A stretch of 52,593 nucleotides of DNA, filler included, from Jimgerdemannia flammicorona (Eukaryota): the NCBI GenBank assembly GCA_003990765.1. It is 2 parts of 2 records of this genome, joined end to end, with 100 filler letters (N's around TTAATTAATTAA, not from the genome) between each part and the next. Parts side by side here need not be neighbours in the genome. Positions count along the whole stretch, not along the records: positions 26,348 to 52,593 come from RBNJ01000747.1; 1 more part is not named here. One strand, 5' to 3'. Each line of letters opens with the position of its first letter. Positions within the stretch are counted from its first letter, which is position 1. A program made the translations under genes and the position numbers. Below, piece by piece: positions 1 through 52,593 of the stretch. The notes below the pieces were generated by a model. It had not been told where the DNA came from. It was given only the letters and a program-made list of their open reading frames with translations, and searched no databases.

Positions 1-17
1 AAAAAAAAAAAAAAAAA

Positions 18-1130
18 CCAGATACCAGCTAGTATACTACAGTCACTATCAATTCCCACTCAAAGACTACCTTGAAATGAACTTTATTATTCAGTTGTCA
101 AAAACCAAGAAGAGAAGAGATGTGATTATTATCTTCATTGATCACCTTAGTAAGCAGACCTACTTCATTATAATAACTACTACTACAACAGTACTAGAGA
201 TAATATAGCTATTTATTAATAATATATTCTGCCTTTATAGACTACTATCAGTAATTATCTCAGATCAAGATGTGAAATTTATAAGTAACTTTTAGTAAGT
301 ACTCTTCAAGAGTCTAGGAGTACAACTGAAAATATCTATAGCATGCTATCTACAAATAGATGACCAGATAGAAAGAATCAATCAAACTCTGAAAATACTT
401 AGTATTTATTATAACTATAAGTAAAATGATTGAAATAAAAAACTGACTCTAACTGAATTCACATATAATAATAGTCTAAATATAAATCCTAAAAAGATAT
501 CATTCTATCTGAACTATAGATAATAACCACAAACTCCTATATCTAGTTATTATCTAAACTATAGTATCAGTTATATAAGAATTCACTGACACTATACAAA
601 ATAATATCTAGTAAGCACAAGATACTCTTATAGAGATATAAAGAATATAAGTAGTATATACTAACAAAAAGAGAAAAAAAGTCATCTATAAAAGAGAAGA
701 ACAAGTATTACTTAGTATCTAGCATCTGATTCTGAGCAATATAGATCCAAAAAGAACTATTTAAGATTTTTAAGAAATATGGACCTATTGTATATAAGTT
801 GGATCTCAGTAATATTAGAAAGAATTTACTCAGTATTTCATATATCTCAACTTCAGCTATATGTATACTTCAAACACCTTTGAAGAAAGAACTATACTAT
901 TTTTAGATTTAGTAATTATTGATCAGCAATCAGAATATAAAGTAGACTATATTCTATATCATAAGAATTACTGATTTGAATAAGCTACTAAGCCCACCTA
1001 GTACTATCTCATAAAATGGAAAGAATATCTCAAGTATGATACTATCTGAGAAAAAGAAGACAATCTTTTACCAAATATAGAAGAAGTAGTAATCCAATAC
1101 AGATATCTGGTATAATGGAAATTCTGATGA
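18..1130 (+). mobile_element. Degenerate chromovirus (Ty3/gypsy) integrase + chromodomain relic
   Basis: Interrupted translation retains integrase-core-like motifs (MNFII.L.KT, D.LSK..YF, VFH.SQL) and a chromodomain-like EYKVD.IL...YLIKWKEY..YD.I*EKEDNL at ~933-1075; riddled with transition-type stops. Confidence 0.75.
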
Positions 1131-1745
1131 AATTTCTAAAAGATAGTTATATCTCTAAATATCCTAATGAAGAGAAGTATAAATATTCTGAAACAATTCT
1201 ATATAGATAATCTAACTCTAATATAAGTATCTAGTAATAATACTAAGAACAAACTAAGAACAAGATTACTACTACTGTCTTTATAGCTATCAAATACCAA
1301 TAGAACTCTATTGAACTACACTTTGTTAATTTACAAATCTTTAGAGATCTAGACTCAAATGAAGTCTAATAATATTTTAAAATAATTCAATATTTTCAGA
1401 CTTTCTGCTATTAGTAAAAACTAAAAGAGTATTATAAGATAGAATACCTCATCTATTAACAAGCTACTCTCAGTACTGCTAAATAATGAGTCTGTCTTTT
1501 TATTAATAACTATATCTATATTATTATTAAAAGACTCTATGTCCTTTTCTGTACTCAATTCCAAGTTCTTGACTATCTCTATAGAGTATGTATATATATA
1601 TCTCCTGAGAATATTATAAATCTGAGTGATAAATAATAAAGTGATATTGTCTTTCAAATAGTTTAGGATACTGTCTTTCAGTTTAATAAATATCTAGTAT
1701 TTAGTACTAAGTCTAATAAGTAGGCTCAGATAAAGAAGAGAAGAA

Positions 1746-2207
1746 TATAATAAATTATTATATATATCTACAAGCTACTGGAAATTCTAATGGAAATTTC
1801 TATAAAAATTTCTATAAAAATTTCTACAGAATTTCTGACTAGTAGTCATAGTTACTCAAAATAGTATAAATATATATATATATTCAATATATCATATTTA
1901 GTTATAGTCTCAAATATATATAAATACTCTCTATACTGAGTATATTGTAACCTCAGCTCCACTTTCTCTGAATATACAAATAAAGTAGTATTTTTATTAC
2001 AGAACTCTCAGATCTGACTTGTTAATAATTTTAAGCCTAATTAACTTAAGATATAAATATAGTACTTCTATCAGTATAAGAACCTGAAAGCAATATCTAA
2101 ACTCTATCTTAATAAGTAATTGAAACTCAATACTTCCTTATAAGAACTTAGAACTTAGGGCTAATAGTTAGTTTGATTATCTATAATGTATTAATTCTAT
2201 TGTTATA
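1746..2207 (+). repeat. Possible degenerate 3' LTR of the chromovirus relic
   Basis: Purine tract AAAGAAGAGAAGAA just upstream, TATAAT start and GTTATA end (TG..CA after hypermutation), internal ~13-bp tandem repeats (AAATTTCTATAAA) at ~1780-1840. No partner LTR in window. Confidence 0.3.
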
Positions 2208-2437
2208 TAGTTTTATTATATATATATTGTCATGTAGTGGTTGCTGAGTCCTTCAAATATACCAGATTCTCTTCAAGGTATATCTCTTAGACTAACTCAA
2301 GTTTGTTATAAGCAAGTTCTTATTGGAGTGCCTTCCCAAGGTCTTATAGTCCTCAAACTTCTTATCTTTAACTGTCTTGTTATCTCTTAGATTGCTTGCA
2401 AGGAAGTGTGTATAAGTGAAACCAGAACTTGACTGAC

Positions 2438-2470
2438 TTTATTTCAGAAGAAATAAGGGGAGTATTTATA
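2438..2470 (-). promoter_or_regulatory. LTR genomic-RNA TATA box (TATAAAT, 2464-2470) and poly(A) signal (AATAAA, 2438-2443)
   Basis: GTATAAATAC followed ~20 nt later by AATAAA; conserved in all five family-A LTRs; the same TATA context occurs in family B. Confidence 0.7.
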
Positions 2471-2572
2471 CAAAATATAATTTAATAGTTGCTAAGATAT
2501 AAAGCTAAATATAAATTACAATAACTAAAACTACTAAGTTCCAGGGCTGGCACTGATGGTTGTACAGGTTCA

Positions 2573-2700
2573 GAATACTGGTATTATTTAGTGTCACATC
2601 AAAATACCAGTACTGGAACAATTTCGCATCACCTCAGAATACCAGTGCTGGCATTATCTAGTATTATATGAGAATACCAGTACTGGTATTATTCAGTGTA
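2573..2700. repeat. Array of palindromic motifs in U3 (AATACCAGTACTGGTATT-like, ~33 bp period)
   Basis: Perfect 18-bp palindrome at 2673-2690 plus degenerate copies near 2612 and 2638 and a half-site near 2574; repeated in the other LTR at ~9805-9932. Confidence 0.8.
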
Positions 2701-2709
2701 ATAAAGAAC

Positions 2710-3522
2710 TTAGAGCAGAAAGTTCAGGGCTTCATCATCATCATCATCACTGAAGAAGATGAGATCTGCAAATTCGTCATATAGGTCATGCATTTCACGT
2801 ACTTCAATGTTGTATGGGATGACATCATCACCAATGATGTCAATATATTCAGCTGTGGTGGAGAAATCAGGAACAAGATCTGGAGCTCTCCAGTTTATGA
2901 GGTTCTCTTCCACAAAATAGGGAACAAATGTAGGGTCTTGAAGAGGTCTAACCTGGATGCTTGGGCCTTGGAATACTGAGATCAATCCTTGCAGGAACTG
3001 GTCTGGGTTGTCCTGAAGGATAGGGTGCCAGAAGTCTTCTACTTCTTCACTGTTGAGGGTGATAGTGGACTGGGCTTCTGTAGCCACCCTGGCTTCTAGT
3101 GCATTGATACAGTGGGATGATAGGTCTCTGAAGTCTGAGACTCTGACATACTCCAAGTTGGGGATCGACCATGGTACATGTCTGAAGATCTGATAGATCT
3201 TCTTAGCTGTCCTCATTTTGTATATATCCATGAGAGTGGCATCTTGTAGCTCTTGGATGCTGGCCTGTGGAAACTCCTGGCAGAGAAGGTTTCCTATTTC
3301 ATACTCCTGCCACATTTGGAGGTATTCGGTAGCAATGGTGATCCTTGTTTCCATTTCACAGTGGTAGAGAATGAAGTGATAAGGGTCTGTAGTACTCAGG
3401 TTGACACTAGAAGTCCTTCTTGAGCAGGTCCCTATGGCTCTTCTGATATCTTGGAACATCCTTTCCTTGATCGAGATACCTTGGTGATTCCTTGACCTTG
3501 AGGTTTAGCAGGTAGCAGGCAT
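2710..3522 (-). pseudogene. LTR(U3)-encoded accessory protein, ~270 aa, acidic C-terminus; single premature stop
   Basis: The 249-aa ORF extends in frame to ATG 3522 across one TAA (3505-3507) that is CAA in the sister LTR; ends FSDDDDDEALNFLL. Confidence 0.85.
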
Positions 3523-3602
3523 TTTGTTTATGGTAAGTCTTTGAGCTATTTTGGGATTGGTGGTTCTTGTTGGTTGCTGCTACTGTGGTTCCTTGATCCT
3601 TC

Positions 3603-3646
3603 TTTTATATTCTTCAGGATGCTTATATTGTGGTCACAATGACTCA
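3603..3646 (-). promoter_or_regulatory. Internal promoter of LTR gene: TATAAAA (3603-3609) and TGACTCA site (3640-3646)
   Basis: TATA ~80 nt upstream of the ATG with A/C-rich leader; TATA conserved in all family-A LTRs; TGACTCA is the AP-1/Gcn4-type consensus. Confidence 0.65.
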
Positions 3647-3764
3647 CAGTTGGTCATCATTGCTCATCTCATATACTGTATGATCTTCTTGTGCTCTGCT
3701 CTGGTGGCTTGCAAGGAAAGACTGTCTCCTGTGCTGATGTTATCATTCTGGGGTCACCATTACA

Positions 3765-3774
3765 TCTTCCTCCT
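3765..3774 (-). other. Polypurine tract of copy A1
   Basis: Minus-strand purine run (AGGAGGAAGA) directly 5' of the 3' LTR; equivalents next to 18917 and at 49205-49214. Confidence 0.85.
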
Positions 3775-4077
3775 GAATAAGGATCTTTCTGAGTGTCCTT
3801 ATTCATTGGTCCAGTCCTGAAAAATTTGCTGATCCCATAACCTCTGACAAGGGGTCGAAAAGTGGTATTTATGGACTGATGTCTTCTCTTTGTATTTTGG
3901 TATAATAGTGAAGAGTTGCTTCCTTCATATAGAGCAAGAACTTGATTTTGATCTTGACCAATCAGTTGATGGTTTGAACTCCTCTGACTTCGAAAGTCTC
4001 ATGAATGAGTAGTTGTCAGTGCCATATCTCTTAGAGAATGGTCCAGACAGATAGCCTGCTGGTCATGGGACATGCTG

Positions 4078-5323
4078 TTACAATTCACGGCCTAGAACCT
4101 CATGGGCAGTCATCATGTTTTGCTTCTCTTGTATAGGTTTGTGGTACTTCTTGAGTCTGTTCCTATGTACCATAGTAGGCAGTATGGTCTCTGAGATTTT
4201 CTAAGCTAGAAGATAGTTCCCTTGATATCTTGTACATAGAAGGGTCCTTCCCATTTGGGCTCCAGTTTTCACAATCATGAGGCTTCTACTATATTTCAAT
4301 ACAGTAGAACCTTTTCTCTGATTTGGATGGGCTCTAGGGCCTTGTAATTCTTTTCTACATTCTTCCTTATCAGTGCTTGTGACTTAGTGATGTAATCTTC
4401 AGCCTTCTTCCTGATTTGGTGTAGTCTCTGGATTTCTGCATCAATCTGTCTCCAAGTTAGGTCTAGATTTGTGGCTGAGGTTCTATTAGAATCTTCTTCT
4501 CCAAAGAGTAGCTCTCTTAGAGTAAAATGTGTACTCTGTGACCATATATCTCATAGGACAGAGAGGGCAGTTGGGAGATAGTTATCCCAATTCTCATATA
4601 TCTCTGAGATCTTTGCTAGAATGTTCTTGAGAGTCTTGTTGATTCTCTCTATCTGTCCATTTCCTTGAGGGTGGTACACAGTGGTCTTGATGTATTAGAT
4701 TTTGTATTTCTGATACATTATCTTATGGAATCCATTGACAAATTCTGTTCCATAGTCTGTTGTGATTTGCTTTGGTGTCTTGTAGTGGCAGAGGATTTCT
4801 CAGTAGAGGAATTCAGCTATAGAGAGGGCATTGGCTTCTTGTAATGCTCCTGCCTCTATCCATTTGGTGAAGAGGTCTACAATAACTATAATATAGCAGT
4901 TTCCTGATAGTGTTACTGGTAGTGGTCCAATGATATCCATTGTGATGTGGTGGAAGGGGATAGGCTCAATTATTGATGACCCAGGTGTCTGGTCTTACTG
5001 ATCTTATTTCTGTTTTTGGCACTTATCACACCCTTTGACAAATTGGCACAGATCTTCTTCCATCTTGGGCCACCATATGGTTCTTCTTGCCTTGTTGTAT
5101 GTGTTGGTTCCTCCTAAGTATCCTTGCTCATATACTTCCTTCATTACTTGATACTTCTTGTGTTTGGGTATTACTAGCTTCCTTCTTTTCTGAGTGTAGT
5201 GTTGTCTAATTCAAACTGTTTCCAAGTCCAGTTGATGATGGTGATTGTCCAGGGTTTGAGGTGGTTGGGCATCTTCTGCTGCCCAAGATAGCTGATTAAT
5301 CCATAGTATAGCTCCTTATTCAT
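4078..5323 (-). pseudogene. Integrase (HHCC zinc-binding, core, GPF/Y module), copy A1
   Basis: WWPKMEEDLCQFVKGCDKCQ, MDIIGPLP, VDLFTKW, TTVYHPQGNGQIERIN, KLEPKWEGPF motifs; several stops and indels; no chromodomain seen. Confidence 0.9.
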
Positions 5324-6560
5324 GTTGAATAGTCTTAATGGGGGTATTTTGGAGTGTCCTTGAGAGTGCATCGGTATTGGTATTGGTCTTTTCTGAGTGG
5401 TGCTTGACAGTACAGTCATACTCTTGCAGCCTGTAGATCCATCTGGTATATATTCCTTTGGAGTTCAGAGTGTGGAATAGCCAGGCAAGAGCAGAATGGT
5501 CTGTTTGAATAGTGAAGTATTTTCCAGCTAGGTAGTAGTGGAACTTATCTACTGCCCAAACTACTGCTAAGTATTCAAGCTTACATGACTCATAGTTCTG
5601 TTCTACTCTGCGGGTACCTTGGCTTATATAGGAGATGACATATTCATGTCCATATTTCTTCTGAGCTAGGACTGCTCCAAGTCCTATAGCACTCACATCT
5701 ATCTGCAGAATGAATTCTAGGTTCCAGTCTGGTCTTCTGAGGATAGGTGCTTGGGTCAATCTGGTCTTGAGTTCATTGAAGGTTTCTTGGCACTCCTTAG
5801 TTCATTCAAATTTGGTCTCCTTCTACAGTAGCTCATAGATAGGTACTATAATGTTGGAGTATCCTTTGATGAATCTTCTGTAGTAGCTGGCCAGTCTAAG
5901 GAAGGCATGGACTTCTGTAGTTGTTCTGGGTCTTGGGTAGACTGCAATAGCCTCGATCTTCATGGGGTCTGTGTGGATTCTGGTCTGGTTGGTGAGGTAT
6001 CCTAGGTAGGTGATTTCTTGAGCTGCAAACTTACATTTCTTGTGCTTGATGTAGAGGCCATGCTCCTTGAGCCTCTTGAGGGCTAGCTGTATGTGATTGA
6101 CATGTTCCCATATAGTGTTGCTGAAGATGATCACATCATCAACATAGACAAAGAGCCATTTTCCAATCTCATTGCTGAAGACTCTGTTCATCATTTGCTG
6201 GAAACTTGCTGGGGCATTGCACATTCCAAATGGCATTTGCAGATAGATATAGGTGGCATCAGGTGTGATGAAGGCTGATTTCTCACTGGCATCTTGAGTG
6301 AGATCAATCTGATGGAAGCCTGAAAACAGATTCAAGATGGTGTAGTATTTGGCTTCGCTTCCAAGGGTGGTAAGGATTTCTTGAATATTTGACAAGGGCT
6401 GCCTATCCTTCTTGATGATAGCATTGAGCTTTCTGTAGTCAATGCAGAGTCTTGGTGCAAACTCTCCAGGCTTGCTTCCTTTCTTTGGGGCTAGAACAAT
6501 GGGTGAGGCCCAGGGGCTGATAGCTTGCTTGATGATTCTGGCTTCTTCCATTTCCTTGAG
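5316..6560 (-). pseudogene. Reverse transcriptase + RNase H, copy A1
   Basis: SPWASPIVL, RLCIDYRKLN, MPFGMCNAPASFQ, YVDD; RNase H D.S..GLGAVL, TDHSAL, DALSR. Confidence 0.97.
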
Positions 6561-6829
6561 TTTGGCTCACAGCCACTCTCTGTAGGCAGGTGGTATGGGT
6601 CTGGCTTTCTGGTAGATAAGCTTAGTATCACCAGTGTCAACTTCATAGTAGTACTTGGGTTCTTGATTATAGATATCCCTAAAGTCTGTAGCAAGTACTC
6701 CTTTGTTCTGGTGCAGAATCTTGAGAAGTTGTTCCTCCAGGGGAAAGTTTTCTCCAATGGTATATGTGTGCTTGTTCTGGTCCTTGTCTTTCTTGTGCTC
6801 AAGTTCGGTAATCTTGGTGGTGGCATAGG

Positions 6830-7254
6830 CTCCTCTTCCATTAGATCCAAAGCCTTGTTCTCCTCTCTTGGTCTTGATGAGTTTGATGGCTTCTATGATC
6901 TTGGGCTTCTTGATTTCGTGGATCAGCATCTGGCCAATCCTATCATACTTCTTGACTTCGAAGGGGGTGGTGTGGTTGTGATTTCTGACTATAAAGAAGA
7001 TCTCACCAGTGTAATCAGAGTCAATTACTCCTCCTTTAACTGAGATTTTGCTTTTGGCCAGACTGCTCCTGGTCTTGATAATTCTGGCATGGTTTTCTGG
7101 TAACTTAACTCCAATTCCAGTACCAAGTAGGGTGGTGGTCTGTGGTTTGAGGGTAGCATCTTGAATGCTGACAAGGTCTATTTCTATGGCTCCTTCAGTC
7201 TTATATTCTGGGATCTTGGCTTCAGGGTGAAACTTCTTGACCTTGAGGGTGATG
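6830..7254 (-). CDS. dUTPase domain within pol, between protease and RT
   Basis: Five trimeric dUTPase motifs in order: GAIEIDL, RSSLA, GGVIDSDYTGE, DRIGQMLI, RGEQGFGSNG; same frame as PR and RT. Confidence 0.95.
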
Positions 7255-7616
7255 TCTGATTCTTGTTCCTCCTCATCTTCACTGTTAGCTTGAAGCTCTG
7301 GGGGCTGGTCATCTTCTTTGGCTTTCCTTTTTGCTTCGGTGGCTTCTTGCTCATGTTTCTGTTGGTGGATTTTCCTGACTTCACTGATACAGGACCAGCA
7401 GTCATTCAGGTGTTCGGAGTAGTACATTCTAGTACCATAGGGGCATCTTCCTTGAGGGGCATACCCATTGATGATCTTGTTGTACCACTGCTCATCTGTA
7501 AGCTTGGGTGTCTTGCTCTTATTCTTGTTCTTATTCACTGAGTACATGAAGACCTCTGTGTCTTCATCTCCTTCCTCTATGTCTGGTAGGACTCCTTTGT
7601 GGACATTGATAGAGAC

Positions 7617-8084
7617 TCATATCTTTCTTCCTCTATAGTTGATCTGCATCTTCTGAGCATTGAGGTCAATGATGGCCTTGGCCTTATAAAGCCATTGGTT
7701 GCCAATGAGGATGTCATAGTTGGTGGTGCTTGTAACAATCATGTCTACTGAGATGGTAGCTCCTCCTATCTTAATGGGGACTTCTTGAATTTTGCCAAGG
7801 AGGGTAGCTCGTGTACCATCTGCTGTAACATAGACCATCTTGGTGGACTCTTCAATGTCCCAACCTAGGTGGTCAATTGCCTTCTTGCTTATGAGGCATC
7901 CTCCAGCACCAGTTTCAATGATGGCATCAAAGATATAGTCTTTGATCTGGCAGGGGGTATAGGCTGATGTCTTGTGCTGGTCTTTGGATTCTTCACCTGA
8001 GTTCTCAGATTCTTCCTGTGCATTATGAGCTTCTACAATCTTATACTCTTGATTCTTGGCAATAGTTGCAAGTCCTACTCTCAA
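7617..8084 (-). pseudogene. Retropepsin aspartic protease, copy A1
   Basis: DAIIETGAGGCLIS (DT in copy A2) and YDILIGNQWL motifs. Confidence 0.9.
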
Positions 8085-8195
8085 CTGCTGTCTGAAGACA
8101 GGGACTTCAGCTAGCTGTCCAAAAGTGGCATTGACCTTCTGTTCCTTGAGGTCCTTGTAGATGTCATACTAGTGGATCTTGGTCTTGCACAGCTT

Positions 8196-9406
8196 CTATT
8201 CCTTCTTGCTTTCACTTTCTTCTGAGACTGGAGTAGTGCCTTCTATGATTTGGCAGGCAGCTTCATCTAACTCCATATCTTGATCAATCTCCTCAGGTTG
8301 AGTCTTGCTTTGAATAGTGATAGCTGGGGTCTTCTTTGGTCTTCCAACTGGCTTGCTATTGCTCTTCTTGTCATAGGGCTTGGACCAGGTTCTAGTACCT
8401 TCAGTAGCAGGATAGAATTCAAGCTCCTCATAGTATTCTTCATCATCAGTGTCACTGATCTCCTCAATGACTACTGCATTGGTTTGTTCTCTGGTTCTAC
8501 TAGTATTGCTTGATTGGGCTTTGCATCTTGTTTCGGTCATGCAACTCTTTGCATAGTGGCCTTCTTCTCCATATCTGAAGTATATAATATTGCATTCTTC
8601 TGTAGCAGCTGCAAATCTCTGCACTGGTCTCCTGTTAGCACTTCGGACTTCTCTAACAACATTACCAAGGTGTGCAGTCATCTCAGTAAACTGCTTGGCG
8701 AGTTCCTCCACTGGGTCAGCTTTGGCTATCTTGGGGGTAGGTGGGGTTGGTTGTCTGTTTATGACTGTGGCAGGTAAGATACTAGTGGCTTTGATGGCTT
8801 CATCTTGATGCCAGTTATTTTCTCCATTAAGTATTCGGCAGGGTGTCTGGCAGTCTAATATCTCTGTACAAAGACCACTTTCTGATCAAGGGTCAGTGCA
8901 GCTGGGGTAGACCAGATTGCTAGGGCAATTTTAGGGTGAACTTCTTTGAGGAAGGTTGTATCCACTATTTGTTCCTTAAGGTGGTCATCATAGCCAGTCA
9001 AGATAATCTGATGGCAAATTCAGATATAGAATGAGTTGGGATCTTCACTAAGTCCCTGGCAGATAGTATTGAGTTGATCCTTGAGAGCTTACTTGATCTC
9101 TTCAGTATATATATTGTTCTGAGAAAGATCTTCATGTTGGCAAGTTTGGCTACACCAGCATTAGCAATGGTGGCTGCATTAAACTTGTCTCTGGCAGGTC
9201 CTCTAAGGCTGACTGGTAGAAGGGCCAATTGAGCATCCACACCAAGGACTTGTATGGTGGCAAATTGTTCAAAGTCTTCAATGAAGGTCAGGATTGACTC
9301 TTTAGTAGTATATCTATAGAATGTCGGGGGATACATTTCCATCTTATCTTGAACTCTTGTAGGGGTAACTCTTGTAGTCAGAGTAGTTGTTGTGGGGGTT
9401 GTTCAT
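8196..9406 (-). pseudogene. Gag (capsid-like + CCHC zinc knuckle), copy A1
   Basis: PPTF...FIEDFEQFA...LRGPARDKF capsid-like segment; YFRYGEEGHYAKSC is CX2CX4HX4C after two G>A changes; start approximate. Confidence 0.85.
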
Positions 9407-9441
9407 TTTTCAGCTTGAAAGTGAGGAATTCATCTTGAATC

Positions 9442-9459
9442 ACCAGCCAATAGATACCA
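9442..9459 (-). other. Putative primer-binding site
   Basis: TGGTATCTATTGGCTGG 3 nt after the 5' LTR end (copy A2: TAGTACCCATTGACTAG); cognate tRNA not identified. Confidence 0.6.
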
Positions 9460-9462
9460 AGT

Positions 9463-11005
9463 TGTCACATAGTGGTCGCTGAGTCCTTCAAATATGCCAG
9501 ATTCTCTTTAAGGTATATCTCTTAGACTAACTCAAGTTTGTTATAAGCAAGTTCTTATTGGAGTGCCTTCCCAAGGTCTTATAGTCCTCAAACTTCTTAT
9601 CTTTAACTGTCTTGTTATCTCTTAGATTACTTGCAAGAAAGTATATATAAGTGAAACTGGAACTTGACTGACTTTATTTCAGAGGAAATAAGAGGAATAT
9701 TTATACAAAATATAATTCAATGGTTGCTAAGATATAAAGCTAAATATAAATTCCAATAACTAAAACTACTAAGTTCCAGGGCTGGCACTGATAGTTGTAT
9801 AGGTTCAGGATGCTGGCATTATTTAGTGTCACATCAAAATGCTAGTGCTGGAACAATTTTGTGTTACCTCAGAATACCAGTACTGGCATTATCCAGTGTT
9901 ATATGAGAATATCAGTGCTGGCATTATTCAGTGTAACAAAGAACTTAGAGCAGAAAGTTCAGGATTATGGGGGCTTCATCATTATCATCACTGAAGGAGA
10001 TAAGATCTGCGAATTTGTTATGCAGGTTGCGCATTTCACATACTTTGATGTTGTGTAGGATGACATCATTGCTGATGATGTCATCACATTCAGCTGTGGC
10101 AGGGAAATCAGGAATAAGATCTGGAGCTCTCTAGTTTATGAGGTTCTCTTCCACAAAATAGGGAACAAATATGGGATCTTGGGGAGGTCTAACCTGGATG
10201 CTTGGGCCTTGGAATACTGAGATCAATCCTTGTAGGAACTGATCTGGGTTGTCCTGAAGGATAGGGTACCAGAAGTCTTCTACTTCTTCGCTGTTGAGAG
10301 TAATAGTGGACTAGGCTTCTATAGCCACCCTGGCTTCTAGTATATTAATATGGCAGGATGACAGATCTCTGAAGTCTGAGACTCTGACATACTCTAAGTT
10401 GAGGATCGACTATGGTGCATGCCTGAAGATCTGATGGATCTTCTTAGCTGTCCTCATTTTGCATATATCCATGAGAGTGGCTTCTTGTAGCTCTTGGGTG
10501 CTGGCCTGTGGGAACTCCTGGCAGAGGAGGTTTTCTATTTCATACTCCTGCCACATTTGGAGGCATTTGGTAGCAATGATGATCCTTGTTTCCATTTCAC
10601 AACAGTAGAGAATGAAGTGATAAGGGTCTGCAGTACCCAGGTTGATACTAGGAGTCCTTCTTGAGCAGGTCCCCATGGCTCTTCTGATGTCTTGGAACAT
10701 CCTTTGCTTGACCGAGATACCTTGGTGATTCCTTGACCTTGAGGTTTGGCAGGCAGCAGGCATTTCATTTATAGTAAGTCTTTGAGCTATTTTGGAATTG
10801 GTGGTTCTTGTTGGTTACTGCTACTGCAGTTTCTTGATCCTTCTTTTATATTCTTCAGGATGCTTGTACTGTGGTCACAATAACTCACAGTTGGTCATCA
10901 TTGCTCATCTTGTATACTGTATGATCTTCTTATACTCTGATCTGGTGGCTTACAAGGAAAGGCTGTCTCCTGTACTGATATCATCATTCTGGGGTCACCA
11001 TTACA
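9463..11005 (-). repeat. 5' LTR of copy A1
   Basis: Direct repeat of 2228-3764 differing mostly by C/T and G/A transitions. Confidence 0.95.
9945..10763 (-). pseudogene. LTR-encoded accessory protein, second copy
   Basis: MPAACQTSRSRNHQG...; TGG>TAG stop at 10410-10412 where the sister LTR has W; same LNFLL* end. Confidence 0.85.
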
Positions 11006-11840
11006 ATATATAAACTAAATAGTTCAAAATAATAAAATTAATTAAATAAGTCAAATAATATATATATTATATTAGCTAATATCTAGAGTGAAAAATCAGT
11101 AATTTAAAATATAAAATAACTATTTTTCAAAAATCTGACCTTTTTTAAAAACATAACTTTTTTTTATTTTAAAAAACTTAATCTTTTTTTAAAATTCTAA
11201 CTTTTTTTTTTTAAAAGGTTTATTTTATATATATCTTTATCTATATGCTAAAATCTTAAACAAAGCTCACAAATATATCAGCAATATTTTCTCTTAAATA
11301 AGATTCTGATAGCTTGATAAAACTAATTAATATATAGTTGAGATATTAATTTTAATAAATCTAATATATATTAATTTTAAGAAATATATATATGTTGAGT
11401 AATATCTATATATTAATAGTGAAATATTTAATCAGATATATATTCTATTTCTAAATAAATTAAATTGAAATAATATTAATTTGAAGATATTTAACTTTAA
11501 AATATTTAAATTAGTATTTAATATCAAAATATTAAATCTTATCTGTAGTATAATTTTGACATTATTATAATTTTATTGAAAGGCCAGTCTAATTTTATTT
11601 CATATAGTTCTAGTAGAAAAAATAGTAATATCTAGTTTCAGAAGACAAAAAAAGATCTCCTACTTCTAAATTCTCAACAACTATAAAAAGCTGATTATTA
11701 TAGATAATCTAGCAAACAAGCTTGTTCTGAAATAACTTTATTTGCTATTTTAGAGAATTATCAAATAACAATAAATTAATAAGAAAAGAAAAAGAAAAAG
11801 AAAAAGAAAATGGATAAGTTATATAAAAATCATACTTTTG

Positions 11841-11915
<75 letters not shown>

Positions 11916-12045
11916 ATCACTCCCACTTGATAACTCTTATTGGAATTTGTCAAAATGTGCTCACAAATTTGTTGCTGAGCTACCAATAGCCTTATATGAT
12001 ACTTTACAGTAGTTACATTTGATTTGGATATCTCCATTTTCCTTA

Positions 12046-12532
12046 TGCTCCCTTCTCGAGACACCGCGCCGCGTCTATTACGACGTGACGCTCTGCGGGG
12101 GGGCTGGAAAGTTCGCATTTCCACTGCGTGTTCGTCCATGTCGACCGCGTCGACGAGCTCGAGCCGCACACGTACGGGATTATGTACAAGGATGAGAACA
12201 TCATGTCGTGGGAGGGGCTGTTCGACTCAGAAACATGCGAGATCAACAACGTCCCCATCCAAGCCACGCCGTCGTCCCAACAGCTACACTTTCTCTACAG
12301 CCCCACGCGCCCGGCGTCCTATCTCTTGCGCACCTACACGGGTTGCATACTGCGCACCGACATTCGCAAGGGAGGCCTGAGGACAGAGAGGAGCTTCGCT
12401 CACGTGTTCGTGTATGAGCAGGAAGACGGTTTCCTGTTTGTCGAGTTCTGCGATAAGAAAGGAGGAGAGGAAAGGTTGGTCGAGCCAAAGGAGTATTTAA
12501 TGTTTGCGATTCACGACGTGATGTGGCAGTAA
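12046..12532 (+). CDS. Unknown protein, probably 3' part of a 5'-truncated host gene
   Basis: CpG-rich, GC3-biased frame 12128-12532 ending TAA; no credible ATG; upstream passes abruptly into AT-rich degenerate DNA. Confidence 0.45.
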
Positions 12533-12930
12533 GGAGAAGGTCGGAGTTTTCGGAGGAGTCTCGAATGTTTGAACATATCCGCACATTTGTAATTAGTCCA
12601 TTGCATGCATACGTTTAGCTGTTATATTCACAAACATTTTGCCCATTCTAATTATATACACAAATATTTGTTTGTTGTGCATATAAAAAATTCCAAACAT
12701 ATTCGTCTATTAAAGAAAATGACGACAACTAAGGATAGATAAAATGCATATGCGCTATCACTAATAATTAATTTTTGACTTTGCGAGGTGGTTCCTGTAG
12801 TGAATTCGGTTGCAAAAGAGGGGGCGATTTTATTGATAATGTGTATAGCGCGACTGATTGGTGACGTCACCCTGATGACGTTGTACATATCGAGTTGTAA
12901 CCAACAGTTCCGAAGCACCCGTCATCCACT

Positions 12931-15308
12931 TCATTTGCGCGCCACCAGTCTGATGTTCACATTTTCGACCATAGACGTGAATTGCGCGCGCTCGCGTGCG
13001 GGCGTCGCAGACGGCGGTGAAGGCATGAGCTGCACGTTGAAGCGGGAGACGGAAATGATGAGGAAAAACATAATCTCGAGGGTCGCCAGATGTCGGCCGG
13101 GGCAGATGCGGGGGCCTGGTGAGAGGAAGGAAGGAATGTTGGTGAGGCGGAGGCGATACACGATAATAAAGGTATGACATGAAGTACCTTGGCAAAAAGG
13201 ATTGGAAAGCTTACCTCCACCCTGGATGTGCCGAAAGGAGCAAGTGTTTAGAACGAAATAGAGGGAGAGGAATGTCAAATGAATAAATTTGAGATCACAG
13301 GAGCAATCCACAAGAATGGATTATTTTACTAATATGAAACAATCCAAAAATATCACATACAAAACCATAAGCATTCTGCGCCATGATCTTTTTCTCTTCG
13401 TCTGTACACTCTATCCACCTCTCGGGCTTAAATTCGAACGGATCCCTCGTCGGGCAGCTCCTCAACGAAGCGGGGCGGTACAGATGCACCATAATGGTTC
13501 CTTTTGGCAAGACATGTCCATCAAGGATCGTGTCCTCGTTGGATTCAACCATCTGGAGTGGCGCCACTGAATATAGCCTCATACTTTCCCGCATGACCCC
13601 GTAGGTGTATGGAAACTGTACGGTTGGGTCTTGGTGGAAGAACTCCGTCAGATCTGAGGTCGAGGTTGAGACCGCCAAGTCTCCCAGAATGGAGTCTACC
13701 TCAGAATGGAATCGCGCTTGGACGGTAGGATTACAGGCAAAGGCGTAGAGAATGTTGTTCATCGTGTTGGCGGTGGTGTCTGTATAGGATGGAATATGGA
13801 ATGTGGAATTTGAAGTGTTAGGGATCATAATAATATTTCTTTTAAATGAAATTGCTCTTGATCACACAAATGTAACCAACCATATCCAGCAATGATGACT
13901 TGGATCAGATTCCCTTTGATCTGCTCCAACGTTAATCTGCTCGCCTTTTCTGCCGACCTCGCCAGTTCAGCGTCTTCAAAATCGTCCCCTTCCCCAACCT
14001 TCTCGTACAGCAGCGATTCCAGCAGTGTGTTTATATGGCCCTCGTCCTTTCTCTTCCCGTTTTCTTTATCCTTTCTTATACTCTCGGCAATGTTGTCAAT
14101 GACCTCGTTCACGAGCGTGACGGCTTTATTGGCATCGCGGTCGCTTGCCGTGCTGTAGAAGCGCCACGTCGAGAGTGGGGTTACGAGGTGATGGTTGATG
14201 GTTGCCAGCACTTTTTGGATTAGATTAATCATATCAGGGGGGACGAGCTCGTCTTTACCTGGATTCCGCAAACAATTGTGTGGTACATGTTAAATGAAGT
14301 TCGAGGTGTATTGTGATCTCCCCAGTCGGCGCAACATCTACGTACCATGCGCGAACGCGTAATTGATAATAACTGCCAACGCGCGGTCGCTGAACTCGGA
14401 CCAGACTGGTGAGAGCTCCTTCGGGTTGTAGAAGACGCGGTCGGTGTGCTTCTTCCCCACAGCAGAGCTCACATGGTCTTCCTTTGGAAACCACTTCTCG
14501 TAAGTGATTTGGTGGTTCTTAGCGTGCTCGTCGAGCCGCTCGCGCAGAAGTAGCGCGTGATGGATGACCAATGACTTGCTCCGGGCGACCTTCCCCGGCG
14601 CGAACTGCGGCGCGATCCATTGCCGTGATTGCTTCCAGTCGGAAGCTGTGATTGGAGGATGTACGGGCAAGGATGAATCGTTAGTTGGCAGCTATAGCGA
14701 TATTTGGGCGGCTATTACCAACACCTTGAAATGAATGGAGTTGGTGTATAGGGAGTTTTGGAACTTACCCTCGGAGGAGAACAGTCCGTGCGTTCGTAGT
14801 TCTTTGAATAACGATATAAGTTTTGTCGTGCGACTGTAGCGATTCGGTCGTTCTTTGAGCTGTTGGTTGATTATGTCAGGATCGGACAAAACGATCCATT
14901 CTACTCCCGGCATCTTGACCTTAAAAATCGGGCCATATTCCCTAATAGGAAGAGATCGAGAGAGTTAATTAAAGCAATTAACCGCCATTCGTCCATGAGA
15001 GTGCAACAAAATCACCCCCCCCCCCTCTACCTATTTCTTTCTATTTCTCTCCACCCCATCTTTGGTTCTGGTACTTACCAAGACCATTGCTCCAGCTGTA
15101 ATGGAAAATAGTTGGGATTTATCTGAAGTAGGTTTCCGAGAATGGGAATTCCTGGGGGTCCGGGGAAAATCTCCTTGGATTGTTTCTTGCTGAAAGATCG
15201 CCAGTAACTCAGGAGTGCGATGGCGGCGGTAGCCAATGACATGACACCGAGAGTGACAGTAATGTTGGGGGTGACGGAAGCAAGATGGGCATTGGGTGCG
15301 AAAGACAT
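12931..15308 (-). CDS. Cytochrome P450, 7 exons, 563 aa
   Basis: Exons 15308-15079, 14941-14769, 14645-14346, 14258-13881, 13779-13361, 13221-13215, 13115-12931, all with GT..AG introns, total 1692 nt. TM anchor + PGPPGIPILGNL, AGYDTT, ESMR, KPERW, FGGGPRICPG. Confidence 0.95.
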
Positions 15309-16449
15309 GGCTATTTGTTGAATAGTAGGAATTGCGATTTACAAGGAAAATAGGAAGTGCGCGCGAATATATATATGCATGTGATGGGCGCTCGTAGGGG
15401 GGACGTGTCGTCTTAATATTAGGACAAATTGGACCGAGCCACTTATTCTTCGGGCCTGTTTTTTCTTCGGTCCGTTTTTTCTTCGGCCCGTTTCTCCCGA
15501 AATAGTAACCTCGTGCCGAAAGCCGAATGAAAACGGTCATTCAGAAGTCGCTAATTTCATCAGCATGTGTGCGCACGTGCAATAATGCCATGTGCTTGTG
15601 TGTGTGCGGTGCAATAATGCCGTATGCGCTTAACTGTCATTCTAATAAGAAGTTGCGCGTTTCGTTGTCTCTTGAGTCATAAAACGGAATCCTGCGTAAC
15701 ATAGACTGTGAGAATCATGTGATTTACCTCCGTGTGTCAGCAAAGGTGAATAGTAGAGTCAGTAGCTGATATTGGTTTTGACATCAGTGTCCACGTGCTG
15801 CCCAATTTCCGAGATCCGAAGTGGAATATATGACATGGGCGATGATTGGTGAGGTATTATTATTGCCAACTACATCCTGATTTAGTATTTTGTGAGGCTG
15901 AAGGACCCGAGCAATTTAGGTGTAAAGATGCCTACTGATATCATGTTATTTTCTCTTTACTTCGCCTCACATTTCACATACGAAAAGGTTCACAACTCAC
16001 AGCAAGTAAAGCTGAAATCGAAGCTCAGAGCTGGAGCTCGCATCTTGTTTTTTATCATCCACAAATTGTGAGATCCGATTTTGACGGGGCTCGGTGACTG
16101 CGAGCCGATATCTGCCATGAGAAATTTAGCTCATGAACAGCGTAACCAAGCTGTGATAATAGAAAATCAATACATGAGGATACTTTATTTCATCGCAACT
16201 TGTCGATTGTAACTATATAGAACGAACCAACCAGCCACTTTTCATCCCTCAGCACATTTATTCCACTCGGCCACGCGATACTCTAGACTCTTTGATTCGA
16301 AAAGTCACTGGCATGGAAATCATGGAACTGACACCCAACGTGAATGGTCGGGCAATCCAACGTGAACTCTGGGTTTTTGTATGACAGCGCTCGATATTGG
16401 TATTGCGCGCCATCAGGGTCAAAACTTTAAATCGTGGATCGACAAGATT

Positions 16450-16550
16450 GGTAAAATTGGATCGACGAAAATTGAATCGACGATAAAATTGGATCGGCAA
16501 AAATTAAATCCACGATAAAAATTGGATCGGCAAAAACTGAATCGACGACC
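16450..16550. repeat. Tandem repeat of ~15-17 bp subunits (AAAATTGGATCGRCR / AAAATTGAATCGACGAT)
   Basis: About six to seven alternating subunits with CpGs retained. Confidence 0.8.
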
Positions 16551-16610
16551 GTCCAAAGTGTCGTTAAGGATGGCCATAATGTCGTGCAACTAGTCCCATA
16601 TTGACTGACC

Positions 16611-16786
16611 TGCGTGCCAACCTCTTCGTCGTCGTCATTCTCTACATCCGAGGTATTGTCCGCCTTGCTGTTGTCTTCGTCAAGGCCTCCGTCTATCACC
16701 CTTGGCACCTCTATGATGACCTCTGATTCCTTGCGTCGGCGGTTTATATGCTATGGGATTGAGACGGATGTACATGTGTCGGGTAA

Positions 16787-16855
<69 letters not shown>

Positions 16856-17222
16856 TTATTTTGGGGACGTTTACCTGATATGTGTGGGAGGGGTCAGAAT
16901 CGTAGAGGTAGTCCTGATGGGTGCCGGTAACCGGGTTAGATTTGGGCCACACCGGCTCTTGTGGTTGGCGTTCAGCATAGTAATATGCCCTTCATGTTCA
17001 TCATGTTTCATCCGCCCATTTATTTACTATATCCGTTATCTCCTCATTTCCAGGCACGGCCTTCGTTGCCGGGGCGGCCATTGTGATTGTGTAGTCGTAC
17101 TGACCGAAAGGGATAAAACGGCGGAATCTCCATGGCGGTCGGATCAGCGATGGTGCCCGCACTCGCCGGGGTCCTTGTGGGTGAGAAGTGGTCGTGCTGT
17201 TATAGAGCGCGTTGCATAGCAC
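16611..17222 (-). pseudogene. Possible intron-containing gene remnant with acidic segment
   Basis: Plausible GTAAAC..TAG intron holding a long poly(A), then exon HINRRRKESEVIIEVPR...DDDEEVGTQ followed by GTCAGT; upstream frame broken by stops near 17001. Confidence 0.3.
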
Positions 17223-17807
17223 GGGCCTTGAACTGCTGTTTGGAGGTTTTTCGAGAGTTGGGGGACTGTCATCAAATAAACATGCGTCAGTTGTGGCTGA
17301 ACCGAACTGTACACAGAAATTTGTGGCTCGCGATTAAGTATATATTGTCACATAGTGGGCGCTGAGTCCTTCAAATACATCAGATTCTTTTCAAGGTGTA
17401 TATCTCTTAGACTAACTACAAGTTTGTTATAAGCAAGTTCTTATTGGAGTGCCTTCCCGAGGTCTTATAGTCCCCAAACTTCTTATCTTTAAACTGTCTT
17501 GTTATCTCTTTAGATTGCTTACATGGAATTGAATGTAAGTGAACTAAGGGAACTGACTTTATTTCAAAGAAAATGAGAGGAGTATTTATACAAAATATAA
17601 TTCAATGGTTGCTAAGATATAAAGCTAAATATAAATTCCAATAACAAAATAAATAAAATACTGGAACACAGAAAACTTCAGTTATAAGTACAAATTTGAG
17701 TGTCTATACAAATAGTTGCACAAGTTCAGGATGCTAGTAGATTTCAGTTGTACAAGAAAAGGATGCCAGAAGATTTAGATGTTCAGATAAACAGTTACAC
17801 AAAGAAC

Positions 17808-18658
17808 TCAGAGCAGAATGTTCAGGATCCTGGGGGCTTCATCTTCATCACTATTATTAAGGTTAGAGATCAGAGACAGGATGTCTTCAAAGGAGATAAG
17901 ATCAGTAAATGTTTCATCTGTTTCACATATGTTTTGCATTTTGCATACTTCACACATGTTGTCAATTAGCAAGATGACATCATCACATTCAGCAGTGGCA
18001 AGGAGAGCAAGGAGATCAGGGGCTCTCTAATTGATAACATTCTCTTCTACAAAATAAAAGACAAATATGGAGTCTTGGAGAGATCTAACCTAGATACTGG
18101 GACCTTGGAATACTGAGATCAATCCTTATAAGAATTGATCTGAATTGTCCTGGAGAATGAGATTCCAGAACTCTTCTATCTTATCACTATTGAGAGTAAT
18201 GGTGGATTGGGCTTCTATGGTCACTATGGCCTCTAGTATATCTGTACAGTAGGCTGACAATTCTTTGAAGTCTGAGACTCTGGTATACTCCAAGTTGGGG
18301 ATTGACTATAGTGCATATCTGAAGATCTGATAAATCTTCTTAGCTATCCTTATTTTATATATATCTATAGGGATAGCATCTTATATCTCTTGGAGACTGG
18401 TCTGAGGGAATTCCCAGAAGAGAAGATTTCTATTTTATACTCCTACTATATCCAGAGGTATTCAGTAGTGATAGTGATCCTTGTTTCCATTTTATAGTAG
18501 TAGAGGATAAAGTGATAAAGGTCACTAGTATCCAGATTGAGGCTAGAAGTCCTTCTGGTGTAGGTCCTTATAGCTCTTCTGATATCTTGGAATATCCTTT
18601 TTTAGACTGAGGGGCCTTGGTGGTTCCTGGATCTTGAGGTTTGGTGAGTGGTAAGTAT
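17808..18658 (-). pseudogene. LTR-encoded accessory protein, copy A2 3' LTR
   Basis: Homologous to 2710-3522; ATG>ATA, multiple stops; ends ILNILL*. Confidence 0.8.
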
Positions 18659-21600
18659 TTTGTTTATAGTGAGTCTTTGAGTTATTTTGGAGTTTTAAGA
18701 GTCTTGTTTGATTTGCTACTGCTATAGTTCCTTAGTCTTTCTTTTATATTTCTTGAGATATCTATCTTGTAGTCATAATGACTTATGGTTGGTCATCATT
18801 ACTCATCTTATAGCCTGGGTGAGTTATGCTATATAATCTTCTTGTGCTCTGATCTGATGGCTTATAAGAAAAGACTATCTCCTGTAATGATATCACTATT
18901 CTGAGATCACTATTACATCTTTCTTCTAAATAAGGATCTTCTCTTGAACATTCTCATTCATTGGTCTAGTCTGAAAATTTGCTAATTTCATAATCTCTGG
19001 CAGGAGGTCAAAAAGTGATATTTATGGGCTAGTATCTTCCTTATATATTTTAGTATAATGGTGAAGAGTCACTCTCTTCAGAGTAAGAGCCTAATTCTGA
19101 TCTTAACTAATCAGTTGATGGTTTGAACTTCTCTGGCTTTGAAAGTCTTATGGATGAGTAGTTGCTAGTACCATATCTCTTAGAGAATGGTCCAGACAGA
19201 TTGCCTGCTGGTCATAAGACATATTGTTACAATTTGTGGACTAGAACCTCATAGGTGATCATAATATTTTACATCTCTTATATGGGTTCATGGTACTTCT
19301 TGAGTGTGTTCCTATATACTATGGTAAGCAGTATGGTCTCTGAGAGTTTTCTAAACCAGAAGATAGTTCTCTTGATATCTTGCATATAGAAGGGTCCTTC
19401 CCATTTGGGCTCTAGTTTTCATAACCATAAGACTTCTACTATATTTTGATATAGTAGAACCTTTTCTCTAATTTGAATAGATTCTAGAGTCTTGTGATTC
19501 TTTTCTACATTCTTCCTTATTAGTACTTATGACTTGATGATATAATCTTCTGCCTTCTTCTTGATTTGATATAGTCTCTGGATTTCTGAGTCAATTTATC
19601 ACTAAGTTAGATCTAGATTTATAGCTGAGGTTCTATCAGAATCTTCTTCTCTGAAGATCAGTTCTCTTGGAAAAGTGTGTACTCTATAATTGTATATCTT
19701 ATAAGAAAGAGAGGGCAGTTGAGAGGTAGTTATCCCAATTCTTATATGTTTCTGATATCTTAGCCAGAATGTTCTCAAGGGTCTTGTTAGTTCTTTCTAT
19801 CTATCTATTATTTTATAGAATCTGTTGACAAATTCTGTACCACAGTCTATAGTAATTTGTCTTGATGTCTTATTGTAGCAGATGATTTCTTAATATAGGA
19901 AGTTAGTAATAGAGAGAGCATTGGCTTCTATAATACTCTTACTTATATCTATTTGGTAAAGAGGTCTACAATAACTATGATGTAGTAGTTTTCTGATAGA
20001 GTTACTGGTAGTGGTCTAATGATATCTATTATAATGTAATAGAAGAGAATAGATTTGATTCTTGATAATCTGGATGTCTGGTCTTGCTGATCTTGTTTCT
20101 GTTTTTGGCACTTATCATACTTTTTGACAAATTGGCACAGGTCTTCTTCCATCTTAGGCCATCACATAGTTCTTCTTATCTTGTCATATATATTGGTTCC
20201 TCCTAGATATCTTTGTTCATATACTTCCTTCATTACTTGATACTTCTTATTTTCAGATATTATGAGTTTTTCTCCTTTTCTGAGTATAGTGTTGTCTAGT
20301 TCAAATTGTTTCCAAGTCTAGTTAATAATAGTGATAGTCCAGGGTTTGGAGTAGTTGGGCATCTTCCACTACCTAAGATAGCTGATTAATCTATAGTATA
20401 ACTTCTTATTTATGTTGAATAGTCTTGATGGGAGTATTTCAGAGTATCCTTGAAAGTGCATCAGTATTGGTATTAGTTCTTCCTGAGCAGTATTTGATAG
20501 TACAGTTATACTCTTGTAGTCTGTAGATCTATCTAATATATATTTCTTTGGAGTTCAAAGTGTGGAATAGCTAGACAAGAGCAGAGTAGTCTGTTTGAAT
20601 AGTGAAGTATTTCTCAGCTAGATAGTAGTAGAACTTATCTACTGCCCAAACTACTGCTAAGTATTTGAGCTTGCATGACTTATAGTTCTGTTCTGCTCTG
20701 TAGATACTTCAGCTTATATAAAAGATAACATATTTATATCCATCTTTCTTCTGAGCTAGCACTACTCTAAGTTCTATAGTACTTATATCTGTCTGTAGGA
20801 TGGACTCTAGATTTCAATCTAGTCTTCTGAGGATAGGTGCTTGGGTTAACCTAGTCGTGAGTTTATTGAAGGTTTCTTGACATTTCTTAGTCCATTCAAA
20901 TTTGGTCTCCTTCTTCAGTAGCTTATAGATAGGTGCTATAATATTAGAGTATCTTTTAATAAATCTTCTATAGTAGGAGGCCAGTCCAAGAAAGATATAG
21001 ACTTTTGTGGTTGTTCTTGGTCTTGGATAGGCTACAACAGCCTCAATATTCATAGAGTCTATATGAATTCCAGTCTGGTTGATAATGTGTTCTAGGTAGG
21101 TGATTTCTTGAGCTATAAACTTATACTTCTTGGGCTTGATATAGAGGTCATACTCCTTGAGCTTCTTGAGGGCTAGCTGTATATAGTTGATATATTTCCA
21201 TGTAGTATTACTGAAGAAGATCATATCATCAATATAGACAAAGAGCTACTTTCTAATATTATTACTAAAGACTCTGTTCATCATTTACTAAAAACTTACT
21301 AGAGTATTACATATTCTAAATAGTATTTGCAGGTAGACATAGGTGGTATCAGATGTGATAAAGGTTGATTTCTCACTGGCATCTTGAGTGAGACCAATCT
21401 GATAGAAGTCTGAGAATAGATCTAAGGTAGTATAGTATTTAGCTTCATAAGGATTTCTTGAATATTTGACAAGAGCTGCCTATTCTTCTTGGTAATTGTA
21501 TTGAGCTTTCTATAATTAATACAGGGTCTTGGGGAAAACTCTCTAGACTTACTTTCTTTCTTTAGAGTAAGGACAATGAGTGAAGCCCAGGGGCTGATAG

Positions 21601-24600
21601 CTTGCTTGATGATACTGACTTCTTTTATTTTCTTAAGTTTTGCTTGTAGCCATTCTCTGTAGGCAGGTGGTATAGGTCTGGCTTTCTGATAGATAGGCTT
21701 GGTATCATCAGTATCAACTTTATAGTAGTACTTGAGTTCTTGATTGTAGATGTCTCTAAAGTCTGTAGTAAGTACTCTTTCATTTTGGTACAGGATCTTG
21801 AGAAGTTGTTCTTCTATGGGAAAGTTTTCTCTAATAGTATATGTATACTTGCTTGAGTTCTTATCTGTCTTGTGCTTGAGTTCAGTAATCTTGGTTGCAG
21901 CATAGACTCCTCTTATAGTAGATCCAAAGCCTTGTTCTCCTCACTTAGTCTTGATGAGATTGATGGCTTCAGTGATCTTAGGCTTCTTGACTTCATGGAT
22001 CAGTATCTGGCCAATTCTGTCATACTTCTTAACTTCAAATGGGGTGGTAGAGTTGTGATTTCTAATTATAAGAAAGATCTCACCAGTGTAATCAGTGTCA
22101 ATAACTCCTTCTTTAACTGAGATTTTGCTCTTAGTCAGATTGCTCCTGGTCTTGATAATTCCAGCATAGTTCTCTGATAACTTGACTCCAGTTCCAGTAC
22201 CAAGTAGAGTGGTGGTCTGTGGTCTGAGGAAAGCATCTTAGATGTTGGTAAGGTCTATTCCTATGGCTCCTTCAGTCTTGTATTCTGGGATCTTAGTTTC
22301 AGGGTAAAACTTCTTGACCTTGAGAGTGATGTCTGATTCTTGTTTCTCCTCATTATTGCTATCAGCTTGAAGCTCTGGAGACTGGTCATCTTCTTCAGCT
22401 TTCTTTTTTGCTTCAGTAGCTTCTTGCTTATACATATCTTTGTTAATGGATTTTTCTAACTTTACTGATATAGGACTAGTAGTCATTTAGGTGTTTGAAG
22501 CAGTATATCCTAGTACTATGGGGGTATCTTTCTTGAGGAGTATAGCTATTAATGATCTTGTTATACCACTGCTCATCTGTAAGCTTTGTTATCTTACTCT
22601 TGTTCTTACATACTGAGTATATGAAGACTTTTGTATTTTCTTCATCTTCTTCCTCTATGTCTAGTAGTACTTCTTTATGGATATTAATAGATACTCATAC
22701 CTTTCTTTCTCTATAATTAATTTGTATTTTCTAGGTATTGAGATCAATAATAGCCTTGGCCTTATAAAGTCTTTGGTTACTAATGAAGATATCATAGTTG
22801 GTAGCACTTGTAACAATCATATCTACTGAGATAGTAGCTCCTCCAATCTTGATAGAGACTTCTCAGATCTTATCTAAGAGAGTAGCTCATATATTATCTG
22901 CTATAACATAGACTATTTTGATAGATTCTTCAATATCTCAGCCTAGGCAGTCAATTGCCTTTTTGCTCATAAGATATCCTTAAGCACTGGTATCAATGAT
23001 AGCATCAAAGATATAATCTTCAATCTGATATTAAGTATAGGCTGAGGTCTTATACTGATCTTCAGATTCTTTGCCTGAGTCTTCTTGTTTATCTTCCTGT
23101 ACATTGTAAGCTTTTATGATCTTGTACTCTTGGTTCTTGACAGTAGTTGCAAGTCCTACTCTCAACTACTGTCTGAAGGCAGAGACTTCTGCTAGTTGTC
23201 TAAAAATGGTATTGATCTTCTATTCCTTGAGATCCTTATAGATATCATACTAGTAAATCTTAATCTTACATAGCTTCTGTTCTTTCTTGCTTTCACTTTC
23301 TTCTAAAACTAGAGTAGTATCTTCAATAATTTGGCAGGCAGCTTTATCTAACTCTATTCTTGATCAATCTTCTCAGATTGGATCTTACTTTGAATAGTGA
23401 TGGTTGAGATCTTTTTTTGTCTTCCAACTGACTTGCTGTTGTCTTTCTTATCATAGGGCTTGGATCAGATTCTAGTAGCTTCAGTAACAGGGTAGAATTC
23501 AGACTCTTTATAGTATTCTTTATTATCAGTATTATCAATCTCCTTGATGACTACTATATTGATTTGTTTTCTAGTTCTGGTGGCATCACTTGATTGAGCT
23601 CTGAACCTTATTTCAGTTATATAATTCTTTGTATAGTGGTCTTCTTAGTATATGATGGTACATTTCTCTATAGTAGCTATAAACTTCTGCACTGGTCTCC
23701 TGTTGATACTTAGTACTTCTCTAACAATATTACCAAGATATACAGTCATCTTGACAAACTGCTGGGCAAGTTTCTCTACTAGGTCAGCTTTGGTCATTTT
23801 GGGGATAGGTGGGGATAGGTGGGGATAGTTGTCTGTTGATAGCTGTAGTAGATATGATACTGGTTAGTTTTGGTGGCCCTATCTTGATGTCAGTTATTCT
23901 TTCTATTGAGTGTTCAGCAGAGTGTCTGATAGTCAAATATCTCTATACAAAAACTACTTTCTGATCAAGGGTCAGAGCAACTAAAGTAGATCAGATTGCT
24001 AGAGTAATTTCATGGTAGACTCCTTTTAAGAAGGTTGAATCAGCTATTTGTTCCTTGAGGACATTATCATAGTTAGCTAAGACAATCTGGTAGCAGATTT
24101 AGGTATAGAATAAGTTGAGATCTTTGCTGAGTTCCTGGTAGATAGTATTGAGTTAATCTTTGAGAGCTTGCTTGATCATGTAGTTCTGAGAAAGTTCTTT
24201 ATATTGACAAGTTTGACTGTATCAGCATTAGTAATAGTGGCTATATTGAACTTGTCTCTGGTAGGTCCTCTGAGGCTAACTGGTAGAAGGGCCAATTGTG
24301 CATTTATGGTAAGAACTTATATGGCATCAAATTGTTCAAAGTCTTCAATGAAGGTCAGGATTGACTCTTTAGTAGTAAATCCATAGAATGTGGAGGGATA
24401 TATTTCTATCTTATCTTGAATTCTTACAGGGGGTAACTCTTATAGTCAGGATAGTTATTATGGTGGTTATTTGTTTTTTCAGCTTGAAAGTGAGAAATTC
24501 ATCTTGAATTACTAGTCAATGGGTACTAAGTTATCATATAGTGGGCACTGAGTTCTTCAAATATGTCAGATCCTCTTCAAGGTATATCTCTTAGACTAAC

Positions 24601-24991
24601 TACAAGTTTGTTATAAGTAAGTTCTTATTAGAGTATCTTCTCAAGGTCTTATAGTCCTCAAACTTCTTATCTTTAAACTATCTTATTATCTCTTTAGATT
24701 GCTTATGTAGAATTAAGTATAAGTAAACTGAGGAAACTGACTTTATTTTAAAGAAAATGAGAGGGGTATTTATATAAAATATAATTCAATAGTTGCTAAG
24801 ATATAAAGCTAAATATAAATTTCAATAACCAAATAAATAAGATATTAGAACATAGAAAACTTTGGTTGTAAGTATAAATTTAAGTATCTGTACAAATGAT
24901 TGCATAAGTTTAGAATACTGGTAGATTTCAGTTGTATAAGAAAAGGATACCAAAAGATTTAGATGTTCAGATAAACAGTTATATAAAGAAC

Positions 24992-25843
24992 TCAGAGCAG
25001 AATGTTCAGGACTCTAGAAGCTTCATCTTTATCACTGTCATTAAGGTTAGAGGTTTGGGACAGAATGTTTTCAAAGGAGATGAGATCAGCAAACATTTCA
25101 TCTATTTTGCATATATCATGCATTTTGCATGCTTTGCATATGTCATCAATTAATGGGATAACATTATTACATTCAGCAGTAGCAGAGAGAGTAAGGAGAT
25201 CAGAGGCTCTCCAATCTATGACATTCTCTTCTACAAAATAAGAGATAAATGTGAGGTCTTGGGAAGGTCTAACCTGGATGCTGGGACCTTGGAATACTAA
25301 GATCAATTCTTATAGAAATTGATCTAGATTGTTCTGAAGAATGAGATTCTAGAACTCTTCTATCTCATCACTATTAAGAGTAATGGTGGATTAGGCTTCT
25401 GTGGCCACCATGGTCTCTAGTATATCTGTATAGCAGGCTGACAATTCTTTGAAGTCTAAGACTCTGGTATACTTTAAGTTGGAAATTGATCATAGTACAT
25501 ATCTAAAGATCTGATAAATCTTCTTAGTTATCTTTATTTTATATACATCTATAGGAGTGGTATCTTGTATCTCTTGGAGACTGGCCTGAGGAAATTCCCA
25601 GTAAAAGAGATTTTCTATTTCATACTCCTGCTATATCCAGAGGTATTTGGTAGTAATAGTGATCCTTGTTTCCATTTTATAATAGTAGAGGATAAAGTAA
25701 TAAGAGTCACTAGTACCCAGGTTGAAACTAGGAGTCCTTCTGGTATAGGTTCTCATGGCTCTTCTGATGTCTTGGAACATTCTTTCTTGGACTGAGGGGC
25801 CTTGGTAGTTCTTGGACCTTGAGGTTTGATGAATAGTAGATAT
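24992..25843 (-). pseudogene. LTR-encoded accessory protein, copy A2 5' LTR
   Basis: ORF-track piece 24992-25306 (VFQGPSIQVRP...VLNILL) matches the A1 protein. Confidence 0.8.
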
Positions 25844-26015
25844 TTTATTTATAGTAAGTCTTTGAGCTATTTTGAGATTTTGTAAGTCTTGTTTGAGTTG
25901 CTGCTACTATGGTTCCTTAGTTCTTCTTTTATATTCCTTGAGATGTCTATCTTGTAGTTGCAATGACTCATGGTTAGTCATCATTGCTCATCTTGTAGCC
26001 TGGGTGAGTCATGCT

Positions 26016-26016
<1 letters not shown>

Positions 26017-26092
<76 letters not shown>

Positions 26093-26094
26093 TT

Positions 26095-26148
<54 letters not shown>

Positions 26149-26247
26149 TTTTACAGACTCTATGTCCTGTAGATTTTTATTGGAAGGAAACCTAGACTAT
26201 ATAGGCCAAATCCCTCTCCCACCACCCATCAAGCTCTGCTTTCTCAT
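26017..26247 (-). mobile_element. 3' end of a non-LTR element (AATAAA + long poly(A) tail) abutting the A2 LTR
   Basis: Reverse complement matches ~30415-30530 (GGCCTATATAGTCTAGGTT...CCAATAAAAATC). Confidence 0.75.
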
Positions 26248-26347
26248 NNNNNNNNNNNNNNNNNNNNNNNNNNNNNNNNNNNNNNNNNNNNTTAATTAAT
26301 TAANNNNNNNNNNNNNNNNNNNNNNNNNNNNNNNNNNNNNNNNNNNN
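26248..26347. other. Assembly gap with synthetic TTAATTAATTAA linker
   Basis: N-run / TTAATTAATTAA / N-run; stop codons in all six frames. Confidence 0.95.
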
Positions 26348-27877
26348 CTGCAGGTCGGGTATCCCATGTGAGGGGTTTTTCAGGAAGGGTTCGCCACCAT
26401 TCTTCAGCAGGTCCTCGGAAGAATGTAACAACTCGGCAGACATAGGCTGTAGTGGTAGCAAAGAGTTGTTCCAGAGTGTGGTCTTGATTGTTTGTCAGAA
26501 CACGGTCAGCAACTCGTTCATTAGTCCATTGATTGGCTTCAAAGTTGGTGTCAACTACACTAATGAAGCTTTGGACTTCTTGTGCAGTACCATTGAAGGT
26601 AGGTAGGCTCAGATTTTTGGTAGGTCGGGTCTGTTCGGCTAAGGCAGTAATGGTTGCTGCCATTATAGCTACTTGGGCTGTGAGATCTAGAATCTGTTGG
26701 TTCGCCATGTTGATTGCTGGAGGCGGTTGGACTGCTGGTAGTGGTATTACCGGTACTACTTGAGGTACTGGTGCAGAGTGTGATGGGGTTCTTTGGGTCT
26801 GTGTAAGTTGCTGGAGTAGTAGTTGTGGATCTGGAGTGAGCACTTGATAGATAGCTGTTTGTTGCTGTGTAGGTGTATTCTGTCCGGATGGATGTGTGTC
26901 TCCTTCGGTAGTGTATCCGGGATCGAATTCAGTGAGATACTCCTCCTCTTCTTCGGTTTGGTCCCCGTGTAATTGGGTTTGCTCGGCGTCAAAGTAGACA
27001 GAATCAGTTGTATATCTGATTTCAGACGGACTTAATTCAAAGTCAAGTTCAGGTTCGGTATTGGTTTCAGGTTCGAGTAGAGCTGTAGCAGGGCCTGCTT
27101 CAGATTCGGGGTCAGGTAGTTGATGAAGGGTTTCTCTTGCTTCTTCCTTAAGAATATGGCGGGCCTTGCTGTTCTGGAATCGGTAGTATAATGCGGTCTT
27201 GGTCCTGGTACGGTGATAGTCGGTAGAGTTGAGCCACTTGGCTATAGAGGCTTGGGCTTCGTGAGGAACTAAGGCTAGAAAGACTGCTGCTGGTTGTCCT
27301 AGGTTGCTCGGATTTATGGAGCTGACAAAACTCTTGTTGAGAAGAGTAAAGAAGGCTTCAATAAGACCTTCTTCGTCTTGACTTGCTGGGTGTAGTGCAA
27401 GGAGTTCGGTAAATAGGGTTTCGCCTATTTGCTGGTTTAATCGGAGTACTTCTTTCTTTGAATGAAGTTTATCCCACTTGTTGCAGGTGTGGAGGTCAAA
27501 TTGTCCTTGTACGTCAGGTTCAATTCTCTCCAGATTGTCAGATGGTTCAGGATAAATTCCAGTTCAGAGGTTGGGCTTTATACCAACTTATAGGAATTCT
27601 CAAAGGGGTTTGTAGCGGGGTGAGGAAGCGTCTTGAAGCGGAATTGGATTGTAAACCGCTGCTACCAAGTTGTAAGAGGGTTACTTTTTAGGGTGACCAT
27701 TACGTAGTTCTAGAAGGGTTTTCTGGAAGTTCTGGATATTCTGGAAGACCGTTTTCTTATGGTCAAGATCAATTTCATATGGAGTACGTCCTCTACACTT
27801 ATTGATTTCAAGATCGGGTTGACGTCTCAACCAAAGTCCTTTTTTCGGACTAGTTCTGGATGTTCAGGATTTTCCAT
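26348..27877 (-). pseudogene. Gag of family B with long N-terminal extension
   Basis: LPTFNGT...FRGPAEEWW...TWD capsid-like motif; frame stop-free from ~27560 to the gap and traceable upstream through a few stops. Confidence 0.75.
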
Positions 27878-28348
27878 ATTTCAGGAAGTTCAAGAAACTA
27901 AGACCAGCTTAGTTTAATTGGCGTATCGCTGCAGACAATACCCAATTAGGAAATTTCGTGACGGAATTAGGAGTAGGACCTAACAGAGAGCGGATTTACT
28001 TAAGAGTGGTTTGTGGGTTATGGAATAGGTTTATTCGCTATTCATGATATTGCTATACTAGGAGTATTTGTGTAAAGGGATATTGTGGGGGAAGTATTCA
28101 GGAATGTTCTTGTGTGTTCGAGTCTGAGATTCTGAGGTCTGGGGGAGGGGGTATTTATACTAGTGAGGGGCTATCTGGACTATGCTAAATATGGATGTAG
28201 CACTAAGTGCCTTGCTGAGTTGGAATGCAGTCACGTAGTACAAGTGTGATCTGACATGTCAAGAGATCGTCTGACTGCTGAGTCAGTTCACAGTCACGTC
28301 GTACAAGGCTAATCTATCTATACTATGACTGCTGGACTATTTATAGAT

Positions 28349-29446
28349 TTAGGCACTATCTGGGTAGTCTTCGATGACATCACCATCGATTGCATCATCT
28401 CTGATGAAGTAGTCATCTAGGAAGAGTGGTTCGCGGATTACTTCTCCTTGTTGGCTGAGGTAGTAATATATTGGGACTTCATCTCCATCCCACAGGATAG
28501 CATCGTCTGTTTCATATGCTGGATAAGGTGTTGGTGGGTGAAGGATGGGTGTACTGTCTTCGCTTTTATCGGATTCGCTATCTGCATACCTTCTATAGGT
28601 TACAGCACTATGAGTCGCGGGGTTGTAGTAAGCTGGCGGCTGTGATTCAAGTTGCTCGTACTCGGGTGGTGGAGTGGTTGGTTCAATCTCGAGAGTTGTC
28701 TGAAGGTACAGGTTGTGTTCTCCAGTCTCTTCATTGTAGTTGAAGTAATCGGGGGTGAACGCAGGTTGGTATTCGTGCCAGTGGTCATTGTCCCAATAAG
28801 TCTCATATGCTGTTATGAACTGTTATAAGTTCATCGGCAAGGTTGGCGGAGTGATCAGGGTTGGTAGAGATCCTTGGCTAGAGGTCATGTTGGCATCAGA
28901 GGGGTCATTGTCTTCTGCTTCATCTTTATCGAAGTAGATTATATCATAGACATCCTTCATGGTGTATCCGACTTGAGGCATTTGCAGGATATGGTCATCG
29001 GGGTGCGGAAAGGTTCTGTCTGTGGTTTCGACATACTCGAGGTATTTGTGGTTGATTTCTTATATCATGTCGTCTATTTGGCCGTAGGACAGGGTAGCAA
29101 CCATTTCGCTGGTAGTAACTTGGAGGCGGGAAATAAAGGTGTTGTACTCGTAGAAGAGTTCTTGATGTTTGTGGGCGATGAGCTTCTGGTGTTGAGACAT
29201 CTGGGTCATGTCTGTATTGTGGTGGTGTTCGACCATGTCTTCCAAGAGGTGGCCGATCTGGTAGTAGCTTGAGATTTGTCCGATTCGGTGGGCCTCGCTA
29301 AGCATGTTCAGGGCGTTCCATCGGGCTTCCACGAAGTAGAGGGGTGCCAGGCTATGGATATTCATGAGGGGCAGAGGGGGTGTGGCTCGGTTGACAATGG
29401 CATTCCAAATATCAGCACGGATGCGGTTGTAGATCTCAGTGGTCAT
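28349..29446 (-). pseudogene. LTR-encoded accessory protein of family B, 365 codons, two in-frame TAA
   Basis: The 128-aa ORF continues in frame past TAA at 29060-62 and 28823-25 to ...LFLDDYFIRDDAIDGDVIEDYPDSA*; TATATATA at 29517-29524 and A/C-rich leader. Confidence 0.8.
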
Positions 29447-29700
29447 GTTTGTGTGTTTGGAAGTTGTGGTTTGTTGTTTGTTTTGGTTCTTTGATTCAAC
29501 GTGTCTCGGTGCTCAGTATATATACATTTGGTCCTGATTGGTAAGGTTCTGTTTGTGTAGATCTTGTGTTCCGTGACTTCGTATTGACTCAGCTTTGTGT
29601 ACTGTGACTTCGGTTTGACTCAGCTTCGTGATCAAGCAGGTGATTTCCAGATTGGTTTAGAGGTCGCGTGTGATTTCAGTGGCTTGTTCAGAGGGTGACA

Positions 29701-30499
29701 TGTAATTTCGGTGGCTTGGAGGTTGTGCGCTTACAGTTCTGGTATAGGTGACTGCTTTTCAGGTGTTGTTGGGATGGAAGGGGAGATGGCCATCACAGAT
29801 AGGAGAAAGGGCGATAATGGTGGACCAGTAGGGTGCCAGGCTGGGGATGGCTATTGGGGCTGGGGCAGGTGCTGCTTCGGTAGGGCCTTTTGATTGATGT
29901 GGTGCAGTTAGATGGTAGGTGTCACTCTCAGCTTCTTTTGGCAGTCAGGCAGATTAGGCCCCAGTTGTTAGGGGGAGTTGGGGGGCCTGAGGCTATCCAT
30001 TTCAGATATCTTGGCTACACTCAACTGGAACCAGGAGCTGATATGGCAACATAATCGAGGCCCACAGGCTTGAGTAGTGGGATATTGGGGGTCTCCTCTC
30101 ATCTCACATGTAAGTTCTTTACTTACCTCGACTGGGAGAACCAGGCCCTACTCATCATGTTGTGCTTTGATGAGAGTTTTTCTTCTACCTGTCATTCTCT
30201 TTAGGGTGGCAAGGGCTATTCTATTCGGCTTGGGCATGGTCTTGTACATATGTTGGGTTCTCAGGCATATGCTTTCAGTCATTGACATATGGCTGGGTTT
30301 CCCCTGGTAGTAGGGAGAGCATAGTGTACAGATTGAGATACAGGCCTCCTTTGGCCCTACTGCACCTGGTATGGTTGAGCTGCTGGATAATAGCTAGCCT
30401 AAGTTAATAGGGGGACAGTGCTTGGTGGGTGGTAGGGGAGGGTTTTGGCCTATATAGTCTAGGTTCTCTTCCAATAAAAATCCATGGGATATTGAGTTC

Positions 30500-30530
<31 letters not shown>
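29701..30530 (+). mobile_element. 3' fragment of a non-LTR (LINE-like) element with AATAAA and poly(A)
   Basis: G-rich strand, W..R motif (LYICWVLRH) like L1-type ORF2 C-termini, AATAAA ~30473, poly(A) 30503-30530. Confidence 0.6.
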
Positions 30531-31969
30531 TGATTCATTTAGTTTTGATGGCATCACTCTCAATGATGGTAAATATCCACTACCATCTCTACCACTTACT
30601 GATTCCAAAAGAAAAAAGGTTCTTATAAAAAGAACCCCATCAAGATTACTAAGGAGGTAGAATGTGCAGCAAAGTTACAGCAAAAGTGAGAAGAGAAGGA
30701 GAAAGAAAAGGAGATAAGAAGAGCTGATAAAAAAGCCAAGATAAGTATCACAATTACAATTAGCATCACAATCTCAACAACCCCTACCCTCAAGAGTATA
30801 CTACAATCTTATGAAGAACCAGATACTTCTAATTCAGATAAGGAGGAGGAGGAGGAGGAGAAGAGTGAAGATGCATTATCATCATAGTTTATAACAATTA
30901 CTAACTCTAAGTATTCCTATATCAATACATCTGTAACCAACCTATGATCTAGTAACTACTTGTACAATCTTATTGATTATATTTATAAATACTTTAATAA
31001 ATATCAAAATGGAAAAGACAAACTCTAATCTCAAGAAATATACCACCTATATAACAAAAGGTATACTGTATACTTAAGATCTATTATATAATATAAACAT
31101 ATAATGAAGTATCTGAAAATGAATGAATGAGCTGAGAATAGTATGATATTATATACAATATATTCTGTAAACTTTGAAACCTCTTTTCTGTTATGCTTGT
31201 CAATTCTACTAGTAATACTATTATTTGTAAAAAGAAATTAGTATTAGTATATATAAAAAGAACAAATAACTAAGTAGAAATAGCAACAGCCTTCTAAGAG
31301 ATAGTATCAATCTTTCAAAACTTATAGTTAGTAAAGAAGTATCAGCTGGTAGAGAAGAGAAAACTCAGAAATTATTGGCTTAATATTGAGAGATAAGAAT
31401 AAAAGATTAGAGAAGATAGAGAGTGAGAAATAAAGAAGAGAGAGTAGAAGACAAAGGAAAAAAATATTTAAGACAAAACAGAAAAAGAAAATATAAGTAT
31501 ATAAACTTAAAAAATATAAATATCAGATATTGTAAAAAAGAAATATAAGGTGAGATTAGGTAAGTAGAAGCAATTAAGTAGTAGTAATAATAAAGATGAG
31601 AGCAATGACAATACTATCACTACTACTTCTAACAGTAGTAGTGAGGAGATAGATAAAGAAAGAGAATAAAAATAAAAATAAAGAGAATTTATATATAAAT
31701 AATATATATAATAAAATATTATAATTTATACTAATTTAATATAAGTTATAATTATAACTTATCTATAATCTAACTAATACATATAATTTAATAAATATTT
31801 GAAGTTAAGTCTCTGCTAGACTTGAGAGATATTAGAAAAAAAAAAAAAAAACAGATATTATTAAGAATAACTAAATTGATAAGAGCTCATCTTTCTCCAG
31901 TACCATTCAGATTACACAACCTTTGGAAGGCACTTACAACATCATTTTTGGAGAAAAGAGACTAACAAC

Positions 31970-33992
31970 ATGGTGACTGACAGGTAACCTGAGGGATATA
32001 CTGGGCAGGGTGGCCCAAGTACTTTTAAATAGCAGCAGGTGGGGAGGGGCCCAGGCCTGGGGGGGGACATAAGGGGACTACTGGCAGGAGGATGTAGAAG
32101 GGGGGGAGATAATAGTAGAGGCCAAGAGTCTAGGAGGGCAAGCTTTGTGGAGACAGTGAAGGGGAGGCAGTAGGTGTCAGAGCTGGAGGGCTGACTGAGG
32201 AAGGGCAAGGAGAACAAGAAGGCAGTGGTGTATGAGAGAGTAGCCCTTGGAAGGAGGGGCAGTGAAGCTGGGGGAGTAGCAGCTGGAGGGAGTGTAACCT
32301 GCTGATGAAAAGGAGACTGCCAATCTGGAAAAAAATTCAGATATGACAGCTGATGGTGAGACTGAGCAGCTGAGGCTTAGGAGACAAGGGGATTTGGCAG
32401 ATGGCATGATGGGCCTGGCAGTGGTCCTATTACTCAAAAAATCAATCTCGGTATTTACAGTTACACTGTGCTTCTAGAGCTTAGTGGTGATGGCGAAGAT
32501 GGTGCTGGGGCTTATTGCTAAGCAGGTGGTGGGAGCTGTATCAGTGAAGTTTTTGAAGGAACTAGAGGGTGTAGAGATGGGTTTTGAAGAGGCTGAGCTG
32601 GAGGAGGCACTGAAGGTAGAATTGGTAGTGGGGGAGGTGTGTGTTCTGATGGCATGGTTCTTGAAATGGAATCTGAGAGTGGTCCAACTGCTGGTGAAAG
32701 GAGTGCCCACGGTGACAGTAGGGGAGACGAGAAAGAGAGTTGAGGAAGTCATAGCTGAATATGGAGAGGTAGTGGATATTGGATTCAGGGTCTGGGAAGG
32801 GACCTCACTCAGAACTGGTGATGTAGATGTGAGGATTCGGCTGGCTGGGAGAGAAGCTACTGAGAAGGCGAGGGACTGGCCTTCAGTGATAGTCTGGGGA
32901 GCAATCTTGTGCAAGGTGATGAGGGTGAAGGGAAGTGAGAAGGAGGAAGAGGATTTACTAGAAGCACTCGAGAAATTGAGTGGTACTGTAGAATGGTGAG
33001 TCAAGGCTTGGAAGGCCTTTGTGGAGTCAATGCACTTGGAGGTGGTGGACAGAAAGTGGATTTGGGTAGACAAGGTGCAGTGAGAGAGAGCTCAGGAGTA
33101 TAAGAGACAGAAGGATCTGCTGGTTAAACTGGGAGGCAGACCACTGGAGGATGCAAGCAAGATGATGGGCATAGAGGGGGCCAAAGTAAGTGCCTGGGCT
33201 GGCAAGAGGAGTGGGAATGCCAGGAAGGAGACAGGGAAGGAGAAGGAGGCTAAGGTTAATGATCTGTATGCTGATGGCACCTTTGAGGTTTGGGAGGAGG
33301 TCTGGGAGGACTCCCCCACCCCTTCTCCTCTTATTAGGCAAGGCCCAGCTTCCAGAAACAAGATAGTGGAGGATGTGATAATGCTGGGGGCTCAACAGGT
33401 GAAATTCGGAGTTCTAGAGGTGATGAATGGGGGACATGTGGTGGCGGTTGGAGAGGAGGAACTGGTGGATATTCCAGAGGTGTGGGATGAGGCTATGAGT
33501 ACTGGAGCTAACACTATGATGATGGATGGAGGGAGGCTGGCAACCCCTAGAGAGAAGGAGGTGGGGAACCTACTCTAGATGTATAGGATGATGAATAATC
33601 TGACAGCAGAAAAGTTGGGAGAGGTGGACTTGCAAATGATGGATGATGAACACTGGGCACAGATACTATAGGGAGATGGAGTGATGATGGCACTAAAGGC
33701 AGAAATTCTTGTAGTGTATCTGGAGAAGGAAGGGTATGAAGTGGACAAGGAGTGGGAGGCTGAGATGGCAGTTGTTGCTGGAGAGAGGGCTGAATACTGC
33801 TGGAACAAGTGTCATAGATTGCAGCTTTGGCAGGAGGCTTGTATTGAGTACCAGGAGGAGTTTGAGGAGAAGGCTGATGGGGAGATGAATGAGCTGTTGG
33901 CTAGATTAGAGGCTCAGAGGGCTGAAGAAGAGGAGGTGATGGCAGAACATAATCTGGACATGGTATAGGAGGAGATGAATATGGAGCAATAG
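31970..33992 (+). pseudogene. LINE ORF1 (RRM-like core, acidic C-terminus)
   Basis: LLVKGVP...IAEYGEVVDIG...TGDVDVRI RRM-like pattern; multiple stops. Confidence 0.75.
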
Positions 33993-34019
33993 AGATCATC
34001 TGATAACAAAATATATTTC

Positions 34020-37000
34020 ATGATGAACAGTACAACCAACATTTTTTCTTTGAACATGAATGGGTTACAGGGTGCTGTTAGATATAGAAATATTTTTACT
34101 TAGCTGAAGGGATTGGAGGCCGATCTCTTCCTCTTACAGGATGTCAGGTGTGAGAATAATTCTGATAGGATGGAATGGACAAAGGAATGGGGTGGCATGG
34201 TGATTTGGAAAGGCAAGGTTGGGATTCTAGTTCGGAAGAGCAAAGGGGAGTTAAGAGATGTGAGGAGCTGGGGGGAGAGGCTAGTCTGGGGTGAGTGGAT
34301 TCATGCAGACTGAGAGCCAGTTATAGTTGGCTCCTGTTACTGCCCTGCTATATGGGGTAAGCATGTAGATTGGGTAAAGGGTCTCCAGGAGAGTGGGATC
34401 CTTGCAGAGGCTGGGGTGGATATGCTTGGGGGAGATTTCAATATAGTTTGGGATATACTGATGGATTGAACAGATGGAGGATGGGGTGCTGAGAGCAGGA
34501 GCAGGAGACTGGTAATGTGGGAGGAAGTAGAAAGGCTTAGTGTACTGGTGGATACTGGTAGGGAGTACTGAGAAGATAGGAGGGTTTATACACATTGGGC
34601 TGTAGGCCTGGGGACTAGGATCGACTAGATCCTGACAGCCAGCTGCTGGGGCCAAGATGTTTGGAAGTCACTGGAGGTAGAGTGGTGCCCATGGTCAGAT
34701 CACTGGGGCCTTTTGGGACAGGGATGCTTTGGGGGAAGTGGGGATGGGCCTGGACATTGGTACCTCAATTTCTCTTTATTAGATAACAAGTCTCAGTGGA
34801 ATGAGTGGACTAAAGACATTTAGCTGAGAGTGGAGATCTGATGATGGAAGGGTATCTCAATTGGGGTTTGGTGGATGAGGATGAAAGAGATGGCCAGGAT
34901 TTACTAAAGTGGGGCTGGTAAGGAGGCAGGGAAGCAGAGAAGGCAAAGAGTGCAGTGGGCTTCTACTAGATTAACTAGGCTTCTGGAGGAGTGGGTGAGA
35001 CTGGTGATATTGGAGAGAGAGGAAGATTGGAGAGTAATGAGGGTAAAGATGGAGGTTAGGGAACTACAACAGGTGCTGTGGGAAGAGGAAGAGGCAAGAG
35101 TACAAGGCTTGACAGCAAAGCTTCATTGGCAGATGCTGGAGGATAGAGAGAGGCCTTCCTGGTTTCTCATGAGGGCTCTTAGAGCAAAAAGGGTACAGCA
35201 ATGGTGGGAAGGGGTACTTGACTCAGATGGTGTACTCATGCATGGGGTGCAGGACATTCTTGAATCATTGAAGGAGTGGTGGAGCAGTTTGTGGAGTGAG
35301 GAGGAGGGTGGGGTAGATGCTGCTACCAATGGTTGAATATTGGAGGATTGGCACCCACTATAAGTAGAGGGGCTAGATGACCTGGTGATGCCTATAAGAG
35401 AGGATGAGATCCACCAGGTTCTTACCATGATGACCCTAGGTATGGCACCTGGGGAGGATGGTCTGCTCTGGGACTTCTGGAAGCAAATGGTTGGAGTCCC
35501 AGGTGTGATAGAGGAGATGATGGCATTGTGCAACTCTATATTACAGACAGGGAGATGGGTGGGGGAGCAGGATCTGGGGCTGGTGATGCTGCTTTATAAA
35601 AACAAAGAAAGGTGAGAGGATTGGAAGAACTGGCAGCCGATAATATTACTAGATATGGACAAAATGCTGGTGACTAAGGTGGTGGTTGCAAGGCTATAGA
35701 AGGTGGCCTAGCAAGTCATGGGTATTGAGCAGAGGGGATTTGTGGGTGGTTGGCTCATTAGAGATGATACAGCCTGGGTATATAGAGTTATTGAAGAGAC
35801 AAGAGCCTGTGGACTGAATGGACATCTAGTCTTCTTGGACCAGAAGAAGGCTTATGACTGGGTGCAACGAGTCTGGCTGGTGAAGATATTGGATAGAATG
35901 AGGGTTCTGCACCAATTTCGGTCAGCAATAGTCAGCCTACTGGAAGGGAGTAGGGCTGCCATCATGTGTAATAGACATAGAGGGGTGGCATTTCTCCTGG
36001 GTAGGGGGGTGCCCCAGGGAGACCCACTGTCCCCCATTCTGTATGCCCTTTCCCTGGAACCCCTAATGGACAGAATTAGGCAGAGGATAGCAGGGCTCTC
36101 TATCTATAAAATTGAGTGGAAAGTTGGAGCCTTTGCAGATGTTATGGTGATTGGTTTGAGATCGATTGCTGATGTCAAGGAGCTCAAGAAGACAGTAGAG
36201 TGATATGAGGAGAACTCTGGGGCTAAGTTGAATTGGCACAAGTGTGAAACAATAGTGCTAGGCAATAGCCTGGTGGGAGGAGAAGTTATAGGAACAATCA
36301 TCCCCACTGATGAGGCAGTGTGGTACTTGGACATCTATTTGTCAGTCTATGGGTCAGTTCTGCCCAGGCCTTGGTGGGAGCAGAGAATTGGAATCTGGGA
36401 GAAGGACCTGTGGAGTTGGGGGGGAAGACACTTTTCTCTGGCAGGGTGGGTCTCGATTTTGAATGTATATTGGCTGCCAAAGCTGTAGTATTTAGCTTAT
36501 CATCTGGACTTCCTAGTCTGGGTAGTGAAGTGATTGGTAAAGGTGGCAAAGAGATGGATTTGGACTGGCAGATGGAGTCAGATTGGTTGGGAGACCTTGT
36601 CTCTACCAGTGGCAAGAGGGGGTCTTAGGCTAGTGGATTTTCCCAAATGACTACACTGCTTGAGGGCATGGTGGCTGAAGAGGGCAGTGGAGTTGTGAGG
36701 AGGTGGTTGGATTCCCCTGCTATAGAAGATCTGGGAGAGGTGGACATCGCCAAGAGGTTCAACTGATGATCTCCTCTCATTGGTTGGACTTTGGAACTCT
36801 AAACTATTGTGATACAAAGGATTCTGGTAAGGGATAGTGGAGGGAGTGTACTGTATTGGTATTTGCTAGCAGGGGAATGAGGGGGAGGTGGCTTGGGACC
36901 CAGCAATGTAGAGATGGAATAGTATTCTGCTGGGTGGTGTTCCTCTAATTGATTTTGACATTGGTGATGGAATGGAATACTAAAGGGGACCAGGCCAGGA

Positions 37001-37715
37001 TTTATGGCCTAGCAGTTGGCAAGGAGTTGGAATTGGAGAAGAGTGGAACTAGCATAGTGTTTGGACCTAGAGTGCCACAATGTATCAGTAGATATCGCTG
37101 AAGTATTGGGTGGTCTGGTGGCATATACTGAGGAGGAATGTAATGCTCAACTTTTGCTCAGGGCACCTTATCATAGGGGGTTGCTTTGACTGTGAGGAGT
37201 GCCTGAATGTAGGGCAGGAAGGGGAATTTGTACAGATGCCAGAACATTGGCTAGGAGAGTATGAGGTGTTGAGAGACTTTTGGAGGACTATTGGGGACTA
37301 CTTGGGGATGAGGTATAGGGGAGGTGAAGTACAGAGGAGGTGGGAGGACTTGAGGGATCAATTGGTAGGGGGGGTAGGAAAAGAATGGCTTATCTTGGGC
37401 TGGGCATTGGCCATTTGGGTGGGGCTGACCAGTCACTGGCTATTTGTTTTTGAGGAAGAGAGGAGACAAGACTTGGAGAGCTGGTTATTGTAGTAGCAGA
37501 GTCTTATAGAAGATACCTTGATATGCTGGTGGCTTAGTTGGAGGCTGCAGAGTGGGCAGAGGTACCACTTGGTGGAGAAAATCTGTGGACAGAGTGGCAG
37601 GAGAGTTGGAGTCATTGGTGAGAGGGTGATCTTTATTCAGGAAGAGGTGGAGGGGCTCCTCTATGGGGATTGGGTAGTGGGTGGCATTAATGTATACTTA
37701 TTTATAGATTGGTAA
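34020..37715 (+). pseudogene. LINE ORF2 (APE endonuclease + RT)
   Basis: FSLNMNGL, DLFLLQD, GGDFN, SDH; RT APGEDG, LDQKKAYD, GVPQGDPLSP, AFAD; C-terminal CxxC...EHW. Confidence 0.93.
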
Positions 37716-37920
37716 TAAAGATGAAGTCTGAGTGACTATAAAGAAAAAAAAAAAAAAAAAAAAAATAACTAAATTGAATTATTACTATAATATTATAATA
37801 TAGTAAATATATACTAGTAGAAGTATAGCAGATTTCTTTATATTGAATACTTAATTTTCTTTAACTTCTCAGAGTTCTTAGATTTAAGAGTAAATGAGTT
37901 CAATATATATATATATATAT

Positions 37921-40900
37921 TTTTATAGTCACTTGGACTTTGCTATTTATTATTAGTCTATTGATATAATTATAGTATTTCCTCCCACTACCCAATTCCC
38001 ATAGAGGAGCCTCTCCCCATGTCTTTACATATGAAGACCACTTTACCACTCACTACCCCAACCCTCCCCCCACTCTGTCCACATATTTTCTCTACCAAGC
38101 GATGCCTCTGGCCACTCTGCAAACTCCAATCAAGTCACTATCCTGTCATAATGTCCTCTATTAGCTCTTGCCATCTCAACAGCTATACCCCCAAACCCAT
38201 ACTTCTCTCTTTCTTGAAAACAAACAACCAGTGACCTGCCAGCCCTACCCAAACTGCCAATATCCAATCTAATATAAGCCACTCCTTACTCACCCCTCCC
38301 ACCAATCTATTTCTCAAATCCTCTCACCAACTCCATACACTATCCCCCCTATGTACAATACCCAGTTGATCCCCAACTACTAATCAAAAGTCACTAAGTA
38401 TCTCATACTCTCCTAACCAATGTTCTGGTATCTATAAAAATTCTCCTTCCTATCCTATATTGTAGTACTCCTCACAGTTGAATCTACCTCCCTCAACAAG
38501 ATGACCCAAGTAGAAGTTGAGCAAAATATTCCTCTGCAGTATGCACCACCAAACCACTCAATACTTTGGCAATATCTACTATCTTATCTCAGCACTCCAG
38601 GTCCAAACTCTGTTCTAGTCCCACTCCTCTCCAATACTCACCAGCTATTATCTACTGGGCCATAGATCCTGTCCCAGCCCCTCTGGCACTTGATCCCATC
38701 ATTAATATCAAAATCAACAAGAGAAATGCCTCTCAACAGCACTCTGTTCCATCTCTACATCACTGGGTTCTAGTGCTCCTCCCCTTCATTTTTTACCAGC
38801 AAATTCCAATATAATGTACCCCATCTACTACTCCCTACCAGAAGTCTTTATACTGCATGTATCTATTGTTCCAAAGCCTAATGAAGGCCAGTAAATCTCC
38901 TATAGAGCCTCTTGGTGAGAACCTTATCTCCCAGACCTTCTGTATCAGGAGAACCTAGCTACTTTCTTCCAACTTCACCACTATCTTCAGCCACTATGCT
39001 CTCAGGCAGTACAGCCTCTTCAGAAAGTCAACCAGCCTAAGGCCCTCTCTAGCCACCAGTAAGAACAGAACCTCCCAGCTAATCTAACTCCTTCTCTTAG
39101 CCCAGATCCTGCTCTTGGCCAGTTTCATCAGTCTCTTTATCACTCAGGCTAAGAAGTCTAGGTGATAGACCAAATACCACAGCTTTGGCAGCCAATAGAT
39201 ATTCAAAATCGAAACATGCTCTGCCAGAGACAAGTGATGTCCTCTCCAACTCTGCAGGGCCTCTCCCCAGATTACAACCCTCTGCTCCCACCAGAGTCTT
39301 GGTAGGACTGACTCATATACTAACAGATAGATGCCCAAGTACTACACCACCTTCTCTATAGAGACAATTGTTCCAATAATATCCCCTCCTACTAGACCAT
39401 TGCTTAATACTATCATTTCACACTTGTGCCAATTGAGCTTAGCCCCAGAGTATACCTCATACTACTCCACTGTCTCCTTGAGTTTCTCAACATTAGCAAT
39501 CGATCTCAGGTCAACTACTATGTTATCTGCAAAGGCTTCAACTTTCCATCCAATTCCAAAAACAGATAGCCTGACTATCCTCTGCCTAATCCTATCCATC
39601 AAAGGCTCTAATAAAAGGGCATACAGAATGGGGGACAGTGGATCCCCCTAGGGCATGCCTCTATTTAGAAGAAATACTACCCCTCTATGTCTATTGTATA
39701 TAAGTACAGCCCTACTCCCTTCCAGTAGGCTGACTATTGCTGACTGAAACTGGTGTAGTATACCAATCTTATCCAATACCTTTACCAACCAGATCTGCCA
39801 AACCCAGTCATATATCTTCTCCTGATCCAGGAAGACCAGGTGCCCATTCAGTTCACAGACTCATGCTCCTTTAATAACTCTATATACCCAAGCTGTACTA
39901 TCTCTAATGAGCTGGCCTCCTACAAAGCCCCACTGCTCCACCCCCAAGACTTACTGGGCCACCTTCTGCAGCCTTACTACTACTACCTTAGTAACCAACT
40001 TTCTGTCTATGTCCAGTAGCATGATCAGCTGTCAGTTTTTCCAGTCCTTCCTCCTTCTCTTGTTCTTATAAAGCAGTATCACCAACCCCAGATCCTGCTC
40101 CCCCACCCATCTTCCTGACTATAGTATTAAGTCACACAGTGCCCTCAGCTCTTCTAATACTCCAGAGACTCCTACCATCTTCTTCCAGAAGTCCCAGGGC
40201 AGCCCATCCTCCCCTGGTACCATGCTCAGTATAGTTACAGTAAGAACCTGGCAGATCTCCTCTTCCTGTACTGGTATCACTAGCCCCCCCAGCCCTTCTG
40301 CTTGTAGTAGGTACCAATCCTCTAAAGTAAGATCAATGGTAGTGGCATCTACCCCATCCTCCTCCTCACTCCATAATCCATTCTATCTCTCTTTTAATAA
40401 TCTGAGAATATCTTGTATACTATACACTAGCAGACTATTAGAGTTCAGTATCTCCTCCCACCTCTGCTTTACTCTTCTTGCCCAAAGGGCTCTTGTGAGA
40501 AACTTAGAAGGCCTTTCCCCTTCCTCTATCTTCTGCCAACATAACTATGCTGCCAAACTCTGCACCTGTACCTCCTCTGCTTCCCACAACATCTGTTATA
40601 GTTCCCCCACCTCTATTCTCATCTGTATTAAATACCAGTCCTCCTCTCCCTCTTATGCCACCAAACTTACCCAATCTTCCAGAAGCCTAGCTAGTCTAGC
40701 AGAAGCCATCTTACCCTTCTCCTTCTCTTTCTTCCAGCCACCTTGCCAGTCTCACTCTAGCAGCCTCCTTTATCCTCATCTACTGGACACTAATTGGGGT
40801 ACCTTCCTGTATTCAGCCCTCCACTATCTGCTAAATATCCTCAGCCCACTTATCCCACAGTATCTTGTTATCTAATAAGGAGGAATTGAGGTACCAATGT

Positions 40901-43761
40901 CCAGGCCCATCCCCACTCCCCCCAAAGTGCCCCTGCTCTAGCAGCCCCCAATGATCTGACCATGGACACCACTCTGCCTCCAGCAACTTCCAAATATCCA
41001 AACCCTAGTAGTTCACCATCAGAATCCAATCAATCCTTATCTCCAGGCCACCTGTCTAATATATGTATGTACACTCTCCTATCCCTCCAGAACTCCCTGC
41101 CAGCATCCACTAGAGCACTTATCCTTTTCATGTCCTTCTATGCCTCCAGCTCTCCACTCCTACCCTCAGCCCCTCACCCTCCATCAGTTCTATCCACCAG
41201 TACATCTCTGACCATATTAAAGTCCCCACCAAGTATATCCACTCCAGCCTCTGTAAGGGCCCCACTCTCCTAGAGGCCCTTCACCCAATCTATGTACTCT
41301 CTCTATATAGTAGAGCAGTAGTAGAAACCCACTATAACTGGCTCTCAATCTGGTCATATCTACTCTCCCCAAACCAGCCTATCTCTTCAGCTCCTTATAT
41401 TGCATAGCTTCCCTCTATCTCTCCAAACCAGAATCCCAACCTTGCCCTTCTAAACTGCCTCACCTCTCCATTTCTTCATCCATTTCATCCTATCTAAATT
41501 ATCCTCACATCTGATATCCTACAAAAGAAAGAGATCAGCCTCCAATCCCTTCAGCCAAGTAAAAATATTCCTATGCTGAGAGGAATCCTGTAGCCCATTC
41601 ATGTTTAAGGAAAAAATATTGGTTGTACTATTCATAAGGAAGATTGTATGATATCAGATATATCCTCTACTACTCTATGTTCAATGCCTTCTGTGCTATA
41701 TCCTGATTGTATTCAGTAGATACCTCCTCCTCTTCAGCTCTCTTGGCCTCTAATCCAACCAGTAACTCAGCCATCTCCCTATCCTCCTTTTTCTCAAATT
41801 CTTCATAGTACTCCAGGCAGACCTCCTGCCAGAGCTGCAATCTATGATGCTTAGTCCAACAGTAGTTGGCCCATTCTCCAGCAACTACAGCCAGCTTGGC
41901 CTCTCTCTCCTTATCCACCTCATACTCTTCCTTCTCCAAGTATACTGTAAGTATTTCTGCCTTCAATGCTACCACCACTCCATCACTCTGCAAGATCTAT
42001 ACTCAATGCTCATCACTTATCACTCTAAGGTCCACTTCCCCCAACTCTTTAGCCACCAAGTTGTTCATCATCTGGTACACCCAAAGAAGGTTCCTTACCT
42101 CCTTCCTCCCTAGAGTCACTGGCCTTCCCCTATCCAGTATTGTGGTATCAGCTCCTGCACTTGCAGACTTATCCCACTTCTCCACCAATTCCTCTTCAGT
42201 GGCTACCACTACCAGTCCCCCCTTCACTACATCAGGAACTCCAAAGTAGACTTGCTGGGCATTATACATTAGTACATCCTCTGCCACCTGGCCTCTTACA
42301 GCTGGTCTTTGCCTTACAAGAGGGGGAGATATATCCTCCCAGACTTCAAAAGTACCATCCTCATATGGGTCCTTACTCAGTATCTTCTTGGCCCCCTCCT
42401 GACCCACCTTCTTATTCCCTCTACTTCCACTGGCTCAGATACTCACCTTGGCTCTATCAGTATCATCACTACTACCAGCATTCCTCTTTACCTCATTCTC
42501 AATTTTCTCCAGCAATTCCCTCTGCCTCCTATATCCTAGGAATCTCTCACACAGCTCCTTATTGATGCAGACCTGCTTTTCATCAATAATCTCCAGATAC
42601 ATCAACTCCACAAATACCTTCCAAGCCTTCACCCTCTGCTCCACCATACTGCTCAACTCCTCCAGCACCTCCACCAAGTTCTCTTTCTCCTCCTCACTCC
42701 ACTTCACTCTTGTTACCTTGCACAAGAAAGCCCCCCAAACTATTACTGAGAGCCAGTCTCTACCCTTCCCTGTAGCCTCCTTCTCTATCAGTTGAATTCT
42801 AATATCAACATCCCCAGTCCTGAATGAGATCTCCTCCCAGACCTGGAATCCTACATCAACTACCTCTCCATACTCAGCCATAACCTCCTCCACTCTTCTC
42901 CTTATCTCCATAGCAGTCACTATGGATACTCTTTTCACCAGAAGTTATACCACCCTGGGGTCTCACCTCAAGCACTGTACTATTAGAACACATACCTCCC
43001 TAGTAATCAATCTAGCCTTCAGTGCAGCTTCCAATAGCTCAGCCTTCTCAAAGCCCACCTCTATCCCTTTTAAGCCCTTCAGGAACTTCACTGATACTAC
43101 TCTCACTACCTGCTTCACAATCAGCTCTAGGACCATTTTCACCATCACTATGAGATCTTGGAAGTACAGAGTGACTGTGAACTCTGAGATTAACTTCCTG
43201 AGTAATAGTGCCACTACCAGTCCTGTTACACCATCTGCTAGGTCACTAGGCCTCATACTATTCTCACCACTCAGTTCACCATCAGTAGTCTTATCTAGAT
43301 TTTTTTCCAGATCTCCCATTATACTTCTATCAGCAGTTATACCTCAGATACTACACTACTAGCCCCCCTACTCTGGCCCTCCAGTAAGGCACTCCTGACT
43401 GCTGCTACCCTGTATTCTTCACCATCTCCTTGCCCTTCCTCAGCCAGCTCTCCAGTTCAGTTGCTGTCTACCTCTCCTTCACTATACATATCTACAAAGC
43501 TTGCTCTCCTACTCTCCTGCCCTCTAATATTACTCTCTCTCCTTCTCTGTCTATCTGCCAGCAAGCCTCTTATGCTTCCCCCCAAGCCAGAGCCTCTCTT
43601 TACATATTGCTAGTCAAATATACTTGAGTCTCCCTGCCTAGTATACACCTTAGAATACTTATCAGTCACTATGTTTTTAGTATCTTTTCTCCAAAAACTA
43701 TGTTATAAGAGTTGCCAAAAGATTTTGTAACCTGAATGTTACTGGAGAAAGATGTAAGTTC
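37921..43761 (-). mobile_element. Full-length LINE of the same family (copy 2), inverted
   Basis: Reverse complement colinear with copy 1 from 5' UTR to 3' end; ORF1 ~41670-43672, ORF2 ~37950-41635; tail runs into (TA)n. Confidence 0.93.
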
Positions 43762-43836
43762 AAAATATATCTTATTAGTTCCTTGTCTCTTTGCTTGAAC
43801 TATTTTGATCTGAGATTTATTTATCCCAAATACTAA

Positions 43837-44230
43837 TAGTACTCTCAAATAAATTGAATTAATTCAAATTAAATCAAATTGAGAGTTATTTGAATTGAAT
43901 AAAATTGGAGATTTTTGAATCAAATTGAGGCCTAATTCAATTTGATTGAATTGAATTAGAGTCCAATTTGATTTAAAATATTTATCCCAAATTCAAAATA
44001 TAATAACTCAATAGAAATATATCCAAATTTAATATTATTTATTATATTAGATTCTCTATCATAAGATATATTAAATAAGCTAAAATTTATTAAATTTAAA
44101 TATATTTTGATCAAGTTATTAAATTTTGAAAAACTAGAATTGAATTAGACTTCAAATTGAATTGAACCTTGATTCAATTTGAATCAAATTAGGGGTAAAT
44201 TCAATTTAATTTAATTTATTCGAAGTACTA
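43837..44230. mobile_element. MITE / non-autonomous TIR element
   Basis: Inverted termini TAGTACTCTCAAATAAATTGAATT vs rc TAGTACTTCGAATAAATTAAATT; subterminal GAATT/AATTC arrays at both ends. Confidence 0.65.
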
Positions 44231-44554
44231 GATATAAGAGATATTATATAAGTTTACTAGCTATATGATAGCTAAGTTAAGACTTATTTTTCTGTGAGTT
44301 ATTTTATACAGTTGAGAGATTTATATATCTGAGAGATTCATATAGTTGTATTTTTTATATAATTATACTAATTGTATAAGAGATCAAGTAACTGTTATAC
44401 TATAATACTATACTATATTGGGAATCAAATTCAGATATCATAATTAAATATCTATCCTCTGATAATTATTTCTAATTCAAATCAATCATTACAACTTCCT
44501 CCTGAGTAAGTAATTTTACTTCTGAATTATCTTATTTAAACTCTCATACTTTGA

Positions 44555-44589
<35 letters not shown>

Positions 44590-44594
<5 letters not shown>

Positions 44595-45882
44595 TTATAG
44601 TCACTTGAACTTCTACTTTATTATCAAACTATCTATGATATACTAATATAATGAGCCCCTTACTCAATTCTACTTAGAAACTCTCTCTCTCCTATACCAT
44701 TCTCTTGAAACTCTGCCAACGCCTCTGCCACCCCAATTCTCCCCCCACTCTTTCTATAGATTATCTCTACTAATCACCTCCAATATCTCTCACCAGTACC
44801 CCTCTCCCTCTATCACCCATTCAACATATCTATCATCAGTTACTTTTATCTAGTCACTTTTATCCATAATATGTATCAACTATTAATCCTCCTTAAATAT
44901 ATATAGCCAATGTCCTGCAAGCCCAACCCAAATTACCAGCACTCATCCTAATATCAACCACTCATCTTCCAACCCCCCCACCAACCTCCTCCAGAGATCA
45001 CCCCACCTCCCTCCCACTACCAACCCTGATAGGTATACCCCTAACTATACCTTAATCTCTCTCCAAAAGTCACCCATCACTTCACACTTCTAGCCAATGT
45101 TCAGAAGTCTGTACTACTCCTCTCTCCTGCCTAATATTTAGATACTCCTCATACTTCTGAGTACCTTCTTCTATCAAGTGACTGGTCTGGTAGTTCAATA
45201 TTACATTATACTATAGAATTCTCTACCATGCTATCTAGAACTTAGAGGAGATCTATCTCACTACCTGCTTGCCCTATAGCTAAATACTATTCCAGTCCTA
45301 CTTCTCTCCAATCTCTACCTCCTGCTATACCTCAGACCACAGATCTCTTCCATATTCTCAAAGGTACTTCATGCTATCCTCCAAGCAGAAGTCATTCACT
45401 GGTATCCCACCTAACAGAAGGCAGTTCTACCTCTATATCTGGAGTTTCTATTTCTCCTCTCTCTTATCACTCTACTATTAGAGACCAATATGGTGTGCCC
45501 CATCAACTACCTCTCACCAGAATCCCCTATAATGTATCCTCTAACTCTTCTTTAAAGCTACTAGAGATAGAAGATTCCCAGTTGTATCACAGAGAGAACT
45601 GGGCCTTCCACACTCTCTATATGAGGGGAACCCACTCTCTATCCCTCAACTCACTTGCTTACTTCAGCCACCATGCCCTCAAGCAGTGAAGATACTTGAA
45701 AAAATTCACCAGACCCAGACCTCCCCAGTCCACTGGCCAGGTCAACACTCTCTAACCAATCTGACTCTATTGCTCTACCTATATCCAGGTTCTGGCTATC
45801 TTCAATAATCTTCTGACCACTTATACCAGAAAGTTCAAGTGGTACTCCAGATACCACAGCTTAGGCAATCAGTATACATTCT
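44590..45882 (-). mobile_element. 5'-truncated LINE, related subfamily (copy 3)
   Basis: Same 3' terminus (TATAGTCACTTG..CTT...TTTATT) next to (TA)n; NVY*LPKLWYL, GGLGLVNF ORF2 C-terminal motifs. Confidence 0.85.
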
Positions 45883-46130
45883 GGCTATATAGTATAAAGA
45901 GGTTGATAGAAACAATATTATATATATATCAAACAAAAGCATTAGTTGTATTATAAATACATCTTCTTTTTTAATTTCTTATCTGTAATAATTACAAATA
46001 ATATCATCTCCAGTCTTAGCACAATATTGTCAGATTTCAGAATGATAATTATATGGAAAGTATAGAACTATTGAGAATGTTTAACTTGAAGTATTATTAG
46101 TATAATGAACCATTGAAAACTAATCTGTCA

Positions 46131-46212
46131 ATATATATATTTGTATATTTGTATGTATATTTGTATATTTATATATATATATTTGCATATATATATATGT
46201 TTGCATATATAT
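46131..46212. repeat. Compound (TA)n / ATATTTGT microsatellite
   Basis: Directly visible; sits at the truncation point of copy A3. Confidence 0.85.
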
Positions 46213-49200
46213 ACTATTGGAGAAAACTTTTATCTAAAAGAATAACTTCTCAAGATCCTATACCAAAATGACAGAGTACTTGCCACAGATTTCAGAGATA
46301 TCCACAACCAAGAACCTAAGTACTACTATAAAGTTGACATCAGTGATATCAAGCCCATCTACCAGAAAGCCAGACCTATACTATCTGCCTATAGAGAATG
46401 GCTGTAAGCAGAACTCAAGAAAATAAAAGAAGCCAGTATCATCAAGTAAGCTATTAGCCCCTGGGCTTTATCTATTGTTCTCATCCCCCCTCAAAAAAGT
46501 AAGTCTGGAGAGTTTGCTCCAAGACTCTATATCAATTACAGAAAGCTCAATGCAATCACCAAGAAGAATAGGCAGTTCTTGCCAAATATTCAAGAAATCC
46601 TTATTACTCTTAGAAGTGAAGCCAAATACTACACTATCTTGGATCTGTTCTCAGACTTCCATCAGATTGGTCTCATTCAAGATACTAGTGAGAAATCAGC
46701 CTTTATTATATCTGATACCACCTACATCTACCTACAAATGCCATTTGGAATATGTAATGCCCCAGTAAGTTTTCAGCAAATGATGAACAGAGTCTTCAGT
46801 AATGAAATTGGAAAATAGCTCTTTGTCTATATTGATGATGTGATCATCTTCAGCAATACTACACAGGAACATATCAACTATATATAGCTAGCTCTCAAGA
46901 AGCTCAAGGAGCATAGTCTCTATATCAAGCCCAAGAAGTACAAGTTTATAGCTTAAGAAATCACCTACCTAGGACACATCATCAACCAGACTGGAATTCA
47001 TATAGACTCCATGAAGATTGAGACTGTTGTAGCCTATCCAAGATCCAGAACAACTATAGAAGTCTATGTCTTCCTTGAACTGGCCTCCTACTATAGAAGA
47101 TTCATCAAAGGATACTCTAACATTACAGCATCTATCTATGAGCTACTGAAGAAGGAGATTAAATTTGAATAGACTAAGGAACATCAAGAAGTCTTCAATG
47201 AACTCAAGACCAGGTTGACTCAAGCACCTATCCTCAGAAGACCATATTGGAATCTAAAGTTTATTCTGCAGACAGATGCAAGTACTATAGAACTTGGAGC
47301 AGTGTTAGTTCAGAAGAAAGATGGACATGAATATGTCATCTCCTATATAAGCTGAGATATCCATAAAGCAGAACAGAACTATAAGTCATATAAGCTTAAA
47401 TACTTAGCAGTAGTCTGGGCAGTAGATAAGTTCCACTACTACCTAGCTAGAAAATACTTCACTATTTAAACAGATCATTCTGCTCTCACCTAGTTATTCC
47501 ACACTATGAACCCTAAAAGAATATATACCAAATAGATCTACAGACTGCAAGAGTATGACTATACTGTCAAATACTACTCAGAAAGAACCAATACCAATAC
47601 TGATATACTTTTAAGGATACTCTGAAATACTTCTATCAAGACTATTCAACATGAATAAAGAACTATATTATGGACTAATCAGCTATCTTGGGTAGCAGAA
47701 GATGCCCAACCACTTCAAACCCTGAACTATCACTATTATCAACCAGACTTGGAAACAATTTAAACTAGATAACACTATACTTAGAAAAGGAGGAAAGCTC
47801 ATTATATTTAAATATGTATAAGAAGTATTAAGTAATAAAGGAAGTATATAAACAAGAACATCTAGAAGGAATTAACATATATAATAAGATAAGAAGAACT
47901 ATGTGGTAGCCTAAAATAGAAGAAGACCTGTGCAAATTTGTCAAAGAGTATGACAAGTGCCAAAAACAGAAATAAGATCAGCAAGACCAGATACCTGGGT
48001 TATCAAGAATCAAACCTATCCTCTTCTACTATATCACAATGGATATTATTAGACCACTACCAGTAACTCTATTAGGAAACTACTATATCATAGTTATTGT
48101 AGATCTCTTTACCAAATAGATAGAAGCAGGAGTATTACAAGAAGCCAATTCTCTCTCTATTGCTGACTTTCTGTACTGAGAAATCATATGCTACTATAAG
48201 ACACCAAGAAAAATCACTACAGACTATAGTACAGAATTTGTCAACAGATTCTATGAGATAATATATCAGAAATATAAGATTCAGCATATCAAGACTACTG
48301 TGTATCACCCTCAAGAAAATGGATAGACAGAAAGAACCAACAAGACTCTCAATAACATTCTGGACAAGATCTTAGATATATATGAGAATTGGAAAACTAT
48401 CTCTCAACTACCCTCTCTATCTTACAAGACATATAGTTACAGAGTACACACTTTACCCCAAGAGAACTACTCTTTGGAGAAGAAAATTCTAATAGAACCT
48501 CAGCTACAAATCTAGACCTAACTTGGCAACAGATTGACTCAGAAATCTGGAGACTATATCAGATCAGAAAGAAGGCAGAAGATTACATTATTAAGTCACA
48601 AGTGCTAACAAGAAAGAATATAGAAAAGAATTACAAGACCCTAGAACTCATTCAATCAGAGAAAAGATTCTACTATATCAAAATATGATAGAAGTTTTAT
48701 AGTCATGAAAACTGAAACCCAAATAAGAAGGACTCTTCTATATGCAAGATATTCAGGGAACTACCTTCTGACTTAGAAAATTCTCAGAGACTATACTACC
48801 TACTATAATACACAGAAACAGACTCAAGAAGTACTATAAACCTATACAAGAGAAGCAAAATGTGATGACTACCCATGAGGTTCTAGTCCACAAATCATAA
48901 CAGTATGTCTCATGACCAGCAGACAATCTGTCTGGACCATTCTCTAAGAGATACAGTACTAACAACTACTCATCTATAAGACTTTTGAAGTCAGAGAAGT
49001 TTGAACCATCAACTGATTGGTCAAGATCAGAATCAGGCTCTTGCTCTATATAAAGAAAACAATTCTTCACCATCATATCAAAATATATAAAGAAGATGCT
49101 AACCCATAAATACTACTTTTCAATCCCCTGCTAGAGGTTATGGAATTAGCAAATTTTTCAGACTAGATTAATGAATAAGGATGTTCAAGAGAAGATTCTT

Positions 49201-50876
49201 ATTCAGGAGAAAGATATAATAGTGATCTCAGAATAGTGATATCATTACAGAAGACAGTCTTTCCTTATAAGCCACCATATTGGAGCATAAGAAGATTATA
49301 TGGCATAACTCACTCAGGCTATAAGATGAGCAATGATGACCAATCATAAGTTATCATAATTATTAGATAGATATCTCAAAGAATATAAAAGAAGGACTAA
49401 GGAATCACAGTAGCAGCAACTCAAACAAGACTTATAAAATCTCAAAATATTCAAAGACTCACTATAAACAAAATGTCTACTGTCTGTCAAACCTCAAGGT
49501 CTAGGAACCATCAAGGCTTCTCAGTTCAAGAAAGAATATTCCAAGATATCAGGAGAGCCATAAGGACCTATACTAAAAGGACTTCTAGCCTTAACTTAGA
49601 TACTAGTGATCCTTACTACTTTATCCTCTACTGCCATAAAATGGAAACAAGGATCACTATCACTATCAAATACCTCTAGATGTAGTAGAAATATAAAATA
49701 GGAAATCTCCTCTACTGGGAATTCTCTCAGCTAGTCTTTAAGAGATACAAGATACTATCTCTATGAATGTATGTGAATTGAGAGTAGCCAAAAAGATCTA
49801 TCAGATCTTTAGGCATACATCTTGGTCAATTCCTAACTTAGAGTATATCAGAGTCTCAGACTTCAAAGAATTGTCAGTCTGCTGCACAGATGCACTGGAG
49901 GTCATAGTGGCTATAGAAGCCCAATCCACTATCACTCTCAAAAGTAATGAGGTAGAAGAGTTCTGAAATCCCATTCTCTAGGACAATCTGGATCAATTCC
50001 TACAAGAATTAATCTTGATATTCCAAGGCCCCAGTATCTAGATTAGACCTTCTTAAGATCCCACCTTTATCCCCTACTTTGTAGAGGAGAACCTCATAGA
50101 TTGGAGAGCCTCTGATCTCCTTGCTCTCACTACTGCTGAATGTGATGATATTATCAGTGATGACATTATTAGCAATGATGTCATTCTGCTAATTGGTGAT
50201 ATATATATGAAATATGCAAAATACATAAAATGTGTGAAATATGTAAAATATGTAAAATGGATAAAATGTTCACTAACCTCATTTCCTTTGAAGACATCCT
50301 GTCTCTGATCTCTAGTCTTGATGATAGTAATGAAGATGAAGTCTCCAGGATCCTGAACATTCTGCTCTAAGTTCTTTGTGTAACTGTTGAAATTCTTCTG
50401 ATATTCTGATCTTGTATAACTTAGAAATTATTCCAGCATTCTGATCTTATATAACCAATTGTATAAACACTCAAATTTGTACTTACAATCTGAAGTTTTC
50501 TATATTCAAGTACCTTATTTATTTAGTTATTAGAATTTATATTTAGTTTTATAACTTAGCAATCATTGAATTATATTTTATATAAATACCTCTCTTATTT
50601 CTTTTGAAATAAAGTTAGTAGTCAAGTATTCAAACACTCAAACATTTGAGCACCCAACTACTCAAGAAGTACAGAAGTTCCAGTCCTCTACTCAATTCCA
50701 AGCAAGTGAATCTAGGAGACAACAGAATAGTTTAAAGATAAGAAGTTTGAGAACTATAAGATCTTGAGAAGGTTCTCTAATAAGAACTTACTTATAAGAA
50801 ACTTATAGTTGATCTAAGAGATATACCTTGAAGAGAATCTGATATACTTGAAGAACTTAGTGCCTACTACATAATA
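46204..50876 (+). mobile_element. 5'-truncated Ty3/gypsy family A copy 3 (RT-RH-IN + 3' LTR)
   Basis: Colinear with A1 starting just after the dUTPase; YIDD; PPT 49205-49214; LTR 49215-50876. Confidence 0.93.
49473..50370 (+). pseudogene. LTR-encoded accessory protein, copy A3
   Basis: MSTVCQTSRSRNHQG..., VAKKIYQIFRH.., ends ILNILL*; TATAAAA at 49384-49390. Confidence 0.8.
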
Positions 50877-51327
50877 CTATATAGAGTCTAATATATTTTA
50901 AACATAGACTTTATTTAGGATATTCAGTCTAATTTGCTACAGTTATATTGGAGGCTTCTAAGAGAACTAAGTCTTCTACTTTAAAGAGAACTTCTCTTTT
51001 ATATTAATTGACATATTTGACTTATTGCTTCTGAGTCTTCTATAATTCTTTTTATACTAATTATATAATATTTTCAATAGTTACTGCATTATCTTCTGCT
51101 GCAAGTACTATAGATTTTTCTATAGTTGCCAGAGTTCATAGGTATTGACCAGTATTTATAAAAAATATATTATTTGAGTAAATGACTGTTTGGAATTATT
51201 ATAGACAAATTCTGATAATGAGAAGTATTGGTCTCAGTTATCTTATTTGTATCTAGAGAATAGTCTTAATATTTATTTAAGGGTTCTATTAGTTCTTTTT
51301 ATCTAATTATTAGTTTGTAGATGATAT

Positions 51328-52593
51328 ATACTTTTCTCTAGTATTACTTAGGTTATACAAACTTCTGATAATACTTTTGGTACAACTTTTGGAGAAAAGA
51401 TAATAGCAACATAGAGACCAATAATTATTCTGAGGTATATGCTGGGCAGGGAGGCCCTAGTATATTTGACTGGTATATGTGAGATATATAGAGTCATGGC
51501 TTGAAGAGGAGTCTATTAGGCTCTCTTACTGGTGGACATTGAGAGAGAAGCAGTAGTATGAATAGATAAGAGATGGGGAAGATGAGCTTTACTAATAAGA
51601 TCAAGATGAGATATCTGTCAATAGGTCTGGAGGATTAGCTACAGAGAGGTAAGGGCAGCTGGGTCTGGGGGAGTGGCCTCTGGGGGTAGTAGTAGTGGGG
51701 CTGGGGATGGAAGAGAGACTGCTAATCTGAAAAAAAAATCTAGATGTGATGACTAATAGTAGAGCTAGGTAGAGAGGGGGGCATAAGACTAGAGGACCTA
51801 GCTGATAGTATAATGGACTTAGTAGCAGCACTGTTACTCAAGAAATCAGTGTCCAAATTTGCCATCATATTGTACTTCTGGAGCTTAGTAGTTATAGCAA
51901 AAATAGTTTTGGAGCTTCTAGCCTATGAAGTGAAAGGAGTAGCTTCAGTCAAGTTCTTGAAGAGTCTGAAAGAGATTGAGGTGGGTTTTGAGAAAGAGGA
52001 TCTAATGTTGGAGATATTGAAGAAAGGAGTTGTGATAGGGGGAGTAGCAATCCCTATAGCTTAGTACTTATGCTGAGATCTCCAAATAGTATAGCTGATG
52101 GTGACAAATATACCTATAGTAAAGAAGGAGAAGACCAGGGGGCTGATTGTAGATGTTATCAAGGAGTATAACAATATAGTAGATATTAGACTCTAGATCT
52201 GAGAGGGTATAGAGTTCAGGACCAAGGAGAATACTGGGAAAGAAAGGAATTGACTGATAGTACTTAAGTAGAGATTAGTTAAGTACAAGGTCTCCAGAGT
52301 GAAGTAGATGCCAGAGGAGGAGAAGGACTTGCTAGAGGCTTTAGAGAACCTAGCTAGAGCCATTGAGTAGAGAAGGTTGACCTGGAAGGAGTTCAAGGCT
52401 AAGATGATAGTAGAGATTGTAAATAGTAAGAGAGTGTAACTGGATTGGACTGCCTGGGAGAGGGCACAAGAGAGGTAGTATCAGAAAGATTTATTGATAA
52501 ATCTGTAAGCAAGGATAGAGGAGAAGAAGGTCTCTGAAGTAGGTAGATTAAGGGCTAGTACTTGGGCAAAGGAGGAGAGAGTAGTATCAGGAT
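51328..52593 (+). mobile_element. 5' end of another LINE copy (5' UTR + ORF1), runs off window
   Basis: 5' UTR and LLLKKSVSKF...VKFLKSLKEIEVGFEK match LINE copy 1 ORF1. Confidence 0.85.

Follow-up and report, generated by a model that had tools for sequence, protein, structure and literature searches.

The LTRs of a dUTPase-bearing Ty3/gypsy family of Jimgerdemannia flammicorona contain a genuine accessory gene. On balance we consider it probable that this is a complete gene of ~270 codons from an orphan family, that it lies in U3 behind its own TATA box, that it may encode a regulator acting in trans, and that the copies found here were killed by repeat-induced point mutation (RIP). The analysis covered one stretch of 52,593 nucleotides (the window), which carries five LTR copies of this family, termed family A.

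Family A elements and the ORF within their LTRs

Family A has the backbone order gag-PR-dUTPase-RT-RNaseH-IN. Along the minus strand of element A1, Pfam matches appeared in the order RVP_2, dUTPase, RVT_1, RT_RNaseH, Integrase_H2C2 and rve, and the internal region contained many RIP-type stops. The gag(CCHC)-PR-RT-RNaseH-IN order, direct TG...CA LTRs, a polypurine tract (PPT) and a primer-binding region place the family in Ty3/gypsy (Metaviridae). The following features were located.

2228 to 3764, minus strand: A1 3′ LTR, 1537 bp, TGTAATGG...ATGACA (blastn, boundary alignment and motif coordinates)
3765 to 3774, minus strand: PPT AGGAGGAAGA, directly upstream of the A1 3′ LTR
3775 to 9462, minus strand: A1 internal region with gag (CCHC), protease, dUTPase, RT, RNase H and integrase (six-frame translation and Pfam)
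9463 to 11005, minus strand: A1 5′ LTR; the primer-binding region comes next, from 9462 downward
17346 to 18917, minus strand: A2 3′ LTR (tblastn, copy alignment and motif coordinates)
24532 to 25993, minus strand: A2 5′ LTR, 5′-truncated, abutting a long poly(A) run
49215 to 50876, plus strand: fifth LTR (A3), preceded by internal sequence (about 140 bp or more)

The A1 LTRs read TGTAATGG...GTGACA, are about 1.54 kb long and showed 90.6% identity in blastn (2227-3764 vs. 9462-11005). The 5′ LTR is followed by TTGGTA... on the primer-binding side. The A1 LTR boundary is fixed because AGGAGGAAGA precedes the 3′ LTR and is absent upstream of the 5′ LTR. Similarity of the two LTRs begins exactly at TGTAATGG (3764 and 11005), with the PPT before the 3′ copy; the LTRs therefore occupy 2228-3764 and 9463-11005. 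The LTR start is thus at 3764, just after the PPT at 3774-3765, and not near 3660.

A sense ORF of ~270 codons was found wholly within the LTR in all five copies. When the intact homologue P0002 was used as a tblastn query, the ORF was detected at five places in the window.

2710 to 3522, minus strand (tblastn 3522-2713): ORF copy of the A1 3′ LTR, 270 codons plus stop
9945 to 10763, minus strand (tblastn 10763-9948): ORF copy of the A1 5′ LTR, three internal stops
about 17808 to 18658, minus strand (tblastn 18643-17811): ORF copy of the A2 3′ LTR, frameshifted by a 1-nt deletion, many stops
about 24992 to 25843, minus strand (tblastn 25843-24995): ORF copy of the A2 5′ LTR, five internal stops
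about 49473 to 50370, plus strand (tblastn 49473-50367): ORF copy of the A3 LTR, frameshifted and heavily mutated

The ATG of the A1 3′ copy lies 243 nt inside the LTR. This copy has a single premature TAA at 3507-3505, and its frame is open across 2710-3504. Containment in the LTR and an hhalign probability of 0.04 against the element's gag agreed with the sequence-only reading that a complete gene is enclosed in the LTR and is neither gag nor pol. Origin of the ORF by duplication of that gag or of a 423-aa ORF at 26292-27563 was rejected (hhalign probabilities 0.04 and 0.06, respectively).

The stops of the two A1 copies had been described as complementary. They do not overlap, and the ancestral frame was open, as had been claimed; however, the 5′ copy has three internal stops rather than one. 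Placing C or G at each transition difference between the A1 LTRs restored an open frame of 272 codons. Transitions accounted for 125 of the 130 differences between the A1 LTRs, 87 of the 125 in CpA context, and for 199 of the 206 differences between the A2 LTRs, 116 of the 199 in CpA context. Such CpA-biased transitions between sister LTRs are the RIP pattern. The five copies in the window are pseudogenes inactivated by RIP.

Candidate promoters and expression of the LTR gene

Signals around the ORF, with coordinates for the A1 3′ LTR, were as follows.

3640 to 3646, minus strand: TGAGTCA heptamer, 37 nt upstream of the first TATA box
3602 to 3609, minus strand: first TATA box (box 1), TATAAAAG, located 87 nt 5′ of the ATG and present in 5/5 copies; candidate promoter of the LTR gene
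2576 to 2697, no strand assigned: 35-nt tandem repeat, 3.5 units (A1), 3′ of the stop codon in a variable zone
2463 to 2470, minus strand: second TATA box (box 2), TATAAATA, putative promoter of the genomic RNA, present in 5/5 copies
2438 to 2443, minus strand: AATAAA, 27 nt 3′ of box 2, with another 210 nt to the LTR end; present in 5/5 copies

TATAAAAG, TATAAATA and AATAAAGT occur in identical order in all five LTR copies. The layout that the sequence-only reading had ascribed to every LTR thus held for both TATA boxes and AATAAA; TGAGTCA is intact in 2/5 copies and represented by transition variants in the remaining three, and TRF called no tandem repeat downstream of the stop in A3. TGAGTCA is an AP-1/Gcn4-type heptamer. 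The A2 repeat consists of two 32-nt units, and transversion divergence of the variable repeat zone was 9-12.6%. A bacterial promoter/terminator scan was discarded as irrelevant for a eukaryote.

TATAAAAG is also present about 80 nt 5′ of the ATG in L001, an intact metagenomic relative, and the leader AAAGACTTACCAYAAACAAA(G)ATGCCTGC is near-identical there despite only ~43% protein identity. The proposal that the ORF has its own TATA box was thereby strengthened. The gene probably lies in U3, to judge from its position upstream of box 2 and AATAAA. It would be transcribed from box 1, with a start ~30-60 nt downstream (near 3580-3550), and its mRNA would end at the LTR's own AATAAA. In that case each LTR, solo LTRs included, would form a transcription unit of its own, ~1.1 kb long. 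The genomic RNA would begin after box 2.

A second reading also treats the gene as real but lets its expression follow that of MMTV sag or HIV nef. The ORF would be read off the 3′ portion of an RNA spanning the element, or off a subgenomic mRNA that is spliced and made by the genomic promoter, and TATAAAAG would not be a working promoter. By the anatomy of the LTR, the ORF is part of every genomic RNA that terminates in the 3′ LTR, and AG dinucleotides upstream of the ATG are potential acceptors. However, no conserved, positionally fixed acceptor was seen among them, and L001 has retained box 1 and its spacing from the ATG while the surrounding DNA diverged. Splicing of fungal gypsy RNA is, to our knowledge, not established, which also counts against this mode of expression. 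We regard it as unlikely.

Alternatively, box 1 could be the promoter of the genomic RNA itself. R would then be ~1.1 kb long, the ORF would be a leader gene at both RNA ends, and box 2 would be incidental. Of the two boxes, box 1 does match the TATA consensus better, and L001 conserves it. Such an RNA, however, must read through the AATAAA of the 5′ LTR, and gag would be translated behind an upstream ORF of 270 codons. Box 2 and AATAAA are moreover invariant in 5/5 copies and are followed by the 210 nt of highest conservation in the LTR, as in the usual arrangement of a U3 end followed by R-U5. This arrangement appears quite improbable. Transcription of the LTR gene from box 1, with box 2 serving the genomic RNA, is the reading retained here.

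Sequencing runs were searched with an LTR query. Among the 24 runs listed, mostly soil metagenomes, none was on record as RNA, and the best contained 0.23 of the sampled words. Runs X15, X20, X2 and X1, all four consisting of assembled contigs, which carry no information on RNA starts, ends, strand or levels, were compared with 2100-11100 at 80% likeness. In X15 and X20, for which an RNA origin is a guess, word depth was high on bins of the LTR, whereas in most internal bins it was close to zero; these are runs that the LTR query had selected. X15 contigs also extend from the LTR end into unrelated flanks, and no conclusion is drawn from the depth pattern. Word depth was even in X1, a soil DNA run.

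Homologues and coding nature of the LTR ORF

Environmental protein sets derived from soil metagenomes contained intact relatives of 247-342 aa with 29-85% identity. P0001 and P0002 are essentially un-mutated forms of subfamilies A1 and A2, respectively. A phmmer search of 1.84 billion cluster representatives gave 6 matches at E<=0.001, four of them at E<=1e-30; one of the 6 was dropped as a repeat artefact. A profile search found 12 proteins at E<=0.001 among 4756 candidates, including full-length forms of 271, 325 and 342 aa that all begin with MP(A/P)xR. The metagenome scan revealed one relative, L001, among 150 pattern matches; none was present among 16 pattern matches in viral_contigs or 23 in genome_contigs. 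Fused or longer forms of the protein were absent from 8000 scored candidates, a weak scope for this question. The family is small, previously undescribed and orphan.

L001 is a single DNA contig of 1535 bp with an intact ORF of 291 codons; neither LTR ends nor gag-pol were found within the contig. Across 211 codons aligned with the window ORF, 90 residues were identical, and identity at codon positions 1, 2 and 3 was 52.1, 64.9 and 38.4%. This order (2>1>3) points to conservation of the coding type. Within family A, C/G-restored A1 and A2 ORFs gave dN/dS of 0.33 across 258 codons. Subfamily-level indels in the ORF were 3, 3 and 33 nt long, and each 1-nt indel was private to one copy. Both checks, which had been proposed together with the sequence-only reading, favored a gene. 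Fixed transversions at codon positions 1, 2 and 3 numbered 15, 9 and 19, and codons with a single difference comprised 46 synonymous and 46 non-synonymous cases, suggesting a modest selection signal within the family. These sequence comparisons show that the LTR ORF truly codes for protein and that its coding sequence is conserved between lineages with identities as low as about 30-45%.

The homologues also gave a direction to the decay. For comparison, amino-acid changes that need C>T or G>A only make up 32 of 380 ordered residue pairs. From P0001 to the two A1 copies, 31/39 and 35/42 amino-acid differences required C>T or G>A, vs. 4 in each case for the opposite direction; the corresponding counts from P0002 to A2 were 65/89 and 8. 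In a distant clade, forward-only differences were 27/45 from P0014 to P0015 (5 reverse) and 11/16 from P0014 to P0017 (2 reverse). These three relatives thus also appear to be repeats exposed to RIP.

This decay bears on the suggestion that the ORF is a passenger, i.e. a host or foreign gene captured into the LTR together with its promoter, of no service to the element and with ordinary cellular genes as distant relatives. Among family A and the lineages of L001, P0010 and P0014, the ORF is shown to sit in an LTR for family A alone. The ORF also evolves faster than pol: transversion divergence was 3-4% in the ORF core vs. 0-3.5% (mostly about 2%) in pol, and the ORF core also exceeded the non-coding spacer before the LTR (1.0-1.3%). 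However, the 1.84 billion representatives yielded no annotated cellular-looking homologue, and the family consists of about a dozen proteins from short contigs. The one-directional RIP-type decay of the distant-clade members is what repeats show, and the frame was kept open in two diverged subfamilies, A1/P0001 and A2/P0002. We therefore give the passenger explanation little credence. That the ORF is not a gene, and that a long LTR rich in A and C just happens to contain an open frame, is highly improbable: the ORF has no known domain, its models are of low confidence and every local copy is broken, but homologues at E = 1e-33 to 1e-122 with intact frames in at least four clades, the codon-position pattern and the in-frame subfamily indels already contradict this reading.

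The protein, its possible role and known systems

The protein has a pI of 4.5-4.9. Its N-terminus is basic and rich in Ser, Thr and Arg (net charge of the first 50 residues, +7 to 0), and the last 60 residues carry a charge of -6 to -14. The acidic-hydrophobic tail noted in the sequence-only reading was recovered: the translation ends in ...YDEFADLIFFSDDDDDEALNFLL, and the tail is conserved as DLIxFxD ... LNFL. The absence of a signal or TM segment was likewise borne out, with no hydrophobic segment and a maximum Kyte-Doolittle 19-residue mean of 0.64-1.07 in four full-length relatives. Two independent AF2 runs placed helices at the same positions, at low confidence (mean pLDDT 43.2 and 46.6 with 14- and 17-row alignments). 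The protein is thus predicted to be an acidic, mostly helical, soluble orphan.

Pfam returned nothing above threshold for the window ORFs and 14 family members, with three sub-threshold chance rows among the 14, and a PDB profile search gave 0 matches at E<=10. In the fold check, Foldseek against PDB had a best E-value of 0.67 and TM <=0.19, values that are meaningless on a low-confidence AF2 model. The best ESM Atlas scores were 0.83 and 0.85, below the lead level of 0.9, and the Atlas model had a pLDDT of 0.35. Pfam, the PDB profile search and Foldseek on the low-confidence model therefore revealed no match to the Tas, Tax or Tat families by sequence or fold; similarity to Sag or a membrane-anchored glycoprotein was equally absent from Pfam and PDB, with all Kyte-Doolittle maxima at 1.07 or less. 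Regular expressions were used for two motifs. The 9aaTAD pattern matched 1-4 times per protein vs. shuffled means of 1.2-1.6, which is not above chance, and a match inside the DLIxF motif was found only in L001; the NES pattern was at or below shuffled expectation.

With low confidence, we propose that the product acts in trans for the element and regulates its expression. Among the individual roles, that of a transcriptional activator ranks first, itself less likely than not; roles as an adaptor in RNA export or RNA binding, or as an antagonist that counters host silencing, follow close behind. The domain, fold and motif searches gave the transactivator of the sequence-only reading no positive support. 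A more far-reaching version is rather doubtful: a fungal gypsy LTR may have turned into an autonomous pol II gene (promoter, ~270 codons and poly(A) signal), so that every LTR, solo LTRs included, is a coding locus, and the orphan protein may be a trans-acting factor that controls expression of the family or weakens host genome defence by silencing or RIP. Fungi would in that case have independently evolved a "complex" genome organisation in the manner of retroviruses.

The layout appears closest to the MMTV U3 ORF. In both, a complete sense protein-coding frame lies inside a long LTR, although the U3 placement in family A is positional. The sag frame is in U3 and therefore in both LTRs of the provirus. 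Sag is a superantigen anchored in the membrane; it belongs to a betaretrovirus of vertebrates, and spliced RNAs account for most of its expression. In contrast, family A has a RIP-competent fungal host, a dedicated TATA box before the frame, and a protein with no hydrophobic segment and no similarity to a known sequence or fold. The available literature text applies the term "LTR ORF" to sag or to the polyprotein ORFs of LTR elements.

A separate putative promoter and an acidic-hydrophobic tail recall foamy-virus tas/bel1 and HTLV tax. These are accessory regulators with a transcription unit other than that of gag-pol (an internal promoter in tas/bel1) and with an acidic activating region. Whereas the LTR gene is enclosed in its LTR, they are placed upstream of the 3′ LTR or overlap it; their products show no similarity to the LTR-ORF protein, whose 9aaTAD matches are at chance level. 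The brtn gene of Boty/BcGypsy1 in Botrytis cinerea is reportedly an antisense gene. Extra genes of that type would be antisense and internal; the LTR ORF is sense and inside the LTR. The LTR gene of Cassandra has its own promoter in each LTR, so solo LTRs keep the gene unit. It is a small pol III RNA gene of a non-autonomous plant element, in contrast to a pol II-type protein gene of an autonomous fungal element. The consulted part of PMC10886601 describes it as a 5S rRNA-like gene in each LTR of Cassandra TRIMs.

Additional ORFs of LTR retrotransposons, with function unknown, are described for fungal, plant and rotifer Ty3/gypsy elements in the accessible portions of PMC8365987, PMC2864245 and PMC5408684; by the descriptions in the first two, none is placed inside an LTR. 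Family A, with its dUTPase between protease and RT, resembles the dUTPase-bearing fungal gypsy elements Tmt1 of Tuber, PosPlaTy3-5 of Postia and those of Phanerochaete; the available text of PMC2864245 describes this arrangement for PosPlaTy3-5, notes a dUTPase in Tmt1 and mentions no LTR gene. A complete gene inside a fungal LTR was not reported in the full-text literature as far as it was available, including PMC10787394, PMC8365987, PMC12037069, PMC2864245, PMC12581995, PMC12910237 and 10.64898/2026.05.04.722472; the Tmt1 paper and Fig. S1 of PMC8365987 lay outside this scope and could bear on novelty.

The inside of an LTR is an unusual place for a protein gene. Genome annotation masks LTRs, which are usually regarded as control regions that code for nothing. 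With a conserved protein gene in the LTR, solo LTRs can stay coding loci, and gene dose of the protein tracks the number of LTRs rather than that of intact elements. Fungal retrotransposons can bear accessory genes of a retrovirus-like kind, which neither standard TE annotation nor standard gene annotation picks up. If the protein were a dispensable passenger, the finding would be a structural oddity of LTRs. Relatives of this orphan family come from protein sets derived from soil metagenomes, and its function could therefore reveal a new interaction between elements and fungal genome defence.

Structure of the element and its LTRs

The LTR gene under study, a sense frame of ~270 codons, belongs to a minus-strand Ty3/gypsy element, A1, and is contained in its 3′ LTR. 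Self-comparison of the window showed 90.6% identity between 2227-3764 and 9462-11005, and revealed further related LTR copies at ~17333-19051 and 24531-25993 and, inverted, at 49079-50883. Alignment of the LTR-upstream sequences fixed the true 5′ boundary: the likeness of the two A1 copies begins exactly at TGTAATGG (3764 / 11005). The 3′ copy is preceded by a polypurine tract, and the 5′ copy by unrelated AT-rich DNA instead. The LTRs end in ...GACA at 2228 / 9463, a primer-binding-type sequence (TTGGTA...) lies downstream of the 5′ LTR, and the two sizes are 1537 and 1543 bp. The boundary proposed in the sequence-only reading was ~95 bp too short on the 5′ side.

Features of the A1 3′ LTR copy and positions of the A2 and A3 LTRs
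3774-3765, minus strand: polypurine tract AGGAGGAAGA, directly before the A1 3′ LTR copy
3646-3640, minus strand: TGAGTCA
3609-3602, minus strand: first TATA box (box 1), TATAAAAG
3522, minus strand: ATG of the LTR ORF
3507-3505, minus strand: premature TAA in the LTR ORF
2712-2710, minus strand: stop codon of the LTR ORF
2697-2576: 35-nt repeat, 3.5 copies
2470-2463, minus strand: second TATA box (box 2), TATAAATA
2443-2438, minus strand: AATAAA
2228, minus strand: LTR end
17346-18917, minus strand: A2 3′ LTR
24532-25993, minus strand: A2 5′ LTR, first ~100 nt missing, adjoining a long poly(A) run
49215-50876, plus strand: fifth LTR (A3), preceded by a piece of internal sequence

Both TATA boxes, which had been described for every family-A LTR, were present in 5/5 copies together with AATAAAGT. 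The TGACTCA-like heptamer was intact in 2/5 copies, and the other three carry transition variants. The zone from the stop codon to box 2 varies by subfamily (32 nt x 2 in A2); a repeat array, claimed for all copies, was found in A1 and A2, and TRF called none in A3.

Read through many stops, the A1 internal region encodes gag with a CCHC knuckle, protease, dUTPase, RT, RNase H and integrase, in this order. Protease and RT are separated by the dUTPase domain (6567-7616, minus strand; Pfam E = 4e-27), as reported for a few fungal gypsy elements: PosPlaTy3-5 has dUTPase between PR and RT, and Tuber Tmt1 also carries one (PMC2864245).

The ~500 nt from the end of integrase similarity to the polypurine tract (3775-4300, minus strand) had no Pfam match and are the stretch in which A1 and A2 have diverged least (1.0-1.3% transversions). 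A 109-codon open frame (3669-3998) crosses the polypurine tract into the LTR. ATATAT on both A1 flanks is a possible target-site duplication whose information content is too low to count. The poly(A) run beside the A2 5′ LTR (~25994-26200) consists of roughly 190 A with a few other bases interspersed.

Relatives and coding nature of the LTR ORF

A word-indexed search (294 candidates) returned 5 homologues at E<=0.01. Exhaustive phmmer against 1.84 billion cluster representatives gave 6 at E<=0.001, four of them at E<=1e-30; one of the six, P0012, is a low-complexity repeat protein and was dropped. A profile search (4756 candidates) yielded 12 proteins at E<=0.001. The relatives, environmental proteins and one 1535-bp metagenome contig (L001), form at least four clades.

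Clades of relatives and their identity
Clade 1, the window's own: P0001-P0005, P0009, P0016; 69-85%
Clade 2: P0008, P0013, L001; about 43%
Clade 3: P0010; about 35%
Clade 4: P0011, P0014, P0015, P0017; about 30%

Full-length members have 271, 291, 325 and 342 residues, and every one starts with MP(A/P)xR. The core motifs W(Q/H)EYEI, AKKIHQ(V/I)FRH, LQDNPDQ(F/W)LQ and F(Q/E)GP(P/S)I and the tail motifs DLIxFxD and LNFL are common to the family. L001, the sole relative with DNA, has an intact 291-codon ORF. Its nucleotide identity with the window copy over 211 aligned codons was 52.1, 64.9 and 38.4% at codon positions 1, 2 and 3, the pattern expected for coding sequence.

The checks named in the sequence-only reading gave coding-like results: ORF indels common to A1 versus A2/A3 were 3, 3 and 33 nt, each 1-nt indel being private to a single decayed copy, and dN/dS between the restored A1 and A2 frames was 0.33 (258 codons). 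Within-family conservation alone would not prove much, because transversion divergence is higher in the ORF core (3-4%) than in pol (mostly about 2%) and the non-coding spacer before the LTR (1.0-1.3%), and fixed transversions by codon position were 15/9/19, a weaker point for selection. It is the distant relatives that establish the gene.

Scans of viral and prokaryotic genome collections found no relatives. Longer fused forms of the protein were not found either, which is weak evidence. A 423-codon open frame at 26292-27563 (minus strand) had no Pfam match, and hhalign showed it to be no relative of the LTR genes (probability 0.06).

Decay of the copies by repeat-induced point mutation

The two LTRs of one element are identical at insertion, so the differences between them postdate it. 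Transitions made up 125/130 of these differences in A1 and 199/206 in A2, and 87/125 and 116/199 of the transitions, respectively, were in CpA context on either strand. This bias is the signature of repeat-induced point mutation (RIP); on this basis we infer a RIP-competent host, a filamentous ascomycete.

The ORF has one internal stop in the A1 3′ copy and 5 to 15 in the A2 copies, and the A3 copy is frameshifted. One stop had been claimed for each A1 copy; this holds for the 3′ copy, and the 5′ copy has three. The accompanying claim of an open ancestral ORF was borne out: placing C/G at each A1 LTR-LTR transition difference gave a 272-codon frame free of internal stops. Restored likewise, A2 kept two stops, common to both LTRs, at TGG-type codons, which are preferred RIP targets.

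From P0001 to the two A1 copies, 31/39 and 35/42 residue differences are reachable only by C>T or G>A, and just 4 and 4 only in the reverse direction. For P0002 against the A2 5′ copy, the counts are 65/89 and 8. P0001 and P0002 share 79% identity and both frames are open. The window ORFs are therefore RIP-decayed forms of P0001- and P0002-like genes, and both local subfamilies have intact natural versions. In the distant clade, 27/45 differences from P0014 to P0015 (5 reverse) and 11/16 from P0014 to P0017 (2 reverse) are one-way, against a baseline of 32/380 reachable ordered residue pairs. Because such decay is what repeats undergo in RIP-competent fungi, this argues indirectly that these relatives, too, belong to repeated elements and are not single-copy genes of the host.

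GC content drops to 0.17 right upstream of the A1 5′ LTR (11006-12000), probably an older, exhaustively RIP-mutated repeat. Cytochrome P450 fragments (13295-14289, minus strand; Pfam E = 1e-19 and 5e-4) in a GC-normal island between the two elements resemble a host gene with RIP-mutated repeats on either side. Two copies of another RT-bearing element lie head to head (31888-37282 and 38385-43754; 70-77% complementarity) with extreme, mirror-image GC skew of about +0.5 then -0.5. The sense strand is G-rich and C-poor in both arms, suggesting strand-asymmetric C-to-T decay or an unusual native composition.

Proposed expression and possible role of the LTR gene

TATAAAAG lies 80 nt before the ATG in L001 and 87 nt before it in the window, and over the final ~27 nt of the leader (AAAGACTTACCAYAAACAAA, then ATGCCTGC) every window copy nearly matches L001. 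Because they are kept at only about 43% protein identity, box 1 and the leader are probably functional parts of the gene, conservation being the main argument. These ~27 nt (leader 3510-3545, minus strand; L001 350-383) are far more alike than the coding region. On the opposite strand AAAGACTTACCAYAAACAAA reads GGTAAGTC, a consensus 5′ splice donor; the stretch may act as a leader or translation element, or it may be an antisense-transcript signal.

Box 2 and the AATAAA 27 nt on are invariant, and the best-conserved 210 nt of the LTR come next. LTRs usually show this order of TATA, AATAAA and conserved stretch where U3 gives way to R-U5. On that reading, box 2 would drive genomic RNA, the ORF would sit in U3, and mRNA from box 1 would end at the poly(A) signal of the same LTR, giving an LTR-contained unit of about 1.1 kb. 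This transcript model is positional; the runs compared with the LTR are assembled contigs, none recorded as RNA.

The family proteins are acidic (pI 4.5-4.9). Net charge ranges from +7 to 0 (basic to neutral) over the Arg/Ser/Thr-rich N-terminal ~50 residues and from -6 to -14 over the last 60, which are acidic. As the sequence-only reading had stated, the protein is unrelated to the element's own gag and has no hydrophobic segment fit for a signal peptide or membrane anchor. In two AF2 runs, each with its own query, helices fell at matching positions, and after them came a small beta element and then a disordered tail; confidence was low (mean pLDDT 43.2 and 46.6). No Pfam family matched, no PDB sequence resembled the protein at E<=10, and Atlas scores were under lead level. 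The best Foldseek E-value, on a low-confidence model, was 0.67.

It is well supported that the ORF is a conserved gene, that it rides inside the LTR, that it has a conserved TATA box and leader, and that it encodes a soluble acidic protein. The observation behind the earlier proposal of an accessory gene is real, with boundaries and stop counts corrected; the gene's own promoter and its U3 placement are moderately supported, and the transactivator part is unsupported.

An element would retain an extra gene if the gene benefits it. Because the protein is soluble and acidic, its N-terminus basic and its acidic-hydrophobic tail conserved, it would best fit a nuclear trans-acting regulator. Activation of LTR promoters is a tentative first candidate, and well short of probable. 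An RNA-binding or export adaptor seems unlikely, and antagonism of host silencing or RIP is equally doubtful. Activation-domain and export-signal patterns did not score above shuffled controls. The remaining probability falls to structural, targeting or passenger roles.

In the full-text literature searched, no such LTR gene is described for fungi. Extra ORFs have been published for fungal gypsy elements (brtn in Boty/BcGypsy1 and unnamed "additional ORFs"), and the available parts of these papers do not place a complete gene inside the LTR (PMC8365987, PMC2864245). Cassandra elements, with a 5S RNA gene in each LTR (PMC10886601), come nearest as a precedent for an autonomous gene unit carried by an LTR. 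In layout the MMTV "LTR ORF" (sag) comes closest, being a complete gene in U3; it differs in protein type, host and expression and shows no homology. With foamy tas and HTLV tax the analogy is one of function only. The LTR gene is an accessory gene of a retroelement and occupies a sag-like position; its products form an orphan protein family, and in the window the gene persists only as RIP-killed relics.

Follow-up and report, generated by a model that had tools for sequence, protein, structure and literature searches.

A repeated three-block unit at two promoter positions of a gypsy-type LTR in Jimgerdemannia flammicorona: a candidate target of an element-encoded protein acting with a host bZIP factor

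The usual view is that LTR retrotransposons rely on the transcription factors of their host; the U3-borne gene sag of MMTV encodes a superantigen. HTLV-1 Tax, as described in the accessible text of PMC12564054, stabilises CREB and makes contact with the DNA flanking the CRE within the 21-bp repeats. Foamy-virus Tas acts on both viral promoters and forms a positive loop (PMC7390438, accessible part). In yeast, Gcn4 is named among the regulators of Ty1 in the available part of PMC10968565, and its control of Ty1 and Ty2 appears in titles cited in PMC3384299 (available part). The high-affinity site of yeast Gcn4 is RTGACTCAY, and YTGACTCAR is unbound (PMC8805717, accessible part). For the additional ORFs of LTR retrotransposons, the accessible part of PMC7264820 gives the function as unknown and names no binding sites; in that of PMC10787394, U3 variation is described without a gene. 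Our search of the literature, mostly open-access and confined to main texts (including the accessible parts of PMC10787394 and PMC3185809), found no case of a transactivator encoded in the LTR of a fungal or gypsy element.

The window analysed here is the whole 52,593-nucleotide stretch of J. flammicorona DNA, and the element of interest in it is a member of a family that we call B. Family B has TG...CA LTR ends, a primer-binding site and a polypurine tract, and it is a chromovirus-type gypsy family because its copies carry dUTPase, protease, integrase, SH3 and chromo domains: Pfam matches to dUTPase, protease, rve, SH3 and Chromo were obtained in four of six frames from several copies. The reverse transcriptase fragment, without an RT match at E 0.01, was identified by eye; the order gag, protease, RT and integrase, with a chromodomain at the C-terminus, agrees with this class. 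The features of the LTR and its surroundings are as follows.

27671-29735, minus strand: 5' LTR of the family-B gypsy element, 2,065 bp, with TGTAAG...CTTACA ends.
29595-29624, plus strand: unit U2, an exact TTGT-N5-GTGACT-N6-TGACTCAGC (bipartite part 29604-29624).
29564-29593, plus strand: unit U1, exact (bipartite part 29573-29593).
29517-29524, minus strand: TATA-like box before the LTR gene, TATATATA in this copy, a putative promoter element.
28349-29446, minus strand: accessory gene between the two pairs of units, 365 codons, with two in-frame stops in this copy.
28277-28306, minus strand: unit D1, exact, inverted relative to U1 and U2 (bipartite part 28277-28297).
28214-28243, minus strand: unit D2, with an imperfect last block (bipartite part 28214-28234, with two mismatches).
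28152-28159, minus strand: predicted TATA box of the genomic-RNA promoter, TATAAATA, 54 nt past D2.
28030-28035, minus strand: candidate poly(A) signal AATAAA.
27659-27667, minus strand: primer-binding site TGGTAGCAG, 3 nt past the LTR.
26348-27563, minus strand: start of the gag frame, cut by the assembly gap; in other copies it runs on into dUTPase and protease.

The LTR ends are corroborated by the matches in other copies, which stop at the same points, and the primer-binding site TGGTAGCAG is presumably a match to the 3' end of tRNA-Met. Along the element strand, the U units are followed after about 40 nt by the TATA-like box, the 365-codon gene, the inverted D units, a further 54 nt, TATAAATA and R-U5. 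A preliminary description had assigned the motif pairs to two LTR promoters. The unit is indeed present at both promoter positions, but both lie within this one LTR, and the upstream box is non-canonical in most of the family: it reads TATATATA, the canonical form, in 10 of 63 copies and CATATATA in 52 of 63. Summed contig depth climbs between bin 28128-28221 and bin 28034-28127, from 12 to 2,423 in one and from 23 to 517 in the other of two runs that we guess to be RNA, with no such rise at the genomic TATA in a third run and none at the upstream promoter in any; this step is a weak hint of promoter activity just downstream of the genomic TATA, as depth summed over assembled contigs cannot show transcription start, strand or level.

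Positions 26248-26347 are an assembly gap with a linker joining two contigs, and the family-B element is cut there in gag. Short poly(A)-tailed pieces at 26125-26238 and 30416-30530, 86% alike and inverted, flank the family-B fragment; 31888-43754 holds two decayed copies of another retroelement, inverted and about 72% alike; and host gene fragments with cytochrome P450-like motifs, recognised by eye, lie on the minus strand at 12000-15000.

The bipartite motif GTGACT-N6-TGACTCAGC, from which the preliminary description started, occurs four times in the window as had been reported, three times exactly and once (28214-28234) with two mismatches, where chance predicts 0.08 copies and none of 100 shuffles reached four. 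The reported constancy of spacer length also held against longer spacers: the genome has 5,854 exact N6 matches, a search with N7 or N8 gave none, and the reversed control gave none. The motif itself, while real, had been described incompletely. A third fixed block, TTGT, stands 5 nt ahead of GTGACT in 4 of 4 window copies and 4,849 of the 5,854 genomic matches, so that the real unit is TTGT-N5-GTGACT-N6-TGACTCAGC, 30 bp with three fixed blocks. The abundance of the motif reflects copy number rather than independent recurrence, since the matches listed (the first 100 of 5,854) all have family-B-type spacers.

Within the window, U1 and U2 repeat with a period of 31 bp, and D1 and D2 are 63 bp apart; the upstream array of other copies has one to three units. 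A unit built from just U1 and U2 recovers D1 and D2 in inverted orientation, with 20 and 18 of 26 letters, scores that neither 3,000 shuffles of the downstream promoter nor 300 of the remaining LTR attained even once. Upstream and downstream units resemble each other in the core alone, with 19-22 of 30 positions inside it and 6-19 of 60 in the flanks. In the 69 downstream copies, the last block of D2 starts with CG in 49, TG in 14, CA in 4 and TA in 2; as D2 thus mostly has CG where the heptamer TGACTCA has TG, an exact AP-1 heptamer occurs three times rather than four in most copies. In the window the corresponding positions are 28221-28222. A methylated C could mimic T in AP-1 sites, which may be relevant to the CG of D2.

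How, then, does this LTR compare with the described systems? Like the HTLV-1 21-bp repeats, family B has repeated U3 units of 20-30 bp with a bZIP core and conserved flanking DNA, and, as with Tax, an accessory protein of the element is the proposed co-reader. Unlike in HTLV-1, the core is AP-1-like rather than a CRE, the flanks are two spaced blocks rather than GC runs, the units stand at two promoters with the gene inside the LTR, and the host is not that of an animal retrovirus; general Pfam and PDB searches found no sequence link of the accessory protein to Tax. As in foamy viruses (accessible parts of PMC7390438 and PMC7828637), there would be two promoters serving an accessory gene and the genomic RNA, with a positive loop proposed here. 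Unlike in foamy viruses, the second promoter would lie in U3 and not in env, and both predicted promoters share one sequence, whereas the targets of Tas are described in the accessible text as little related. The conserved extra gene in most family copies recalls the additional ORFs of PMC7264820 (accessible part), and that of the related family E lies between pol and the 3' LTR; unlike those ORFs, the extra genes of families A, B, C and D lie inside the LTR. Family B would bear a working likeness to the HTLV-1 repeats and the Tas promoters, but belongs to neither group. What is added here is the three-block unit, its conservation, the contrast in heptamer flanks and a controlled test of the kinship of the accessory proteins.

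The preliminary description had proposed conservation across family-B copies as a check, and the unit indeed changes less than the neighbouring promoter DNA. Copies were found by protein or whole-LTR likeness and not by the motif, giving 63 upstream and 69 downstream regions, with L021-L040, L047-L067 and the window's own copy left out. Copies differ from one another mainly by C-to-T and G-to-A decay. Plain identity per column is uninformative because CpG decay dominates it, and decay-type changes say nothing of function, so we counted transversions and shared non-deamination changes. Transversions occupy 7 of the 5,016 cells in the motif, 16 of 2,904 in the spacers and 171 of 20,463 in the rest of the promoters. 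Columns with a shared non-deamination change number 1 of 76 in the motif versus 32 of 356 elsewhere (Fisher p=0.011); with transversions only, p=0.019 at a threshold of three copies and 0.056 at two. An earlier version of the test that included motif-picked loci (p=0.004) was set aside in favour of the motif-independent set.

These counts are moderate evidence for selection on the unit in active lineages, the copies being related. Conservation was measured within related family-B copies only, since metagenome scans gave no distant lineage: the scan with a protein alignment yielded 21 pattern matches, none confirmed, and a scan with the 30-bp pattern gave one match, on a bacterial insertion-sequence contig without likeness to the element, which we attribute to chance. 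The unit is very probably a functional protein-binding site of some kind.

The gene enclosed by the two pairs is open in many other family-B copies and is under purifying selection: across 104 copies, shared-transversion columns number 15, 7 and 41 of 366 at codon positions 1, 2 and 3. Residues 141-365 of its product are acidic and rich in proline and aromatic residues (50 D/E versus 7 K/R), a composition typical of activation regions. Residues 1-140 are not basic (17 D/E, 11 K/R) and are predicted, with low confidence, to be helical (domain model pLDDT 56); the model of the full-length protein (pLDDT 33) is unusable. The domain model had no match at E 0.001 in two Foldseek libraries (best Z 5.3), a low-confidence comparison that neither names nor excludes a fold. 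By sequence, the family-B protein has no Pfam match, to transposase and recombinase families or otherwise, and no solved relative in the PDB. With neither these nor a usable fold match, the case for a DNA-binding role is made by layout and composition only. Protein searches at near lengths returned close, unnamed relatives only (1; 4, of which 2 were spurious repeat proteins; 4; and 12); one outside relative is 65% identical, and atlas searches gave no usable match, with all scores below 0.9.

Kinship is nevertheless detectable among the retrotransposons themselves, as the N-terminal domain is common to five families, A, B, C, D and E. Scored with a profile of the A, C, D and E proteins only, the family-B protein reaches 24.5-28.2 bits over 126 colinear residues, against a maximum of 10.2 bits in the shuffle control (2,947 reported of 3,000 shuffles). 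The profile-profile comparison of B with A and C alone is weak (3.8%, E 0.011), and the A and C proteins are 29% identical to each other. Weak profile matches in L105, L108 and L124 (E 0.2-2) perhaps mark two further families with the accessory domain.

The accessory gene lies inside the LTR in A, B, C and D and just before it in E. The window itself carries five family-A LTRs, each with a related accessory gene:

2215-3764: family-A LTR.
9462-11005: family-A LTR.
17345-18917: family-A LTR.
24531-26015: family-A LTR.
49217-50883: family-A LTR.

These LTRs have a palindromic array before the genomic TATA and an optimal AP-1 heptamer 37 nt ahead of the TATAAAAG of the gene. Families A, C, D and E lack the family-B unit in their LTR regions, with at least 6 mismatches of 19 in 49 of 50 anchored loci; the lone exception is taken to be a family-B LTR in L074. 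The sister families have their own arrangements instead: three to five palindromic units before the genomic TATA in A, three to four units of another kind in C (the two arrays share, by eye, the core CCAGCAYTG), family-specific repeats beside an optimal heptamer before the TATA in E, and TTAGTCA once or twice before the TATA in D (11 of 11 promoters printed, from 14 loci). No private array was seen at the accessory-gene promoter of A, C or E, and the use of the same site at both promoters is therefore particular to B. Two family-E subfamilies keep ATGACTCAT before the TATA and differ in the neighbouring repeats, and the family-E member of the accessory family is short and tail-less, directly after integrase (L094:8396-8857 and L101).

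Family B also has a non-autonomous subfamily, with 485 matches and LTRs often about 4.9 kb apart. Its members (G000:C5:10661-17018, which comprises L032, L048 and L033, and L190-L201) contain gag, dUTPase and protease, and no RT or integrase was seen in them. In their LTRs the place of the gene is taken by about 700 bp similar to the 3' internal region of C and D, and the upstream pair is missing too, while the downstream unit is kept in 10 of 12 loci. Retention of the unit in a gene-less subfamily fits a trans-acting factor, host or element in origin; it fits a host factor equally well, because the downstream region is undiverged (0 of 206 columns differ).

Our best reading of these observations, held tentatively and by analogy with HTLV Tax and foamy-virus Tas, is a composite site read jointly by the element's own protein and a host bZIP factor. 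The 30-bp unit would be a composite protein-binding site through which both LTR promoters are activated from upstream, its bZIP-type core weakened by the flanking bases and accompanied by two further blocks, spaced by about one helix turn and private to family B. The LTR-encoded protein, with its helical N-terminal domain and acidic tail, would bind the private blocks and recruit or stabilise a host dimer of the Gcn4/AP-1 type on a site that the dimer holds poorly alone. Low basal output of the upstream promoter would then supply the LTR protein, which would boost its own gene before the genomic RNA, closing a positive loop. The preliminary description had inferred co-regulation of both promoters by one factor or complex and a stress-triggered feed-forward or autoregulatory loop. 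In favour of this proposal are a conserved unit of fixed geometry at both positions, Gcn4-type bZIP genes in the host, and a selected LTR gene whose product has an acidic tail; plain reading by the host's Gcn4/CpcA fares poorly, with heptamer flanks of the class that yeast Gcn4 leaves unbound. The autoregulatory half of that proposal appears to fit better than the host-stress half.

A composite enhancer read by host proteins only—a bZIP dimer that prefers different flanks, or a bZIP together with a partner protein, the LTR protein doing something else—is the less likely account. The sequence YTTGT resembles an HMG-box core. The host has ten bZIP loci, three of them with a Gcn4-type basic region (NTDAARRSR), where yeast has one such gene; the best solved relatives of these three (L144, L146 and L147) are GCN4, at E 3e-8. 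In 3 of the 9 promoters examined an AP-1 heptamer stands no more than about 70 nt from a TATA (a post hoc count, with a rough chance p of 5e-5), family D has its TTAGTCA in the same setting, and the gene-less subfamily keeps the downstream unit. Against this account, no host target was seen among the matches listed (the first 100 of 5,854), all with family-B-type spacers; the sister families, too, lack the unit and have arrays of their own.

Direct binding of the TGACTCA heptamers by Gcn4/CpcA, switching on both promoters under amino-acid starvation, is improbable. The heptamers that suggested it are real, exact in U1, U2 and D1, the host has the genes, and Gcn4 is among the Ty1 regulators (PMC10968565, available part); to this extent a TGACTCA heptamer in a fungal-type LTR element whose host has Gcn4-type bZIPs is like the yeast case. 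Unlike yeast Gcn4 sites, family B has flanks of the unbound class and two extra fixed blocks, and A and E fit better. All 189 intact heptamers of family B (65 loci) have a pyrimidine before and a purine after, not the purine before and pyrimidine after of RTGACTCAY, whereas the heptamers before the TATA have the purine-pyrimidine flanks in 9 of 9 cases in family A (12 loci) and 10 of 10 in family E (14 loci); because the copies are related, these counts amount to roughly three sites versus two rather than hundreds of events, and the rule is that of yeast Gcn4, which may not hold for the host's three paralogues. Families A and E thus look like ordinary Gcn4 targets, and family B does not, which makes Gcn4/CpcA alone an unlikely reader of the latter. 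The D2 heptamer, moreover, is missing in 55 of 69 copies, and two other fixed blocks with fixed spacing would be left unexplained.

More doubtful still is a function outside transcription, with the pairs as captured DNA transposon ends (two direct repeats per inverted end), recombination sites, or RNA or DNA pairing signals bracketing the gene. The pairs are inverted and enclose the gene, and the gene-less subfamily has lost the upstream pair with it. Yet the inverted likeness ends at the 30-bp core and does not extend into long terminal inverted repeats, spacers that differ between the pairs would break any pairing, the protein matches no transposase or recombinase, its relatives occupy the same place without such pairs, and a TATA-like box follows each pair after 40-54 nt. 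Least probable of all is that an old duplication and inversion left a neutral relic, which a high-copy family has since carried with it: the pairs do change by tandem duplication (one to three upstream units) and most variation between copies is C-to-T decay, but the fixed blocks have been kept while spacers and flanks diverged, with fewer shared changes than in neighbouring DNA.

Joint reading by the element's protein and a host bZIP may, more speculatively, be one instance of a circuit like those of complex retroviruses, evolved separately in this clade of fungal-type gypsy elements, in which each family would encode, within or next to its LTR, a regulator of the same undescribed protein family that reads a family-private repeated site, the bZIP core of B being deliberately weak so that the element fires only with its own protein and the host factor together. 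The pairing of a conserved extra gene with a precise candidate target makes it directly testable whether such elements have a sequence-specific transactivator of their own, and the related families, with five proteins and at least four site types, are natural controls of specificity. If the reading is true, accessory protein and site would co-evolve family by family, and this would help to explain how several families reached thousands of copies each in a genome with heavy C-to-T decay among its copies.

Follow-up and report, generated by a model that had tools for sequence, protein, structure and literature searches.

A putative gene inside the U3 region of a retrotransposon long terminal repeat, and its possible distant relative in a second family

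This analysis identified a putative gene for a family-specific protein of 365 codons that lies inside the U3 region of a long terminal repeat (LTR) and is presumably served by a transcription unit of its own; the probability of this reading is put at roughly 0.6. Judged from its sequence, the region belongs to a truncated LTR retrotransposon, here called family B, and forms the U3 of its 5′ LTR. The window, meaning the whole stretch of DNA that was analysed, is 52,593 nt long and also contains two elements of another family, family A, each with both of its LTRs. The family B copy in the window has been killed by two nonsense codons, and a diverged relative of it is still open. An earlier range for the gene, 28349–29524, takes in the reading frame together with a TATA box (29524) and a leader of 78 nt. 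All coordinates are collected in Table 1.

Table 1. Features of the family B and family A LTRs, with positions counted from the first nucleotide of the window
Feature	Position	Strand	Remarks
Family B 5′ LTR, TGTAAG...CTTACA	29735 to 27671	minus	2065 bp; delimited by termini and contig break points
Two 25-nt repeats	29662-29718	minus	near the 5′ end of the LTR
Two 31-nt tandem repeats, TGAGTCA in each	29564-29625	minus	upstream of TATA box 1
TATA box 1, TATATATA	29517-29524	minus	78 nt upstream of the ATG; presumably drives the LTR gene
Family B LTR-borne gene, decayed copy	29446 (ATG) to 28349 (TAA)	minus	365 codons plus stop
N-terminal helical part of the B protein, 128 aa	29063-29446	minus	sole part similar to the A protein
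In-frame TAA, codon 129 of the B frame	29062-29060	minus	P0003 ends here; glutamine in P0002
In-frame TAA, codon 208 of the B frame	28825-28823	minus	glutamine in P0002
Further TATAAATA	28338-28345	minus	immediately past the stop codon
Two 40-nt repeats, 63 nt apart	28213-28315	minus	between the ORF stop and TATA box 2
TATA box 2, TATAAATA	28152-28159	minus	presumed genomic-RNA promoter at the end of U3, from the LTR layout
AATAAA polyadenylation signal	28030-28035	minus	in R
PBS-like site, ACTTGGTAGCAGCGG	27670-27656	minus	abuts the LTR end; first 8 nt common with family A
Family B internal ORF, gag-like end	26348-27563	minus	cut by the assembly gap
N gap with TTAATTAATTAA linker	26248-26347		no strand; joined contigs on either side
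Family A 3′ LTR, element 1	2228-3764	minus	1537 bp; ORF 3522-2713
Family A 5′ LTR, element 1	9463-11005	minus	1543 bp; ORF 10763-9948, broken
Family A 3′ LTR, element 2	17346-18917	minus	1572 bp
Family A 5′ LTR, element 2	about 24531-26015

LTR layout and protein similarity in families A and B

In family A, all four LTRs were confirmed, with the ORF inside them. They start with TGTAAT and end with GACA, ACTTGGTATC stands right after both 5′ LTRs, and the Pfam domains of the family (PR, dUTPase, RT, and RNase H) were likewise confirmed. The first-pass annotation had proposed that a second family carries a corresponding gene in the same LTR architecture, and the order and positions of the signals do agree when both families are placed in LTR coordinates. 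The common order is bZIP-type repeats, TATA box, leader of about 80 nt, ORF, repeats, TATA box, and AATAAA. Counted along the LTR, TGAGTCA is at 114 and 145 in family B and at 119 in family A, where it was seen in one LTR copy; the first TATA box is at 212 in B and 156 in A, and the ATG at 290 and 243. After the ORF (365 codons in B, 271 in A) both families have repeats, the second TATAAATA (1577 in B, about 1295–1328 in A), and AATAAA (1701 in B, about 1322–1355 in A), within LTRs of 2065 and 1537–1572 bp, respectively. The two genes are therefore alike in U3 position, signal order, and leader length, as well as in an acidic C-terminus and a weak co-linear similarity at the N-terminus. They are unlike in length and over the C-terminal two thirds; the N-terminus of the family A protein is arginine-rich, whereas that of family B is not, and the repeat motifs downstream of the ORF differ between the families.

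The TATA boxes, AATAAA, and repeats previously listed for family B were all located in the sequence. The TGAGTCA of the 31-nt repeats is presumably an AP-1/Gcn4-type bZIP site; of the 40-nt repeats, both contain ACGTGAC and one contains TGACTCA. The bZIP-type sites ahead of both TATA boxes may point to host activators of the stress type.

The two family A elements with both LTRs were used to assess selection, with changes scored as fixed where both LTRs of each element agree and as private where they occur in one LTR. Fixed transitions include fewer replacements than expected (N39:S37 with an N fraction of 0.67 expected; P 0.003), and fixed transversions stand at N23:S8 against 0.86 (P 0.07). 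Private changes, which are post-insertion, look neutral (N76:S43, P 0.27), and the direct Fisher comparison of fixed with private transitions is not significant (P 0.10). From the fixed counts, the family A protein appears to be fast-evolving under modest purifying selection, with a ratio of roughly 0.5. Five intact family A proteins, of 61–81 % identity, were present among 294 candidates from metagenomes.

Six pairs of motifs that had been aligned by eye between the two proteins are present in both translations in the order and spacing described, being co-linear with offsets of 11–15 residues as counted from the sequences, and local alignments of A against B recover most of them. With the family A profile (HMM), residues 1–128 of B scored 7.1 bits, a value equalled in 7 of 2000 full shuffles but in none of 2000 shuffles in blocks of 20 residues; the score for P0003, a relative of B from the protein databases, was reached by two full and one block shuffle (2000 each). 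When the same profile was run against the 249 ORFs of at least 60 aa in the window, the B ORF came top of the 240 that do not belong to family A (9.3 bits, E 0.008). BLASTP gave E 0.008 for P0003 against P0004 and E 0.1 for the window copies of A and B. Smith–Waterman comparison of eight A/B pairs gave z from −0.3 to 4.8, the best pair being P0003 and P0004 (score reached by 2/2000 and 0/2000 shuffles); the two pairs that involve the decayed copy A2 gave no signal (z −0.3 and 0.2). In hhalign, three rows of B against six rows of A aligned over 94 columns (B 5–99, A 18–114) at P 0.017, with the motif pairs recovered but with a probability of 2.7 %. With eight A rows, P was 0.021 and the probability across both runs 2.3–2.7 %, and a second alignment in the C-terminal part had P 0.12. 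The similarity is confined to the N-terminal ~110 residues. AlphaFold models are unusable at pLDDT 32.8 (B) and 36.1 (A), so that only the order of helices was compared; under the alignment, the helices of these low-confidence models are co-linear (3–18, 34–75, and 85–114 in B; 18–35, 47–83, and 100–113 in A).

When the alignment results are weighed with the features common to both families (gene position, LTR layout, termini, and PBS start), it is probable that the N-terminal part of the family A LTR protein is a distant homologue of that of family B. A rather unlikely alternative is that both LTR genes are real but unrelated, an ORF having been taken up or having evolved independently in each U3, with the N-terminal likeness a product of chance and shared composition. 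Such an origin would fit the reverse test, in which the family B profile does not single out family A: of 2000 shuffles, 386 matched the score of P0005, 1013 that of its N-terminal 135 residues, and 61 that of P0004, and among the window ORFs family A came merely sixth of those not belonging to B, at 0.7 bits (the N-terminal part of this profile has only two near-identical rows). It would also fit the low hhalign probability, the lack of any tblastn hit from one family to the other at E ≤10, and the search of 1.84 billion representatives with the B profile at E ≤0.001, which returned no family A protein and only two proteins, both of them copies of B. Moreover, the C-terminal two thirds of A and B have no significant similarity (the score of P0002 was reached by 390/2000 shuffles), there is none between their gag-side ORFs, and motifs picked by eye inflate the apparent significance. 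However, several A-to-B tests were specified beforehand and gave P from 0.0005 to 0.02, the six motifs are co-linear at near-equal spacing, and both alignments begin near the N-terminus. The two families agree in LTR layout, TGTAA termini, and PBS start, and since U3 genes are rare, two independent origins in one genome would be less economical. Homology of the N-terminal parts is still favoured here. With P running from about 0.001 to 0.02 in the A-to-B tests and the B-to-A tests not significant, the similarity exceeds chance only marginally and the homology is suggestive only, and the earlier view of an old, conserved, LTR-borne gene family under selection stands for coding capacity and, in family A, for modest purifying selection, but is only suggestive as to common descent.

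Extent of the family B LTR

At 26348 the N gap truncates the family B element, whose LTR therefore had to be delimited by means other than a repeat pair. The window contains a single LTR of this copy and lacks family B pol and the 3′ LTR, so that there is neither an LTR pair nor a target-site duplication. Only ~1.3 kb of the interior remains, with the internal ORF cut after ~120 residues of the gag-like part, and Pfam gave no hit to this interior for 26333–27563 (E ≤1) or for 26340–26708 (E ≤0.01). With the element truncated in this way, the earlier assignment of family B to gypsy (Ty3/gypsy, Metaviridae) is provisional.

Delimitation was based on the termini, the PBS-like site, and Logan contigs of four public runs, aligned to 26340–30700. 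At 29735, TGTAAG pairs with CTTACA at 27671 as a short inverted repeat of the form TG...CA. Loose contig ends occur at 29735/29736 in both directions, in two contigs of run X1 and in four and four of run X2, and one contig of run X20 has a loose end at 27671. Four of the X2 contigs match as far as 29735, and in these a tract that is purine-rich on the sense strand (AAGAAGGGGAGAG, then T) immediately precedes the TG. A polypurine tract in front of the LTR start indicates that 3′ LTRs, too, carry the ORF, and this in turn places the ORF, the TATA box, and the upstream repeats inside the LTR, in U3. The PBS-like site that follows the LTR may resemble initiator tRNA-Met; no tRNA gene to match it was found in the whole 52,593-nt stretch.

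Sequences similar to the stretch occur in two of the runs. The soil-metagenome run X1 holds 5534 contig pieces that are at least 85 % alike to it, 663 of these at least 99 %, and run X2 holds 614 at the 85 % level. No further copies of family B were confirmed in two scans of metagenome contigs with B alignments (74 and 339 pattern matches), nor in scans of viral contigs and genome contigs (55 and 66 pattern matches).

It is very unlikely that the ORF lies outside the LTR, either as an additional ORF in the interval from the 5′ LTR to gag, like those of plant Ogre and Retrosat2, or as a fragment of a host gene or of some other element beside a shorter LTR. A shorter LTR could be accommodated in that no repeat pair delimits the single LTR of this copy within the window, and a pair of TATA and AATAAA signals does lie downstream of the ORF. 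Against this, the two termini, with the PBS-like site running on from 27670, put the ORF upstream of the PBS and not in the PBS–gag interval; contigs of other copies break at 29735/29736, with the polypurine tract before the break; and family A, in which both LTRs are present, has the same layout. The first-pass annotation had placed the ORF within the family B LTR, and the termini, the PBS-like site, the contig breaks at both ends, and the polypurine tract of other copies all agree with that placement, so that the refuting condition named there, an ORF outside this LTR, fails.

Coding evidence and protein properties

The 365-codon ORF reported earlier exists as a frame, but in the present copy its two in-frame TAA codons divide it into open stretches of 128, 78, and 157 codons, and the longest true ORFs are of 128 and 157 aa. 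A search of 5.8 billion proteins yielded two relatives of B. P0003 (128 aa) is 91 % identical to B residues 1–128 and terminates where the first B stop lies. P0002 (247 aa, from a 998-nt contig) is 66 % identical (166/250) to B residues 115–365, with gaps in-frame only and glutamine at both B stop positions. As P0002 has stayed open over 247 codons despite 34 % protein divergence, a coding constraint on the B frame is indicated. On the strength of this comparison, the family B frame is taken to be genuine coding sequence, present here as a decayed copy. The earlier claim that the LTR ORFs are real coding sequence is therefore upheld in both families, by a relative open across both stops in B and by modest purifying selection in the active lineage in A.

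The reading frame contains two stops, whereas the remaining two frames of the sense strand contain 15 and 26, and composition-matched shuffles have a mean of 15.8. That it is no gene, but a frame left open by chance in DNA rich in A+C and poor in T+G, or a shadow of the opposite strand, is scarcely credible: the sense strand is indeed poor in T (0.215) and G (0.163), the frame is interrupted in this copy, and it is without a family or fold match, but two or fewer stops occurred in none of 5000 shuffles, the antisense frames carry 5, 25, and 19 stops, and P0002 is open over its whole length with only in-frame gaps.

The family B protein has a helical N-terminal part of ~140 residues, with helices at 3–18, 34–54, 58–75, and 85–114 in the low-confidence AlphaFold model, and the remainder, a long acidic tail, contains much proline and tyrosine and is predicted to be disordered. 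The acidic ends noted for both proteins are borne out, D+E in B climbing to 0.26 (residues 301–365), whereas K+R stays at 0.03–0.06. So low a basic content speaks against direct DNA binding, and a DNA-binding transactivator is weakened as a candidate for the B protein. PPxY-like motifs (PPEY, PPAY) were considered and dropped, since they are not kept in P0002.

At E ≤1, Pfam has no family for the B pieces or for the A ORF. The PDB sequence search gave a best E of 0.19 with the B profile and no hits with A, and nothing came near the gathering score in Rfam. Word-based protein searches returned one, one, and five proteins, none of them on a contig longer than 1625 nt, and the five, obtained with the A query, were all copies of A. 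Membership of a helical family expanded in Glomeromycota, as had been suggested, is not supported by these searches, in which the B profile found only B, the A query only A, and Pfam no family. In the ESM Atlas, the best values of 0.83 (A) and 0.93 (B) came with feature counts below 170 and are leads only, no named family having a high feature count. Similarly named clusters occur in the A and B lists, namely a 105-aa hypothetical protein, Closter_coat, Translat_reg, and DUF6192; the two Translat_reg clusters differ in size (147 aa with 82 members, and 146 aa with 52 members) and need not be one cluster. The overlapping clusters may be hub clusters for orphan helical proteins and are not counted as evidence.

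Known systems and the possible role of the gene

Extra genes of LTR retrotransposons are usually described between the LTRs, and a protein gene wholly internal to U3 is known from a few retroviruses. Accessory genes of foamy viruses reach into U3, and these viruses have an internal promoter and an acidic transactivator. In the available text on retroviral LTRs, the 1300-nt LTR of MMTV is described as containing the sag ORF, such ORFs being otherwise rare in orthoretroviral LTRs, and nef of HIV and SIV is described as a 3′-terminal accessory gene overlapping U3 (PMC2664473). Like the family B gene, sag is a long sense ORF wholly in the U3 of a long LTR and hence in both LTRs. There is no sequence or family match between the two, the hosts differ (mammalian for MMTV, a soil eukaryote here), and family B, unlike MMTV, has a TATA box directly before the ORF, suggesting a promoter of its own. 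The nef and foamy-virus genes overlap U3 only in part and start in the internal region, whereas in family B the whole gene and its TATA box are within the LTR, and no homology to B was found. Membership of the sequence families of the retroviral U3 accessory genes (sag, nef) did not emerge from the Pfam and PDB searches given above.

In plants, the portions of the literature consulted place additional ORFs either upstream of gag, past the 5′ LTR, or downstream of pol, ahead of the 3′ LTR (PMC7264820, PMC3485330), and similarity between the ORF0 proteins of related families can be as low as about 10–34 % (PMC3485330). The plant ORFs (Ogre ORF1, Retrosat2/RIRE ORF0, and the Grande/Retand antisense ORFs) resemble the family B gene in being family-specific, fast-evolving, and present in most copies, but they are outside the LTR. 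The B ORF does not have the plant-type placement between PBS and gag, as it is upstream of both the LTR end and the PBS-like site. VANC of the Arabidopsis VANDAL elements is a fast-evolving anti-silencing transposon protein that acts on its own family, beside short repeats in non-coding DNA. Its likeness to the B protein is a functional analogy only, as VANDAL is a DNA transposon and the scarcity of basic residues in B tells against DNA binding. For the crapaud LTRs of Podospora, the accessible part of the account describes variable 5′ halves and mentions ORFs only for gag and pol (PMC10787394), and a paper on bdelloids contains none of the phrases sought for an ORF inside an LTR (PMC5408684). 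No report of a protein gene inside the LTR of a non-retroviral retrotransposon was found in a full-text scope that excludes most subscription journals, which is no proof of absence.

If the family B gene is a separate transcription unit inside the LTR, the bZIP-site repeats and the TATA box at 29524 would start an mRNA of ~1.5 kb, which would pass through the ORF and end at the LTR's own AATAAA (28035). Ending there, it would have its 3′ end in common with the genomic RNA, which would itself start after the second TATA box (28159). Its place in U3 means that reverse transcription would copy the unit into both LTRs, and solo LTRs would retain it. The B protein could then act in trans through protein contacts, either raising the expression of the element or blunting host silencing. 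Such a role, that of a trans-acting accessory factor favouring element expression or opposing silencing, is the preferred guess, though one of low probability. A wider proposal, also tentative, is that the LTRs of at least two long-diverged families may be self-contained cassettes, with promoter, ORF, and poly(A) signal in U3, that carry one old, fast-evolving accessory lineage. Its product might be supplied in trans from thousands of sites for the benefit of its own family, as an anti-silencing protein or as a co-activator of the second promoter of the LTR, and the arrangement would be the retrotransposon counterpart of the retroviral U3 genes.

Should the gene be active, each LTR, solo LTRs included, would be a potential gene. 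The annotation of LTRs in such genomes would then change, and the gene would offer a handle on how these elements cope with host silencing. Common descent of the genes of families A and B would make the arrangement an old and maintained one, which would argue for function.

Probable host gene, joint and LINE-like pair

Between AT-rich DNA on one side and retrotransposons on the other lies a cytochrome P450 gene of approximately 45-50% GC, which is probably a host gene. The linker within the N gap, TTAATTAATTAA, has stops in all six frames; based on the linker and the N runs, the window consists of joined contigs, and the sequences flanking the gap are not necessarily adjacent in the genome. 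The two copies of a LINE-like element have diverged (70-76% alike), and both have an extreme GC skew of about +0.5 and -0.5, respectively. A match to RVT_1 was identified in this pair at 35712-36203.

Features of the window
Feature	Position	Strand	Remark
dUTPase domain in family A pol	6567-7616	-	E 4e-27
Cytochrome P450 gene	13295-14700	-	Pfam p450, E 1e-19
T/A runs beside inverted-repeat arms	26017-26152 and 30531-30575		
N gap with linker	26248-26347		two N runs, one on either side of the linker
Family B internal ORF, 5' stretch	26709-27563	-	about 285 codons in frame
LINE-like element, two copies	31888-37500 and 38800-43754	+ and -	inverted orientation

Family A pol and LTR sequence change

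In the pol of the LTR retrotransposon family A, the dUTPase domain is located between the protease and the reverse transcriptase. Comparison of the LTR regions of this family (2150-3860, 9390-11100, 17320-19010, and 24450-26080) shows that almost all of the differences among copies are transitions. Within the LTR-borne ORF, post-insertion changes, which are those private to one LTR of an element, comprise 119 transitions versus 4 transversions. The LTRs are nearly devoid of CpG (7 CG in 1711 nt) and their C-to-T changes are most frequent at CpA. Positions occupied by arginine in metagenome copies of the family A protein frequently carry cysteine or histidine in the window copy.

Family B and the inverted repeat

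The in-frame codons of the 5' stretch of the internal ORF in family B, a second LTR retrotransposon family, lie upstream of the point where the gag-like part has its first methionine. This stretch contains no ATG, and a family search with it returned no match. Contigs of the public run X20, RNA by guess only and possibly DNA, were compared with 26340-30700. Word depth is very high over the R-U5 part of the family B LTR (27800-28091), although depth in contigs does not allow parts of the stretch to be ranked, and few or no contigs lie on the family B ORF or gag. A single contig departs from the LTR exactly at 27671.

A 115 nt inverted repeat, 86% alike, has arms at 26125-26238 (+) and 30416-30530 (-). 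Read on the opposite strand, each arm is closed by AATAAA, with a long A run approximately 25 nt further on; the repeat resembles the 3' terminus of a poly(A) retroposon. Contigs of public runs break at 29736, therefore one copy appears to be the insertion site of the family B LTR. Elsewhere, additional long T runs, at 16790-16863 and 11781-11912 and at least 70 nt in length, adjoin GC-richer DNA.
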